Shown here piece after piece: positions 1 through 60,783 of a stretch of DNA of 60,783 nt. The stretch comes from Macrostomum lignano (lineage: Eukaryota). Both the position numbers and the translations under genes were made by a program. The notes under the pieces are model-generated. The model saw only the letters and a list, made by a program, of their open reading frames with translations, was not told the origin of the DNA and ran no database searches. The stretch is taken from positions 1-60,783 of the forward strand of contig NIVC01003180.1 in assembly GCA_002269645.1 (NCBI GenBank), read 5' to 3'. How positions within the stretch are numbered: the stretch's first letter is position 1; every line of letters starts with the position of its first letter.

Positions 1-1891
1 TCTGTGCGTTCCTCAGCAGGCTTCGCCATTCCCCTCCAATTCTATAGCCCCGCTCCCAGGGTCTGCCGCCTTCCTCCAGTTGAATTAATAAGTGATTGAT
101 TATATCCCAGGCTGGCTGACTCCCTTCTGCTATACTCATAGCTGCTGCTGCTACCGCGAGAAAAAAAGTGAAGAAATGCGACCGAGCTTCATCTCAAAAT
201 AGATCTCAAAGTAGCGCAACAGCCATTGAAAATCTTCTCAGGATGAGGACAAGTCCGAATTCCTAGTATTAGCTACCCCCACCCCCTAATCCACGACTTT
301 TTCCCAAGACAGGTTCCTAGAAAGGTTTAGGACAGGAAGGGGTTTAAGTCGAAGGCCTGCCAACTGCCCCCTCTCGCTGGCGCGCCCGCCGGCAGATAGC
401 GAAAGCAATTTCCGAAGCAGCTCGCTTCCTTTCTCCGGGGCCGATTTCTCGGGCGTCACGGGGAGGAGAGGTGAGGGAGCAAAACGCTGCCTTCCTCCAG
501 CCCAATATAGCTTAGCCAATTGCCCGATCCCCAAATATATACCCCCTGCCTCTTCCAAACCCATTTTGAGAGAGAAAGAGGCTGAGAGGGAGGCCGGGAC
601 GCCGGGCAGGAAAAGTAAAAGAAGTAAAAACTCTCCTCCAAGTTCCCGTCTCGAAAGATCGCCAACAACAAGGAGACAAGCAAGGAGAGCCGCGAGGGGA
701 TTTAGGCCGGGGGTTTGGGGGAGGGACTGGATGGGATTTGGGCGGGCTGCGGGAAGGCCAGCTCTGGAAGCTTCCACGGGAGCGGGGGAGTCGGAGACAG
801 GCGAGGCAGGGCAAGCAAAAGGGCCAAAAGAGAGCAATGGAGCGATGGCGGAGAGTGGGAGGCTGCTGTCTGGGAAGGAAGAGATAGGCGAGAGGCAGCC
901 GGAGAGCTGCCGGGATGGCATGGCGATTTAGAAGTTTCTGGGGTCTCGGCACTCCCGCCCCCCTCCCACACACGGCTCGTACTCTCTTCCCATCAATACC
1001 GGCTCGCATCCCGGAGCTTCTCCCGTCTCCAGGCATCTCCCAATCCTTCCATTTTTTCTGCATCTTGCTGCCTCTCTTCATTTCTTGCTCCCTCATCTGC
1101 TTCCTTCCTTTCCTGCTCCGCTTCCACTCTGCTTAAGCTGGCCCTGCCTGCCTCTCCCAACTTTTTGCCGTTGCCCTCTCTGGAGCGGCATCGCTCGGAT
1201 CAACTTTAATGGCTGGCTGATTCGTTTGGGACCCGCGCAGTTGCGCTGCACAGCCGCCCGCTTCTCTCTATTTGAGCTGTCCTCATCTCCTAAATCTGAT
1301 TTTCCAGCTTCTTCTTTCTCCTAATCATCGGCATCATCGTATGATGAAGCCTGCCGCCGGAGTGGAGTCTGCGCAGCCCAGGGATTTATCTCATTAAAGC
1401 GGCTTATATCTTATTCAGGATTTCTTTATATAATATTGAATGCATGGCGAAGCCGGACTTACTCGCTACTATGGGAGAAAGGTGACGCTCCCCAGCGTAT
1501 GGGATCCCTCCGTGTGCATGGGGGATAAAAGTAGCTATTTGGTTGAGAAGTATTGAAGCATTGTAGATGGAGTTGGTTCGAGTTTTGCAGTGAGCTTACA
1601 CCCACGCGTCCTCTGGTGGCGGAGCTGCCTGCAACCTCGGGGAAATGGGATAATTCCTGTCTGAGCCTGCGGCAAATTTTCTTTTGTGCGCGTAGAAATG
1701 CAGGCGGGGTGGGGGATTGTGGACCGATGGGAATTCCAGAGAGGCACGCCGGGGAAAAGTGGAGCACCGTCGGATTTACGAAAGCTGCTCCGGACTAACA
1801 GACCAACTGAGGATGAGGGAGGCAAATTCAAAGAGATTAATCTGGGATTAAAAGTTGCATCTGATGGAGCGGAATTCTGGATACTGTCAGA

Positions 1892-1892
<1 letters not shown>

Positions 1893-1959
<67 letters not shown>

Positions 1960-1962
1960 TAG

Positions 1963-2018
<56 letters not shown>
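1893..2018. repeat. (TCTG)n microsatellite
   Basis: Near-perfect TCTG tetramer run with one TTAGTG interruption. Confidence 0.95.
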
Positions 2019-2019
<1 letters not shown>

Positions 2020-2186
2020 TAGCCTTAGCCTTCGGCGTCACGAAGTCTACATGTGGCCAGAGCTTGGTGACTGGCACCGATAAATCTGAGCTACAAACCT
2101 GGAGTCCAGCATTTCAAGCCGCTTATCTATACAGACAGGCACGACCCCACATTTTCGCCCCCAGACAATCAGAAAAATTGACTCAC

Positions 2187-2268
2187 CAAGCCACAGGAAA
2201 AACTCGAACACGTTCGGATTCATGTCGAGTTTCTCGCCCTGCACAACATTGTAGATCGGCACTACGAT
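2187..2268 (-). CDS. 5-HT7-like serotonin receptor, coding exon 2 (ECL3 and first half of TM7)
   Basis: Minus strand TTGCAG|ATC...TGGCTTG|GTGAGT. Encodes IVVPIYNVVQGEKLDMNPNVFEFFLWL(G). Phase 0 matches the upstream exon donor (CAG|GT at 6056/6055). FLWLG is the aminergic TM7 motif. Confidence 0.9.
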
Positions 2269-3121
2269 CTGCAATTAGCAATTTGTGAAGCAAACATTGT
2301 CAGTCGGCATGCCTGAGTCCCGACACCCAGCCCCAGCTCAAAGTTTACCTGAGGAGGATCACCCTGACCCAATTGTAACACTGTACTCCAGAAACAGTTT
2401 AGAGGAGACGACACGAGAATTCATTTTGGAGATTCGGGACTCACATTTTCAAAGAGCAGTGGGAAAGCGAGAAAGAGTGAGGGTGGAAGCGGGAGCAGAA
2501 TCAATGCTTTCTGGGTTGCCCGAGTCCCCCTAGCTAATGTAACTGGACCGTCCGCATTTCCGCAGCAATTCTGTTGTGCTCCTGGCTTCCCCGCGTTAGA
2601 GGATTTCTACCTTGGCCTTATTTAGTTAGAGCAGACTGGGGTTGAGCGGCATTGGCAACTACCCAGGCACCTCCACCCTCTTGCACCGGCAAATGTTTAC
2701 CCATGGTGTTTGGACCAAAAAATGCGTTTTTTGCTTTTTAACGTTTTTCGACCCTGGAACTGCCTGTCTGGGGGGGGGGGGGTTCGGGCGGGGCTGTGGG
2801 TTGGTTCGGACCGGCATTCTGTCTAATTGTTTGATAGCAGCCCCAGCCCCCCTTGTGGTGCAAACTGGTCGTCTGTTTGCTGCGGCTGGACCTGCGCCAC
2901 TCCAAATGATAACATTGGGACATTGTGGCCAGATTTGCTGCAACATGAAATTGGGGAATATCGAGATTGCATGCCAATGGAAACTGACAGAGAGAATTAG
3001 AGGGGTGAGAAGTTAGGATGAGAAGAAATGGAGAGGACATGAGAGGACAAAAAATGACATTAAAGGAAAGGTGAATAGAAGTGAAGAAAGGAAAAATAGA
3101 GGAGAAGAAGGAGAGGCAGAG

Positions 3122-3218
3122 CAGAGAGGAGAGGAGAGGAGAGGAGAGAGAGAGAGGAGAGGAGAGGAGAGGAGAGGAGAGGAGAGGAGAGGAGAGGAGA
3201 GGAGAGGAGAGGAGAGGA
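3122..3218. repeat. (GGAGA)n pentanucleotide microsatellite in the GPCR intron
   Basis: Direct reading of the tandem GGAGA run. Confidence 0.95.
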
Positions 3219-6055
3219 TCCAGCCTGATCAGCACGCTGTCAGGCTCGCAGCGGCTGTGATTAGCCATGGGCCATGGGAGATTTCTCCACTGCTCGGCAA
3301 GCCGCGGGACAGAAGCATTTCTTACGGCCAGCTTTCTTCCTTGGCGCCAGCTCTTCTCCTTCAGCCGGAGGGGGAGTATTGGGAGATTATTCCCCTCCCG
3401 TCAGTCCTCTCTGGACGGGAGCCCCAAGGAGGATTACAAGAGGCTCGGAGGTAGAGTCTATTCGCAGTTTTTTTGCCCCCCCACAGCGGTGCGGGGATTT
3501 GGCGAGTATAGAAGAGAGTGGAAGGGCATTTTTTAACAATTCTCTCCCTCTCTGTTCCAGCGCGCAGAGGCTGTTGCCACTATCTGGCTTTGCCGCTGTT
3601 TGAGCACGGGAGCTAAAGGAGAGACGGGGGGCCGGCCTGAGCACCGCAAGGGCCAGCGGGCCATGGCGTACAGAACCGGGAGGTTGGCCGTTCCTAGATT
3701 GCTGCTCAGGCCTGCAGCTGAGGTAGGGGGGGGGGGGCAGGCGGAATGCCTTCGGTGCACTGCCGGCGCCACGCCTAACCGTATCGGAATGCATGCGAAG
3801 CTGGTCAAGGTGAGCCAGTGTTTTAGTCCGAGCTGACTCGGACGCGGCCAGGTTGTAAGAGGGCCCAGCCGGTGGCCTTTGACTGTCGCGAGAATCCTTC
3901 GCGAAGAATGCGGGCTTTCGGGCTGGGGCTTCTTCCGCGGTCAATGGAGCGTGAAAACTGCTGCCCGGCTTGGCGGGGAGATCGGGACAGCCCGAAGCAG
4001 GGCAGCGAATGAAAGCGAGAAGGAGCTGGGAAAATCATGGGCCGGATTTATCCAAATGTCCTTCTTTACTTCCCTTTATCCCCTGCCTGCTAGGAGCCGC
4101 TGGGGGTCAGCGGAAGGGGAGATGGGAACGCACAAGTTTAAGCCAAAATCTTCCCAAACCACCCTTGCTTTTGCACTTTCTGTTTACCTTTGTGAGAGAG
4201 TTCTTCAACAGTAACAGTAAAGGAGTCCGGGGCGGGGGAGAGAGAGAGAGGGGGGGAGGATAGGTCTATTGTTGACAGTGTCTTCCACAGTCCCGCCTGT
4301 CTCCCAGCTGTGTCTCCCGATTGTCTTACTTGTTGAAATAGCAAAACTCTCCAACCCAAAACCATCCAGTTTTGGAAAGCTGATGCTGCTAATACTAACT
4401 CAGAACCAGTCAGTCTGCAGACTTTGCCGGGTCAGTGAAGCGAGCGCCATCTGGAACTCATCCGCTTGGGTCATAAGTGCCCCGGCACTCCTCCTGGCTC
4501 TCTATTTCGCATTGTTGTACTGCAGTGCGCAGCCTAGAAGAGGATTCTGCTTCCCTAGCTGAAAGCTGCACTTCATCTTCGATACTGCGATATGGAGAGA
4601 CGGGGAGACGGGAGCGGGCGCCATCTCACGCTTGAGCGGTCGTAAATAGCCCCGAGTCCTTGACACTGCACTGGGGTGCAGCTCACCTTCCCCATCGTGA
4701 CAGGGGGAGTCTGCTGAGCCTCCGTCCGCCTCTCTCCCCCGCTTTTCTTTCTCCCCCACTCTCCGCTCCACTCTGTCAGCTCAGCTGCAGCTCCCGGCGC
4801 TGCAAGCGAGAATAAGTGCATCATGATTGCTAGCAGGATTGGTTTTATTTTTAAGAAAGGGTAAAAGCAGGCCGTTTTCTTTCGGCTTATACCTTCGACT
4901 GAGACGGGGTCGAGAGGCCTTTCTCTTTCTCAGTCTTTTCTCGGGCTATTCTCAACATGAACTTATCAGACTGGGCAGAAAGTGTAGCACTTGTGAGGAT
5001 CGTCTCATCACCCCCCCCTCTCGAGTCCTCGAGACGGCTCCTCATGAGCGCCAAAATCTATCGGAGGGTGAGCAATCCGCTCCTAGCACTGCTTCCAGCG
5101 CCCCCTGCTGCTTCTGTTTACACTCGACGGTTCGGCGCGGCACTTGCGGCACCACCTCTCTATTTCTCTCTTTCTAGCAATTTTTGCTTCTTCCGGGAGA
5201 AGAAGAGGCTATAGGGAGGCGCGAATTGGAAGACGGGCAGGGAGCAGACAAGCAGCTTTGGCGGGTCCTCAACCGTCTCATCTCATGCTTCTGAGCAAGT
5301 GACTACACACTGAGTGACTGCCTGTCCCCTCATTCTCACAACTGCCTCCCATCTTCCCATTTCCATCGCCTTCCATCCATCTAGTTCACCCACCTCCCCA
5401 CCCCAAAGCTCATGGGATTCCGAGGGGTGGCGGACGGAGAGGCAGAGGAGGCGCCCTCGCCCTCGCTCGCGCTAATTATGCCAAGGCGGCAGGCACGCAA
5501 AACTTGAGCCAGCTCGCCGCTCAGCCTCTCGTCTCTCTCTCTCTCTCTCTTCTTCCTTCTGTCGCGGGGCTCTCAGCCGTGCATTCGGCAGTCCAGCTGG
5601 CCGCCAGCTACCGTGGACAGCAGATGAAGGCCTCGCCAATACCGTCTAAGTCAAGAGCAGGGAAAGAGAGAGCCAGAGCTTCGACCAATTTGTAGTGCGG
5701 AGAGGGTCAGGCAGAATACCCGGTATCTTCCCCCGGGCGTCAGAAAAGGGATCTCCACGGTCTCTTGGGCCTGAGCTGAGCCCTGATCAAGAATCTCAAT
5801 CCTCAGTCCAGCAGGGGTAAACTATTTGCTGAACTTTCCCAGCTTTCGTTCTGTCTTAATAGAATTCAATCTCATATCACGTGACCGCTGCGGCACGCTC
5901 AACTGTGGGGAAGAGTTCGGTTGTGCACTTTATTGAATATGCATGGATCGGCGAAATCCAATCCTTCTGAGTTGAATGCTTTCTCTTCATCTTATTGTGA
6001 ATTGAATCGAGCTATCGTACTCAAAACGTATTCAAAATTACCCCGAAAGTCTCAC

Positions 6056-7201
6056 CTGAATGATGAAGAACGGCAGCCAGCACAGCGTGAAACAGCCCAT
6101 GATGACGCCCAGCGTCTTGATAGCCTTCGAATCGCTGTTGTTCTTCTTGCGCGAGGCCGGCTGCCGCACTGACCGCTTCGGCAGGTCCGAGGCGGAGCTC
6201 TGCATGGAGGGCCGCGCAGTCTGACCGTTCGGCAGCTGCTCGTCGATGAGGTTCTTGTCCTCCTGCTTGATGTGCACCACCTTCTGCTTCTCGTCGGCTT
6301 TGGCCATCTTCCTGGCCAGCTTGAAGATGTTGCCGTACAGCACCAGCATGATGATGAGCGGCAGGTAGAAGGCCCCGAAGGTGGCGTAGATCTGGTAGCC
6401 AAGCAGCTCCGGGTAGCCGCAGTAGCCCGGGACGAACTGCTCCTTCCAGCCGAACATCGGCGGGATGCTGATGAAGGCGCTCAGCAGCCACACGGCGGCG
6501 ATCATGAGGCCCATGCGAGTTGGCGTGCGCTTCACCGCGTACTCGAACGGCTTCGTGATGACCAGGTAGCGGTCGATGGAGATGGCGCAGAGGTTCAGAA
6601 TGCTGCTTGAGCACAGCAGCACGTCGCACGAGATGAAGAAATCGCAGACAACTTCACCGAACGGAAAGTAGCCCAGCAGCTGCGTCATGATGGCGATGGG
6701 CAGGACGAGAACGCTGACGAGCAGGTCGCTGCTGGCCAGGCTGACAATCAGCAAGTTCGACGGGTTCTGCAGCTTCTTCACCAGCCCGACCGCCATGATG
6801 ACCAGAACGTTGCCGAAGCAGGTACCGCTGGCCAGGATGGAGAGGAACAGGCCGATGAACACCTTGGCTGGGATGTCGTAGCGACTCGACAGCAACGGCT
6901 TGCAATCGTCGCTCATATTGTGGAGGGTGAACACGGAGATGTTCTTCATTCGGAACAAATTCAGCTGGTCTTCACAGTTTAAATTCGCTGACAGCGCTGT
7001 TGTAGCTGTTGCGGTCGCGTTCACTGCTGCCGCCATGGCTGCCATCGCACCTGCTGTCGAAGTCGAAGATACCGCCAACGCCGCCCTGGCCGCGGCCGCG
7101 CGGGTGACGGAAGACTCCGAAGCTGTCGCTGCTGCCGACAGAGCAGTCTGGCCGATGCTGGAGGCCGCCGACGCGGCGAATTCGATCGCCGAACTGCTCA
7201 T
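6056..7201 (-). CDS. Aminergic class A GPCR, most like 5-HT7 serotonin receptors, coding exon 1 (N-terminus to TM6)
   Basis: GNVLV (TM1), SLASSDLLV (TM2), CDVLLCSSSILNLCAISIDRY (TM3 Asp, DRY), GYQIYATFGAFYLP (TM5, 5-HT7-like), CWLPFF (TM6). Likely ATG at 7201. Donor CAG|GTGAGA at 6056/6055. N-terminal N-glycosylation sequons NAT, NIS, NMS. Confidence 0.9.
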
Positions 7202-7255
7202 ATTTTTGGAACTTCGATGGGTGCTATTGTTTGCGCAGTGTTGCTCGGCTGTAGT

Positions 7256-7290
7256 CTGGAGCAGCCCGCAGTGGTAGAAAAGGTAAGCAA
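7256..7290 (-). promoter_or_regulatory. Splice acceptor upstream of the GPCR ATG (cis intron or trans-splice site)
   Basis: Minus strand GCTTACCTTTTCTACCACTGCGGGCTGCTCCAG|ACTACAG, 54 nt before the ATG. Confidence 0.45.
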
Positions 7291-10200
7291 GCGGGAGACC
7301 GAGAAAAAAACGTTTCGGGTGAGGGGGGGGGGTTGGTTGCTTGAAACAGTTGGCAACCCACAAAGCCTGAGGAGCTCCGCTCTCCTTTCTGTCCTTCTCT
7401 TGAAGAAACTCTTCTCACTCACTAGAGCCCTTTCTCTCCCTCTCGGTGCCGAGCTGTTGCGCTGCGTCTCTCAGTTTCTTTTCGTTTTTTCGAAAACAGC
7501 GGGCCAGCAACGGAGGCGGCTGGAGAGTGTGATGAGATGAGGCTTGAGCGGTGTCTGGCGGCTTGAGGAGATGGAATGCGCTCGGGGTCCCGGGGGCGAT
7601 GCCAGGCGAGATGCCTGCAAGCTTGACGCCCCCCTTAGCGTAGCGGGCCGTGGCTTCCACCGGCTGCTCGAGGTGGCGCAGTCTTGAGTAGGCAACTGTA
7701 GCTCTGGGGGTGGCTGAGGGGTCTCTGGAGGCTGGCGCTTCGTTAACTCTGGCTGGCTCGAGACTCTATTGTCATTCAAGCCCGCCTCGCTCGCAACTCG
7801 GACTGGCACTGTGAGGGCACCGCAGCAGTGAGAAGCATTGGCAAGGCTAGCGGCAACATTGCCAAATCTGACTGCTACAGAGCTACTTTTCTGAGAGCGC
7901 ATGAATAGAAACACAATGCCCTGCCGCCCCCCCCTCTGGCCCCAACCCCTCCTCCGCATCGAACTCTCCGCCAATCTCCGCCTTCACTCTTTTCCCTCTC
8001 CTTACTCTCTCTCTCCCTCTCTCTCTCCCTCGCTATCTCCTTTCTCTCTATCCAGTTCAGCTCTTGGGCCCATCGGGTGTCGCCGCCTCTCCCTCGCCTC
8101 CGGCTTCCTAAGACGGCACCCTCCCTCAGTCTGCCCCTCCGCGGAGCGCCAACCACAAGCTGTGACAGGACGGGGTTGGCGGGCATGCCGGAGGGTGGAG
8201 GGTGAGGAGGCCTTCCCTCCCAGCAGGGCAGCGGGAGCCCGGCACCCTCAACCTCCCGCTGTTCTCCCGGGTCTCGCGACGACGGATTCGTAGCCCGGGG
8301 GACGAGCACCGCTATGGCAAGGCGATGGCGGGCCAGCTCTGCAGATTGGCAAGTGAAGAAAATGTATGGGGCTTACAAATACGCCGTGAGACTCATTGAG
8401 CCGGGGCCCGCTGAGCGGAGAGGCTGACAGTAAGAAGAGACGCGCCGGTGCAGTTGCAGCAGGCGCAGGGAATGCCCGGCTAACTGTATCGCCTTGGGCC
8501 CGCGAGTGACTGTGAGCAGCGCACAAAAGAAATTGTTTTTATTTGGAAATAGAGATGATGAATGATGGAAATCTTATTTAAAGACGAACGGAAAAAGAAA
8601 ATATTTGCTGCGGTCTGTAGGCTTGCTGACTAAGAAATTGGATAGAGGCAGTCTGAGCTTTTCCTATCGCCCCTAGCGACACCGCATAGGAGACAGGGGA
8701 TGGTATCGCAGAGTTTTTCTCTAATGTCTACTTAGCTAGAAAAAATCTTGCCGTGAAAACTGCTCAGCTTCCCCGTGTCTTAAGCGCACTTTAGGGAGGC
8801 TGAGAGCGTACCTGAGCAGCGGCTAGGGATCAGTATCTTCGTGGGAGGGGGGCGTTATAATTAGCTACCGTGATAAGGACGCAGGCGTAAAATTTATTTT
8901 CTATAAGTTTCCTTATGTCCTCAGCTTTGTTTTCTTTCTTTGAAACGCCTGGGAAAAATGTCTGAATGGCTGACGGACAGAAACGTCATGGAGTAGATGT
9001 GAATTGAATTAAATTGGATTCTGTATAAGCCAGTCCTTGAGCGATATCTTTTTGTTCATTGGCGTCAACAGCTTGCTGAAACTGTGAGAAATGCCAATCA
9101 CATTCTAAGTAGGACCTTCGAAAACTAATTAGTTTCGAATAACCGACTGAAAATGTTGGCATCATTCGATTATTCTACAAATAAGTACAAAACCAATAAC
9201 AAGCTGTCGATTAGAATGCACTCTTGGTTAGATGCATGTAGATTAGATATTTGCTTGGGATTGAAATCTAGATTTATTAATTTATTCAGCAAAATTGATA
9301 AATATATAAATATTCGTATTTATACAAGTGTATTAAAATAACCTTAGAACAACCGATAAACAAGCAACATCTAATTAAATTCTGTTTCGAATTTGGGTTG
9401 TACTTGATTTTAAGTCAAGTGATACAACAATGATTGCTAAATAAATTAAAAAGCGTTTTTAGTGACATTCGGAGAAGTTGTGGGGTAGATATCACGGGAG
9501 TCCAGAGGCTCCAACCGGAAATGGGAGTTGGAATTTGCCTGAAACTATAACCTTAAAGGATCACGATTTTCTCTTTCATATGTCCAGCAATACGTCAAAT
9601 GGGAAAGCGTAAAGATACATATGCTCGTATATATGTAATACGAGCGTGACACTCATTTAGCAAAAACATAACGAATTGAGCTCGTAAATATGCATGCGCA
9701 AACAAATGCAGTCGAAAAAATATTTTGAACTTTGAATGAAACCTTAAAAGAAAGCACGAGTCAGCTCTAGTGTGTCACTAGAGCGACTTAATTAGAAAGG
9801 ATTGGAAACTTCGTTTTTTAAGAAAAAATCTTTGGCTTTGTTCGGATAACCAAATATTTGGCTATGCAGATTGTTGTAGGCGAAATGAATTTTCAATTTT
9901 CGTCACCATGGTAAAAGAGCTCTAATGCTCATCTTTCTGCATAGGATGCCTGATTTATTGCGCTAAATATTTTTGTAAAAAATGTAAAAATACGACACTC
10001 ATACATAAATTTGACACGCTTAACGATTATAAAAATTTAACCACACTTTCGGCCACAATTGATGAGATACTATTTCCTTAGTGTAATTTTCACGCAAACT
10101 TAGCCCGAAAATTGTCCAACAAACAGTTTCCCGTTCTACTACCTCAGTGGTTCTTAATTTTTTATTTAGAACAGTAAATCCCTGATAGCAAAAGTAAATC

Positions 10201-11744
10201 CCTGATTTGCCACACGAAATGTATGATTATTGAAGTCGAAGAGCATCTAGCGAAATTATTCGTTCCAAAACAGATTTAAATAAATTTTGTGCATTTTTTC
10301 GTGTACTTTTTTACTTTTAATAACTAGTTTTATTTTGTATTCTTTGTTTAAAAACATTAATTTAGTCTTTAAGTTGCTTTTGGTCCTCAATTTTGTAAGC
10401 TATTGAGTTTGCTTTCTTATAAATATAGTTTTATGACTAATGGAAGAGGTCAATATTTCTTAGAAATAATAGTTATTAAATTTTGGCTCCACGACCACTG
10501 AGTATGTATTGTGTCAAGTGCGAATGTTTGTTAACAAGGTATCCACGACGCAATTGCAGAACAAGAGTCGGGTGTATGGATTGAAATGGATTGATTTAGA
10601 TTAACAGTATTAATTAGTGTAACCAAAACACTAATAAATTGGGTAAATTGATAATTGGATAAATTGGGATTTTGGGGTCGGACGATATCACATTTTCGAG
10701 ATTTTCGAGACTCGAGATCTATGCTTTTAAGTTAAGCAAGATTCGACGAGATTCGAGATTAAGGTTAAGCCTAATTAGCATTTAGTATAGGCCTATTTAC
10801 ACTATTCTATATATTAATGCTATTAACATTGTTATTTGTTAAATACAATTATGATTACTAATAGAAAGAAGAACACTTATAATTTTGAGCTTGTTAAAAA
10901 TGTAGGCCTAGTGTATATAAAATTATATGATAAAATTTTAGTCACCATTCGGCATTCACCAATAGTCACATGGTCATAAATCTTGACTTTTTTAGAGATA
11001 TTTAAAGTAATATCAGGATAGAATAAGGTGTTGAGATTAAGATCTGGACAATTGAGATTCATAAGCGCAGGAATGTATCAAAAAGTGGGGAGGCAGGTTC
11101 AGTGGTAGATTTAGGGGGGTGGGGAGGGCATATAGAGCGCACACCCCCTTGAGTTTAAATATGGAAAATGTATATTTAATGTATCAATTATTTTCAAAAT
11201 CAGCCTTGTTAGCACTTATTTTATAAAGTGCTACAGGCACTCATTTTAGTGCTTCAGGCACTAATTTTAGCACCACAAGTAAGCATTTTAGCACCATAGG
11301 CACACATTTTAATGCCATAAGTATGTATTTTAGTGCCATAAGCACTCATTTTGGCACCATAAGCACTCATTTTAGCATTGCAAATGCTATGTTTTAAATG
11401 CATTTATGCAAAGCAGCAAAAACCAAAAATAAGCAAAAAGTCTATATTTTAAATTTAAAATATGAAAGGGCCAGGTATCATTATTGGCCCCTCCATTTTA
11501 AAAAGTAGAAGGGTCATGGTCTTATTGTCCCCCTCATTTTTATACCTATGTATCATACATGCGCAACTGCTAGCCGACCTGGCCGATCCGGCCACCGTAA
11601 ATCGTGGCTGACCAGGGGTAAGTCGCAAAATTGAGTCAACCAAAAACAAAAAAACACAAGAACCAAGAAAGGCAAGAGGAAAGCAAAAGAAAGAGCAGTT
11701 CAGGGAAAATGGTGAAGCAAAAGAAAAACAATTCGCAAAAGAAG

Positions 11745-12545
11745 CAAACTAAGTCGCAAAAAGGGTTAGGTAAGTCGCAAAAGGGTTAGGTAAGTCGCAA
11801 AAAAGATTAGGTAAGTGGCAAAAAGGATTAGGTAAGTCGCAAAAAGGATCAGGTAAGTCGCAAAAAGAATCAGGTAAGTCGCAAAAGGATCAGCTAAGTC
11901 GCAAAAGGATTAGGTAAATCGCAAAAAGGATCAGGTAAGTTGCAAAAAGAATCAGGTAAGTCGCAAAAGGATCAGCTAAGTCACAAAAGGATTAGGTAAG
12001 TCGCAAAAAGGATTAGGTAAGTCGCAAAAAGGATTAGGTAAGTCGCAAAAGGATCAGCTAAGTCGCAAAAGGATTAGGTAAGTCGCAAAAGGATTAGGTA
12101 AGTTGCAAAAAGAATCAGGTAAATCGCAAAAGGATCAGCTAAGTCGCAAAAAGAATCAGGTAAGTCGCAAAAGGATCAGCTAAGTCGCAAAAGGATTAGG
12201 TAAGTCGCAAAAAGGTTTAGGTAAGTCGCAAAAAGGATTAGGTAAGTCGCAAAAAGAATCAGGTAAGTCGCAAAAGGATCAGCTAAGTCGCAAAAAGAAT
12301 CAGGTAAGTTGCAAAAGGATCAGCTAAGTCGCAAAAGGATTAGGTAAGTCGCAAAAAGGATTAGGTAAGTTGCAAAAAGGATTAGGTAAGTTGCAAAAAG
12401 GATTAGGTAAGTCGCAAAAGGATCAGCTAAGTCGCAAAAGGATTAGGTAAGTCGCAAAAGGGTTAGGTAAATCGCAAAAAGGATTAAGTAAGTCGCAAAA
12501 AGGATTAAGTAAGTCGCAAAAAGAAGCAACTAAGTCGCAATAAGA
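11745..12545. repeat. ~20-21 bp minisatellite (AGGTAAGTCGCAAAAAGGATT variants)
   Basis: About 40 tandem units with AGG/CAGC and GGATT/GAATC variants, inside the TIR element. Confidence 0.9.
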
Positions 12546-12794
12546 GGGAAGTAAGTCACAATCAGAGGCAATCAGGGGGTAGTAGGTGCAAGTGTGGCAG
12601 GAGAGCAAAAACAGAATAGAAGCCTTCAACCACAGACAAGATCTTTGAAATCAGAAGCCTGCGTCAACAGTTTCCCATTGATTTCTTAAACTCTGGAGCA
12701 GGGGTTGGCAAACTCCGGCTCGCGAAGCCCCTCTATCTGGCCCTCGCCCCTCGGGTTCTTTGAAACTTCCTAACTAGCAAGGTTGGTGTCTCTT

Positions 12795-13460
12795 CAACTC
12801 TCATCTCTCTCTTCTTCTCTACCTTGCCTCCCCTCTTCTCTCTCTCCCCCCTTTTCCCTCTTCTCTCTCCTCTCATTTTTACTCTCCTCTCTTCTCCCCC
12901 TTTCTCTCTACCCTTTCTCCTCAATGCCCTCTTCTCTCCTCTTATCTTCAGCAAAAATATGTGCATATTTTCTTACTTCAAAGTAGAGGGAATAGAAGAT
13001 TAGAGATAAGCAAACAGAGGAGAGGCGAGCGATGCGATGGGAGAAAAGATAGAAGAGGAGAGAAAAGCTGAGGGAGGAAAAAGAGATGAGAGAAAAGAGG
13101 AGATTAGAGGAAAGAGGAAAGAAAAGATGATGGATGAGATCAGAAGAGAGGAAAGAGGAAAGAGGAGAGAGTAGATGAGAGAAGAGAGGATAAAGAGGAG
13201 ATGAGAGGAGAGTGAAGAGAGGAGAGATGAGAGAGTAGAGAGAGAGATAAGATGAGAGAGTAGAGTGGAGAGAGACGAGAGGGAAGATAAGATGAGAGAG
13301 TAGAGTGGAATGGAGAGAGACGAGAGGAGAGATAAGAATGTAGAGAGGAGACAGAAGAGATAGGAGAGGAGAGGAAAGAGAGGAGAGAGGAGAGGAAAGA
13401 GAGAAGGGATAAGGGATGAGAGAGAAAAGAAAAAGAGGATGAGAAGATTGAAGAATGGAG
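12795..13460. repeat. CT-rich tract followed by GA-rich tract (low complexity)
   Basis: About 12795-12950 is almost pure C/T and about 12990-13460 almost pure G/A. Confidence 0.85.
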
Positions 13461-15273
13461 AGAATTTGCAAAGGCCTCAAATCTTAGTTTAACATGCATT
13501 ACTCCCATCTTTGCCTTTTTCCTAACTGTTAACAAGTTTTTGTTTGAGCATGACTTCAAATTTAGAATCTATGCAAAAATAGTTCCGGGAATTAGAATTC
13601 AGTGGTTTAAAAATCTGTGGGTTTTCACAGCTTGTATCTCTACTGGATTCGTATTCTGCATCTGATGAGCCATCTGAATCAGGGCTCTTATCTTCCATGC
13701 CAAATCGTCTAGCAAATCGTTCTTGAGCTATAGGTCACACTGTATTCACTTCACTTACTTCTGGACATTCATGAATCATGACTTTTGTAGTATGCTCACT
13801 ACACTGTACTGACAATTTACTAATTGCTTCATGCCGCCACTAGATGACACTGATTAGCTGTTATAAAAACGCGGAATCTGCACGCAGCACTAATTAGCTG
13901 GCGAGGCATTTAGCTTTAAAAAATATGGTTATAGTTACTCCTGCCGTTTACCTAAAGTTTTTGCTTGGCTCTTTCATAGGTAAGTCGCATTTTTTATCGA
14001 AAACTAAGTCGCATGGCCAGTGTAATTTCAGAAGTTGCGCATGTATGCTATAGTACTATTATCATCATTCTTACTATAGAACTAATAGCTACTACTAAAC
14101 TATGCAACTTTATAGTTCTTAGGAGGCTATAGCCTATGTGCCAGTAATTAGAATATCAAACTAATAACTAAAAAGTTGAGAATTCAATTCTTGACCTATT
14201 TAGAAATTAGAACAAGTTATGTCTTTGAGCATAACATTAACTATGCATTGCTTAGTTTTACCTGGCTATAAAATAAATATCAATGTTAGCTAGGATAATT
14301 GAAGATATATGGTAAGTAGTGACCTTTTAGTCCTTAGACTAAATAGCCTTATGTAGCCTTTAGATGTACTATATATAAATTTGCTAAAACATATAATATA
14401 TATTTTTCTTTTCTTAAATAACAAAAACATACTTTGCCTTTAGCTACACCATCATGTATGTTATATAGCAATGTGCAATTTGCTGTAGGCACTAAATGTA
14501 CAGAGTTAGTAGAAATGGCTAGGCTTTATGTGCCACTCTGCACATAATGCGAATTTTTAAAAGCTTATGTATATAGGAATTTTCCTCAAAAAAGGGCCTT
14601 TATAAGACTAAGGTCAAACAAGATCTTGATATTGATTTCATACAGAAAGTTATCCTACCATATTACAAAGGGCTACAATGGCAAATAAATGGAATAAATA
14701 ATTTAGTGTTGGAAACCAAATGCTTAGCCAAGGGGGCCAATATATAATTCTTGCTTTAGGGAAAGAAAAAGTATATGCATATTCTTGGAACTAGCATATG
14801 CACTAGAGCAACATACCAGTGCATATGCTAGTTGAAAATATAAATAAAAGAACTTGAGCATACATAAACTATGTTGTAACTTGTTTGGCAATTGTTTGGT
14901 AAAAATCAAAGCCTATTCTTTTCTTGCAAATAGCTAAAAAACAATCATTTTTAAAAGTCTGCAAATGAACCCTTTTTTAGTGCACAAGCATATACAAATT
15001 TCAAAAGCATACACAGATGCATAATGACTTTTGTATAAGATTTTTATCTTGGCAAGGCAAGGGGGAGACATTGGGAATATATCTTTGCCCTAGAAAAAAG
15101 ACAATTTTTTATTGCTTTTATATTTTGCTTCTTTTAATAACATCATAGATAAATTGATGCCTTTGCCCCTCTTTCCAAATATTAAATCCTAGCTATGTAC
15201 CTGCAAAAATGATTTAAAAAGATTGCCTAATAAGTTATATTATCCTTAATAGTTTGGATTGTGTATTAGTATA

Positions 15274-15725
15274 CACCACAGATACTAGAATAACTAGATG
15301 GGCCACTCAGGCATATATACTTAGAAAAACAGCTTTCTACTTTCAGTTCAGTAGCAATGAAGAATACATAGGCTATTTTATAAGAATAAAGGCAGCTTAA
15401 ATGACTTTGATAAGTTTAGAATCAAAGCTTGTAGACATAAATAGCTTGCTAATTGATTCAGCCATAATGTACATAGCCACTGAAATGTACATGGCAGATT
15501 TAGGCTGGAACAAGCGAGAAAGGCAATAAAAATTGGGTGGTGGGGCAAGGGTAGAGGTTCTGTGTGGAGTTTGAGGGGTTTAAGCTTGGTGGGAAAGAGC
15601 CAATAAGTAGGCTTTGTTTTTAGAAATAAAATTAAAATGCTTCAGTTTAACTTACTACTGAACTGAAAGTATCTTGCACACAAATGTGCTGAGTGGCCTA
15701 TCTAGTTGTTCTAGTGTCTGTGGTA
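15274..15725. mobile_element. MITE with long imperfect TIRs, probably Tc1/mariner-type (TA flanks)
   Basis: Left CCACAGATACTAGAATAACTAGATGGGCCACTCAG...CTACTTTCAGTTCAGTAG. Right CTACTGAACTGAAAGTA...CTGAGTGGCCTATCTAGTTGTTCTAGTGTCTGTGG. A second copy lies at 53612-53900. Confidence 0.75.
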
Positions 15726-16061
15726 TACACCAGGTCCAATGGGGGAAAAAGTACAGAATCACATTTGTATACCAGGACTAAAAATGTTTTTTCATGTTTT
15801 TTTCAGACAATTCATGCAAAGTAACAAACCTAATAATTACACACTTTTGCAATGTGCACTAAGAAAATACAATTTTAAAAGTAGTACTTTAAATTGCTAA
15901 AAATTGAGTAAAGATTGTTTTTTTAGTGCACAAAGTTTAAATTATTTTTTACTAGGTTTGACAAAAATTTTTACACATCACATATACACTACACAGTTTT
16001 CTTCACTTTGAGAGAGTGGAGCAAGCAAATGATATAAAACTTAACAATATATTAAAACATA

Positions 16062-16440
16062 TTATAAGCAATAAAAAAGGTCAAAATATCCTCCATTAGC
16101 AGAAATGATGGCTTCAATTTGCTGTAGAAATAACTGGCATATCTTTTGGACATTGTCTCTATCTAGATTTGCCTAGACCTTGTTGACAGCAGCTTTCATG
16201 GCATCAATATTGTGGTGATAGACAGCACAGGCCTCCCTTTCCACATGCCACTAGATAGAGTAGTCAAGTGGGTTGGCATCTAGTGAGTTTGCCAGCCATA
16301 TTGTCTTGTTCCAAAATGGAACATTGGCAGTCATCCAAGCCTGAGTCAAGTTGGCCATGTGTGCTGGAGCTGAATCTTGCTAGAAGACAAATGGGCAACC
16401 AGTAGTGATCTTTTCTATCCATGATTCTCCTAATAGGAAC
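16062..16440 (-). pseudogene. Decayed Tc1/mariner transposase, C-terminal catalytic half (maT/DD37D-like)
   Basis: Minus translation PFVF*QDSAPAHMANLTQAW...WLANSLDANPLDYSI*WHVE...V*ANLD...IEAIISANGGYF, matching the FQQDxAPAH and WPxNSPDLNPLDY motifs. Three in-frame TAG stops. Confidence 0.85.
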
Positions 16441-16605
16441 TTCTGCTCATAACAGCATGGCTACCTCATGTCTTAGATATTAACTAATATATTAATGAAT
16501 AGAATCTCAATAAACTTATTTCAAAGTTCTACAAAATGAATATGGCATGTTATTGCCTTCATTACATTTTTAAAAAATATATATCCATGCTTATTTCAAA
16601 TAGGC

Positions 16606-17275
16606 CAGGAGTCAGCAATCTTATTCCATTTGAAAGCCAGATGAGGTTTTTAGTCCAAGACCATGGGCCACATGGGTCCACCCCCCCCCCCTTAGATGGA
16701 GACCTAAAGAAAATCAAAGGGGGACTAAGCACATTTTTGCCACAACATAAAACCATCCCTTTAACCCAAGGTCTTTATCCTTCAGAATCTGCCCTCAACA
16801 AATTTCTGAATTTCTTGTTGTGCCATTGACAGGCCAAAATATTTGATTCTAAAGAACCAGATATAAAAAATTAATATAATTTGATGCATTCTAAGGAAGT
16901 CTAATTCTACTATATAATCAGCCCTATCAATGTACATTGGTACCCTTGTTGTTGGCTAGTTCTATTATCCCACTTTCCTTTGCTAGCAGTTCCCCTATTT
17001 CTATTTTATTCAAAATTTGAAATGATGTGCCTGTTTATACTTTGTAAATAGCCACTCATACCTAGTTTGTCTTATTACTTATTTGTCATTAAAATAGACA
17101 ATTTAAGGGAGGAATTTCCAATTTTCAAGGGACAAAAATGTTGTAGACCAAATAATAAAGTTACTATGAAGGTGTAGGCTGGATTATAATGATAAAGATA
17201 AAGGAAGTTTGTAGGCCATGTAGAAAGTCTTTTTGGGCTGGATCTGGCCTGCAGGCTAGAGGTTGCCAACCCCTA
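16606..17275. mobile_element. hAT (Charlie-like) MITE, CpG-decayed
   Basis: Left end CAGGAGTCAGCAATCT. Right end GGGCTGGATCTGGCCTGCAGGCTAGAGGTTGCCAACCCCTA, a decayed form of the GGCCGGATCCGGCCCGCGGGCCG...TTGCCGACCCCTG type. 8-bp flanks AAATAGGC / AAATTGGC (7/8 TSD). Confidence 0.8.
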
Positions 17276-20020
17276 AAATTGGCCCTTAATTAGATTGGAA
17301 TTAGACTGGCATTTTGAAGAGCATTTTTGTGATTTCAACCATTGATAACAATAATTAAAAATGAAATTCAAGTGTACAAGTATGAATAAACAAATTTGTC
17401 TATACATTAGTTTGTTTAAATAGTCATTAGTGGCAGTTTATATCCTTTAGAAAGTTTTTTTAATTCTTAATTAAATTTTTTTGGTAAACCAATAAAAAAA
17501 TCAGTTAATTCTATTACTGAAGCCAAAATCTTGACTTCTATTTTGATTTTAAAAGCTATTTTTGTATATAAGCCAATAACAGATTGGGATGCATTTTATA
17601 TTAATATTTTAATAATAGCTAAAAAGTTGAAACAATACTAACAGTAGTTTATTGTTTTTTTTCAATGCATAGCAAAGGTACGGGGGATTTGTGCTGGGAT
17701 TTAATAGATCTTAGGATTCTGATATAGGATAAAACCCTATACTATCTCTAGTTAAAAAATAAACATAGTTTTTATAACTAGGGTGAACTTATAATTTTAA
17801 GGTTAGACTTGCTTTAACTAGGTCAAAGATATTGAAACAGTCAATGTGTTTTTTGTTTTATTTGGTTTTAGAACTTATAGACTTGGCAATCTGGTCACTA
17901 GTTAAATAGGTCAAGTGTATAAACTTCTATAGCTTTTTTGTGTGATTGGTTGTTAAAATTGTTTATGCTACATATAAAAATTATATTAAATTTGAAAAGC
18001 ATATCAGTTGCATTCTATTTTGTTCTATATTTTCGAATTTACTTTTTCTATAAATGGCTAGATTAAATTTTTTTCCAATAATATGTCTCTATATCTATAT
18101 TCATAGCTAATTTATTTCCTAGTATTTTCTAAAATTTAATGATAGTGGCAAAGTAAAAATGACAGCAATATCTTCATCTATTACTCATTAATAGGCATTT
18201 TATCTTATGCTTTAGTTCCCAGTGCCCTAACTAAACAATGTGTATATTGCAATGAGATTCTCTGTTGCTTCAGTCTCTAACCCCAGAGACTTATCACAGC
18301 CCCCCTTACAAAAGTTTGAAGCAAGCAACATTTATTCATTTTTACTACTTTACCCATTACCTATGAAATCAAAGGCTCCAATCATATTTTATCACTTTTA
18401 ATCTCAGTTATTGAGTGGCAAATATTACTTGAACTCAATATAGGAAATATGCATTCCATATCCATATGCTTTGTCTAGAAACCTCTATATCCATAACTTG
18501 CCATCGCCGCACCTAAAGCTGCAGTGGACCACTATAATTAATTACTTACCACGAACTAATAATTCCAACAAAATTAGATCTCATTTTTCTACTCTCAGTA
18601 GTGTATTTTGACTACTGAGCCAGTTTTTTATTTCAAATTTCAATATTTTTATGCTGGCGTTGTGAACTTTTTAACATTGCTGTCTGATTAAAACCTCGAA
18701 CTGGTTAAGGCTTTGCTATGCAATGAAGTCATGTCTATCAGCCCTAGCATTGCCAAGTCAATCTTTGCTGGGAATTATTGGGAATATTTCTAACAGACTG
18801 AGCTGCTGAGATGAGGCTTGGGCTTCTCGTTGCTATGTCACTTCTAACTGCCAGTTCTTGGCTAGCGAGTGTATATTTAGATACGCATGCACTGTGCGAG
18901 TGTGCACCTGCCCACTTCCTGTATGTCTCGCCTAGGATATATATTTTTATCACGCAACCAGCGCAGGTCTACGGCCTTCATAAATTCTATCCTCTCGGGG
19001 CCATCCAGCAGCGCTCATCCGGTTTCATCCCGCCCCCTCTCGCCTATTCAATTTCCATGCTGGATGAGCTCAACTAGCCAGTTCAGAATATCATTACATC
19101 TAGCATCAATGTTGGGGTTGATTCACTAGCTCGAAATTTCATATTTTTTGATTGTCAATTCAATGTTCCAACATCGGAAAGTTTCAAGCTTGCAAAATTT
19201 AATTGTCTTTAAAAGAGTCGAAAATTTCGTATTAGTATTAGTGACCTAAAATACTAATCTTCATCATGATGCAGCTTTGGGGTGAGTCAGATCGGGCTTG
19301 TTGTCTCGCCCAGGCCAGCCGAGCTCTGCATCTAGCTTAGTCTATAGAGCATTCTCTATTCCATCTTTCTTTTAATAACCGTGGCCCACTCGGTCTATTG
19401 TGCTGTGATAGCCTGGAGTTACATGGCTGGCCTGGGCCTGAGAGAGAGAGAGAAGCTAAGCTAAGCAAGGGCGATTGTTGACAGCTGCCTAAACACAGCA
19501 TGTGAATTAATTTTCTTCTGCGCTGGGCGTTTACGTATTACCACCGTAGTTTACCTTCTCTATAAGCATTGTATATTGTTACTAATTTGTATGCCCCACC
19601 TAGTAAATTGCTGAATGCTTTAACTGTATGGGCCGTCAGTGTGCTTGTTTGTTTAGATTATGTAAACTAAACGCTTTCGGTGCGTGTATGAAAATCTGAA
19701 AGTAAATAGACAGGGACCCAGTTAAGTTTCTACAATAGATAGATAGAAGCCCCAATATTTGATAGAATTGTGCGCAGCGTATCTGCTGCACGCAGCTAAA
19801 GGATGCGACTAAAAACATTTTATCAAAGCCTGGCTTCTTAGTTGTCGCTTCTGTGGATGGAACTTCGGCTAAAAAGGTCTGTAGTGGGGTCCGATCCTTA
19901 ACTAATTCTCTATTGGTCCCCAAGGCAGTAGCAAGTTAGCAGTAGTCCATGGAGTTTCTGATAAGAGTATCTGGATTGCAAAATTCCACGAGACTGGCTT
20001 CGGCTTGGCTTAATCTAATT

Positions 20021-20396
20021 GAGGGGTTGGCAAACTTTTTTGTTTATGAATAAAGGAGAAGAGAGGAGAGGAGGGATGACGATGAGGCGAGATGGAGACT
20101 AGAGAGAAGAGAGATGAGAAGAGACACAAACCTTGGAACGGGCCGGATTGGCCGACTTGACTCAGCTGCAGGGGGCTCCGGGCATCCGGGTACAGCGAGG
20201 AGGCGTTGCCGCACATTCCGCTAACCCCTGGCGACCACGGACAGCTGGTGCCCTTAGTTAGCGGACGAGTTGGCAGAGATTCACGGGCCTGAAAACGTCG
20301 GAGAGGTCCGGGTCGGATTGCTTTTGTAAAGTTTCAAGGGACCCTAAGGCCGGATAGAGAGGCTTTGGGGGCCGCATGTGCCCACCCGACCCCCTG
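20021..20396. mobile_element. Possible degenerate hAT-type MITE
   Basis: Starts (G)AGGGGTTGGCAAACT, the same end as the fragment at 12699, and ends GGGGGCCGCATGTGCCCACCCGACCCCCTG. No convincing TSD. Confidence 0.35.
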
Positions 20397-20931
20397 ATCT
20401 GGCTAGAAAAATGCAAACGATAAGTCTCTTAGTCGTAGGTTATTTTACCATTATCTAAACTTAGTTTTTAAAAATGAGAATTTGGCATCCACCCGGATAG
20501 CTCTGTCTGGAACTCCCTGTTTGGCCCTGCGCCATTTTTTTTCTCTGCCCCCCTACCTCAACCCCACCCCAACTCCAACCCTCTCTGTATCGAAAGTTCG
20601 CTGCAGAGTTCTTCGTCTGCCTGTCTCTCTCCCTCTGTTCGAGATTTTTCTCTCTATAAATGCATATATGAGCCACATTGGCACCTATGATTTATCATTG
20701 CCAAAGCGGGCAATTATCACCATGGATAGCCGGCCTGTGCAGCCTTGCATCTCTTCTACTTACAGACTGCGCCGATCGGCATCGTCCGATCGAGCATACA
20801 GAGCTGTCCGTTTCGCCCTAGTGGACATTCCGGCCAGTGACTCGCCCAGTCCGGACAATCGGCATCAGAAGCAGCGACTCCGCGCCGGCCTGCCTCGCGG
20901 CCAGTCAGTGATCGGCATTAGCGGCCTGGAG

Positions 20932-21112
20932 ATGTCAACATCTCAGGCGTCCCCGAAGGCTTCAATACTGCCGCAGCAGCGTCGCAAAACTGACGGTGCC
21001 GTCGCCGCTACCACTGCCGCTGCCGACGCTGGCGAATTTATTGCGGCTGTGCAGCGAGGCGACGTCCAAAGCGTGCTGAGACTGCTGGGTCGGACTGCCG
21101 GTCAGCACAACA
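20932..21112 (+). CDS. CASKIN: Caskin exon 1
   Basis: MSTSQ...EFIAAVQRGDVQSVLRLL resembles the Caskin N-terminal ELVQAVK...QRLL. Donor A|GTAAGA, phase 1. An in-frame upstream ATG exists at 20722. Confidence 0.75.
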
Positions 21113-21163
21113 GTAAGACTTACTATTGTATTAATTGCTTTTAGTGTGCTAAACCAAAAACCA

Positions 21164-21955
21164 CTGTCTGACACTCATCCATCCCCTGTCTGACACTCAT
21201 CCATCCCCTGTCTGACACTCATCCATCCCCTGTCTGACACTCATCCATCCCCTGTCTGACACTCATCCATCCCCTGTCTGACACTCATCCATCCCCTGTC
21301 TGACACTCATCCATCCTCTGTCTGACACTCATCCATCCCCTGTCTGACACTCATCCATCCCCTGTCTGACACTCATCCATCCCCTGTCTGACACTCATCC
21401 ATCCCCTGTCTGACACTCATCCATCCCCTGTCTGACACTCATCCATCCCCTGTCTGACACTCATCCATCCTCTGTCTGACACTCATCCATCCCCTGTCTG
21501 ACACTCATCCATCCCCTGTCTGACACTCATCCATCCTCTGTCTGACACTCATCCATCCCCTGTCTGACACTCATCCATCCCCTGTCTGACACTCATCCAT
21601 CCCCTGTCTGACACTCATCCATCCTCTGTCTGACACTCATCCATCCCCTGTCTGACACTCATCCATCCCCTGTCTGACACTCATCCATCCCCTGTCTGAC
21701 ACTCATCCATCCCCTGTCTGACACTCATCCATCCTCTGTCTGACACTCATCCATCCCCTGTCTGACACTCATCCATCCCCTGTCTGACACTCATCCATCC
21801 CCTGTCTGACACTCATCCATCCCCTGTCTGACACTCACTCACCCACTGTCTGACACTCACCCACTGTCTGACACTCACCCATTGTCTGACAGTCACCCAT
21901 TGTCTGACACTCACCCACTGTCTGACACTCACCCACTGTCGCACTCTCACTGTCT
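21164..21955. repeat. 22-bp minisatellite (CTGTCTGACACTCATCCATCCC), Caskin intron 1
   Basis: About 30 near-identical units. The 3' units shorten to 18 bp (CTGTCTGACACTCACCCA). Confidence 0.95.
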
Positions 21956-21997
21956 CACACATCTCATAATAATTATCCACCTTCGCCGAATCGCCAG

Positions 21998-22055
21998 GGT
22001 ACCCGATGAGTTCGTCCGCTCCGAAGGTGAACGTGAACACGCAGCTGAAGAATGG
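21998..22055 (+). CDS. CASKIN: Caskin exon 2
   Basis: CAG|GG...AATGG|GTGAG, RYPMSSSAPKVNVNTQLKNG (cf. KINVNxQDxDG). Phases 1 and 2 fit the neighbouring exons. Confidence 0.85.
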
Positions 22056-22274
22056 GTGAGGAATTCTGTTGGCGCTTTCACCGCCTCCAAGAATGCTATG
22101 CTTGCTATTTGTGTGTCTACTTTAAGTAGGCATGCCAGCATCAGCGATGCAGTTTAAATCAAACTAAATCAGCAACGTACTGAATAAATTGTTTAAAGCA
22201 TTCAATTTTTCCATAATTTTATTTCATAATTTCTTCAGCTGGTAGAGTCACTGCCACTCTGCCAGCTCATCATC

Positions 22275-23288
22275 AAGTTGCTGGGCCAGCCTCCGAGATC
22301 CTCAGTTGCTGGGCCAGCCTCCCAGATCCTCAGTTGCTGGGCCACCCTCACAGATCCTCAGTTGCTGGGCCAGCCTCCCAGATACTCAGTTGCTGGGCCA
22401 GCCTCCCAGATCCTCAGCTGCTGGGCCACCCTCACAGATCCTCAGTTGCTGGGCCAGCCTCCTAAATCCTCAGTTGCTGGGCCAGCCTCCTAAATCCTCA
22501 GTTGCTGGGCCAGCCTCCTAAATCCTCAGTTGCTGGGCCAGCCTCCCAGATGCTCAGTTGCTGGGCCAGCCTCCCAGATCCCCAGTTGCTGGGCCAGCCT
22601 CCCAGATCCCCAGTTGCTGGGCCAGCCTCCCAGATGCTCAGTTGCTGGGCCAGCCTCCCAGATGCTCAGTTGCTGGGCCAGCCTCCCAGATGCTCAGTTG
22701 CTGGGCCAGCCTCCCAGATGCTCAGTTGCTGGGCCAGCCTCCCAGATGCTCAGTTGCTGGGCCAGCCTCCCGGATCCTCAGTTGCTGGGCCAGCCTCCCA
22801 GATCCTCAGCTGCTGGGCCACCCTCACAGATCCTCAGTTGCTGGGCCAGCCTCCTAAATCCTCAGTTGCTGGGCCAGCCTCCTAAATCCTCAGTTGCTGG
22901 GCCAGCCTCCCAGATGCTCAGTTGCTGAGCCAGCCTCCCAGATCCCCAGTTGCTGGGCCAGCCTCCCAGATCCCCAGTTGCTGGGCCAGCCTCCCAGATG
23001 CTCAGTTGCTGGGCCAGCCTCCCAGATGCTCAGTTGCTGGGCCAGCCTCCCAGATGCTCAGTTGCTGGGCCAGCCTCCCAGATGCTCAGTTGCTGGGCCA
23101 GCCTCCCAGATGCTCAGTTGCTGGGCCAGCCTCCCAGATGCTCAGTTGCTGGGCCAGCCTCCCAGATGCTCAGTTGCTGGGCCAGCCTCCCAGATGCTCA
23201 GTTGCTGGGCCAGCCTCCCAGATGCTCAGTTGCTGGGCCAGCCTCCCAGATGCTCAGTTGCTGGGCCAGCCTCCCAGATGCTCAGTTG
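22275..23288. repeat. 28-bp minisatellite (CAGTTGCTGGGCCAGCCTCCCAGATGCT), Caskin intron 2
   Basis: About 36 units. Source of the overlapping LLGQPPR ORFs. Confidence 0.95.
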
Positions 23289-23962
23289 CATTTATAGTTT
23301 AACTGCTCAGGGTTAACTAAAGTTTTATTACTCGAATTTAGCCTGAGAATCTTGACTGGTAGATACCCTACGGTGTCAGCATATCAAATCCATACTTCCG
23401 CAATAAGTATTTCCCTTTCGGTAAGCTCCGATGATCCTATTCCAGCATCTCCCAGGCCCTCTTTGCGCTTTAACGCTCTCGCAGTCCGCTAATCTGACAG
23501 GCGGTCTGTCCGCTCCTTGCCGCACGGGATGCAATAGATGCTGCCGTCTGATTGTGATTGATGGGTTTATAGCCTGAGCGGCTGTAGTGCCTGCAGAGCG
23601 GGATGTCCAGCCGGCTACCCAAGTGCGGATTGCGCTGAAATTCTTCGTGTTTCAGCAACAACACGCAGTCGGATTTGTTTATTGCTTACCGACTTTGATT
23701 GATTCGTTTTAATCGCCCGCACTGCGCTGCGTTTGGTTCCGAATTCTGCCAGGCGCAAACCGCATCGACCTTGTTAAGAAATCGTTTTTTAATTATCCTG
23801 CACCGATACTCCCAATCCAGTATTATAATATGAAAACATTGTGACGCTTCTAAATACCCCTCCCTGTCCGGATTTCCCCGTTGGCATATTCTAAATTGCC
23901 CGAGATGCTTGATTCCCTTAGATTCCCGGGTGACTCGATTTTCTACGAGTAGTTTGCAGGTT

Positions 23963-24390
23963 CTAAATTCCCCTTGTGACTTGATCCCCTAGTAGATATT
24001 CATAGTCTAAATTCCCCTTGTGACTTGATCCCCTAGTAGATATTCATATTCTAAATTCCCCTTGTGACTTGATCCCCTAGTAGATATTCATATTCTAAAT
24101 TCCCCTTGTGACTTGATTCCCTAGTAGATATTCATATTCTAAATTCCCCTTGTGACTTGATCCCCTAGTAGATATTCATATTCTAAATTCCCCTTGTGAC
24201 TTGATCCCCTAGCAGATATTCAAATTCTAAATTCTCCTTGTGACTTGATTCCCTAGTAGATATTCATATTCTAAATTCCCCTTGTGACTTGATCCCCTAG
24301 TAGATATTCATATTCTAAATTCCCCTCGTGACTTGATTCCCTAGTAGATATTCATATTCTAAATTCCCCTTGTGACTTGATTCCCTAGTA
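23963..24390. repeat. 44-bp minisatellite (CTAAATTCCCCTTGTGACTTGATCCCCTAGTAGATATTCATATT), intron 2
   Basis: Unit starts at 23963, 24007, 24051 and so on, about 10 copies. Confidence 0.95.
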
Positions 24391-27034
24391 TATACACAGC
24401 TTATAAATTCGCCAGCTGATTAGGTTTTGGTTATCATGGTGTCTATCGTTTTCGTTACATCTACTCTGTCCTTGCACTAAAATTGCATAAATTTTTCTTC
24501 GTAAGTCTCAACCTCGAACTTCCAAGCCTCGACCCCTAGGAAACCGTTTTGAGTAGTTTTCTGTTCACCATCAATCTGTTACAAATTGGTTCCTTGTGTT
24601 TGCTTTCTCTTCCCCCTTGGCCCTCGCTCTCCAGCACTTCCTCCAGCTGAGGCCTGGGGCCGTTCTGTATTTGCCAGCCTCTCCACTCGCCTGTGCTCAG
24701 TTTGGTCTTGTTTACCGCTAGAAATTAGAGTTCAACATACACAAGTACATTAAACAGGGGGCCAACCCACAAGGCACAGAGTGTACATGCCTGAGGATTA
24801 GAAAGTCACAAGGGTCGCTGTGCCAGCAGTCCTTGTGCAATCACCTACACTAAACAGTGGCTTCGGTGCAGTGCAGGCTCGACAGAAGGCGAGAGCAAAA
24901 TGCCAATTGCTTAGTCGTTCTGTTGGGGGTGCTCTTTTGCATCGGACTTTTTCCTCCCGTTGCCATTCATTCCCTCCGTGTTGTTCCGCATCAGAGTACT
25001 CGCGCTTATTTTCCTGGAATGCGTTCGCCCTCTCGCTGCTTCTGTCCTGCCCCTCTGTTTTCTGCTTTCTTGTCTTTCTCGGAATTTTTGCTTCCTTATC
25101 TTTTATCCTGCAGCCGGGCAGTCCATTCCCCTGTTCACCTATCAGTGTTTAGCAGTTCAGCTAGTTAGAGGCCTGTAAGGGAAACTCTGCCGCATTGTTG
25201 CATTGCAATTTGTTCTCACGGCTTTACCCTTCTGCTCTATTGTTATTAACTGTGTTGCCATGCAATTTTCAGTTGTACTCAGTCAAGCCCTTGCTTGCAG
25301 CTCTCCCTCTGTCACCCACCCCCTCCTCTACTTACTAAGCGAGAACTTCTTATGGCATCATAAAAAACCGGGGAACCAGGCTAAAAAAAACTTCTGCATT
25401 CAGTGGAGGTGTTGATTAAACTGGTTGAGTCTACAGGCTTAAGGCGGGCGCGCTGGAGACGGGGGTAGCAGGGCCAGGACTCTGTCTCCTCACCCTATAG
25501 GAGGCCATCTCTGTAGCAACTGTTTTTGGCACCCTGCCAAGTCAATAAAAGTTTTAGCGCATAGATTGATCATTGTGAGCTTCTGTGCGTGGGATTATTT
25601 TAGGGAGAGCTGAGCTAAGATGGTTAGTGGTTCAAGTTATCAGGGAAAGCAACCATATTAAAATTTAAAATTTTGCAAGATTTTCTACATCAATGCGACC
25701 TAAAAAGATTTGTTTTAGCATTGCTCAAACGGTTTCTTAGAATCTCGTCGAAACCCTGTGATTTCTTAGAAATATCCAAATATTCTTAGAATCACCAGAA
25801 AGGATTTTGGAAAAATCTTGACATACTTCCTAGAGCTTTAAAATCCCTTTTAAAAATTTCTTGGAGTGAACTTTTCTTAAATTCCTAGAATCCCCCTAGA
25901 ATGCACTTTAAAATGAAACTATCTTTACAGGTGACAACAACCAGGTGCACTTTCAATAGAAAAATGGTGGGTGTTAAAATGGCCAAAGCTATTGACAGCA
26001 CTGGTCGCACTGGTTGGCGGCCACAGGTTGAGGGGGAGGGCGGAGTTCGGCCAGTTTTTGACACTGGATAGAGGGAGAGACAGGCAGCGATTGCGACAGA
26101 AATCCCCTGCAGAAATATATCCCATTCCCATTCGACTTGCCTCTTGGGAGGGAAGTCCGGCGTGGGAGATACGCGCGGGAAATAGCGGCCCCCCATCAGC
26201 CTGTGCTGCGTGGGATTTCTCCCCTGACAAGGGAAGGCCGAAGCCGCGGCTTCAGTCGGAGGCTTTGGGGGAGGGCACTGGAGAAGCTGGACGGGAAAAT
26301 AGCTGGTGAGGATTTTGAAAGCGGGGATAGAGTGAGGATGAGGAGGAAAGGATTCTGTGCTTTCCTCTTCCCCGGTTTTCATCTCGGCCAACGGTCTGTT
26401 CTCCCTTTCGCTCATCAGCTCCTCTCTAGCCGGCTTCTATCTGTAGCCAAGGACTTCTAGGAAATAAATAAGCTATCTGGAATGGAAACTCACTAAAAAC
26501 TTCAGTTGCAGCCGTATTTTATTAAGCATATTTTGTCTGTCGCATTAAGACTCATTCATCTGACTAAAATGTCAGATTTAATGTTTTTTTAAAAATTAGC
26601 GAATCTACCCAGTTCAGTTTCCATTCCGGTTATCTTTTTCTAAAAGTCCATGCCGCTGCCTTCGGCGTCTCTCTTCCTCCCTCTCCTCCCCTTCTGTGTC
26701 CCTCATCTCGTTTCGTATTCGCGAGCCAGTCCAGGGGGTTGGGGGTGGGGAGGTTCAACCAAACAGTGACGCCCGGGCTGAGGGTGTTGAGGACTGCGCC
26801 AGTGAAGGCCTGAACTGTTTTTGCCCGAAAGAGAGAGAGGGAAGAAAAGCCGATATCGCCGATTTTGGGCTGCTGACTGAAAGCGAATTTAAAGAAGTTT
26901 TCTTATTTAATACATTGAGACGCGCTAAATAAGAAGCACGGATGACAGAGGCGTAGTTTTACTATTATAGCCTGACTGCATCGGGCAGAAGACAATCCGC
27001 TTGAATTCACTGACTGCCGATTTCCGTGTTGCAG

Positions 27035-27132
27035 AATGTCTGCCCTGCATCAGGCCGCCTTCAATGGCAACCTGGCTATCATGCAAGTGCTGCTGGAGAA
27101 CGAATCAGCTGTTGACCTGCAAGACTCTCGAG
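27035..27132 (+). CDS. CASKIN: Caskin exon 3 (ankyrin repeat)
   Basis: TTGCAG|A...CGAG|GTGAG, MSALHQAAFNGNLAIMQVLLENESAVDLQDSRG. Confidence 0.93.
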
Positions 27133-27189
27133 GTGAGAATTGCTTGCCTTTAAACGTTCGGGACTGTTTTCTAAGAATAAGGGCCGGAC

Positions 27190-28557
27190 TAGGTCCTTAA
27201 GAATCGCCCCAATAGGTCCTTAAGAATCGCCCCAACAGGTCCTCAAGAATCGCCCCAACAGGTCCTCAATAATCGCCCCAACAGGTCCTGAAGAATCGCC
27301 CCAACAGGTCCTGAAGAATCGCCTCGACAGGTCCTGAAGAATCGCCCCAACAGGTCCTGAAGAATCGCCCCAACAGGTCTTTAAGAATCGCCCCATAAGG
27401 TCCTCAAGAATCGCCTTAAAAGATCTTGAAGAATCGCCCCAAGAAAATCCTGAAAATCGCCCCAACAAAAGCCCGAGAATCGTCCCAACTAAAGCCCGAG
27501 AATCGCCCCAACAAAAGCCCGAGAATCGTCCCAACAAAAGCCCGAGAATCGCCCCAACAAAAGCCCGAGAATCGCCCCAAGAAAATCCTGAAAATCGCCC
27601 CAACAAAAGCCCGAGAATCGCCCCAACAAAAGCCCGAGAATCGCCCCAACAAAAGCCCGAGAATCGCCCCAACAAAAGCCCGAGAATCGCCCCAACAAAA
27701 GCCCGAGAATCGTCCCAACAAAAGCCCGAGAATCGTCCCAACAAAAGCCCGAGAATCGCCCCAACAAAAGCACGAGAATCGCCCGAAGAAAATCCTGAAA
27801 ATCGCCCCAACAAAAGCCCGAGAATCGTCCCAACAAAAGCCCGAGAATCGCCCCAACAAAAGCCCGAGAATCGCCCGAAGAAAATCCTGAAAATCGCCCC
27901 AACAAAAGCCCGAGAATCGTCCCAACAAAAGCCCGAGAATCGCCCGAAGAAAATCCTGAAAATCGCCCCAACAAAAGCCCGAGAATCGCCCCAACAAAAG
28001 CCCGAGAATCGCCCGAAGAAAATCCTGAAAATCGCCCCAACAAAAGCCCGAGAATCGCCCCAACAAAAGCCCGAGAATCGCCCCAACAAAAGCCCGAGAA
28101 TCGCCCCAACAAAAGCCCGAGAATCGTCCCAACAAAAGCCCGAGAATCGTCCCAACAAAAGCCCGAGAATCGCCCCAACAAAAGCACGAGAATCGCCCGA
28201 AGAAAATCCTGAAAATCGCCCCAACAAAAGCCCGAGAATCGTCCCAACAAAAGCCCGAGAATCGCCCCAACAAAAGCCCGAGAATCGCCCGAAGAAAATC
28301 CTGAAAATCGCCCCAACAAAAGCCCGAGAATCGTCCCAACAAAAGCCCGAGAATCGCCCGAAGAAAATCCTGAGAATCGCCCCAACAAAAGCCCGAGAAT
28401 CGCCCCAACAAAAGCCCGAGAATCGCCCGAAGAAAATCCTGAAAATCGCCCCAACAAAAGCCCGAGAATCGTCCCAACAAAAGCCCGAGAATCGTCCCAA
28501 CAAAAGCCCGAGAATCGCCCCAACAAAAGCCCGAGAATCGCCCCAGCAAAAGCCTAA
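27190..28557. repeat. 23-bp minisatellite with variant units and higher-order structure, intron 3
   Basis: Core GAATCGCCCCAA followed by CAGGTCCTGAA, CAAAAGCCCGA or GAAAATCCTGA variants. Confidence 0.95.
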
Positions 28558-29057
28558 GAAGCGCCCTATGGCCAGTTACCCTGCAAGAGGCGCATGCGTA
28601 CTTCAGGAAAGAATTTTAGCAGATTTCCATTCCATATTAATTGCTAAATTATTGATACGCTTCCCGCACTTTAAATCTGATTTTACAGCCGCCGGGATGC
28701 GGGCAAAAGTTTTACAGGTGTAGGCATTATTTATTAATTTCGCAGCTTCGGTTCCGGCTTCAGTTAGGTACGGATGGAATGAATTTAATGTGAAGAGTAA
28801 ATAAGATCTGGGTTGCTATGCAAAGTAGTGATTGAAGTGGAAAATTCCCATTTCAATTCCATTAGCGTCTGGGCTTTCATTTTGGCCGGCTAACTTTTTC
28901 TCAGATTTAAATCTAGCTCTGGGACTTCTCCCCCAGGGTCGGGTTTGTACTTTTCAGACTTAATTAGGCATATCAGATTAGTGTGGAAGATGATATATAA
29001 CTAGGTATGTTCGAGTATTTTTTATAGCAATGGGGTATGTATACTACAGTATGTTAT

Positions 29058-29098
<41 letters not shown>

Positions 29099-29185
29099 GT
29101 CTGTCTGTCTCTCTCTGTATGTATCTGTCTGTCTGTCTGTCTGTCTGTCTGTGTCTGTCTGTCTCTCTCTGTATGTATGTATGTA

Positions 29186-29236
<51 letters not shown>
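29058..29236. repeat. (TCTG)n microsatellite, intron 3
   Basis: Direct reading. It ends about 20 nt before the exon 4 acceptor. Confidence 0.9.
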
Positions 29237-29237
<1 letters not shown>

Positions 29238-29259
29238 CATGTCCCCTCTGCTTCTCCAG

Positions 29260-29405
29260 GTCTCCGCCCGCTGCACGTGGCCAGCTTCCAGGGTCACTTT
29301 GAGGCTGTGCACCTGCTGCTGAAGTGGCACAGCTGCGTGAATTCGGTCGCTCTGGGCGCCCTGACTCCTCTGCACCTGGCCTGCCAGGCCGGCCACTACG
29401 ACGTG
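29260..29405 (+). CDS. CASKIN: Caskin exon 4 (ankyrin repeats)
   Basis: CTCCAG|GT...GACGTG|GTTAGT, GLRPLHVASFQGH...TPLHLACQAGHYDV. Confidence 0.95.
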
Positions 29406-29503
29406 GTTAGTGTGCTCACTTCCTCGCTTAAAATGTCTCTTTATCATCCAGCTGTTATGTTAGTGTCAGTGTTATCCGCACCTCCCATCCCGGAACTGTG
29501 CAG

Positions 29504-29599
29504 GTGAAGCTGCTCCTGTGCAACAATGCCAACCCCATGCTGCGCGCCGATGACGGCCGATCCGCCTTTGACGTGGCCTGCGAGTTCGGCCGCTACACA
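29504..29599 (+). CDS. CASKIN: Caskin exon 5
   Basis: TGCAG|GTG...TACACA|GTAAGT, VKLLLCNNANPMLRADDGRSAFDVACEFGRYT (Caskin-diagnostic D-x-A-C-E-F-G-R). Confidence 0.95.
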
Positions 29600-29639
29600 G
29601 TAAGTGGGGCCGTTTTTTTGAGCAATTTGCTAGTGCGTT

Positions 29640-30925
29640 TGGGTCAGATGAGTCAGAGCTGTGTCAGTGGATTAGTGTATTTGTGGGTCAGGTGGGTCAG
29701 GTCTGTGTGCAGTAGATCAGTGTGTTTGTGGGTCAGGTCTGTGTGTCAGTGGATCAGTGTGTTTGTGGGTCAGGTCTGTGTGTCAGTGGATCAGTGTGTT
29801 TGTGGGTCAAGTGGGTCAGGTCTGTGTGCAGTGGATCAGTGTGTTTGTGGGTCAGGTCTGTGTGTCAGTGGATCAGTGTGTTTGTGGGTCAAGTGGGTCA
29901 GGTCTGTGTGTCAGTGGATCAGTGTGTTTGTGGGTCAGGTCTGTGTGTCAGTGGATCAGTGTGTTTGTGGGTCAGGTCTGTGTCAGTGGATCAGTGTGTT
30001 TGTGGGTCAGGTCTGTGTCAGTGGATCAGTGTGTTTGTGGGTCAGGTCTGTGTGTCAGTGGATCAGTGTGTTTGTGGGTCAGGTCTGTGTGTCAGTGGAT
30101 CAGTGTGTTTGTGGGTCAAGTGGGTCAGGTCTGTGTGCAGTGGATCAGTGTGTTTGTGGGTCAGGTCTGTGTGTCAGTGGTTCAGTGTGTTTGTGGGTCA
30201 GGTCTGTGTCAGTGGATCAGTGTGTTTGTGGGTCAGGTCTGTGTCAGTGGATCAGTGTGTTTGTGGGTCAGGTCTGTGTCAGTGGATCAGTGTGTTTGTG
30301 GGTCAGGTGGGTCAGGTCTGTGTGTCAGTGGTTCAGTGTGTTTGTGGGTCAGGTCTGTGTCAGTGGATCAGTGTGTTTGTGGGTCAGGTCTGTGTCAGTG
30401 GATCAGTGTGTTTGTGGGTCAAGTGGGTCAGGTCTGTGTGTCAGTGGATCAGTGTGTTTGTGAGTCAGGTCTGTGTGTCAGTGGATCAGTGTGTTTGTGG
30501 GTCAGGTGGGTCAGGTCTGTGTGTCAGTGGATCAGTGTGTTTGTGGGTCAGGTCTGTGTCAGTGGATCAGGTGGATTAGTGTGTATCCACACACACTAGT
30601 CAGTGGATCAGTGTGTTTGTGGGTCAGGTGGGTCAGGTCTGTGTGCAGTGGATCAGTGTGTTTGTGGGTCAGGTGGGTCAGGTCTGTGTGCAGTGGATCA
30701 GTGTGTTAGTGGGTCAAGTGGGTCAGGTCTGTGTGCAGTGGATCAGTGTGTTTGTGGGTCATGTCTGTGTGTCAGTGGATTAGTGTGTTTGTGGGTCAGG
30801 TCTGTGTGTCAGTGGATCAGTGTGTTTGTGGGTCAGGTCTGTGTGTCGGTGGATCAGTGTGTTTGTGGGTCAGGTCTGTGTGCAGTGGATCAGTGTACTC
30901 GTATTTGCGGGTCAGGTGGGTCAGG
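29640..30925. repeat. ~37-bp GT-rich minisatellite (GTGGGTCAGGTCTGTGTGTCAGTGGATCAGTGTGTTT), intron 5
   Basis: About 33 units with 35-bp and ~46-bp length variants. Confidence 0.95.
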
Positions 30926-31023
30926 TCAGGATAAAAATTGGTCCGAATCTCCAAGCAACATTTCTTGGATTGCATGTGCAGAAGTCAATACAAACATTGG
31001 TTCCCTAACACTGCAATCGCCAG

Positions 31024-31196
31024 ATTGTGCAGCTCCTCATGTCGCTCAAATCTGTTACCGGGCTGCTATTCGAGGACGCCGAGTATTTTCCCCAGCACAG
31101 TCCGCACCGCTCTGCCGCCTCCGAGCAGCAGGGCTACCGGCGGCCGCCTTCCTGCCTTCATCTGGCCGCCAAAAATGGCCACACCGATGTGCTCAG
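31024..31196 (+). CDS. CASKIN: Caskin exon 6
   Basis: GCCAG|ATT...CTCAG|GTGAGT, IVQLLMS...SCLHLAAKNGHTDVLR (cf. PLHLAAKNGHIDIIR). Confidence 0.93.
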
Positions 31197-31278
31197 GTGA
31201 GTCCGGAGTCCTTGTGTGAAGGACTGTCTTGTACTTTTATTTTAGTAATTCACGGCTGCTAATATTTTCATTTTAAAG

Positions 31279-31363
31279 GCTTCTGCTGAGCCAGCCGGGT
31301 GTCAACGTGAACCGGGTCACCGAGCAGGGCAGCTGCTTGCACATGAACGGCGTTCTGCTTGAG
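31279..31363 (+). CDS. CASKIN: Caskin exon 7 (internally duplicated, damaged ankyrin repeat)
   Basis: TAAAG|G...CTTGAG|[33 protein letters not shown]. Phase fits exon 8, but the repeat lacks its central helix-turn. A partial duplicate follows at 31377-31460. Confidence 0.6.
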
Positions 31364-31472
31364 GTGAGGCGGGTGCGTGAACCGGGTCACCGAGCACAGC
31401 TGCTTGCACATGACTACGGCCACGTGGAGGCCACCAACTTGAGGTGAGCGGCGGGTGCTGATGACACACGTA

Positions 31473-31865
<393 letters not shown>

Positions 31866-32677
31866 GCAGACAGCCACACACAGATGCTCGCCAGTTTATT
31901 TACCCCTAGCCAAATCAGCAAATTTTATGTCAGCTCTGTATGCTTGCACTTCAACTCTCAGCTTCATTCGTCCGTAAAAGATCTGATCTAACTGGCCTCT
32001 CTTCCTGTATAGAGCTTTGCCTACAGTGCAATCAAGCTGCTGCTCTCAAGTCTTGCACTGCATTTCCTAATGCACAATATGCTTGTGCTGTGTTTTTTGT
32101 CTCCAGTTCCAATCTGCTGCTTATATCTACATGTAGCTGAGAGCTGAGAGAGGCGCAGCCCCAAGTCAGTCAGTCAGTCATTTTATCGCGACCTTAAGAG
32201 TTCACCGCAGTATTTGACATATACAATACAATAGACATGAAGTGTGCTTTATATGTATACTGATAAGAAGGCCAGCTTTTCGGGTGAGGGTGGGGGGGTC
32301 TAATTTTTTATTGGGGCCTTTTTTGGCCAGTTGGGGTTGCCGCTCGGTCACCACCCCAAAGCCTGGGCGTGCAGCTCATATATGAGTATTGCAAATGCAG
32401 TAGCCAGAATTGAGAGCACCAAAGACTCAATATATTCGTAATTCTAAGAAAAAGCAAGAAAAAATTATGGATCATCAACTAGATTTGAGCTCGCTGCCGC
32501 CGCCTCCGCCTGAGTTCTTTCTTGATAACTTTGATAATGATGAAGAATTCATATTTAGCAACAGTAACTGCAAGGATTATAACTGTACTATTAAAGTGAG
32601 AGGGATCTTGCATGCTCTCTACTTTCCCAATCGGATTAAACTAATTCGTGTCCCCCACTGAATTCCCCAATTTGCAG

Positions 32678-32780
32678 CAGGGCATCGACCCGGGCCTGAC
32701 CAACGCCCACGGCCGCACCGCCAAGGAGGTGATCGCCAGGGACACTCCGTTTGCCCGCGAGCTGCACCAGATCCTCTATG
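32678..32780 (+). CDS. CASKIN: Caskin exon 8
   Basis: NAGNAG acceptor TTTGCAG|CAG|GGC, QGIDPGLTNAHGRTAKEVI...ELHQILY, donor G|GTGAGT. Confidence 0.88.
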
Positions 32781-32888
32781 GTGAGTGGCGTGGCTTGATC
32801 TTAATGACTCTTTCTCTTGGGCTCGCTTGTTTGCCTAAGACTAACAGTCGGAGGGAGAAATCTTAACCTGAGCCACTAGCTGGGCCTA

Positions 32889-33166
32889 AGTTGCAGGGCC
32901 AGCCTCCCAGACCCCCAGTTGCTGGGCCAGCCTCCCAGATCCTCAGTTGCTGGGCCAGCCTCCCAGATCCCCAGTTGCTGGGCCAGCCTCCCAGATCCTC
33001 AGTTGCTGGGCCAGCCTCCCGGATCCCCTGTTGCTGGGCCAGCCTCCCAGACCCCCAGTTGCTGGGCCAGCCTCCCGGATCCCCTGTTGCTGGGCCAGCC
33101 TCCCAGATCCCCAGTTGCTGGGCCAGCCTCCCGGATCCCCTGTTGCTGGGCCAGCCTCCCAGATCC
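32889..33166. repeat. 28-bp minisatellite, same family as the intron 2 array, intron 8
   Basis: GTTGCTGGGCCAGCCTCCC(A/G)GA(T/C)CCC units, about 10 copies, same orientation as 22275-23288. Confidence 0.93.
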
Positions 33167-33699
33167 CAGGCTTCAGTAGCACGACTCAGCACAAAATGCC
33201 TGCCATGCAAACCACAAAGCTTGCTGATTAACTCTGGCCAGTGTTCAGAATCCATACAAAATCCAACCCTGACCACGCAAGCTCGGTCAAATCCTAGTGC
33301 AAACTGTTGTAGCTGGGCTGTGGGCGTTGCCGGCACCTCGGGGATAATCTCCCACTCTGCTCCCAGTTGTCCCGGTTGCAGAGAATTTCTGACCTCATCT
33401 GCATAGCGAGAGACGAGAGATTCTCCGGGTGCAAGCAGCGCGATTTTAATTGCGGGTTAATTTTCACAAGCGCCGCACCGCCCCAACTCGGGTCATCCGA
33501 GGTCACGCGGATCAGACTGCGGACTATTTTAATCTTTATTCATCTTCAAAACTCGTTTTAACAATCAAATTTATGCTACTGGTGCACTCAGTAGTGTAAG
33601 TAGTTTTGATTGAAATATTAACAGTATTCCTGTGAAGACTTGCTTTTATAAGAATAAACGTCATTGCCAACTCAATTTACCGAGTTCATTCCGATGCTA

Positions 33700-35030
33700 T
33701 GACAGTAGTTTACCGAATTCCACTCGGAGTCCATGACTGTAGTTTACCGAATTCCCCTCCAATGCTATGACCGTAGTTTACCGAATTCCCCTCCGATGCT
33801 ATGACTGTAGTTTACCGAATTCCCCTCCGATGCTATGACTGTAGTTTACCGAATTCCCCTCCGATGCCATGACTGTAGTTTACCGAATTCCCCTCCAATG
33901 CTATGACCGTAGTTTACCGAATTCCCCTCCGATGCTATGACCGTAGTTTACCGAATTCCCCTCCGATGCTATGACTGTAGTTTACCGAATTCCCCTCCGA
34001 TGCTATGACCATAGTTTACCGAATTCCCCTCCGATGCTATGACCGTAGTTTACCGAATTCCCCTCCGATGCTATGACTGTAGTTTACCGAATTCCACTCG
34101 GAGTCCATGACTGTAGTTTACCGAATTCCCCTCGGATGCTATGACCATAGCTTACCGAATTCCCCTCCGATGCTATGACCGTAGTTTACCGAATTCCCCT
34201 CCGATGCTATGACCGTAGTTTACCGAATTCCACTCGGAGTCCATGACTGTAGTTTACCGAATTCCCCTCCGATGCTATGACCGTAGTTTACCGAATTCCA
34301 CTCGGAGTCCATGACTGTAGTTTACCGAATTCCCCTCCGATGCTATGACCGTAGTTTACCGAATTTCCCTCGGATGCTATGACTGCAGTTTACCGAATTC
34401 CCCTCCGATGCTATGACCGTAGTTTACCGAATTCCACTCGGAGTCCATGACTGTAGTTTACCGAATTTCCCTCGGATGCTATGACTGTAGTTTACCGAAT
34501 TCCCCTCCGATGCTATGACCGTAGTTTACCGAATTCCACTCGGAGTCCATGACTGTAGTTTACCGAATTCCCCTCCGATGCTATGACCGTAGTTTACCGA
34601 ATTCCACTCGGAGTCCATGACTGTAGTTTACCGAATTCCCCTCCGATGCTATGACCGTAGTTTACCGAATTCCACTCGGAGTCCATGACTGCAGTTTACC
34701 GAATTCCCCTCCGATGCTATGACTGTAGTTTACCGAATTCCCCTCCGATGCTTTGACCGTAGTTTACCGAATTCCCCTCCGATGCTATGACCGTAGTTTA
34801 CCAAATTCCCCTCCGATGCTATGACCGTAGTTTACCGAATTCCCCTCCGATGCTATGACCGTAGTTTACCAAATTCCCCTCCGATGCTATGACCGTAGTT
34901 TACCGAATTCCCCTCCGATGCTATGACCGTAGTTTACCAAATTCCCCTCCGATGCTATGACCGTAGTTTACCGAATTCCCCTCCGATGCTATGACCGTAG
35001 TTTACCGAATCCCCCCTCCTATGCTATGAC
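33700..35030. repeat. 34-bp minisatellite (GTAGTTTACCGAATTCCCCTCCGATGCTATGACC), intron 8
   Basis: About 39 units with two main variants (CCCCTCCGATGCT / CCACTCGGAGTCC). Confidence 0.95.
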
Positions 35031-35144
35031 CTTAGTTTTCCTCCAGGTCCAGATGCTATGAGCATTGTTTACCAAATTCCCCAGCTGTACTGAATTACAG
35101 CATTTTTCAATCGCCGATATGTATCGAAAATAAAATTGTCGCAG

Positions 35145-35578
35145 AGCGCATCTCCGCTGTCGCCGCTGTGGCCATCCGCGATTTCTGCAACCTGGCCGAC
35201 CCGCGTAGCATCGCATTCCGCGCCGGCGAGCATCTCACCGTGCTGGAGCGGACCAACGGCGACACCTGGAAGGGCTACGTGACCAGGGAGGGCCTCTCGA
35301 GGGCTGGCTACTTTCCCTGCTCCGCTGTGCGCTTGTTGGAGCAGCCGCAGCAACAGCAGCAGCAGCAACAGCATCAGCAGCGTCAGGATCCGCCAACCTG
35401 CCTATCTAGCAGTCTAATGCACCAGTCCCAGCCTCATCAGATGCCGCCAGTCTCGCAGTCGACTCCGGCTAGCAACGCGGCCGTATCGCCAACCTCGGGT
35501 AGCAACAATCGGAACAGCGCGGCCAGCCTGGACAGCGGCCGGAGCAGCTCGCACACGGCGACCAGTTCTGATACGAGG
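35145..35578 (+). CDS. CASKIN: Caskin exon 9 (SH3 domain plus poly-Q/Ser linker)
   Basis: GTCGCAG|AG. AVAIRDFCNLADPRSIAFRAGEHLTVLERTNGDTWKG...GYFP is an SH3 domain. Donor AGG|GTGAGA. Confidence 0.93.
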
Positions 35579-35667
35579 GTGAGAGAACGCTGGCAGTTTC
35601 TTAGAACTCGGTTTATTGGTTATTAGTCAATTGCAACAATAATCTCCCGTGCTTCTCTCAAACGCAG

Positions 35668-36415
35668 AGCGCCGTCGCCGTGACCGCCTCCGGTCCCTCC
35701 GGCCCCGCCGGCGCGAATTCTTCGACGGGCTCCGCTGCCGCAGCGGCCGCCGCCTCCGCCGGGACCATGTGTTCGCGAGTCTTGAACAGCGCGACTAACA
35801 CGCCACGTAGCGCCGCGGCACCGGCGGCCGCGAACGGATCTGTGGACTCCGGGCTCGGTCCGCACCGGCAGAGCATGGTGAGCACCTGCTCATCCGGCAG
35901 TCTGGGCAGCCTGCCAGACGACAACAGCTCGGCTGCGTCAGTGAGCTCTGGCGAGCTGCAGTACCAGCAGCAGCAGCAGCACGGCTGGCTGCGGGAGGAC
36001 TGGCGCAGTCTGACCAGCAGCCAGCAGCTGCACAGGTTCTTGGACTGGTGCCAGCTCGCCTGTTACCATCGCTCCATTGAGGAGGCCGGCTACGACCTCG
36101 CCACGCTGGTCCGCTGCACTCCGGAGGATCTCAATGCCGCCGGGGTCACCAACCCGCGGCACAGGAAGCGCCTGCGGTCCGACCTGGCGCGGCTTGGCCA
36201 GGCCATGCAGGCCGGCCAGGCGCCCGGCGGCCTGCCCGACCCTATTGAGGACGCCGTCTGCCTGACCGCCGATGCCGCCCTGACGGAACTCTGCTGCCGC
36301 CTGGGCCTGCCGGATACCGCCTCTGCCTGCCTGCGGCGTGCCGGCTTCCAGCTGGTTAGGGACCTCGGCCAGATGGCCTGGGAGGATCTGGAGGAGATCG
36401 GCATCAGCAGGCTGG
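35668..36415 (+). CDS. CASKIN: Caskin exon 10 (SAM1 and most of SAM2)
   Basis: ACGCAG|AGC. GYDLATLVRCTPEDLNAAGVTNPRHRKRL and MAWEDLEEIGISRL are tandem SAM domains. Donor G|GTAAG. Confidence 0.95.
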
Positions 36416-36443
36416 GTAAGGAGCGACATTTGAGCTGCCATCT

Positions 36444-36930
36444 CTAGTGAGAGCTGGGATCACCTATTTCTAGTGAGAGCTGGGATCATCCATTTCTAGT
36501 GAGAGCTGGGATCACCTATTTTTAGTGAGAGCTGGGATCACCTATTTCTAGTGAGAGCTGGGATTATCCATTTCTAGTGAGAGCTGTGTTCACCTATTTC
36601 TAGTGAGAGCTGGGATCACCTATTTATAGTGAGAGCTGGGATTATCCATTTCTAGTGAGAGCTGTGTTCACCTATTTCTAGTGAGAGCTGGGATCACCTA
36701 TTTCTAGTGAAAGCTGGGATCATCCATCTCTAGTGAGAGCTGGGATCACCTTTTTCTAGTGAGAGCTGGGATCACCTATTTCTAGTGAGAGCTGGGATCA
36801 CCTTTTTCTAGTGAGAGCTGGGATCATTCATTTCTAGTGAGAGCTGGGATCATCCATCTCTAGTGAAAGCTGGGATCACCTATTTCTAGTGAGAACTGGG
36901 ATCACCTATTTCTAGTGAGAACTGGGATCA
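36444..36930. repeat. 26-bp minisatellite (TAGTGAGAGCTGGGATCACCTATTTC), intron 10
   Basis: About 18 units, starting about 28 nt after the donor. Confidence 0.95.
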
Positions 36931-37004
36931 TTCTCAGCTAAAGCTTCTATTTAATTTCTCCTAGCGCAAGCATAACTACTTGGAAATTTATCCCGTCATC
37001 ACAG

Positions 37005-37193
37005 GTCACCAGAAGAAGCTGATGCTAGTCATCGACCGGCTCAGACGGCCAAGGCACGGGCCGGAATCTGACCAGCATCAGCCAGACCAACAGCAGGGGA
37101 CGCTGCGCAGACAGTCGGCAAAGAGCACCGTGTCCTGCGGCACCTGCACCAGCTCCGACTCCATTGCTGTGCAGCCGGACCCGTTCCTTGCAG
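37005..37193 (+). CDS. CASKIN: Caskin exon 11 (end of SAM2)
   Basis: ACAG|GT, GHQKKLMLVIDRLR (Caskin GHQKKLML). Donor GCAG|GTGAG. Confidence 0.93.
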
Positions 37194-37644
37194 GTGAGCT
37201 GACGATCTGTGTGCAGCACATGCGTAGGACAAACATTATAATAGAATTCAAAATCATCTGCAAGCCGATCAGCTGATGATGAATAAACTAATTCCAATCC
37301 TAGCCGCAGCGGAAATTGCTCAGAGCTCTGCGCTTGGGCTGCTGACATTCAGGCCCAGCCACCGGCTCTCTGCCCGTCGCTATGCAGTTCTTGGTAGTTT
37401 GAGATCAGTTTTTATCATATATATTTACAATATAATAACAGTGCGATTCTAATTATCCTTTTCTTAATAACAACTCGGCCGTCAGCCGCCAGAAAGTAAC
37501 CGATTTTTTACGACCTCTGTTGCTAGGAAACATTTGAGCACAGCTGTATTTACTGATTGAACTATATGCGTTTTTTCACCGCCTCGCTACCAGCGTGTTA
37601 AAAACCTGTCATTTTAAACCGAATTTTTAAGGCTCAGGAGCATT

Positions 37645-37985
37645 GGGATTGGGATCTGGCATTGGGATCTGGGATCTAGCATTGAGCTCTGGGATCTGGT
37701 ATTGGGATCTGGGATCTAGCATTGGGATCTGGGATATTGGATCTAGCATTGAAATCTGGGATCTGGCATTGGGATCTGGGATCTAGAATTGGAATCTGAG
37801 ATCTGGAATTGGGATCTGGGATCTAGCATTGGGATCTAGGATCTGGCATTGGGATCTGGGATCTAGAATTGGGATCTAGGATCTGGCATTGGGATCTGGG
37901 ATCTAGAATTGGGATCTGGGATCTAGCATTGGGATCTTGGATCTGGCATTGGGATCTGGGATCAAGCATCGGGATTAGGGATCTA
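37645..37985. repeat. TTGGGATCT(GG/AG)-based compound minisatellite, intron 11
   Basis: 13- and 20-bp subunits built from GGGATCT. Confidence 0.9.
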
Positions 37986-38021
37986 AATTCACCCCCCCCC
38001 CTAATATTTCCCAACGTGCAG

Positions 38022-38562
38022 CAGCCGAATCGCAGCAGCAGCCGCCCCAGTCGCCGCCGCAGCCGTCTTGTCACTCGCGCAGCTTCAGCGGCAGCGGCGC
38101 CGCCCAGCAGTCGGTGAAGTTGCTCGGCCGGCCAATTCCAGTCGCTGTGCCGGAGGTGCCGCCGCAGCAGCCGCCACCGACTCCGCAGCGTGGGGCGCCG
38201 CCGCCGCCACCGAAGCGGGTGACTTCGGTCCGCCGCTGCTCAGGCGACGCCGGCTCCGTCACGCCGTGCGCCTCGCCGAGCACCACGCCGCGCCACCAGG
38301 CGGCCCGGCCGCCAGCCTACGAGAACGCCGCCGCCCTCGCTGATTCGCCCGCACTCGCCCGCCTGGGTGCCGCCGCCTCGGCGATGCCCTTCGCCAACGA
38401 GGACTGCGGCACCATCCGGCACAAGCCGGCCTCCGCTTCCATCGCCGCCGCGGTCGCTTCGCCTCAGTTTGGCCGGGCCGCCCTGTTCCAGCAGCACCGG
38501 CAGCACCAGCACCAGCTGCATCACCAGCTGCAGCACCTGCCCGCCTCGCCAGCCTTTGCCAG
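38022..38562 (+). CDS. CASKIN: Caskin exon 12 (Pro-rich region)
   Basis: Phase 1 acceptor (NAGNAG). PPPPPKR and PFANEDCGTIRHKP resemble the Caskin PFAxExxxTIKQRP motif. Donor AG|GTACG, or stop at 38575 if unspliced. Confidence 0.85.
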
Positions 38563-38660
38563 GTACGATGAATGAAAGATGCTAAATAGATATCATAGCG
38601 GTAATGCGCCAGACTTTTGCGTCCAAAGAGCCTTGCATGATTCACGCCCTTGAGGGCCGG

Positions 38661-39190
38661 GTAGAGTGTACATGTGTGACGATGAGAGAGTCAGGTAGAG
38701 TGTACATGTGTGACGATGAGAGAGTCAGGTAGAGTGTACATGTCTGATGATGAGAGAGTCAGGTAGAGTGTACATGTCTGATGATGAGAGAGTCAGGTAG
38801 AGTGTACATGTCTGATGATGAGAGGTTCAGGTAGAGTGTACATGTCTGATGAGAGTCAGGTAGAGTGTACATGTGTGACGATGAGAGAGTCAGGTAGAGT
38901 GTACATGTGTGACAATGAGAGAGTCAGGTAGAGTATACATGTGTGACGATGAGAGGGTCAGGTAGAGTGTACATGTGTGACGATGAGAGGGTCAGGTAGA
39001 GTGTACATGTGTGACGATGAGAGGGTCAGGTAGAGTGTACATGTGTGATGATGAGAGGTTCAGGTAGAGTGTACATGTGTGACGATGAGAGAGTCAGGTA
39101 GAATGTACATGTGTGACGGTGAGAGAGTCAGGTAGAGTGTACATGTGTGACGGTGAGAGAGTCAGGTAGAGTGTACATGTGTCATGATGA
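38661..39190. repeat. 34-bp minisatellite (GTAGAGTGTACATGTGTGACGATGAGAGAGTCAG), intron 12
   Basis: About 15 units. Confidence 0.95.
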
Positions 39191-39217
39191 GAGGGCGAAC
39201 CGCCCAACAACCTGCAG

Positions 39218-39403
39218 GCGCGTCCCGGCCTCTGCCGCTGCCGCCGCCGCTGCCGCTCCGCCGACGCCAAGCCGCTGGGTGCTGCAGCCGCCGCCGCCTC
39301 GCGAGGACCCGGCCCGAACCTGGACGACATCTGCGGCATGCTGTCCGAGCTGCAGTGCGACCTTGACCGCGAGCTGCAGGAGTTCGGCCAGAGGAAGGGC
39401 TGA
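39218..39403 (+). CDS. CASKIN: Caskin terminal exon 13
   Basis: CCTGCAG| acceptor. The frame ending at TGA 39403 reads NLDDICGMLSELQCDLDRELQEF, the conserved Caskin C-terminal motif. One-base frame conflict with exon 12 (see findings). Confidence 0.8.
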   Translation, partial: ARPGLCRCRRRCRSADAKPLGAAAAAASRGPGPNLDDICGMLSELQCDLDRELQEFGQRKG

Positions 39404-40044
39404 ATTGCAAATGAGTTCAACTCTGTTAATATCCCAGTGCACTTGTTGTGTCATGCTTGTTTTTTACTATCGAAATTCTCCTTTTTACCTGTTTATTTCA
39501 AACCTGACGACCCCCCCCCCTCTCTCTTCATACAGATTTCTCTGTCATTTTTTCATTAGTTTTGTTCATTAGCGTATAATTTAATTGTTAGCTTCGCTTT
39601 CAACGAAATAAGCAGGTAGTTCAAAGTATGCAAAAATGCATTAGATTCTGTTTGTTTGTTTGTTTGTTATCTGTTGTTGTTTTGTTGTTTTTATTGTTTG
39701 TGTGGACCAGAAGTTTGTGGCAGCCATTTCAGTGTTGTGCGTCTATATAACAGTGGCTCGTGTACTGTTTTATAATATTTTCTTTAATTTTTTTCAAACT
39801 TTGACACCTTGTCATTTTAGTAACAGACAGTTTTTGTTAAATATGTGTCAGTCTACACTCTCAATCAACCTTATTTATGTTCTTAGTAATGCTAACACCG
39901 TTATCTGTAAATACTGCCTACTGCTTGTGCTATTTATATTTTATTGATTAATTTTAAATCATTCACTTGTGCTTACAATCAGTGAACTGCTGATCATCAA
40001 GTTCTTGTTCAATTCCCACATCTTCCACATATTCAACTAATTCA

Positions 40045-41265
40045 TCTATCTACCCTGATCTCCCTGTCTATCTACCCTAATCTCCCTGTCTATCTACCCT
40101 TAGATCTCCCTGTCTATCTACCCTGATTTCCCTGTCTATCTACCCTTAGATCTCCCTGTCTATCTACCCTAATCTCCCTGTCTATCTACCCTTAGATCTC
40201 CCAGTCTATCTACCCTGATCTCCCTGTCTATCTACCCTGATCTCCCTGTCTAACTACCCTAATCTCCCTGTCTATCTACCCTTAGATCTCCCTGTCTATC
40301 TACCCTGATCTCCCTGCCTATCTACCCTGATCTCCCTGTCTATCTACCCTAATCTCCCTGTCTATCTACCCTTAGATCTCCCTGTCTATCTAGCCTGATC
40401 TCCCAGTCTATCTACCCTGATCTCCCAGTCTATCTACCCTGATCTCCCTGTCTATCTACCCTAATCTCCCAGTCTATCTACCCTGATCTCCCTGTCTATC
40501 TACCCTGATCTCCCTGTCTATCTACCCTGATCTCCCTGTCTATCTACCCTTATATCTCCCAGTCTATCTACCCTAATCTCCCTGTCTATCTACCCTGATC
40601 TCCCTGTCTATCTACCCTGATCTCCCTGTCTATCTACCCTAATCTCCCAGTCTATCTACCCTGATCTCCCAGTCTATCTACCCTTAGATCTCCCAGTCTA
40701 TCTACCCTGATCTCCCAGTCTATCTACCCTGATCTCCCTGTCTATCTACCCTGATCTCCCTGTCTAACTACCCTAATCTCCCTGTCTATCTACCCTTAGA
40801 TCTCCCTGTCTATCTACCCTGATCTCCCAGTCTATCTACCCTGATCTCCCTGTCTATCTACCCTAATCTCCCAGTCTATCTACCCTGATCTCCCTGTCTA
40901 TCTACCCTGATCTCCCTGTCTATCTACCCTAATCTCCCAGTCTATCTACCCTGATCTCCCAGTCTATCTACCCTTATATCTCCCAGTCTATCTACCCTAA
41001 TCTCCCTGTCTATCTACCCTGATCTCCCTGTCTATCTACCCTGATCTCCCTGTCTATCTACCCTGATCTCCCTGTCTATCTACCCTGATCTCCCTGTCTA
41101 TCTACCCTTATATCTCCCAGTCTATCTAGCCTAATCTCCCTGTCTATCTACCCTGATCTCCCTGTCTATCTACCCTGATCTCCCTGTCTATCTACCCTGA
41201 TCTCCCTGTCTATCTACCCTGATCTCCCTGTCTATCTACCCTGATCTCCCTGTCTATCTACCCTA
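40045..41265. repeat. 22-bp minisatellite (TCTATCTACCCTGATCTCCCTG)
   Basis: About 55 units with 23-bp CCCTTAGA variants, between Caskin and the GST. Confidence 0.95.
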
Positions 41266-41926
41266 GTCTTGCCTGTCCCCGCTTGCAATCAATCTAGTCT
41301 GTCTACACGCTGAGCCGCACCCCCCCCTGTACAGTTGCCCAAGTCTGTGCTTGCAGCCAGACAGGCAGTTTCGAACTCGAATTACCCCAGTCACCCATTG
41401 GCAACTGCACCTGGCATGCGAAACAGTCTGTTTTTAAACACTTTAACTCTTGTCTTCTATTTGCTTCTCTGCCCACTAGAAGTTGTCACTGTTAAAAACT
41501 ACAATTATTAAATGTTTATTGCACTTGTTGAGCGCACAGATTCTCAGTTGATGTTTCAGAAACCCAGAAGCTGTTGTAAATACTCGATCGGTAGCAATCC
41601 TTTTTGTTTACCTAAAATGCGGAACAGTTTAACAAAATATAGCAATTTTTTGAAGCGCAGACTGCAACTGTCTCTGCCTGAATGCTTGCGGCCCTAATAA
41701 AGCTGTCCTGTTTATCCGTTTCATTCTAGAAGCAAAGACTTTACCTGGTGACTTTTTGGCTTTTTCAATTTCTCTTCTATTAATATTCTTTGACATTATT
41801 ATAGGTTTTGTTACAGTCCCACTTAAATTTACTCTACTGGCTACTGTCAGTAACAAGACTCGAATTTTGTACTCATTTTTCAGCTTGTTCAAGTTTAACG
41901 AAAAACCTCCACAGCCAAATTCGAAT

Positions 41927-41948
41927 ATGGTATATCACTACAAAACTG
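41927..41948 (+). CDS. Omega-like glutathione S-transferase, exon 1
   Basis: ATG GTA TAT CAC TAC AAA ACT G|GTAAAT. Joined in phase 1 it gives MVYHYKTGDARPELP, like the HLxxGxxxP N-terminus of invertebrate omega GSTs. Confidence 0.75.
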
Positions 41949-41992
41949 GTAAATCTTTTCTGTTAATTTGGGGTGTATTCTGGATGGAGAGG

Positions 41993-42718
41993 AGAGGCTG
42001 GTATCAGATGGCAACTCGACAGTATAAAATGATGGAGAGGAGAGGCTGGAAGCACATGGCAACTCGGATTATCATGCAAATGATGGAGAGAAGAGGCTGG
42101 AAGCTGATGGCAACTCGGCAGTACAAAGGATGGAGAGGAGAGGCTGGAAGCAGATGGCAACTCGGCAGTACAAGGGATGGAGCGGAGAGGCTGGAAGCAG
42201 ATGGCAACTCGGCTGCAAATGACGGAGAGGAGAGGCTGGAAGCAGATGGCAACTCGGCAGTACAAAGGATGGAGAGGAGAGGCTGGAAGCAGATGGCAAC
42301 TCGGCAGTACAAAGGATGGAGAGGAGAGGCTGGAAGCAGATGGCAACTCGGCAGTACAAGGGATGGAGCGGAGAGGCTAGAAGCAGATGGCAGCTCGGTA
42401 GCAAAGGATGGAGAGGAGAGGCTGGAAGCAGATGGCAGCTCGGTAGCAAAGGATGGAGCGGAGAGGCTAGAAGCAGATGGCAGCTCGGTAGCAAAGGATG
42501 GAGAGGAGAGGCTGGAAGCAGATGGCAGCTCGGTAGCAAAGGATGGAGAGGGGAGGCTGGAAGCAGATGGCAGCTCGGTAGCAAAGGATGGAGAGGGGAG
42601 GCTGGAAGCAGATGGCAGCTCGGTAGCAAAGGATGGAGAGGAGAGGCTGGAAGCAGATGGCAGCTCGGTAGCAAAGGATGGAGAGGAGAGGCTGGAAGCA
42701 GATGGCAACTCGGCAGCA
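41993..42718. repeat. 45-47 bp minisatellite (GGATGGAGAGGAGAGGCTGGAAGCAGATGGCA...), GST intron 1
   Basis: About 16 units, occupying most of the 907-bp intron. Confidence 0.92.
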
Positions 42719-42855
42719 AATATTTAGGGTTGGGCGAGGCTTATGCAGAGTAACAGAGCCAGTAGGCACGAATTAAAATGTGTCACCACTATTGTCTACT
42801 TTTAGTAGGCGAGCATGTTTTCCATTCTAAATTTTATTGTCTAAAAAATCTGCAG

Positions 42856-43538
42856 GCGACGCCCGCCCGGAGCTGCCAGCCGGCGAGGACGCCCTGGTGC
42901 TGTTCGAATCGAAATTCTGCCCGTTCTGCCAGCGGGTGGTCCTGGCGCTGAACCAGCGCGGCATTCCCTACCAGTCGGTGTACATCAACTTGTCCGCCAA
43001 GCCCGAATGGTTCGCCGAAATCAACCCAGGCGGCAAGGTGCCCGTGCTGATGATGGGGTCTCAGAGGCTGGTCGACTCCCTCATGATCTGCCGCTACGTT
43101 GACGAGCTGCCATCTGGCGGCGTCTCGGAGGCCCAGCTGTGCAGCAACGCGGATGCCGAGCGGCTGGCCCTGGCCTGGCTGGGCGAGTTCTTCCCGCCCA
43201 TGCACGACCTCATGACTCGGCCGGATGAGGCTCCGGAGAAGCTGGAGCAGGTGACGGCCGCCATGCGCCAGTTCGGCGAGCGCCTCGGCCCCAAGCCTTT
43301 CATTGGCGGCGCTCAGAGTGTCGGCCTGGCCGACCTGATCGCCTATCCGGCCGTTGCCATAGCAACCGGTCTGGCCAGCGTGCTTGACTGTCCGGAGCCG
43401 GCTGCCAGCGATACGGCTCTGGCCGGCTGGCTGTCTGAGATGCAGGCAGTGAAGGCGACGTCGGCGGCCACCAAGCCGGTCGAATGGGGCGCCTTTCTCA
43501 AGAGCCTGCGCGCCGGCAACCCGGACTACTCAGTGTGA
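42856..43538 (+). CDS. Omega-like glutathione S-transferase, exon 2
   Basis: TCTGCAG|GC. FCPFCQRVVLAL...INLSAKPEWF...NPGGKVPVL...DSLMICRYVDE and GLADLIAYP match the omega-class GST fold motifs. Confidence 0.9.
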
Positions 43539-43689
43539 GCTGGCCAGCCTCCCAGCGCTGGCTTCATCAGCACCTGAGTTCAGCTATTTTTCAAGACTGT
43601 ACTGTTATAGGATATGAAACATGAATTATTTTTTGTTACTTGGAGTTTAGTGGAGTTGTAGCCATGGAAACTAAAAGGTACAGTGTCTA

Positions 43690-44050
43690 GTCCTGTTGGT
43701 ACATCGGTAGTGCAGTATCCATGGTAACTAGTCCTGTTGCTATATGGGTAGTGCAGTATCCATGGTAACTAGCCCTGTTTCTATATGGGTAGTGCAGTAT
43801 CCATGGTAACTAGTCCTGTTGCTATATGGGTAGTGCAGTATCCATGGTAACTAGTCATGTTGCTATATGGGTAGTGCAGTATCCATGGTAACTAGCCCTG
43901 TTGCTATATGGGTAGTGCAGTATCCATGGTAACTAGCCCTGTTGCTATATGGGTAGTGCAGTAGCCATGGTAACTAGCCCTGTTGCTAGTTGGGTAGGGC
44001 AGTATCCATGGTAACTAGTCCTATTGCTGTAGTGAATGTCGTATCCATGG
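43690..44050. repeat. 41-bp minisatellite (CCATGGTAACTAGYCCTGTTGCTATATGGGTAGTGCAGTAT)
   Basis: About 8 units, decaying towards the 3' end. Confidence 0.9.
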
Positions 44051-45113
44051 TAACTAATCCGGTTGCTTTTTGGACTATTTCGTTTCCATAGTAACAAATC
44101 CTGTTGCTATACAGGGAGGCCTGTATTCATAGTGACTAGTTGCTATGGGGGGCATATCCAGAGTAAACTGGTTCTCTAGCTACATTATAACAGTTTTATA
44201 AATTTTTAGGAACGGGTCGTATCCATGGTAACAACTATTTTCAATTTACCATTTTCTTAGTTCTAAAAACAGAGATGCTTTGCAGATGGATGTTTTTGTC
44301 GGCAATCAAATTTATGCGGTAACTACTGACTGATAGATCAGTTTGTTGTTTGCTTTCCGTGTGTCTAAAAACATTAGATATTAATATAAATTGTTGTTTT
44401 CATTCACAATCGTATTATATTCCAGATTGCGCTGCAAATGAGGATTTTCTAGCATCCGGTTTTGCAGCTGCAAGCTTTTTTGTGGAATTTTTTCTTATTT
44501 TAATTGCAATTTTTCAGCTACTCACTACTAATTAGTAGTTTGCGCGCTTTCTAACAAAGCTTCGAAATTGTATTTCTAACTTTTTTTGTTGTTTATTAGT
44601 TAATTTAACTGTTATTCTATTTTCAGTAGGAAGCAGTGCAAATGAACATAAAATTATATTATTTATATTAAAAACGCTTCCGTCTGGCTTTGAGCAGTTA
44701 TAGTTGAGTAGATAAGTAGTGTGAGCCGCAGACCCCATTGATCATCTTATAAGACAATTAATTATATTGCCACCCGTTTACTGCGGTCCAGTTGTTTGTT
44801 GTCTGCTAATTGTAGTTCAAGCTGGCACTATGTCGAATAACAATATACTCGTATATTATATTTAATAATGGACTGGCTCTACTAAACAGTCAGAGGATAA
44901 TCATTGAATTGATTACGTAATCGTTTTATTTATGACGAAATTTCATTTCTACGAATAAGCTTTGATTGATAGATTTGACACGGATTGACACGGAGAGATT
45001 GCGCTTAGTTCGTATCGTATGTAGTTATTTTATGTGTGAATCGACACTTCGAACGCATGGAGTGCATGTTAGCTCTGCCAAATCATTGGCTATCGAGGCT
45101 TGCTTCAGAGATC

Positions 45114-46029
45114 CTAGCGTAGCGTCACGACCAGCTTGTCAGCAAGGCGGAACTCGTCTCAAGCGGCACGTCCGGCTGCGTGCTGTACACCAGCTGCGGC
45201 GGCCAGGTCATGTTGCCGCCGGCCCAGTCGACAGTGCAGCCGTCGGTTACGTCGAGAGCTACGAGTACCATGAGTACAAGATCACCCGGGCAGCCGCCGT
45301 AATAATAGTGAATTAACCAGCGACGCTGTTCACTAGCATCGCCAGCAATGCTGAAGAAGTGGAAGGTCCTGCTGGCGAGGTCGGTGACGGGCCAGCTGGC
45401 CTTCAGCCGGTCCCGAGAGAACCAGCTGGTCCTGTTCAGCTCGTTAGGCGACGCCGAGAGGTCGAAGGTGACCTTCAGGACGACAGAGGCGGCGACAGAG
45501 AGCTGGACGACGGCCTCCTTGAAGGTGAGCTTCGGCGCTACGGTGGGCAGCTGGTCGATGGCGCTGGCGCGGAACAGGTCGGGCAGGAGGCTGGCGGACC
45601 CGGGCGTACCCTGGACGGCGGAGCCGTTGCTGCGGCTCGGCGAGTCGACCAGATCGAACGACTTGACGCCGACGCCCGCTCGGATGCTCAGCGCGAGGAA
45701 GCCGCGCTCGGCGACGTCGCAGGACACAAGGCAGCGGCCTCCCGCCGAGGCCGAGACGGGGCAGGCGGCGAAGTCGCCACAGTCAGTCGGGCGACGCTCG
45801 CAGACACCGGAGTCGGCGTCCCACGTGACCGACTCGCCCGCGGTGGCTCCGTCGGCTGCGGCAGGTCCGGCCGGAAGCAGCCGCGGACGCCTTGGCTGGC
45901 GCTGGCGACTCGAGCCGGCGGCTCGCAGATCGATGCGAACTGCGACTCCGTGAAGCAGCCGGGCTGTCCGGCCCCGGCGCCCAGCAGCAGCGCCAGGCAC
46001 GTCAGGAGCGGCACCCTCGCATGCGCCAT
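45114..46029 (-). pseudogene. Secreted Cys-rich protein paralogue A, two single-base frameshifts (pseudogene or sequencing error)
   Basis: Signal peptide MAHARVPLLTCLALLLGAGAG. Paralogous to B and C throughout. 1-nt loss at about 45850 (GG vs GGG) and another at about 45150. The corrected C-terminus reads LADKLVVTLR* (TAG at 45114-45116). Confidence 0.75.
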
Positions 46030-46862
46030 GTCTGTCGTACAGTGGATTACGTTAGAATCAACTTAAAGCAGTTTTCCTCTCTACCCATTCTTCCGCATAT
46101 ATTACGAGCGTATACCTGCCAGCTTCCCCACCGGCCCTGTGCTGCTTGGCAGTTCGTAAACAGGCAGACTCATTGCTTGGTTAATAATTTAAGAAGGCTT
46201 GCAGGAAACGCACCTGCTGGGTACCAATTATAAAATTGCTTGGGGTAAGCACTGCGTTTCCATGGAAACATGCGGACGCACTTCTATGGCGTCTTGTTGC
46301 AAGAGTTAAGCTGTGGTTCAATTTGCATTGGAATTTTGAGGGAGAGCCGACTGAGCCCAAGCCTTGTATGCCTGAATACGGCTTCCACTTTAAGCAGCTC
46401 ATTGTGTGACTAGCCCGTTACCTGCAGGATATTTGACGACTGCAGGAAATTTTGAAAGCGTCACAAAAATCCTCTTTGCTTTTTGCAAAAATCTAAGTTA
46501 CCCAAGTTGACTCACCTTTAGTGTCAAACGCAATTGTTTGCTGATAACTGAGTAGTGAATTCGTTTCTCCTACCGAGGAAATTTGCGGAAGAATTGCGCT
46601 GGCCCCGTCACCATAGAAACGGCGTGTTTTGATAGCCTTTAGCGGAAATTTGAGTAAACAGACCGGCACTCTGAGCACCTTACTGAGCTGCTCAGCCCGG
46701 CTCAACACGTTTTACTTGCTAGAGAATCCCCCTCTGGCCAGAGTGTGCAGTTAACTGGGAAGTTAACTGGGTCAGGTATAAGAGATCAAACATGGCCGCT
46801 TTTTTGTTCCCTCGTTGTTTTCGCACTGCTGCTTTTCACCAGTTGAAAATTTGTCTGCAAAA

Positions 46863-47768
46863 ATGATTGCGCCACTCTTGACGTGCTTGGTGCTGCTGGT
46901 GGGCGCCGCTGCTGAGCCCGGCTGCTTCACGGAGTCGCAGTTCGCCTCGATCTGCGAGCCGCCGGTTCGAGTCGCCAGCGGCAGCCAAGGCGTCCGCGGC
47001 TGCTTCCGGCCAGACCTGCCGCAGCCGACGGGAGCCGCCGCGGGCGAGTCGGTCACGTGGGACGCCGACTCCGGTGTCTGCGAGCGTCGCCCGACCGACT
47101 GCGGCGACTTCGCCGCCTGCCCCGTCTCGGCCTCGGCAGGGGGCCGCTGCCTCGTGTCCTGCGACGTCGCCGAGCGCGGCTTCCTCGCGCTGAGCATCCG
47201 AGCGGGCGTCGGCGTCAAGTCGTTCGATCTGGTCGACTCGCCGAGCCGCAGCAACGGCTCCGCCGTCCAGGGCACACCCGGGTCCGCCAGCCTCCTGCCC
47301 GACCTGTTCCGCGCCAGCGCCATCGACCAGCTGCCCACCGTAGCGCCGAAGCTCACCTTCAAGGAGGCCGTCGTCCAGCTCTCTGTCGCCGACTCCGTCG
47401 TTGTGAAGGTCACCTTCGACCTCTCAGCGTCGCCTCACGAGCTAAACAGGACCAACTGGTTCTCTCGGGACCGGCTGAAGGCCAGCTGGCCCGTCACCGA
47501 CCTCGCCAGAAAGAGCTTTAACTACTTCAGCATTGGGGGTCATGTCAAGCGTAAACTTGAGCGCCGTTGGTTCATCAATTATGCTTACGGCGGCTGCAAC
47601 AGAGACCGCGGCCTCATGGTGGCTCTCGACATAACCGACGGCTGCGCTGCCTCCTGGGGCAACGGCAGTGTGACCTCGCCGCCGCGGCTGGTGTACAGCA
47701 CGCAGTCGGATGTGGCGTTTAAGAGCAGTTTCCAGCTTGCTGACAGGCTGGCCGTGACCCTACGCTGA
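46863..47768 (+). CDS. Secreted Cys-rich protein paralogue B, intronless, 301 aa, function unknown
   Basis: MIAPLLTCLVLLVGAAA signal peptide. Intact ORF with GC-rich codon usage like the other genes here. Confidence 0.85.
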   Translation: MIAPLLTCLVLLVGAAAEPGCFTESQFASICEPPVRVASGSQGVRGCFRPDLPQPTGAAAGESVTWDADSGVCERRPTDCGDFAACPVSASAGGRCLVSCDVAERGFLALSIRAGVGVKSFDLVDSPSRSNGSAVQGTPGSASLLPDLFRASAIDQLPTVAPKLTFKEAVVQLSVADSVVVKVTFDLSASPHELNRTNWFSRDRLKASWPVTDLARKSFNYFSIGGHVKRKLERRWFINYAYGGCNRDRGLMVALDITDGCAASWGNGSVTSPPRLVYSTQSDVAFKSSFQLADRLAVTLR

Positions 47769-48127
47769 GCTGCCTGAAACCAGTGTGAGCTGGCAGTGCA
47801 GAGGGTGGCTGCTGCTGGCAGTGTTATCCATTTTAGACCGAATGTTTTGCAATCCGAAACTTGCGCACAATGCACAGTAATGCTCTTTCTGTCTTAAATT
47901 CTGAGCCCGGCTGCAATTTAGTCTAAAGAATTCCTTGCTATCCAGTCAGTTTATTATCAGTAGAACGAAGTTTCATCTTTGAGGAAATATATTTCAGATG
48001 TGGTGACTGTGGTCGGCTTGGAAGCTCGGCCTCAGTACTATAAATTTGACGCAAATGAGTTTTATTTAGACTTTGGGACACGATGAGTGAAGCCCGCAAA
48101 TCCATAGGCGTTGGGACGCGATGGGTG

Positions 48128-48610
48128 AAGCCTGGAGGAGATCCAGAGGCGTTGGGACGTGCAGAGGGAAGCCTGGAGAGATCCAGAGGCGTTGGGACGT
48201 GCAGAGGGAAGCCTGGAGGAGATCCAGAGGCGTTGGGACGTGCAGAGGGAAGCCTGGAGGAGATCCAGAGGCGTTGGGACGTGCAGAGGGAAGCCTGGAG
48301 GAGATCCAGAGGCGTTGGGACGTGCACAGGGAAGCCTGGAGAGATCCAGAGGCGTTGGGACGTGCACAGGGAAGCCTGAAGAGATCCAGAGGCGTTGGGA
48401 CGTGCACAGGGAAGCCTGGAGAGATCCAGATAGGCGTTGGGACGTGCAGAGGGAAGCCTGGAGAGATCCAGAGGCGTTGCGACGTGCAGAGGGAAGCCTG
48501 GAGGAGATCCAGAGGCGTTGCGACGTGCAGAGGGAAGCCTGGAGGAGATCCAGAGGCGTTGGGACGTGCAGAGGGAAGCCTGGAGGAGATCCAGAGGCGT
48601 TGCGACGTGC
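48128..48610. repeat. 40/41-bp minisatellite (GCCTGGAGGAGATCCAGAGGCGTTGGGACGTGCAGAGGGAA)
   Basis: About 12 units between paralogues B and C. Confidence 0.93.
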
Positions 48611-50065
48611 AATGAATCTTCTATGGTTCAGTGCAGATAGTTAGTAGCACAACATCTATAATTGCCGCTCTTCTACTTCAGGTTCGATACCTTATACTGC
48701 TATGGTAACCAGTCTTTGCAAATATCAATAAATCCGTAAAAACTTAAATTTAACTATCAATGTTTTGGTATCCTAAATGTCAGTCACGTATGCAAAGATT
48801 TTAAGGAATTGTCAAGGCCAAGAGACAATGTCCAGTGCGAATTAAATGGCTGGCAAATATGGCCAGCTTTGTCTGAATTTGCATTATCGGTAATAGGGGG
48901 GGATTATCAGTTGCGTAGCGGTAAATTGACTTCTCACCTTCTGTCCTGCCGCATTGCAAATGAAGTTCGAATATGTGCTAGACTTCTTTTACTCGTGTTT
49001 TATTAGAGGCAGGATGGTGTGTGCACACTGGCGCACATTAAGCGACATTGTCGCACAACCTGCGAGAGGCATTACTGCACATTCCGCCGACTCACCTGAG
49101 CAGGCACACTCCAAGGGTCCAAGCGCGCGGATACGTACTCAGTCATACGCACAGGCACACACACTCACACAGGAGTGTACAGCGGCCCTAACTTTCTTTG
49201 TCGTTAGACATGTACACTTCACTTTGCCTTGGGAGTTGACCTTCAAGTGCGTTAATTGCACGAGCAGAGTCAAGCCGAGATTCAAATTTAGCCTCAAATT
49301 AATGTGACTGCACTTGGAATCGAACCTGGGCCGTTGGCACATCAGAACACCGCACTGGACTACTAGGCTGCCACAACGACAACAACGGATTTTGCACCAA
49401 TTGTCTTCTTTTACAACGGGTAAAAGTGTTCGGTCTAGAAACTCCACATGGAATGCATAAATGTACATTTATTTTGAAAACGAATTCTGCCTCTTAGTCG
49501 CAGAGTCCAGCGCGCCTCTCCAATACTTTGGCTGGCAATTTCTTGCAGTCGAAACAGTTTAAAGTCCTCCACTTGTTAAGAAAAGTTTCTGCCTGAAACA
49601 GTTGCCTCTTCCTCCAGCCAGTCTTCCTGAGTAGCCTCATCATTAATTAATTAATCCGCAGCCGCTGGTCCCCAGGAGGGAACAATAATGCGTGCTTAGT
49701 AGCTAACATTGCTGCTTCAAATTCTTTTTAACGTAGCCTGAGTAAGCAGGTTTTCTATGCCTAATCGGACGCAAACTTTTCCACTCTTGCAATTTGAAGA
49801 GTACAGCAACTCAGCTTGCAAGCCCCTCACTTCGTTGTCAAAACAGCCGTCTTGCGGATCTCCGGAGTCCTGCAAAGATGGCCGTGCCCAATAATTGATG
49901 AGTCTGCAGGGCGAGACCAAAATCCCCCAGCCAATCCGCAAAAAGTTTTGCTGGATCCGGCAGCAAGCGAAATAAATGCTCTAAAACCAGCAAGCGTTAG
50001 AGCCGCTCAAAACTGGAAGAGAAAAATCGACTGGCCAAACCACTGACATAGACTTGCACTGAACA

Positions 50066-50989
50066 ATGAAGTCGTCCGGTGCGACACTCCTGACGTGCCT
50101 GGCGCTGCTGCTGGCCGCCGGGGCCGCCGCCGGACAGCTCGGCTGCTTCACGGAGTCGCAGTTCGCATCGATCTGCGAGCCGCCGGTTCGAGTCGCCAGC
50201 GGCAGCCAAGGCGTCCGCGGCTGCTTCCGGCCGGACCTGCCGCAGCCGACGGGAGCCGCCGCGGGCGAGTCGGTCACGTGGGACGCCGCCGCCGGTGTCT
50301 GCGAGCGTCGCCCGACCGACTGCGGCGACTTCGCCGCCTGCCCCGTCTCGGCCTCGGCAGGGGGCCGCTGCCTCGTGTCCTGCGACATCGCCGAGCGCGG
50401 CTTCCTCGCGCTGAGCATCCGAGCGGGCGTCGGCGTCAAGTCGTTCGATCTGGTCGACTCGCCGAGCCGCAGCAACGGCTCCGCCGTCCAGGGCACACCC
50501 GGGTCCGCCAGCCTCCTGCCCGACCTGTTCCGCGCCAGCGCCATCGACCAGCTGCCCACCGTAGCGCCGAAGCTCACCTTCAAGGAGGCCGTCGTCCAGC
50601 TCTCTGTCGCCGACTCCGTCGTCGTGAAGGTCACCTTCGACCTCTCAGCGTCGCCTCACGAGCTAAACAGGACCAACTGGTTCTCTCGGGACCGGCTGAA
50701 GGCCAGCTGGCCCGTCACCGACCTTGCCAGCAGGACCTTCAACTACTTCAGCATCGAAGGTCATTCTGATGGCATACTCGAGCGTCGCTGGTTCATCAAT
50801 TATGCTTACGGCGGCTGCTCGGGCGATCTCGGCCTCATGGTAGCTCTCGACGTAACCGACGGCTGCGCTGTCGACTGGGCCGGCGGCAACATGACCTCGC
50901 CGCCGCGGCTATTGTACACCACCTCACATAACGTCACTTGGAAGCTGAGCGTACAAAGTGCGGATAAACTCGCTGTCATTCTGCGCTGA
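50066..50989 (+). CDS. Secreted Cys-rich protein paralogue C, intronless, 307 aa, function unknown
   Basis: MKSSGATLLTCLALLLAAGAAAG signal peptide. Core nearly identical to B. Confidence 0.85.
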   Translation: MKSSGATLLTCLALLLAAGAAAGQLGCFTESQFASICEPPVRVASGSQGVRGCFRPDLPQPTGAAAGESVTWDAAAGVCERRPTDCGDFAACPVSASAGGRCLVSCDIAERGFLALSIRAGVGVKSFDLVDSPSRSNGSAVQGTPGSASLLPDLFRASAIDQLPTVAPKLTFKEAVVQLSVADSVVVKVTFDLSASPHELNRTNWFSRDRLKASWPVTDLASRTFNYFSIEGHSDGILERRWFINYAYGGCSGDLGLMVALDVTDGCAVDWAGGNMTSPPRLLYTTSHNVTWKLSVQSADKLAVILR

Positions 50990-52541
50990 TGGAGTTCTGT
51001 GATGCAGCATTGGATTTGAAAAATTGTCACTGTTGTCAGTTTTTCCTTAGCAACTCAGTACCCAAATGTAGCTTTGTGATTGGAGTCCGTCAAGTATCCT
51101 TCACGGGGACATCTGTTCTATCAATTATTAAGTGGCCAGAATTTTATTTGCAACCGAAGCTGTGTTGAACGTGCCTGCTGTTAAACGTTTCCGTATAATT
51201 CTCTCAATTAATTGCATCTGACCCTTATCACTGTGTTATTTTTAGCACTGGCAGGTTTGCTTGTCGGTGTCTTCAAATTAATGCTTATACAATCTCTTTT
51301 TGTATTTCACGCTTATTGCTTGCTTGTTGTAAAAGATCCTAGCTCATTAGCGAGTCAAGTCGAATGTTTTGTAGCCAGTACTTAAAGCAACTATTTGTCC
51401 TAACTGCATGCACATGTAGCTACATGTGTTAAGTACATATATAATTATTGACTCTAAATCTATAGCACGCGAAACTCAGCTAAGTTACACTCCGAGCTCC
51501 TTAATAATAGCTTCTATAGCTCCTCTCGGCTCTCTTATATACAATTGCATAGAAAGATCGAGAGACCAACGCAAATATACAGTACTACATGTACGAGATT
51601 GCTATCCACTTCAGTCTTGATGTTTGTCCTTGTTCATGTTGCTATACTATACCTCATTCCATTGTAGCTCGCAATTAAAAACTACTTGAGTTAGTCCTTG
51701 GCTTGCACACACACGTACGGAATTACCATGCTCGATTCCTGCCGACAGTCCGTGTCATAAGTACGCGTTTTCATTGTAGCTACTGAGATAGTGGGGGGGC
51801 GGGGATGTACCCGTATGGACAACTAAAGTATAAGACACTGCACTTGGGAATCGCTGGATTTTCACTGCATGAATGCCGGGTGTCGTCTTAAATTCATTAC
51901 CCAATACAGTAAATTTTTCTGTTTAGTTTTTTAGCCCTAAAATGGTATATATCTAATTATTTATGAACTTCCGAATTACAAACATTGGTTTACAGACCAA
52001 CCAGCCAATGTAGCTCGTATGAATCGCAACGGAAAATCGTAGTTATGCCACTCACATTTAGTATTTTAGAATTATATTATATTTTATATTACTGTATTCT
52101 TCATTTTATATTATTATATTATTCCGATCTAGTATCTTCTAATATAGTATTATTTTAGTATATAGGAAGATTGCGGCTCTGACGATAGCTTCCGTCGAAA
52201 TTCTATTTTAAATTGTTTGTATATTTTATTTAAACACCATTTACAGTTACCAAGAAAATTTTAGCTGAAAGCATGGGCTTTACGTTTTAATCATTCAAAA
52301 TACTTAAATATACACTTGTCTCTTTGTTCTAGCTTACCTTTTTCGTCTCAAAATTTTTCACAGAAACTAGGTTGTGATTTTTAACTTAGATTTTCTTAGA
52401 AACAAATGACTTGATCATTTTACATTGAAGCTTGTTTAATTTGCCAAGCTCTGTATTTAATTATAAAATTGACAAAAAGTCTGTAGTCCGAAAAATAAAT
52501 ATAAATAATTTTTAACTAATATTTGTTTTCAAGTCGTATTC

Positions 52542-52638
52542 ATGAATTTTTATCGTCGCTTTATCACGGAATTAGTTCCTGATACTCTACGAAATGTTCC
52601 TGTGCCTGATAGCTTCTTTGGGATTTTTAAACTTTCAG
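52542..52638 (+). CDS. CISD2: CDGSH iron-sulfur protein 2 (Miner1/NAF-1), exon 1
   Basis: MNFYRRFITELVPDTLRNVPVPDSFFGIFKLS resembles the CISD2 N-terminus (LPxYLxxLPVPES.xG..xL). Donor TCAG|GTACGT, phase 1, fits exon 2. Confidence 0.85.
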
Positions 52639-53611
52639 GTACGTCAATTATTTAATATTTTTAAGTGATATTCTTTTTAACAAGACAAAAACGATGAATA
52701 AAAAGTAGCATAAATAGCCAACCAACGTTTGCTGTTAATTTTTCAATATAATGAAAGCAAATTTTGTTGACACTTGTTTCCAGCATTCAATTTATCTAAC
52801 TAGGCCTAACCCTAAGATAAATCTGGTTATTTTGTTGCACCCGACCCGACCTCCTGAATTTATAGTAACTTAATGAAAAATGTTATGAAATAGCAGTTGG
52901 CCCGAAATTGGCCTTATATAGGCTGAATGCCATTATTGTATAAAATTTTCTATTGCCATATTAGTAGTAAATGTATTATATTTCATCAATATAATTGATG
53001 ATCTTAAATTATAATAATCCACATTCTGGATCATGTAGTATACCTGTATATGCCAGAAAATTTGGGCATGAATTGGCCTTGCATGCCTAAAGTTAAATAT
53101 GCACAGTTGGCTTATATGACTTAAGAAAAAAGTATATGTGCATACCTAGCATGCAATCCATGGAATAACATGGAAAAGTTAGTGTTAAGTGGATTAAAGA
53201 TTTAAATATTCATATTTAAGCATAAATTTCTAACTTTTTGGCTTTTAAGCTCATTAATAATGTATTAAAACAAATGTTTATACATATTGATTTTCTGCTA
53301 TAAATTGTATAAAACAAGAAAGATAAAAATCAACCAAATTATAAACCAAAAAGATCATTTATTGTCGCAACACAGGCCTAGATTTGAGAAAGTGAGCTTG
53401 TACTCAATTTTTGCATGCATTTCTAACTCTTCAATTTGTTTTTTGGGTTGCACCTAGCATAGTTTGGACTTTGGTTAACAATTACTTAATAATTGAATAA
53501 GTCACACTAGAAACTTCTATCATAGTTTATATACAGTGTAGCTAAATAATTAGGAGATATGAGGAGTAGCCTTATCCTTTTAGCATGAGCTTTAAAAGGA
53601 TTACAAAGATA

Positions 53612-53900
53612 ACCTACAAATACCAGAATAACTAAATAAGCCACTCAGAGCACATCTGTATACAAGCTACTTTCAGTTCAGTAGTGTAAGTTAAAATGAA
53701 GCATTTTATGTATTTTTAAAGATAAGGTTCATTTACTGGCTTTTACTTCCAAGTTTTAACACTCAAACTTTATGCAGAACCTCTATCCTCACCCTATCAC
53801 CCAATTTTTATTACCCTCCTCAGTTGTTCTAGTTCTAGCCTACTAAGCGTACTAAGTATATGCTTGAGTGGCCTATCTAGTCATTTTAGTATCTGTGGGT
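53612..53900. mobile_element. Second, internally deleted and inverted copy of the 15274-15725 MITE, in the CISD2 intron
   Basis: 53640-53815 aligns by eye to the reverse complement of 15520-15700 (GCCACTCAG...TACTTTCAGTTCAGTAG...CAGAACCTCTA...CACCCAATTTTTATT). Ends GAGTGGCCTATCTAGT...TCTGTGG. Confidence 0.8.
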
Positions 53901-54237
53901 AACCAATCAAATTTGTTAATAAAATATAGGCTTACCCCTTTATCCCTAAGAGCTGCTCCCTTTCTTATCATCTTCATTGCATTATTATATAATTCTATTC
54001 ATTCTATTTCTAGTTACCATGCATACAAAGGTTTATGAATGTTCACTTATATTTCAATAAGTAGTATAAGTTAAAAACAGTTTTCATTTTATCTTTGGAG
54101 TTGCTTCAAAATAGACCCATGTATGATAGAATTTTTTGGTTTTTGAATAATTTTCTACAATTGCAATCTACTTTTAACAGGCATATGACATTTCACTGAA
54201 ATTAACTAATTGATATTCTTGCTTATTGATTTCACAG

Positions 54238-54560
54238 CATCTGAGCTTGCTAAGCTGACGCTGTTCACTGGTGCATCTGGTTTCCTAGCCTACTCTGTGT
54301 ACACCACCTGTCGCTACAAATTCTCCAGCAAGTCTGCTGGCAGCAGTGCCAGCAGCCACAGCCAGCCAGTGAACTGGAGTGTGCAGAAGGACAAAGACAA
54401 GGTTGTGAACACGGTGGACATTGAAGAGATCTCTGGCGACAAAGTGTGCATGTGCAGGTGCTGGCGGTCCAAGCAGTTTCCCTACTGCGATGGGACGCAC
54501 AATCAGCACAACAAGGACACTGGAGACAATGTCGGCCCGCTCATTGTGAAGAAGGGCTAA
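54238..54560 (+). CDS. CISD2: CISD2 exon 2 (TM helix and CDGSH-type 2Fe-2S domain)
   Basis: TTCACAG|[16 protein letters not shown]...[30 protein letters not shown]. Confidence 0.95.
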
Positions 54561-55045
54561 CTGAGCGCCACTGCACTGCTCAAAGTAGATGGAATGGACA
54601 CGCTGTTGAGAACTTGAAAGTTTATAAATGTCATACAGAATGACAACAAACTTTCAAGCATTTTCTAAGAAAAGTGTCCTCATCTTTGCTTGGAGTTCCA
54701 CCTAAAGGGACTTGCCAGTCCATTGTGCACCTCCATCAAACATCTCTCTGTACTGCTGCAATCCCCATTAATGACTCTCTGATTCAAAATACCTGACTAC
54801 ACCTGTGCAGATGTGTTCACACCTCTGAACTGAAATCATTGACGCCCAACTAGCAGCAACGCCTAGCTAACGTTGATTATTGGTTTGTTCCACATCTGTT
54901 CTTATAATGTTATTTAGTTTGTTTGGCTAGCGAAAAATATAAATTGCTCTCAAATACGAGTTGACCTGGTGGTCATTTACGACTCAATTTTCGATTGCAA
55001 ATAAGTTCTTAGTTGCATTTGGTTAACTTCACGTTTTACTTAGAT

Positions 55046-55650
55046 CACGGAGGACATAGCACGACGCAGGGCGCTTGCCTGGGGCGCATTCCGCACCGTG
55101 CGGACTGTCCTGCAGAGCCCCGCCCTGCCGGATCGGCTGAGAGGGCGGCTGTTCCAGGCCGTCATTGAAACCGTCCTCCTTTACAATGCTGAAACGTGGA
55201 CACTGACCGGCCCGCAGGAGCGGCAACTCGACGCCGTTCACGCTGGACTCCTGAGAGCCGCCTTCAGTGTCCACTACTCGCCGACCGCCACCACCAACAC
55301 CAGCAATGACGAGTTATACCGACGGGCCCAGCTCTCCCGACCCAGCCCTGCGCATCCGGCGCCTACAGCTGGCCAGCCAGGTCATCCGGGCAGAGCAGTA
55401 CTGCCCTGAGCCGCTTCAAGACGTGCTGCTGCTATCCATTCAAGGGCCGCGGCGGCTTGGTCAGGCGAGAAGTCCGCGTTTCGTCGACCTGCTTTTAAGA
55501 GCCGCTGAAATCTCCAACCCCCGCGGACTCGCTATTCTGCGCAAATCTGCGCTTGCGCGCGCCTTTTGACAACCCAACCCAACTTGGCTTGCCTGGGCAA
55601 GTGGGCAAGCCAAGTTGCGTTGCTATAGTTTGTTGTTGTTGTTGTTGTTG
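55046..55650 (+). mobile_element. 5'-truncated non-LTR retrotransposon (RTE-like), end of ORF plus 3' UTR and (GTT)n tail
   Basis: EDIARRRALAWGAF...RLFQAVIETVLLYNAETWTLT is the post-RT region of RTE-type LINEs. Frameshift near 55345, stop at 55569, (GTT)n tail. TTAGAT on both flanks (55040-55045, 55651-55656) is a candidate TSD. Confidence 0.85.
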
Positions 55651-56312
55651 TTAGATAAAAATAAGTTATAAATAATTCTGCCCATCCCGCGGACTCCTTG
55701 AGCAAATGCAATCGCGCCAATACTCACGCAGACGCTCACAAAGGGTGTGCAGCGGCCCTTTGAATTTCTAATCGTCAGATATGTACACTCAATCTGTGCC
55801 TTCGTGGGTTGGCCCTCGTTGTTGTGTGAATCGCACGACCACTCGCGGCTAATTTTGGGTGCCCAAGCCCCAAAGACGACGGACAAGCATCCAAGACGAT
55901 CTGCAAAGGGCTTATTTTGCATTTTTTAATAGTTCACCTCGATTTCAACCGTGTCAGCGAGTTCTTACTCCAGTCTGCATCGAATCTAATTAACTTCGAA
56001 GACCTTCTTTGACACCTGTAGGATAGAAATGACTGAGCTACTTCAGAACGCTGTTACACATGTACGAGCGTAGCCTAAATTAAACGGAATTCATGTCTAC
56101 TGTAAACTCTTACATTATTTACTCTGTGCAGGCGTCTATTTGAAGTCGGCATTCGCACATTTTTGGATTAAGCAACGGAAATAGAAAAGCGGTTTCACAG
56201 AAGAGCATCTTGTTCTTTAAAACATTAAAAAGTCATTGTTTTAAACTTTCGCCGAGATATTTAAAGGACACCAGTGAGCACAGGTTAAGCTACATGTATG
56301 CAGCCATCGGGC

Positions 56313-56588
56313 TCATGAGAACACCAGCATCCGGGTGGCCGACAGGAGGTCCGTAACGGTCTTGAGGTACTGGAAGTCCACCTCGGCCACCCTGTCCTTG
56401 GCCTCTTGGCTGCTGAACTCTTGGAACGAATTGTAGAAATCCGCGTGATAACCAACCGCCTCGTCCGGCTCGTCGCTGAACTCCTCGGCGAACTCCTTGA
56501 TCTTGAGCCGGCGGACGTGTCTCCGGGTGACGGTGAATAGGTAATAGTCATCTTCGTTAACCGAGCAGTCCTCCATGTGCTCGCAGGC
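56313..56588 (-). CDS. DNAI7: Dynein axonemal intermediate chain 7 (CASC1/CFAP94), exon 2
   Basis: CCCACAG|GCC, phase 0. Ends DLLSATRMLVFS*, like the CASC1 C-terminus. Confidence 0.88.
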   Translation of the reverse strand, partial: ACEHMEDCSVNEDDYYLFTVTRRHVRRLKIKEFAEEFSDEPDEAVGYHADFYNSFQEFSSQEAKDRVAEVDFQYLKTVTDLLSATRMLVFS

Positions 56589-56825
56589 CTGTGGGACGTC
56601 AATTTTCGATGTTTTCGATGCTAAACTAATAAGATGACGAGGTTTTCAACGAATCAAAGGTTGCTCCCGCCGTTCACTCTTTACTGTGGCTTATAAAAAT
56701 CCTAATAAGTCAAATGGGTGATCAAGTCCTATGACGTTTGCGCATAGCCAATTTCATTACCTGCATGTAGAGAACTCTCAGGGTGCGGTATCTATAGGGT
56801 TTGACCCAATTTGAAAATAATTCAC

Positions 56826-58853
56826 CTGTACGATGAGCGAATCGCGATCCTTGATTTCCGAGTTCCAGCGGCTCCAGGCAAAAGCCATGGCTGGGCTGAG
56901 CAGGGCCATCTGCTCGTAGAGGCGCTGTTCTGCAATGCTGCTCTTGTCGGGCACATCCACGTGCTTGGACGAGTCCTCGCGCGGGAACAGGTTAACGCCT
57001 GCGGCACGCAGACAGGCGATGAGGCTTCTGACAGGCATCCATTTGCCCTCCAGGTGCGAAAGCTCCCGCTTGCCCAGCTGCACCTCCGGATCTGCTTCCG
57101 GACTGTCTTCAGCCGCGTCTGATGGCGTCTCCGGGATGCAGACCAGGTCCTCCTTGACATTGATTGCCACTTCGTTGATACTGGCGATGATGCTCAGCCG
57201 GCAGCTGCGGGTGCCGAGCGGCCGAAGCTCCCACTGCTGGAATGGCATATTGATGTGGAAGTCCTGCAGGAAGCCCAGAGTGCCGAACACCGAAGTGCGG
57301 AAATTCAGGACGCGCTTGTCCTCGTCGAATTTGGTCACCTCGATGCCGTCCGTGCGCCACTCCTTGCGCTCGGCGTCCCAGCAAGCCACCTTAGGTTCCT
57401 CGGCATAGAACACATTCGATGGGAGCTTGAAGCTCACCGAAATTGGCGGATTCTCAATCTCTGGCTGCTTCTTGTTGGCTGCTTGCTGCTGCGTGCTGGT
57501 GGCGGTGAGTTGGTTGCTCACAGTCGTTGGGTTGCTGCCTTCAGTCACCGAATTCACGTCGCCGGCTTCGTCGGGCTGCTGCAGCTCCTCGAGTTCCTTG
57601 CGCACAATCGGCTGGGGGTGATAGTCGAAGCTCACTGGCTGAGGCGGCACCAGGTGCTGCACGATCGTCCAGCCGCGTTTGTTCTGCGGCTGCGGCGGCA
57701 GCTGGAGAATGTTGAACTGCATCACCGGGCCGATTGTGTGATACCCGCGAAGATCCATTGCGTCCTCTTCGCCATCGAAGTCCTCGAACTCCATTGGTGG
57801 TGGCGACACGCAGAGGTCCTCTTCAGGCGTCTCGAGCTCCTCCTCCGGCTCAGGCTCTGGCTCCTTCTCCTCCGGCTCCTCGCCGTCCATTCGCTGCAGC
57901 TCCGCCATCAGGTCCATAGTCGGTTCCCGGACCGGCTCTTCTTCCACCTGCTCTTCTCCCTTCTCAGCTCCTTCGCCCTCGCCCTCCGCCTCGTCCGCCG
58001 CTTCGGCCTCCTCGACAACTGGCTCCACCTCTTCTTCCTTTTTGATTGGTACAGCGTAGAAACTGGCCGACTGGGGCGAGTAATGGTCGAAGGTGGTGAG
58101 CAGGAACTGGTAGGCGCAACCAACCTTTGTCAACGCCTTGGGAATGTCGAAGCCGATGCCGGACTCGGGGAACTCGAATGTCTTGATGCGCGGATTCTTG
58201 CTAAGGTTGCCCCACAGGCACAGGCAGATCGTGTCGCTGCGCCACACGGCCTGCAGGTTCATGGTCTCGGAGTCTGCCGCGTTGGCGCCCCGCCTCAGCA
58301 TCTCGTAGGTTGCCCGGCTGAGCTTCTGCTGCAGCAGCGCCTGCAGATCGGCGATGGTGCCGCGGTACTGCCGCACCTGCTCCGGACTGGCTTCATCATC
58401 AGCCAGGTGGTCCTCGAGCTCGGCGATTAAGCCCAGACAGGGCTTGGAGTCTTCAAGCACGTCCTCGATAAGCACCCGCTTGTCGTCCTCGCGCCAGGCC
58501 ACCATGTAGGTGTTGATCTCGGGCAGCACCACCGGGTCCGGAGAGCCGTCGCAGCGCAGGTAGCGACGCCAGCGCTCGTCGCGGCGCAGAGCGGCAAAAT
58601 GGGCATCCCGGCTGGCGTGGTAGCCGCCAAGCAGAGCGCGCAGCTGGGCCAGCTCTACTATGCGCACCTTCTGCTCCGCCTTCTCCCGCTTCTTGCGCTC
58701 TTCAGCCTCCGTTTTCTCGCGTTTCCTGCGCTCCCGCTCCTCTTGCTCCTGGCGAATTCGCTCCTCCTCCTCTGCTATTCGTCTGCGCTCCTCGGCCTCG
58801 CGCTTTCGCTTCTCCTTGTCACCCTTGCCGCCCTTCTTGCCAGATGATGGCAT
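56826..58853 (-). CDS. DNAI7: Dynein axonemal intermediate chain 7 (CASC1/CFAP94), exon 1
   Basis: Charged N-terminal coiled coil, then WRRYLRCDGSPDPVVLPEINTYMVAWRE (CASC1 N-domain), LWGNLSKNPR and MPFQQWELRP. Donor CAG|GTGAAT at 56826/56825. 767 aa in total. Confidence 0.92.
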
Positions 58854-60783
58854 GCTGCTGAGCTGCTGTGGGGTCTTTTATATATACGATGGGCTCTACT
58901 CTTCACAACTCTTCACAAATTGCGTTTTCTGCTGCTTCTGGCCGGAAGCCGGATGCCAGGGGACAAGGCTCTGGCGGGAACAAGGAGCAACTTCAACAAT
59001 GCTTTCTGCAGGCACGCAGCACAATGGGCCTGTCTAACCGATTGCTGAGTGCTGGCTTCTAGGCTAAAGAATGCAAATTTGAGAAGTGCTGTAGAAAAAA
59101 TTCTATCGTTGCTTCAGTTTTGAATTGGCGGGCCAGGCTCGCGCTGTTGTCAGGGGCAACGTTGGACGGGGCAGCCGCGTACACTGTGGGGCGGTGGGGC
59201 AGGCCGTACAGACCCGCTCTCTGCCCCAGGTGTATCTTCTGTCCTCCCTCACTCTGCTCTCTTTCTCTCTCTCTTCTCAGGCCAGTGAACGGAGCAGGCT
59301 TAGAATGTTAGTAGTGTGTCGCATGAAGCCAAGCCTTGTCACCAGGTCGTGCTTTTTACCTCTATTCTTGTGTAGAATGAAGAATAGCAGCTGTTCATTG
59401 CTGACCGTACTTACTCAATAAACGTTCGCGCATCGTCCTGCTCATATCATCGAGCTATCGACGAATCAAATTTTCCATAGTTGGATTAGATTCAGCTCTA
59501 TAAAGTGAGAAAAGAGAATCGATGTTTATAAATAATAAGCCATTTCCAATCAGACTACTACTAGTAATCTAATAAGACGAGCATACCGCAGAAAAAGAAG
59601 CAGATTTTGTAAGCCTTTTGTAGGCTTCAGGATCCGCAGACTTTTAACATTTAATTACATCGAACTTTATTGAATTGTCTCTTGAATTCTCTTGAGTTTT
59701 ACCTGTGTCACCTCTCAGTACTGCAACAAAAACCACTTGGGAGTGCGCGCATGGGGTGTATATATTGGGTGTACACATTGAAACCAATTGCAAAGGGTCG
59801 AGCCACGGATAACTGAAGTAGAAGGGCTACTAAACTCGATTTTCTTAGAAATGAGCTGGGCGGTAAGGAAAGCATACCTGTCGTATCGCTATCGCTAGTG
59901 CATTTTGCATACTCTATAGGAAACGAATTAACGCTGAATGGGGGTTTTGCCATTGAGCCCGCCGAGATTTGCCTGCAATGCTTAGTAACTCTTAAAAAGA
60001 TTTATCCGACCAAAACGTTTTGATGGTAACTGGGGTACATCTGTGAGCTATTAGTTCATGCAAATGCCATGTTGCTCTGTCCCTAATTCTCTTTATTAAG
60101 ACTTACTAAGCACTGGGAGGCAACGCAGACAAAATCTGCCGCGTGGCTAAATACGCTGCAGGAAAAAAGCATTGTGGACAAAGTTTCATCGGGAAAAGCT
60201 CGGTGAGCAATTCGTCTGCGGGCAATTCTCATGGAACCCCCAATATACGTCCGATATATTCAACAATGTCCAATATAGTATAACACAAGTTCGTTACACG
60301 AGTTCGCTCCGCAGTCTATTATTGCATCTGCAGTTATAAAAAGATTGATTTGATCGTAAACAAGACAAAAATATGTACAAGAAGGAATACGCTACTTATT
60401 TAGTAAGTACGTATAAAAGCCTCCGAAACTATAAATAGATTGTATACATTATTACCCGGTGCAAAAGTCGAACAAATAGAACAAATAACATTTTGAAATA
60501 GATTTACATCAGTAGATTGAGTTGAAAATAGCGAATGCAAGTCAATGTTGACCCAGCATAGCCATATCCAATCCACGTATAGCTATAGGCTTCTCCATCT
60601 TTTAGGGTCATGTCAGTGGTAAGTTTTAAACCCATTGTGCTGCTGCTTCACCTTTAGCTTCCACAATGAGCTTCAGCCCACATCCTTTTTACCGATGCGC
60701 TGCTTATTTAATGTCATTCATTCTCCGTTCACCGGCCCGGGCGACACGGAGGCTGTTCGACGGGCCAGCGCAGACACTGACAG

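What the first reader, a model, noticed from the sequence alone, without database searches (positions are those of the whole stretch)
45114..50989. Cluster of three intronless secreted proteins with a near-invariant core and a hypervariable C-terminal domain
All three have a signal peptide, a Cys-rich segment (GCFTESQFASICEPP...GCF...GVCERRPTDCGDFAACP...CLVSCD) and a C-terminal domain (WFSRDRL..SWPVTDL...FSIxG...RRWxIxYxYGGC). About 210 residues are almost identical even at synonymous sites. The last ~90 differ by many replacements and indels, concentrated in apparent loops: GDASEQ / GHVKRKLE / GHSDGILE and CPGDL / CNRDR / CSGDL, including charge reversals. A constant scaffold with a variable tip is the pattern of recognition proteins (immune, allorecognition, reproductive, toxin). 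I cannot assign a named family, so this is the best candidate for an undescribed system in the window.
Basis: partly seen in the sequence, partly recalled or inferred. Interest (0 to 1): 0.8.

Follow-up and report, generated by a model that had tools for sequence, protein, structure and literature searches.

The report
Flatworm fibrinogen-like secreted gene trio
Three neighbouring genes of the flatworm Macrostomum lignano (one of them frameshifted) encode secreted proteins of a large unnamed offshoot of the fibrinogen-related lectin superfamily; their identical middle and different ends are best explained by gene conversion between old copies, not by a hypervariable recognition tip.

Summary
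Three single-exon paralogues lie at 45114-46029 (-), 46863-47768 (+) and 50066-50989 (+). A central stretch of about 590 bp is 1-3.4% different; the signal peptide and the last 82-85 codons are about 26% different.

- Copy A carries two 1-bp deletions, so it is not an intact protein as assembled.
- The "core/tail" border lies inside one globular domain.
- Variable residues are not enriched in loops.
- In the tail dS is 0.39-0.85 and dN/dS 0.29-0.70. The tail is old and under net purifying selection. The middle was homogenised, and its GC3 is 0.91 against 0.70-0.73 in the tail.

The window is the whole contig NIVC01003180.1 of Macrostomum lignano. None of the three genes appears among the genes on record for this contig.

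The proteins belong to a family of at least 701 sequence clusters. It occurs in aquatic invertebrates and some bacteria, and every member looked up is uncharacterised. Better-preserved members start with the fibrinogen "YCDxxxxGGGW" A-subdomain (PF00147, PF01410, NF040941). The following module of about 170 residues has no Pfam model and no close solved structure.

Function is inferred: a secreted, lectin-like binding protein. Moderate interest.

The parts
45114..46029 (-). Copy A: paralogue with signal-peptide start at 46029 and ancestral stop TAG at 45116-45114. It is disrupted by two 1-bp deletions and is either a probable pseudogene or an assembly error.
   Evidence: the ATG ORF 46029-45688 gives 113 aa; the rest reads in another frame (ORF 45125-46000); the conserved end ADKLVVTLR* is in a third frame.
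45849..45850 (-). Frameshift 1 in copy A: a G-run of 2 where B and C have 3 (ACGGGAGCC to ACGGAGCC).
   Evidence: DNA alignment, columns 360-370; sequence.
45151..45152 (-). Frameshift 2 in copy A (approximate site, in a diverged stretch): AGTTCC against AGTTTCC in B.
46863..47768 (+). Copy B: intact single-exon CDS of 301 aa. Signal peptide, then a Macrostomum-specific Cys-containing stretch of about 55 aa, then the FReD-like domain.
   Evidence: identical in contig NIVC01002357.1.
50066..50989 (+). Copy C: intact single-exon CDS of 307 aa with the same architecture.
   Evidence: identical in NIVC01002357.1; AlphaFold models.
45335..45989 (-). Homogenised (converted) tract in copy A.
   Evidence: inverted-repeat arms I1-I4, 91-95% complementary; maximum chi-square segment at codons 24-221.
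46891..47544 (+). Homogenised tract in copy B (maximum chi-square estimate against C: about 46920-47501).
   Evidence: dS 0.02 against C; GC3 0.91.
50120..50767 (+). Homogenised tract in copy C.
47545..47768 (+). Old, unconverted 3' third of B. It is the last third of the globular domain, not a separate domain.
   Evidence: dS 0.39-0.85 and dN/dS 0.29-0.70; all family-invariant residues kept.
50768..50989 (+). Old, unconverted 3' third of C.
45114..45334 (-). Old 3' third of A. It is mosaic: closer to C over alignment codons 255-285.
   Evidence: the A-C low-divergence segment extends to codon 286.
50312..50986 (+). FReD-superfamily-like domain of C (residues about 83-307). It comprises a degenerate A-subdomain remnant, PTDCGDFAACPVSASAGGRCLVSCDIAERGFLALSIRAGVG, followed by the uncharacterised module of about 170-195 aa.
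   Evidence: alignment A6; profile against PDB; pLDDT above 90 for residues 111-307.
46030..46862 (.). 833-bp spacer between the head-to-head copies A and B. It is not conserved with the upstream region of C.
   Evidence: GC 0.46.

Best explanation
The locus is a small cluster of three old paralogues in Macrostomum lignano: A and B head-to-head, and C 2.3 kb downstream of B. A is disrupted as assembled.

Each gene encodes a secreted protein with three parts:
- a signal peptide;
- a lineage-specific stretch of about 55 aa that contains cysteines;
- one globular domain of about 225 aa.

That domain belongs to a large uncharacterised branch of the fibrinogen-related (FReD/COLFI/intelectin) superfamily. 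It consists of a degenerate 'YCDxxxxGGGW' A-subdomain followed by a conserved module of about 170 aa (NWFS..RL..S.W.DL ... NYFSI.G ... RRFFIN..YGGC..D.GW ... C.WE ... AD..avfvk).

The striking pattern is a product of concerted evolution. Gene conversion between the inverted and direct repeats has repeatedly overwritten a central tract of about 590-650 bp. Conversion may also have raised GC3 there. The signal-peptide codons and the last 82-85 codons keep the older divergence. The 3' third is under net purifying selection that preserves every family-invariant residue, and family-variable surface positions drift at near-neutral rates.

What is shown and what is inferred:
- Shown: homology, the divergence pattern, family membership and the fold prediction.
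- Inferred: gene conversion as the mechanism, from the dS contrast, the sharp breakpoints, the mosaic A-C similarity and the GC3 difference.
- Inferred by analogy only: function as a secreted ligand- or glycan-binding (lectin-like) protein whose paralogues may differ in specificity through the 3' third.
For: - Source and integrity: the Casc1 ORF is 100% identical to M. lignano BOX15_Mlig033530g1, and the window equals contig NIVC01003180.1. B and C are exact in a second contig.
- Divergence pattern: core dS 0.02-0.10 against tail dS 0.39-0.85 and signal-peptide dS 0.28-0.54; tail dN/dS 0.29-0.70. Breakpoints lie at codons 24-25 and 218-221, with 0 of 200 shuffles reaching the observed value. 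The A-C tract is mosaic. GC3 is 0.91 against 0.70-0.73. Substitutions show no base-specific bias, and third positions dominate the B-C tail differences.
- Selection within the tail: omega is 0.04-0.20 at family-conserved sites and 0.6-1.5 at family-variable sites. Variable residues fall on family-variable columns (p = 2.6e-5).
- Family: 701 representatives at E <= 1e-3, in flatworm, molluscs, echinoderms, hemichordate, amphioxus, corals and bacteria, all uncharacterised.
- Link to FReD: canonical members hit PF00147 and PF01410 above threshold, but only over their first 50-75 positions, and hit NF040941. The family profile hits tenascin, fibrinogen, FIBCD1, MFAP4, ficolin-3, tachylectin-5A, angiopoietin, intelectin/XEEL and collagen C-propeptide at E from 4e-7 to 1e-2 through profile positions 2-60. 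Foldseek top hits are FReDs. UniProt labels a distant M. lignano paralogue 'Fibrinogen C-terminal domain-containing'.
Against: - The window proteins themselves give no Pfam or NCBIfam hit. Their A-subdomain is degenerate (CLVSCDIAERGF, no GGGW), and AlphaFold leaves it at low confidence.
- The FReD link covers only the first ~50-75 residues. Fold matches are weak (E 0.2-0.5, TM at most 0.38), so the C-terminal module may not be a remodelled FReD at all.
- Gene conversion is inferred from three sequences without an outgroup. Selection against homogenising the 3' third would give the same picture.
- Omega for A-B at family-variable sites is 1.49.
- No expression or binding data exist, and the genes are not among those on record for this contig.
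Confidence: 0.7

Rival explanations
1. One reading: these are recognition proteins (immune, allorecognition or reproductive). Their constant scaffold carries a C-terminal tip kept diverse by diversifying selection, and conversion tracts are excluded from the tip because homogenised variants are selected against.
For: - The superfamily is rich in recognition lectins.
- Tail differences fall on family-variable positions, one of them indel-prone.
- Omega at those sites is 0.6-1.5.
- The conversion breakpoint recurs near codon 220 in all pairs.
Against: - Overall tail dN/dS is 0.29-0.70 with high dS.
- The signal peptide is equally diverged.
- Variable residues are not enriched in loops.
- One of only three copies is disrupted.
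- B and C are identical in the second contig.
- The only omega above 1 involves the disrupted copy A, where relaxed constraint is the simpler reading.
Confidence: 0.17
2. A recent whole-gene duplication was followed by locally raised mutation (a hypermutation-like process) in the 3' third and the signal peptide.
For: Both dS and dN are raised in the tail, as a mutational hotspot would produce.
Against: - Substitutions show no base- or motif-specific spectrum.
- The flanks outside the CDS do not align at all, which argues for old duplicates.
- Family-conserved sites in the tail have omega 0.04-0.20 with dS of 0.5-0.9, typical of long purifying selection.
- B and C tails are identical between the two contigs.
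Confidence: 0.03
3. Assembly or polishing artefact: paralogous reads were mixed, so the near-identity of the cores (and/or the frameshifts of A) is not biological.
For: The assembly is redundant: two other contigs repeat parts of this one at 99.8-99.9%. The first frameshift in A lies in a clear homopolymer run; the second is at a short T-run in a diverged stretch.
Against: - A separately predicted M. lignano gene model, UniProt A0A1I8IVZ4 (P0002), holds a fourth, B-like copy with the same near-identical core and a distinct tail.
- A differs from B and C at 3.4% of core sites, mostly synonymous, so the cores are not collapsed.
- The breakpoints are sharp and the reading frames of B and C are clean.
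Confidence: 0.05

Closest known systems
Fibrinogen-related domain proteins (FReD, Pfam PF00147: ficolins, tachylectin-5A, FIBCD1, tenascin FBG, angiopoietins, snail FREPs)
   Same: - Secreted proteins.
- The family's better-preserved members start with the FReD A-subdomain (C...GVYxIxP...FxVYCDMxTxGGGWT). They hit PF00147 above threshold over profile positions 4-54, and PDB FReDs at E down to 4e-7.
- FReDs are the top Foldseek hits.
- Like FREPs and ficolins, the genes sit in multi-copy clusters.
   Different: - No match to the B and P subdomains: positions 55-221 of PF00147, the Ca2+ site and the NCA...GGWW...C motif.
- TM-scores are at most 0.38.
- The window proteins have lost GGGW and the YCDM tyrosine.
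- There is no IgSF, collagen or coiled-coil partner region.
- There is no evidence of FREP-type somatic diversification.
Intelectins / X-type lectins (XEEL, ITLN1)
   Same: The same design principle: a FReD-like N-terminal segment (...CDMTxGGGWTLV...) followed by a divergent remainder. The family profile hits XEEL at 1.2e-5 and ITLN1 at about 6e-3 over positions 2-60.
   Different: No similarity beyond about 60 residues. Intelectin's Ca2+/exocyclic-diol site is not detectable. Intelectins are described mainly in chordates (abstracts listed), whereas this family is found in aquatic invertebrates and bacteria.
Fibrillar collagen C-propeptide (COLFI, PF01410)
   Same: Some members match COLFI positions ~20-97 above the gathering score (P0132 at 2.7e-8; P0079 at 2.8e-23 over two modules).
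   Different: Only the N-terminal third matches. There is no collagen triple helix upstream. COLFI structures were not among the 50 best Foldseek hits.
NCBIfam NF040941, 'fibrinogen-like YCDxxxxGGGW domain' (bacterial)
   Same: Bacterial and some coral members of the family hit this 46-position model at 40-127 bits against a cut-off of 30.
   Different: The model covers only the 46-aa N-terminal motif. The conserved ~170-aa module that defines this family is unmodelled. The M. lignano proteins do not hit it.
Concerted evolution by partial gene conversion in tandem or inverted paralogues (general phenomenon)
   Same: A sharp-edged tract with near-zero dS inside older paralogues; inverted and direct repeat geometry; higher GC3 in the tract.
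   Different: Nothing unusual. The tract simply ends inside the domain.

Membership tests
Uncharacterised 'NWFS...NYFSI.G...RRFFIN..YGGC..D.GW...C.WE' family (this report; 701 cluster representatives) | Significant match to the C-terminal module, and retention of its invariant R, C, C and near-invariant F, W, F, S, G, D, W. | tested here: met
   B and C keep all of them (R240, C251, C267 and others in C numbering). Relatives match at E down to 1e-93. A keeps them too once its frame is restored.
FReD (Pfam PF00147 / fibrinogen C-terminal domain) | A-subdomain motif C...(F/V)YCDM...GGGWT, with the first disulfide. | tested here: inconclusive
   Present and significant in canonical family members. 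In B and C only a degenerate remnant, DCGDF...CLVSCD(I/V)AERGF, aligns there, at low pLDDT.
FReD (Pfam PF00147 / fibrinogen C-terminal domain) | A full-length match to the HMM that includes the B and P subdomains. | tested here: not met
   No PF00147 hit for A, B or C at E <= 1. In relatives the match stops at profile position about 54 of 221. The PDB profile matches cover only query positions 2-60. The C-terminal module alone finds no FReD.
FReD (Pfam PF00147 / fibrinogen C-terminal domain) | Fold similarity to solved FReDs. | tested here: inconclusive
   FReDs fill the top of both Foldseek lists, but at E 0.19-1, probability at most 0.25 and TM 0.2-0.38.
FReD lectins (ficolin, tachylectin, FIBCD1) | The Ca2+ site and the acetyl-group or glycan pocket in the P subdomain; demonstrated ligand binding. 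| not testable with these tools
   No alignable P subdomain. Binding needs recombinant protein and glycan arrays.
NCBIfam NF040941 GGGWT_bact | A score of at least 30 bits against the 46-position model. | tested here: not met
   Copy C gives no hit at E <= 0.1. Relatives P0079, P0097, P0095, P0135, P0146, P0132 and P0170 score 40-127 bits.
Intelectin (X-type lectin) | Similarity beyond the FReD-like N-terminus, including the intelectin-specific Ca2+/diol site. | tested here: not met
   Matches to XEEL and ITLN1 end at profile position 60.
   Tail dN/dS is 0.29-0.70. There is no loop enrichment. Only the A-B comparison at family-variable sites reaches 1.49. Three sequences are too few for site models.

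The most novel reading that the evidence does not exclude
The ~170-aa module that follows the FReD A-subdomain is a new ligand-binding fold. It would define an unrecognised lectin class shared by aquatic invertebrates (flatworms, molluscs, echinoderms, hemichordates, amphioxus, corals) and myxobacteria-like bacteria. In M. lignano the paralogues would keep different binding specificities because selection stops gene conversion from entering the 3' third.
Probability: 0.2. Interest if true: 0.6.

Novelty: new variant of a known kind. Interest (0 to 1): 0.33.

Why it matters

What remains useful:
1. A widespread extracellular domain family has no Pfam model, no solved or closely similar structure, and no characterised member found here. 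It has at least 701 clusters at 50% identity across six or more animal groups and in bacteria. It can now be anchored to the fibrinogen/COLFI/intelectin superfamily through its A-subdomain.
2. Two intact M. lignano genes are absent from the genes on record for this contig.
3. M. lignano is amenable to RNAi and in situ hybridisation, which makes it a practical place to learn what this family does.

Tried and rejected
- Pfam on A, B and C: nothing except a chance DUF5490 match at E 0.26.
- Pfam on 45 domain sequences: only scattered single chance hits.
- PF25538 (DUF7922): a partial match to positions 94-125 in one amphioxus protein only, and none in ten other members. I did not take it as the family's model.
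- The word-indexed protein search found only one Lymnaea protein with the whole protein, and two proteins with the domain profile. The exhaustive HMMER search was needed.
- PDB sequence search with the C-terminal module alone: only Homer EVH1 at E 0.3, rejected as chance.
- Exact-product look-ups for B, for C, for the TTG-extended B and for the Casc1 ORF found nothing. There is therefore no transcript evidence.
- The tblastn scan found no further family copy elsewhere in the window.
- Literature searches by accession, by motif name and by 'Macrostomum lignano' plus 'fibrinogen' found no description of the family.
- ApeC/apextrin came to mind because its taxon range is similar, but no Pfam hit supports it.
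- I could not check copy A in a second contig, because L001 stops at window position 46312.

Full report
**Source.** The 691-aa ORF at 56778-58853 (-) is 100% identical to the Macrostomum lignano protein BOX15_Mlig033530g1, a Casc1/DNAI7 homologue. The contigs that encode that protein show that the window is the whole 60,783-bp contig NIVC01003180.1 of assembly GCA_002269645.1. Other ORFs fit a bilaterian genome: a 5-HT1-like GPCR, a GST and a SAM-domain protein. In the gene table returned for this contig, which covers window 46313-60783, no gene is called over B or C. Copy A lies outside the stretch shown. No protein identical to B or C is on record.

**The observation.** Three homologous single-exon ORFs exist:
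- A: 45114-46029 (-)
- B: 46863-47768 (+), 301 aa
- C: 50066-50989 (+), 307 aa

A and B are head-to-head, 833 bp apart. C follows B after 2.3 kb that contains a 41-bp minisatellite. DNA similarity begins in the signal-peptide codons and ends at the stop codon, and the flanks do not align.

B and C are intact. Together with their spacer they are base-for-base identical in a second contig, NIVC01002357.1.

Copy A is not intact as assembled. A G-run at 45849-45850 has two G where B and C have three, which puts the signal peptide and first 60 residues out of frame with the rest. A second frame change near 45151-45152 separates ...DVPLETS from the conserved end ...ADKLVVTLR*. The first change lies in a clear homopolymer run and the second at a short T-run in a diverged stretch, so long-read indel errors are possible. 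No second contig covers A.

**The pattern, measured.** On a codon alignment, with N placeholders restoring A's frame for analysis only:

| Region | dS | dN or dN/dS |
|---|---|---|
| Central ~178 codons | 0.02 (B-C), 0.07-0.10 (A-B, A-C) | dN 0.008-0.023 |
| Last 82-85 codons | 0.39-0.85 | dN 0.23-0.28; dN/dS 0.29 (B-C), 0.40 (A-C), 0.70 (A-B) |
| Signal-peptide codons | 0.28-0.54 | not applicable |

A two-breakpoint maximum chi-square scan places the low-divergence segment at alignment codons 25-218 for B-C: 6 of 582 nt differ, against 86 of 321 outside. For A-B it is 24-221: 20 of 591 against 78 of 304. None of 200 shuffles reached the observed statistic. A-C share extra similarity in the signal peptide and over codons 255-285, so the tracts are mosaic.

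GC3 is 0.91 in the tract and 0.70-0.73 in the tail. That is what GC-biased gene conversion would produce, although it is not proof. Tail substitutions use all base pairs, and third positions dominate for B-C (35 of 72). This argues against any base-specific hypermutation.

**What the protein is.** Pfam finds nothing in A, B or C. The word-indexed search found one Lymnaea protein. An exhaustive HMMER search with a profile of B, C and the Lymnaea domain found 701 cluster representatives at E <= 1e-3, of which 275 are at <= 1e-10. Nearly all match profile positions about 177-307.

Only one hit covers the N-terminal 110 residues. It is a misfused M. lignano gene model, UniProt A0A1I8IVZ4 (P0002), that holds a fourth, B-like copy about 83% identical. 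The Cys-containing stretch of about 55 aa after the signal peptide is therefore lineage-specific.

Named members of the family come from M. lignano (single-domain secreted proteins and true tandem-domain proteins) and from these groups:
- gastropods: Lymnaea, Physella, Biomphalaria, Batillaria
- bivalves: Argopecten, Solemya
- echinoderms: Anneissia, Asterias
- a hemichordate: Ptychodera
- amphioxus
- corals: Acropora, Oculina
- a Myxococcota bacterium and metagenomic bacteria

All are 'uncharacterized' or 'hypothetical'. In other animals the domain is combined with Sushi, EGF, PAN, TSP1, fn3 and ZP domains, that is, with extracellular architectures.

It runs from about residue 83 (or 112) of C to the end.

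**Link to a known superfamily.** Eleven of 130 extracted units begin with a textbook FReD A-subdomain, SC.d...G...sGVYxIDP.G....FxVYCDM.T.GGGWTxV(F/Y)KLS.G. The evidence is as follows:
- These members hit PF00147 (profile positions 4-54 of 221) and PF01410/COLFI (positions ~20-97 of 233), several of them above the gathering scores. They also hit NCBIfam NF040941, 'fibrinogen-like YCDxxxxGGGW domain', at 40-127 bits.
- A family profile (A6) hits solved structures only through profile positions 2-60: tenascin FBG at 3.9e-7, XEEL at 1.2e-5, fibrinogen beta at 3e-5, FIBCD1, MFAP4, ficolin-3, tachylectin-5A, angiopoietin-2, intelectin-1 and collagen C-propeptides.
- UniProt labels one distant M. 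lignano paralogue 'Fibrinogen C-terminal domain-containing protein'.
- In B and C the corresponding segment is degenerate: PTDCGDFAACPVSASAGGRCLVSCD(V/I)AERGFLALSIRAGVG.

The C-terminal module alone has no Pfam model and no PDB sequence match.

AlphaFold2 models residues 111-307 of C as one compact alpha/beta unit with pLDDT mostly above 90; the N-terminal 110 residues score below 50. Foldseek against the PDB puts fibrinogen, ficolins, ANGPTL3, FGL1 and tenascin at the top in both runs. The scores are weak, however: E 0.19-1 and TM at most 0.38.

I conclude that the family is a divergent branch of the FReD/COLFI/intelectin superfamily. As in intelectins, only the A-subdomain is still recognisable. 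Whether the rest is a remodelled B+P region or a different module is unresolved.

**The variable third in that light.** The identity border, near codon 220, lies inside the globular domain. Of 82 aligned tail residues, 42 vary among A, B and C. They fall on columns that also vary across the family: mean conservation is 0.37 against 0.61 for the invariant residues (Mann-Whitney p = 2.6e-5). They are not enriched in predicted loops: 17 coil, 18 strand and 7 helix, against 18, 18 and 4.

Every family-invariant or near-invariant residue is retained. Splitting the tail gives omega 0.04-0.20 at family-conserved sites and 0.59, 0.78 and 1.49 (B-C, A-C, A-B) at family-variable sites. The only value above 1 involves the disrupted copy A.

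The first sits in a loop whose length varies family-wide.

This is what purifying selection on a fold, plus near-neutral drift on its surface, looks like. With three sequences, a few positively selected sites cannot be excluded.

**Mechanism, with degrees of support.**
- Shown: three paralogues, one disrupted; one FReD-superfamily-like globular domain; a sharp-edged central tract of near-identity; old, constrained ends.
- Inferred with good support: repeated gene conversion between the inverted (A/B, A/C) and direct (B/C) repeats.
- Inferred by analogy only: the products are secreted and bind an extracellular ligand, most likely a glycan. The grounds are typical signal peptides, no C-terminal anchor, a family-conserved final strand, and extracellular partner domains in relatives. 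The paralogues may differ in specificity.

I put about 0.7 on the evolutionary and structural account and about 0.35 on lectin-like function.

**Rivals.**
- Diversifying selection on a recognition tip (0.17). It fits the superfamily and the recurring breakpoint. It is contradicted by the dN/dS values, the dS values, the diverged signal peptide and the lack of loop enrichment.
- Local hypermutation (0.03). It is contradicted by the substitution spectrum, the unalignable flanks and the identical tails in two contigs.
- Assembly artefact (0.05). It is contradicted by the separate gene model with the same architecture and by A's mostly synonymous core differences. A's frameshifts may still be sequencing errors.

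**Verdict.** The locus itself is ordinary concerted evolution. The lasting point of interest is a large uncharacterised extracellular domain family that can now be tied to the fibrinogen-related superfamily, and two intact flatworm genes not on record for this contig. Novelty: new variant of a known kind. Interest: about 0.33.

Noticed in passing
window 46313-60783; loci L001 and L003: Two other contigs of the same assembly repeat the right end of this contig: NIVC01002357.1 at 99.8% over 14.5 kb and NIVC01002358.1 at 99.86% over 5.6 kb. This is either assembly redundancy or a very recent duplication. B, C and their spacer are exact copies in the first contig.
   Followed up: partly
window 40045-41264, 41982-42720, 43687-44111, 48100-48611: Four minisatellites with units of 22, 45, 41 and 41 bp and 10-54 copies. 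The last lies between B and C. Long ORFs that run through them (for example 47938-48612 and 41756-42727) are repeat artefacts.
   Followed up: no
window 45348-45953 (+), 46772-47413 (-), 49981-50634 (-): ORFs of more than 200 aa lie antisense to the homogenised core of each copy. They are most simply a by-product of GC3 = 0.91 and not genes.
   Followed up: partly
window 6038-7363 (-): A single-ORF rhodopsin-type GPCR. It is closest to 5-HT1A, 5-HT7 and 5-HT1B receptors among solved structures (E 2e-64).
   Followed up: partly
window 56778-58853 (-): A Casc1/DNAI7 (axonemal dynein IC97) gene. The annotated product is 767 aa against the 691-aa ORF, so the annotated CDS extends beyond this ORF at one end.
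   Followed up: partly
window 42837-43538 (+), 35680-36447 (+), about 54240-54560: A GST-like ORF, a SAM-domain ORF, and a called zf-CDGSH gene.
   Followed up: no
window 10001-18000 and 52001-54000: AT-rich blocks (GC 0.30-0.34) within a contig that is otherwise about 50-55% GC.
   Followed up: no
proteins P0017, P0044, P0063 (not in the window): The same domain family occurs in proteins of about 2,200 aa with two to three family modules. P0017 is from a Myxococcota bacterium; P0044 and P0063 come from metagenome or unnamed contigs, and theirs start with the canonical YCDxxxxGGGW motif. This raises the question of transfer between animals and bacteria.
   Followed up: partly
proteins P0003, P0152, P0005 and others (M. 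lignano, not in the window): UniProt names for M. lignano relatives, such as 'Peptidase S9', 'MULTIHEME_CYTC', 'DUF4091', 'HZS_alpha' and 'Protein-tyrosine-phosphatase', find no support in the Pfam scans run here (P0002, P0003) and look like automatic labels. P0002 is a fused gene model. Others are genuine tandem arrays of this domain with a period of about 205 aa.
   Followed up: partly
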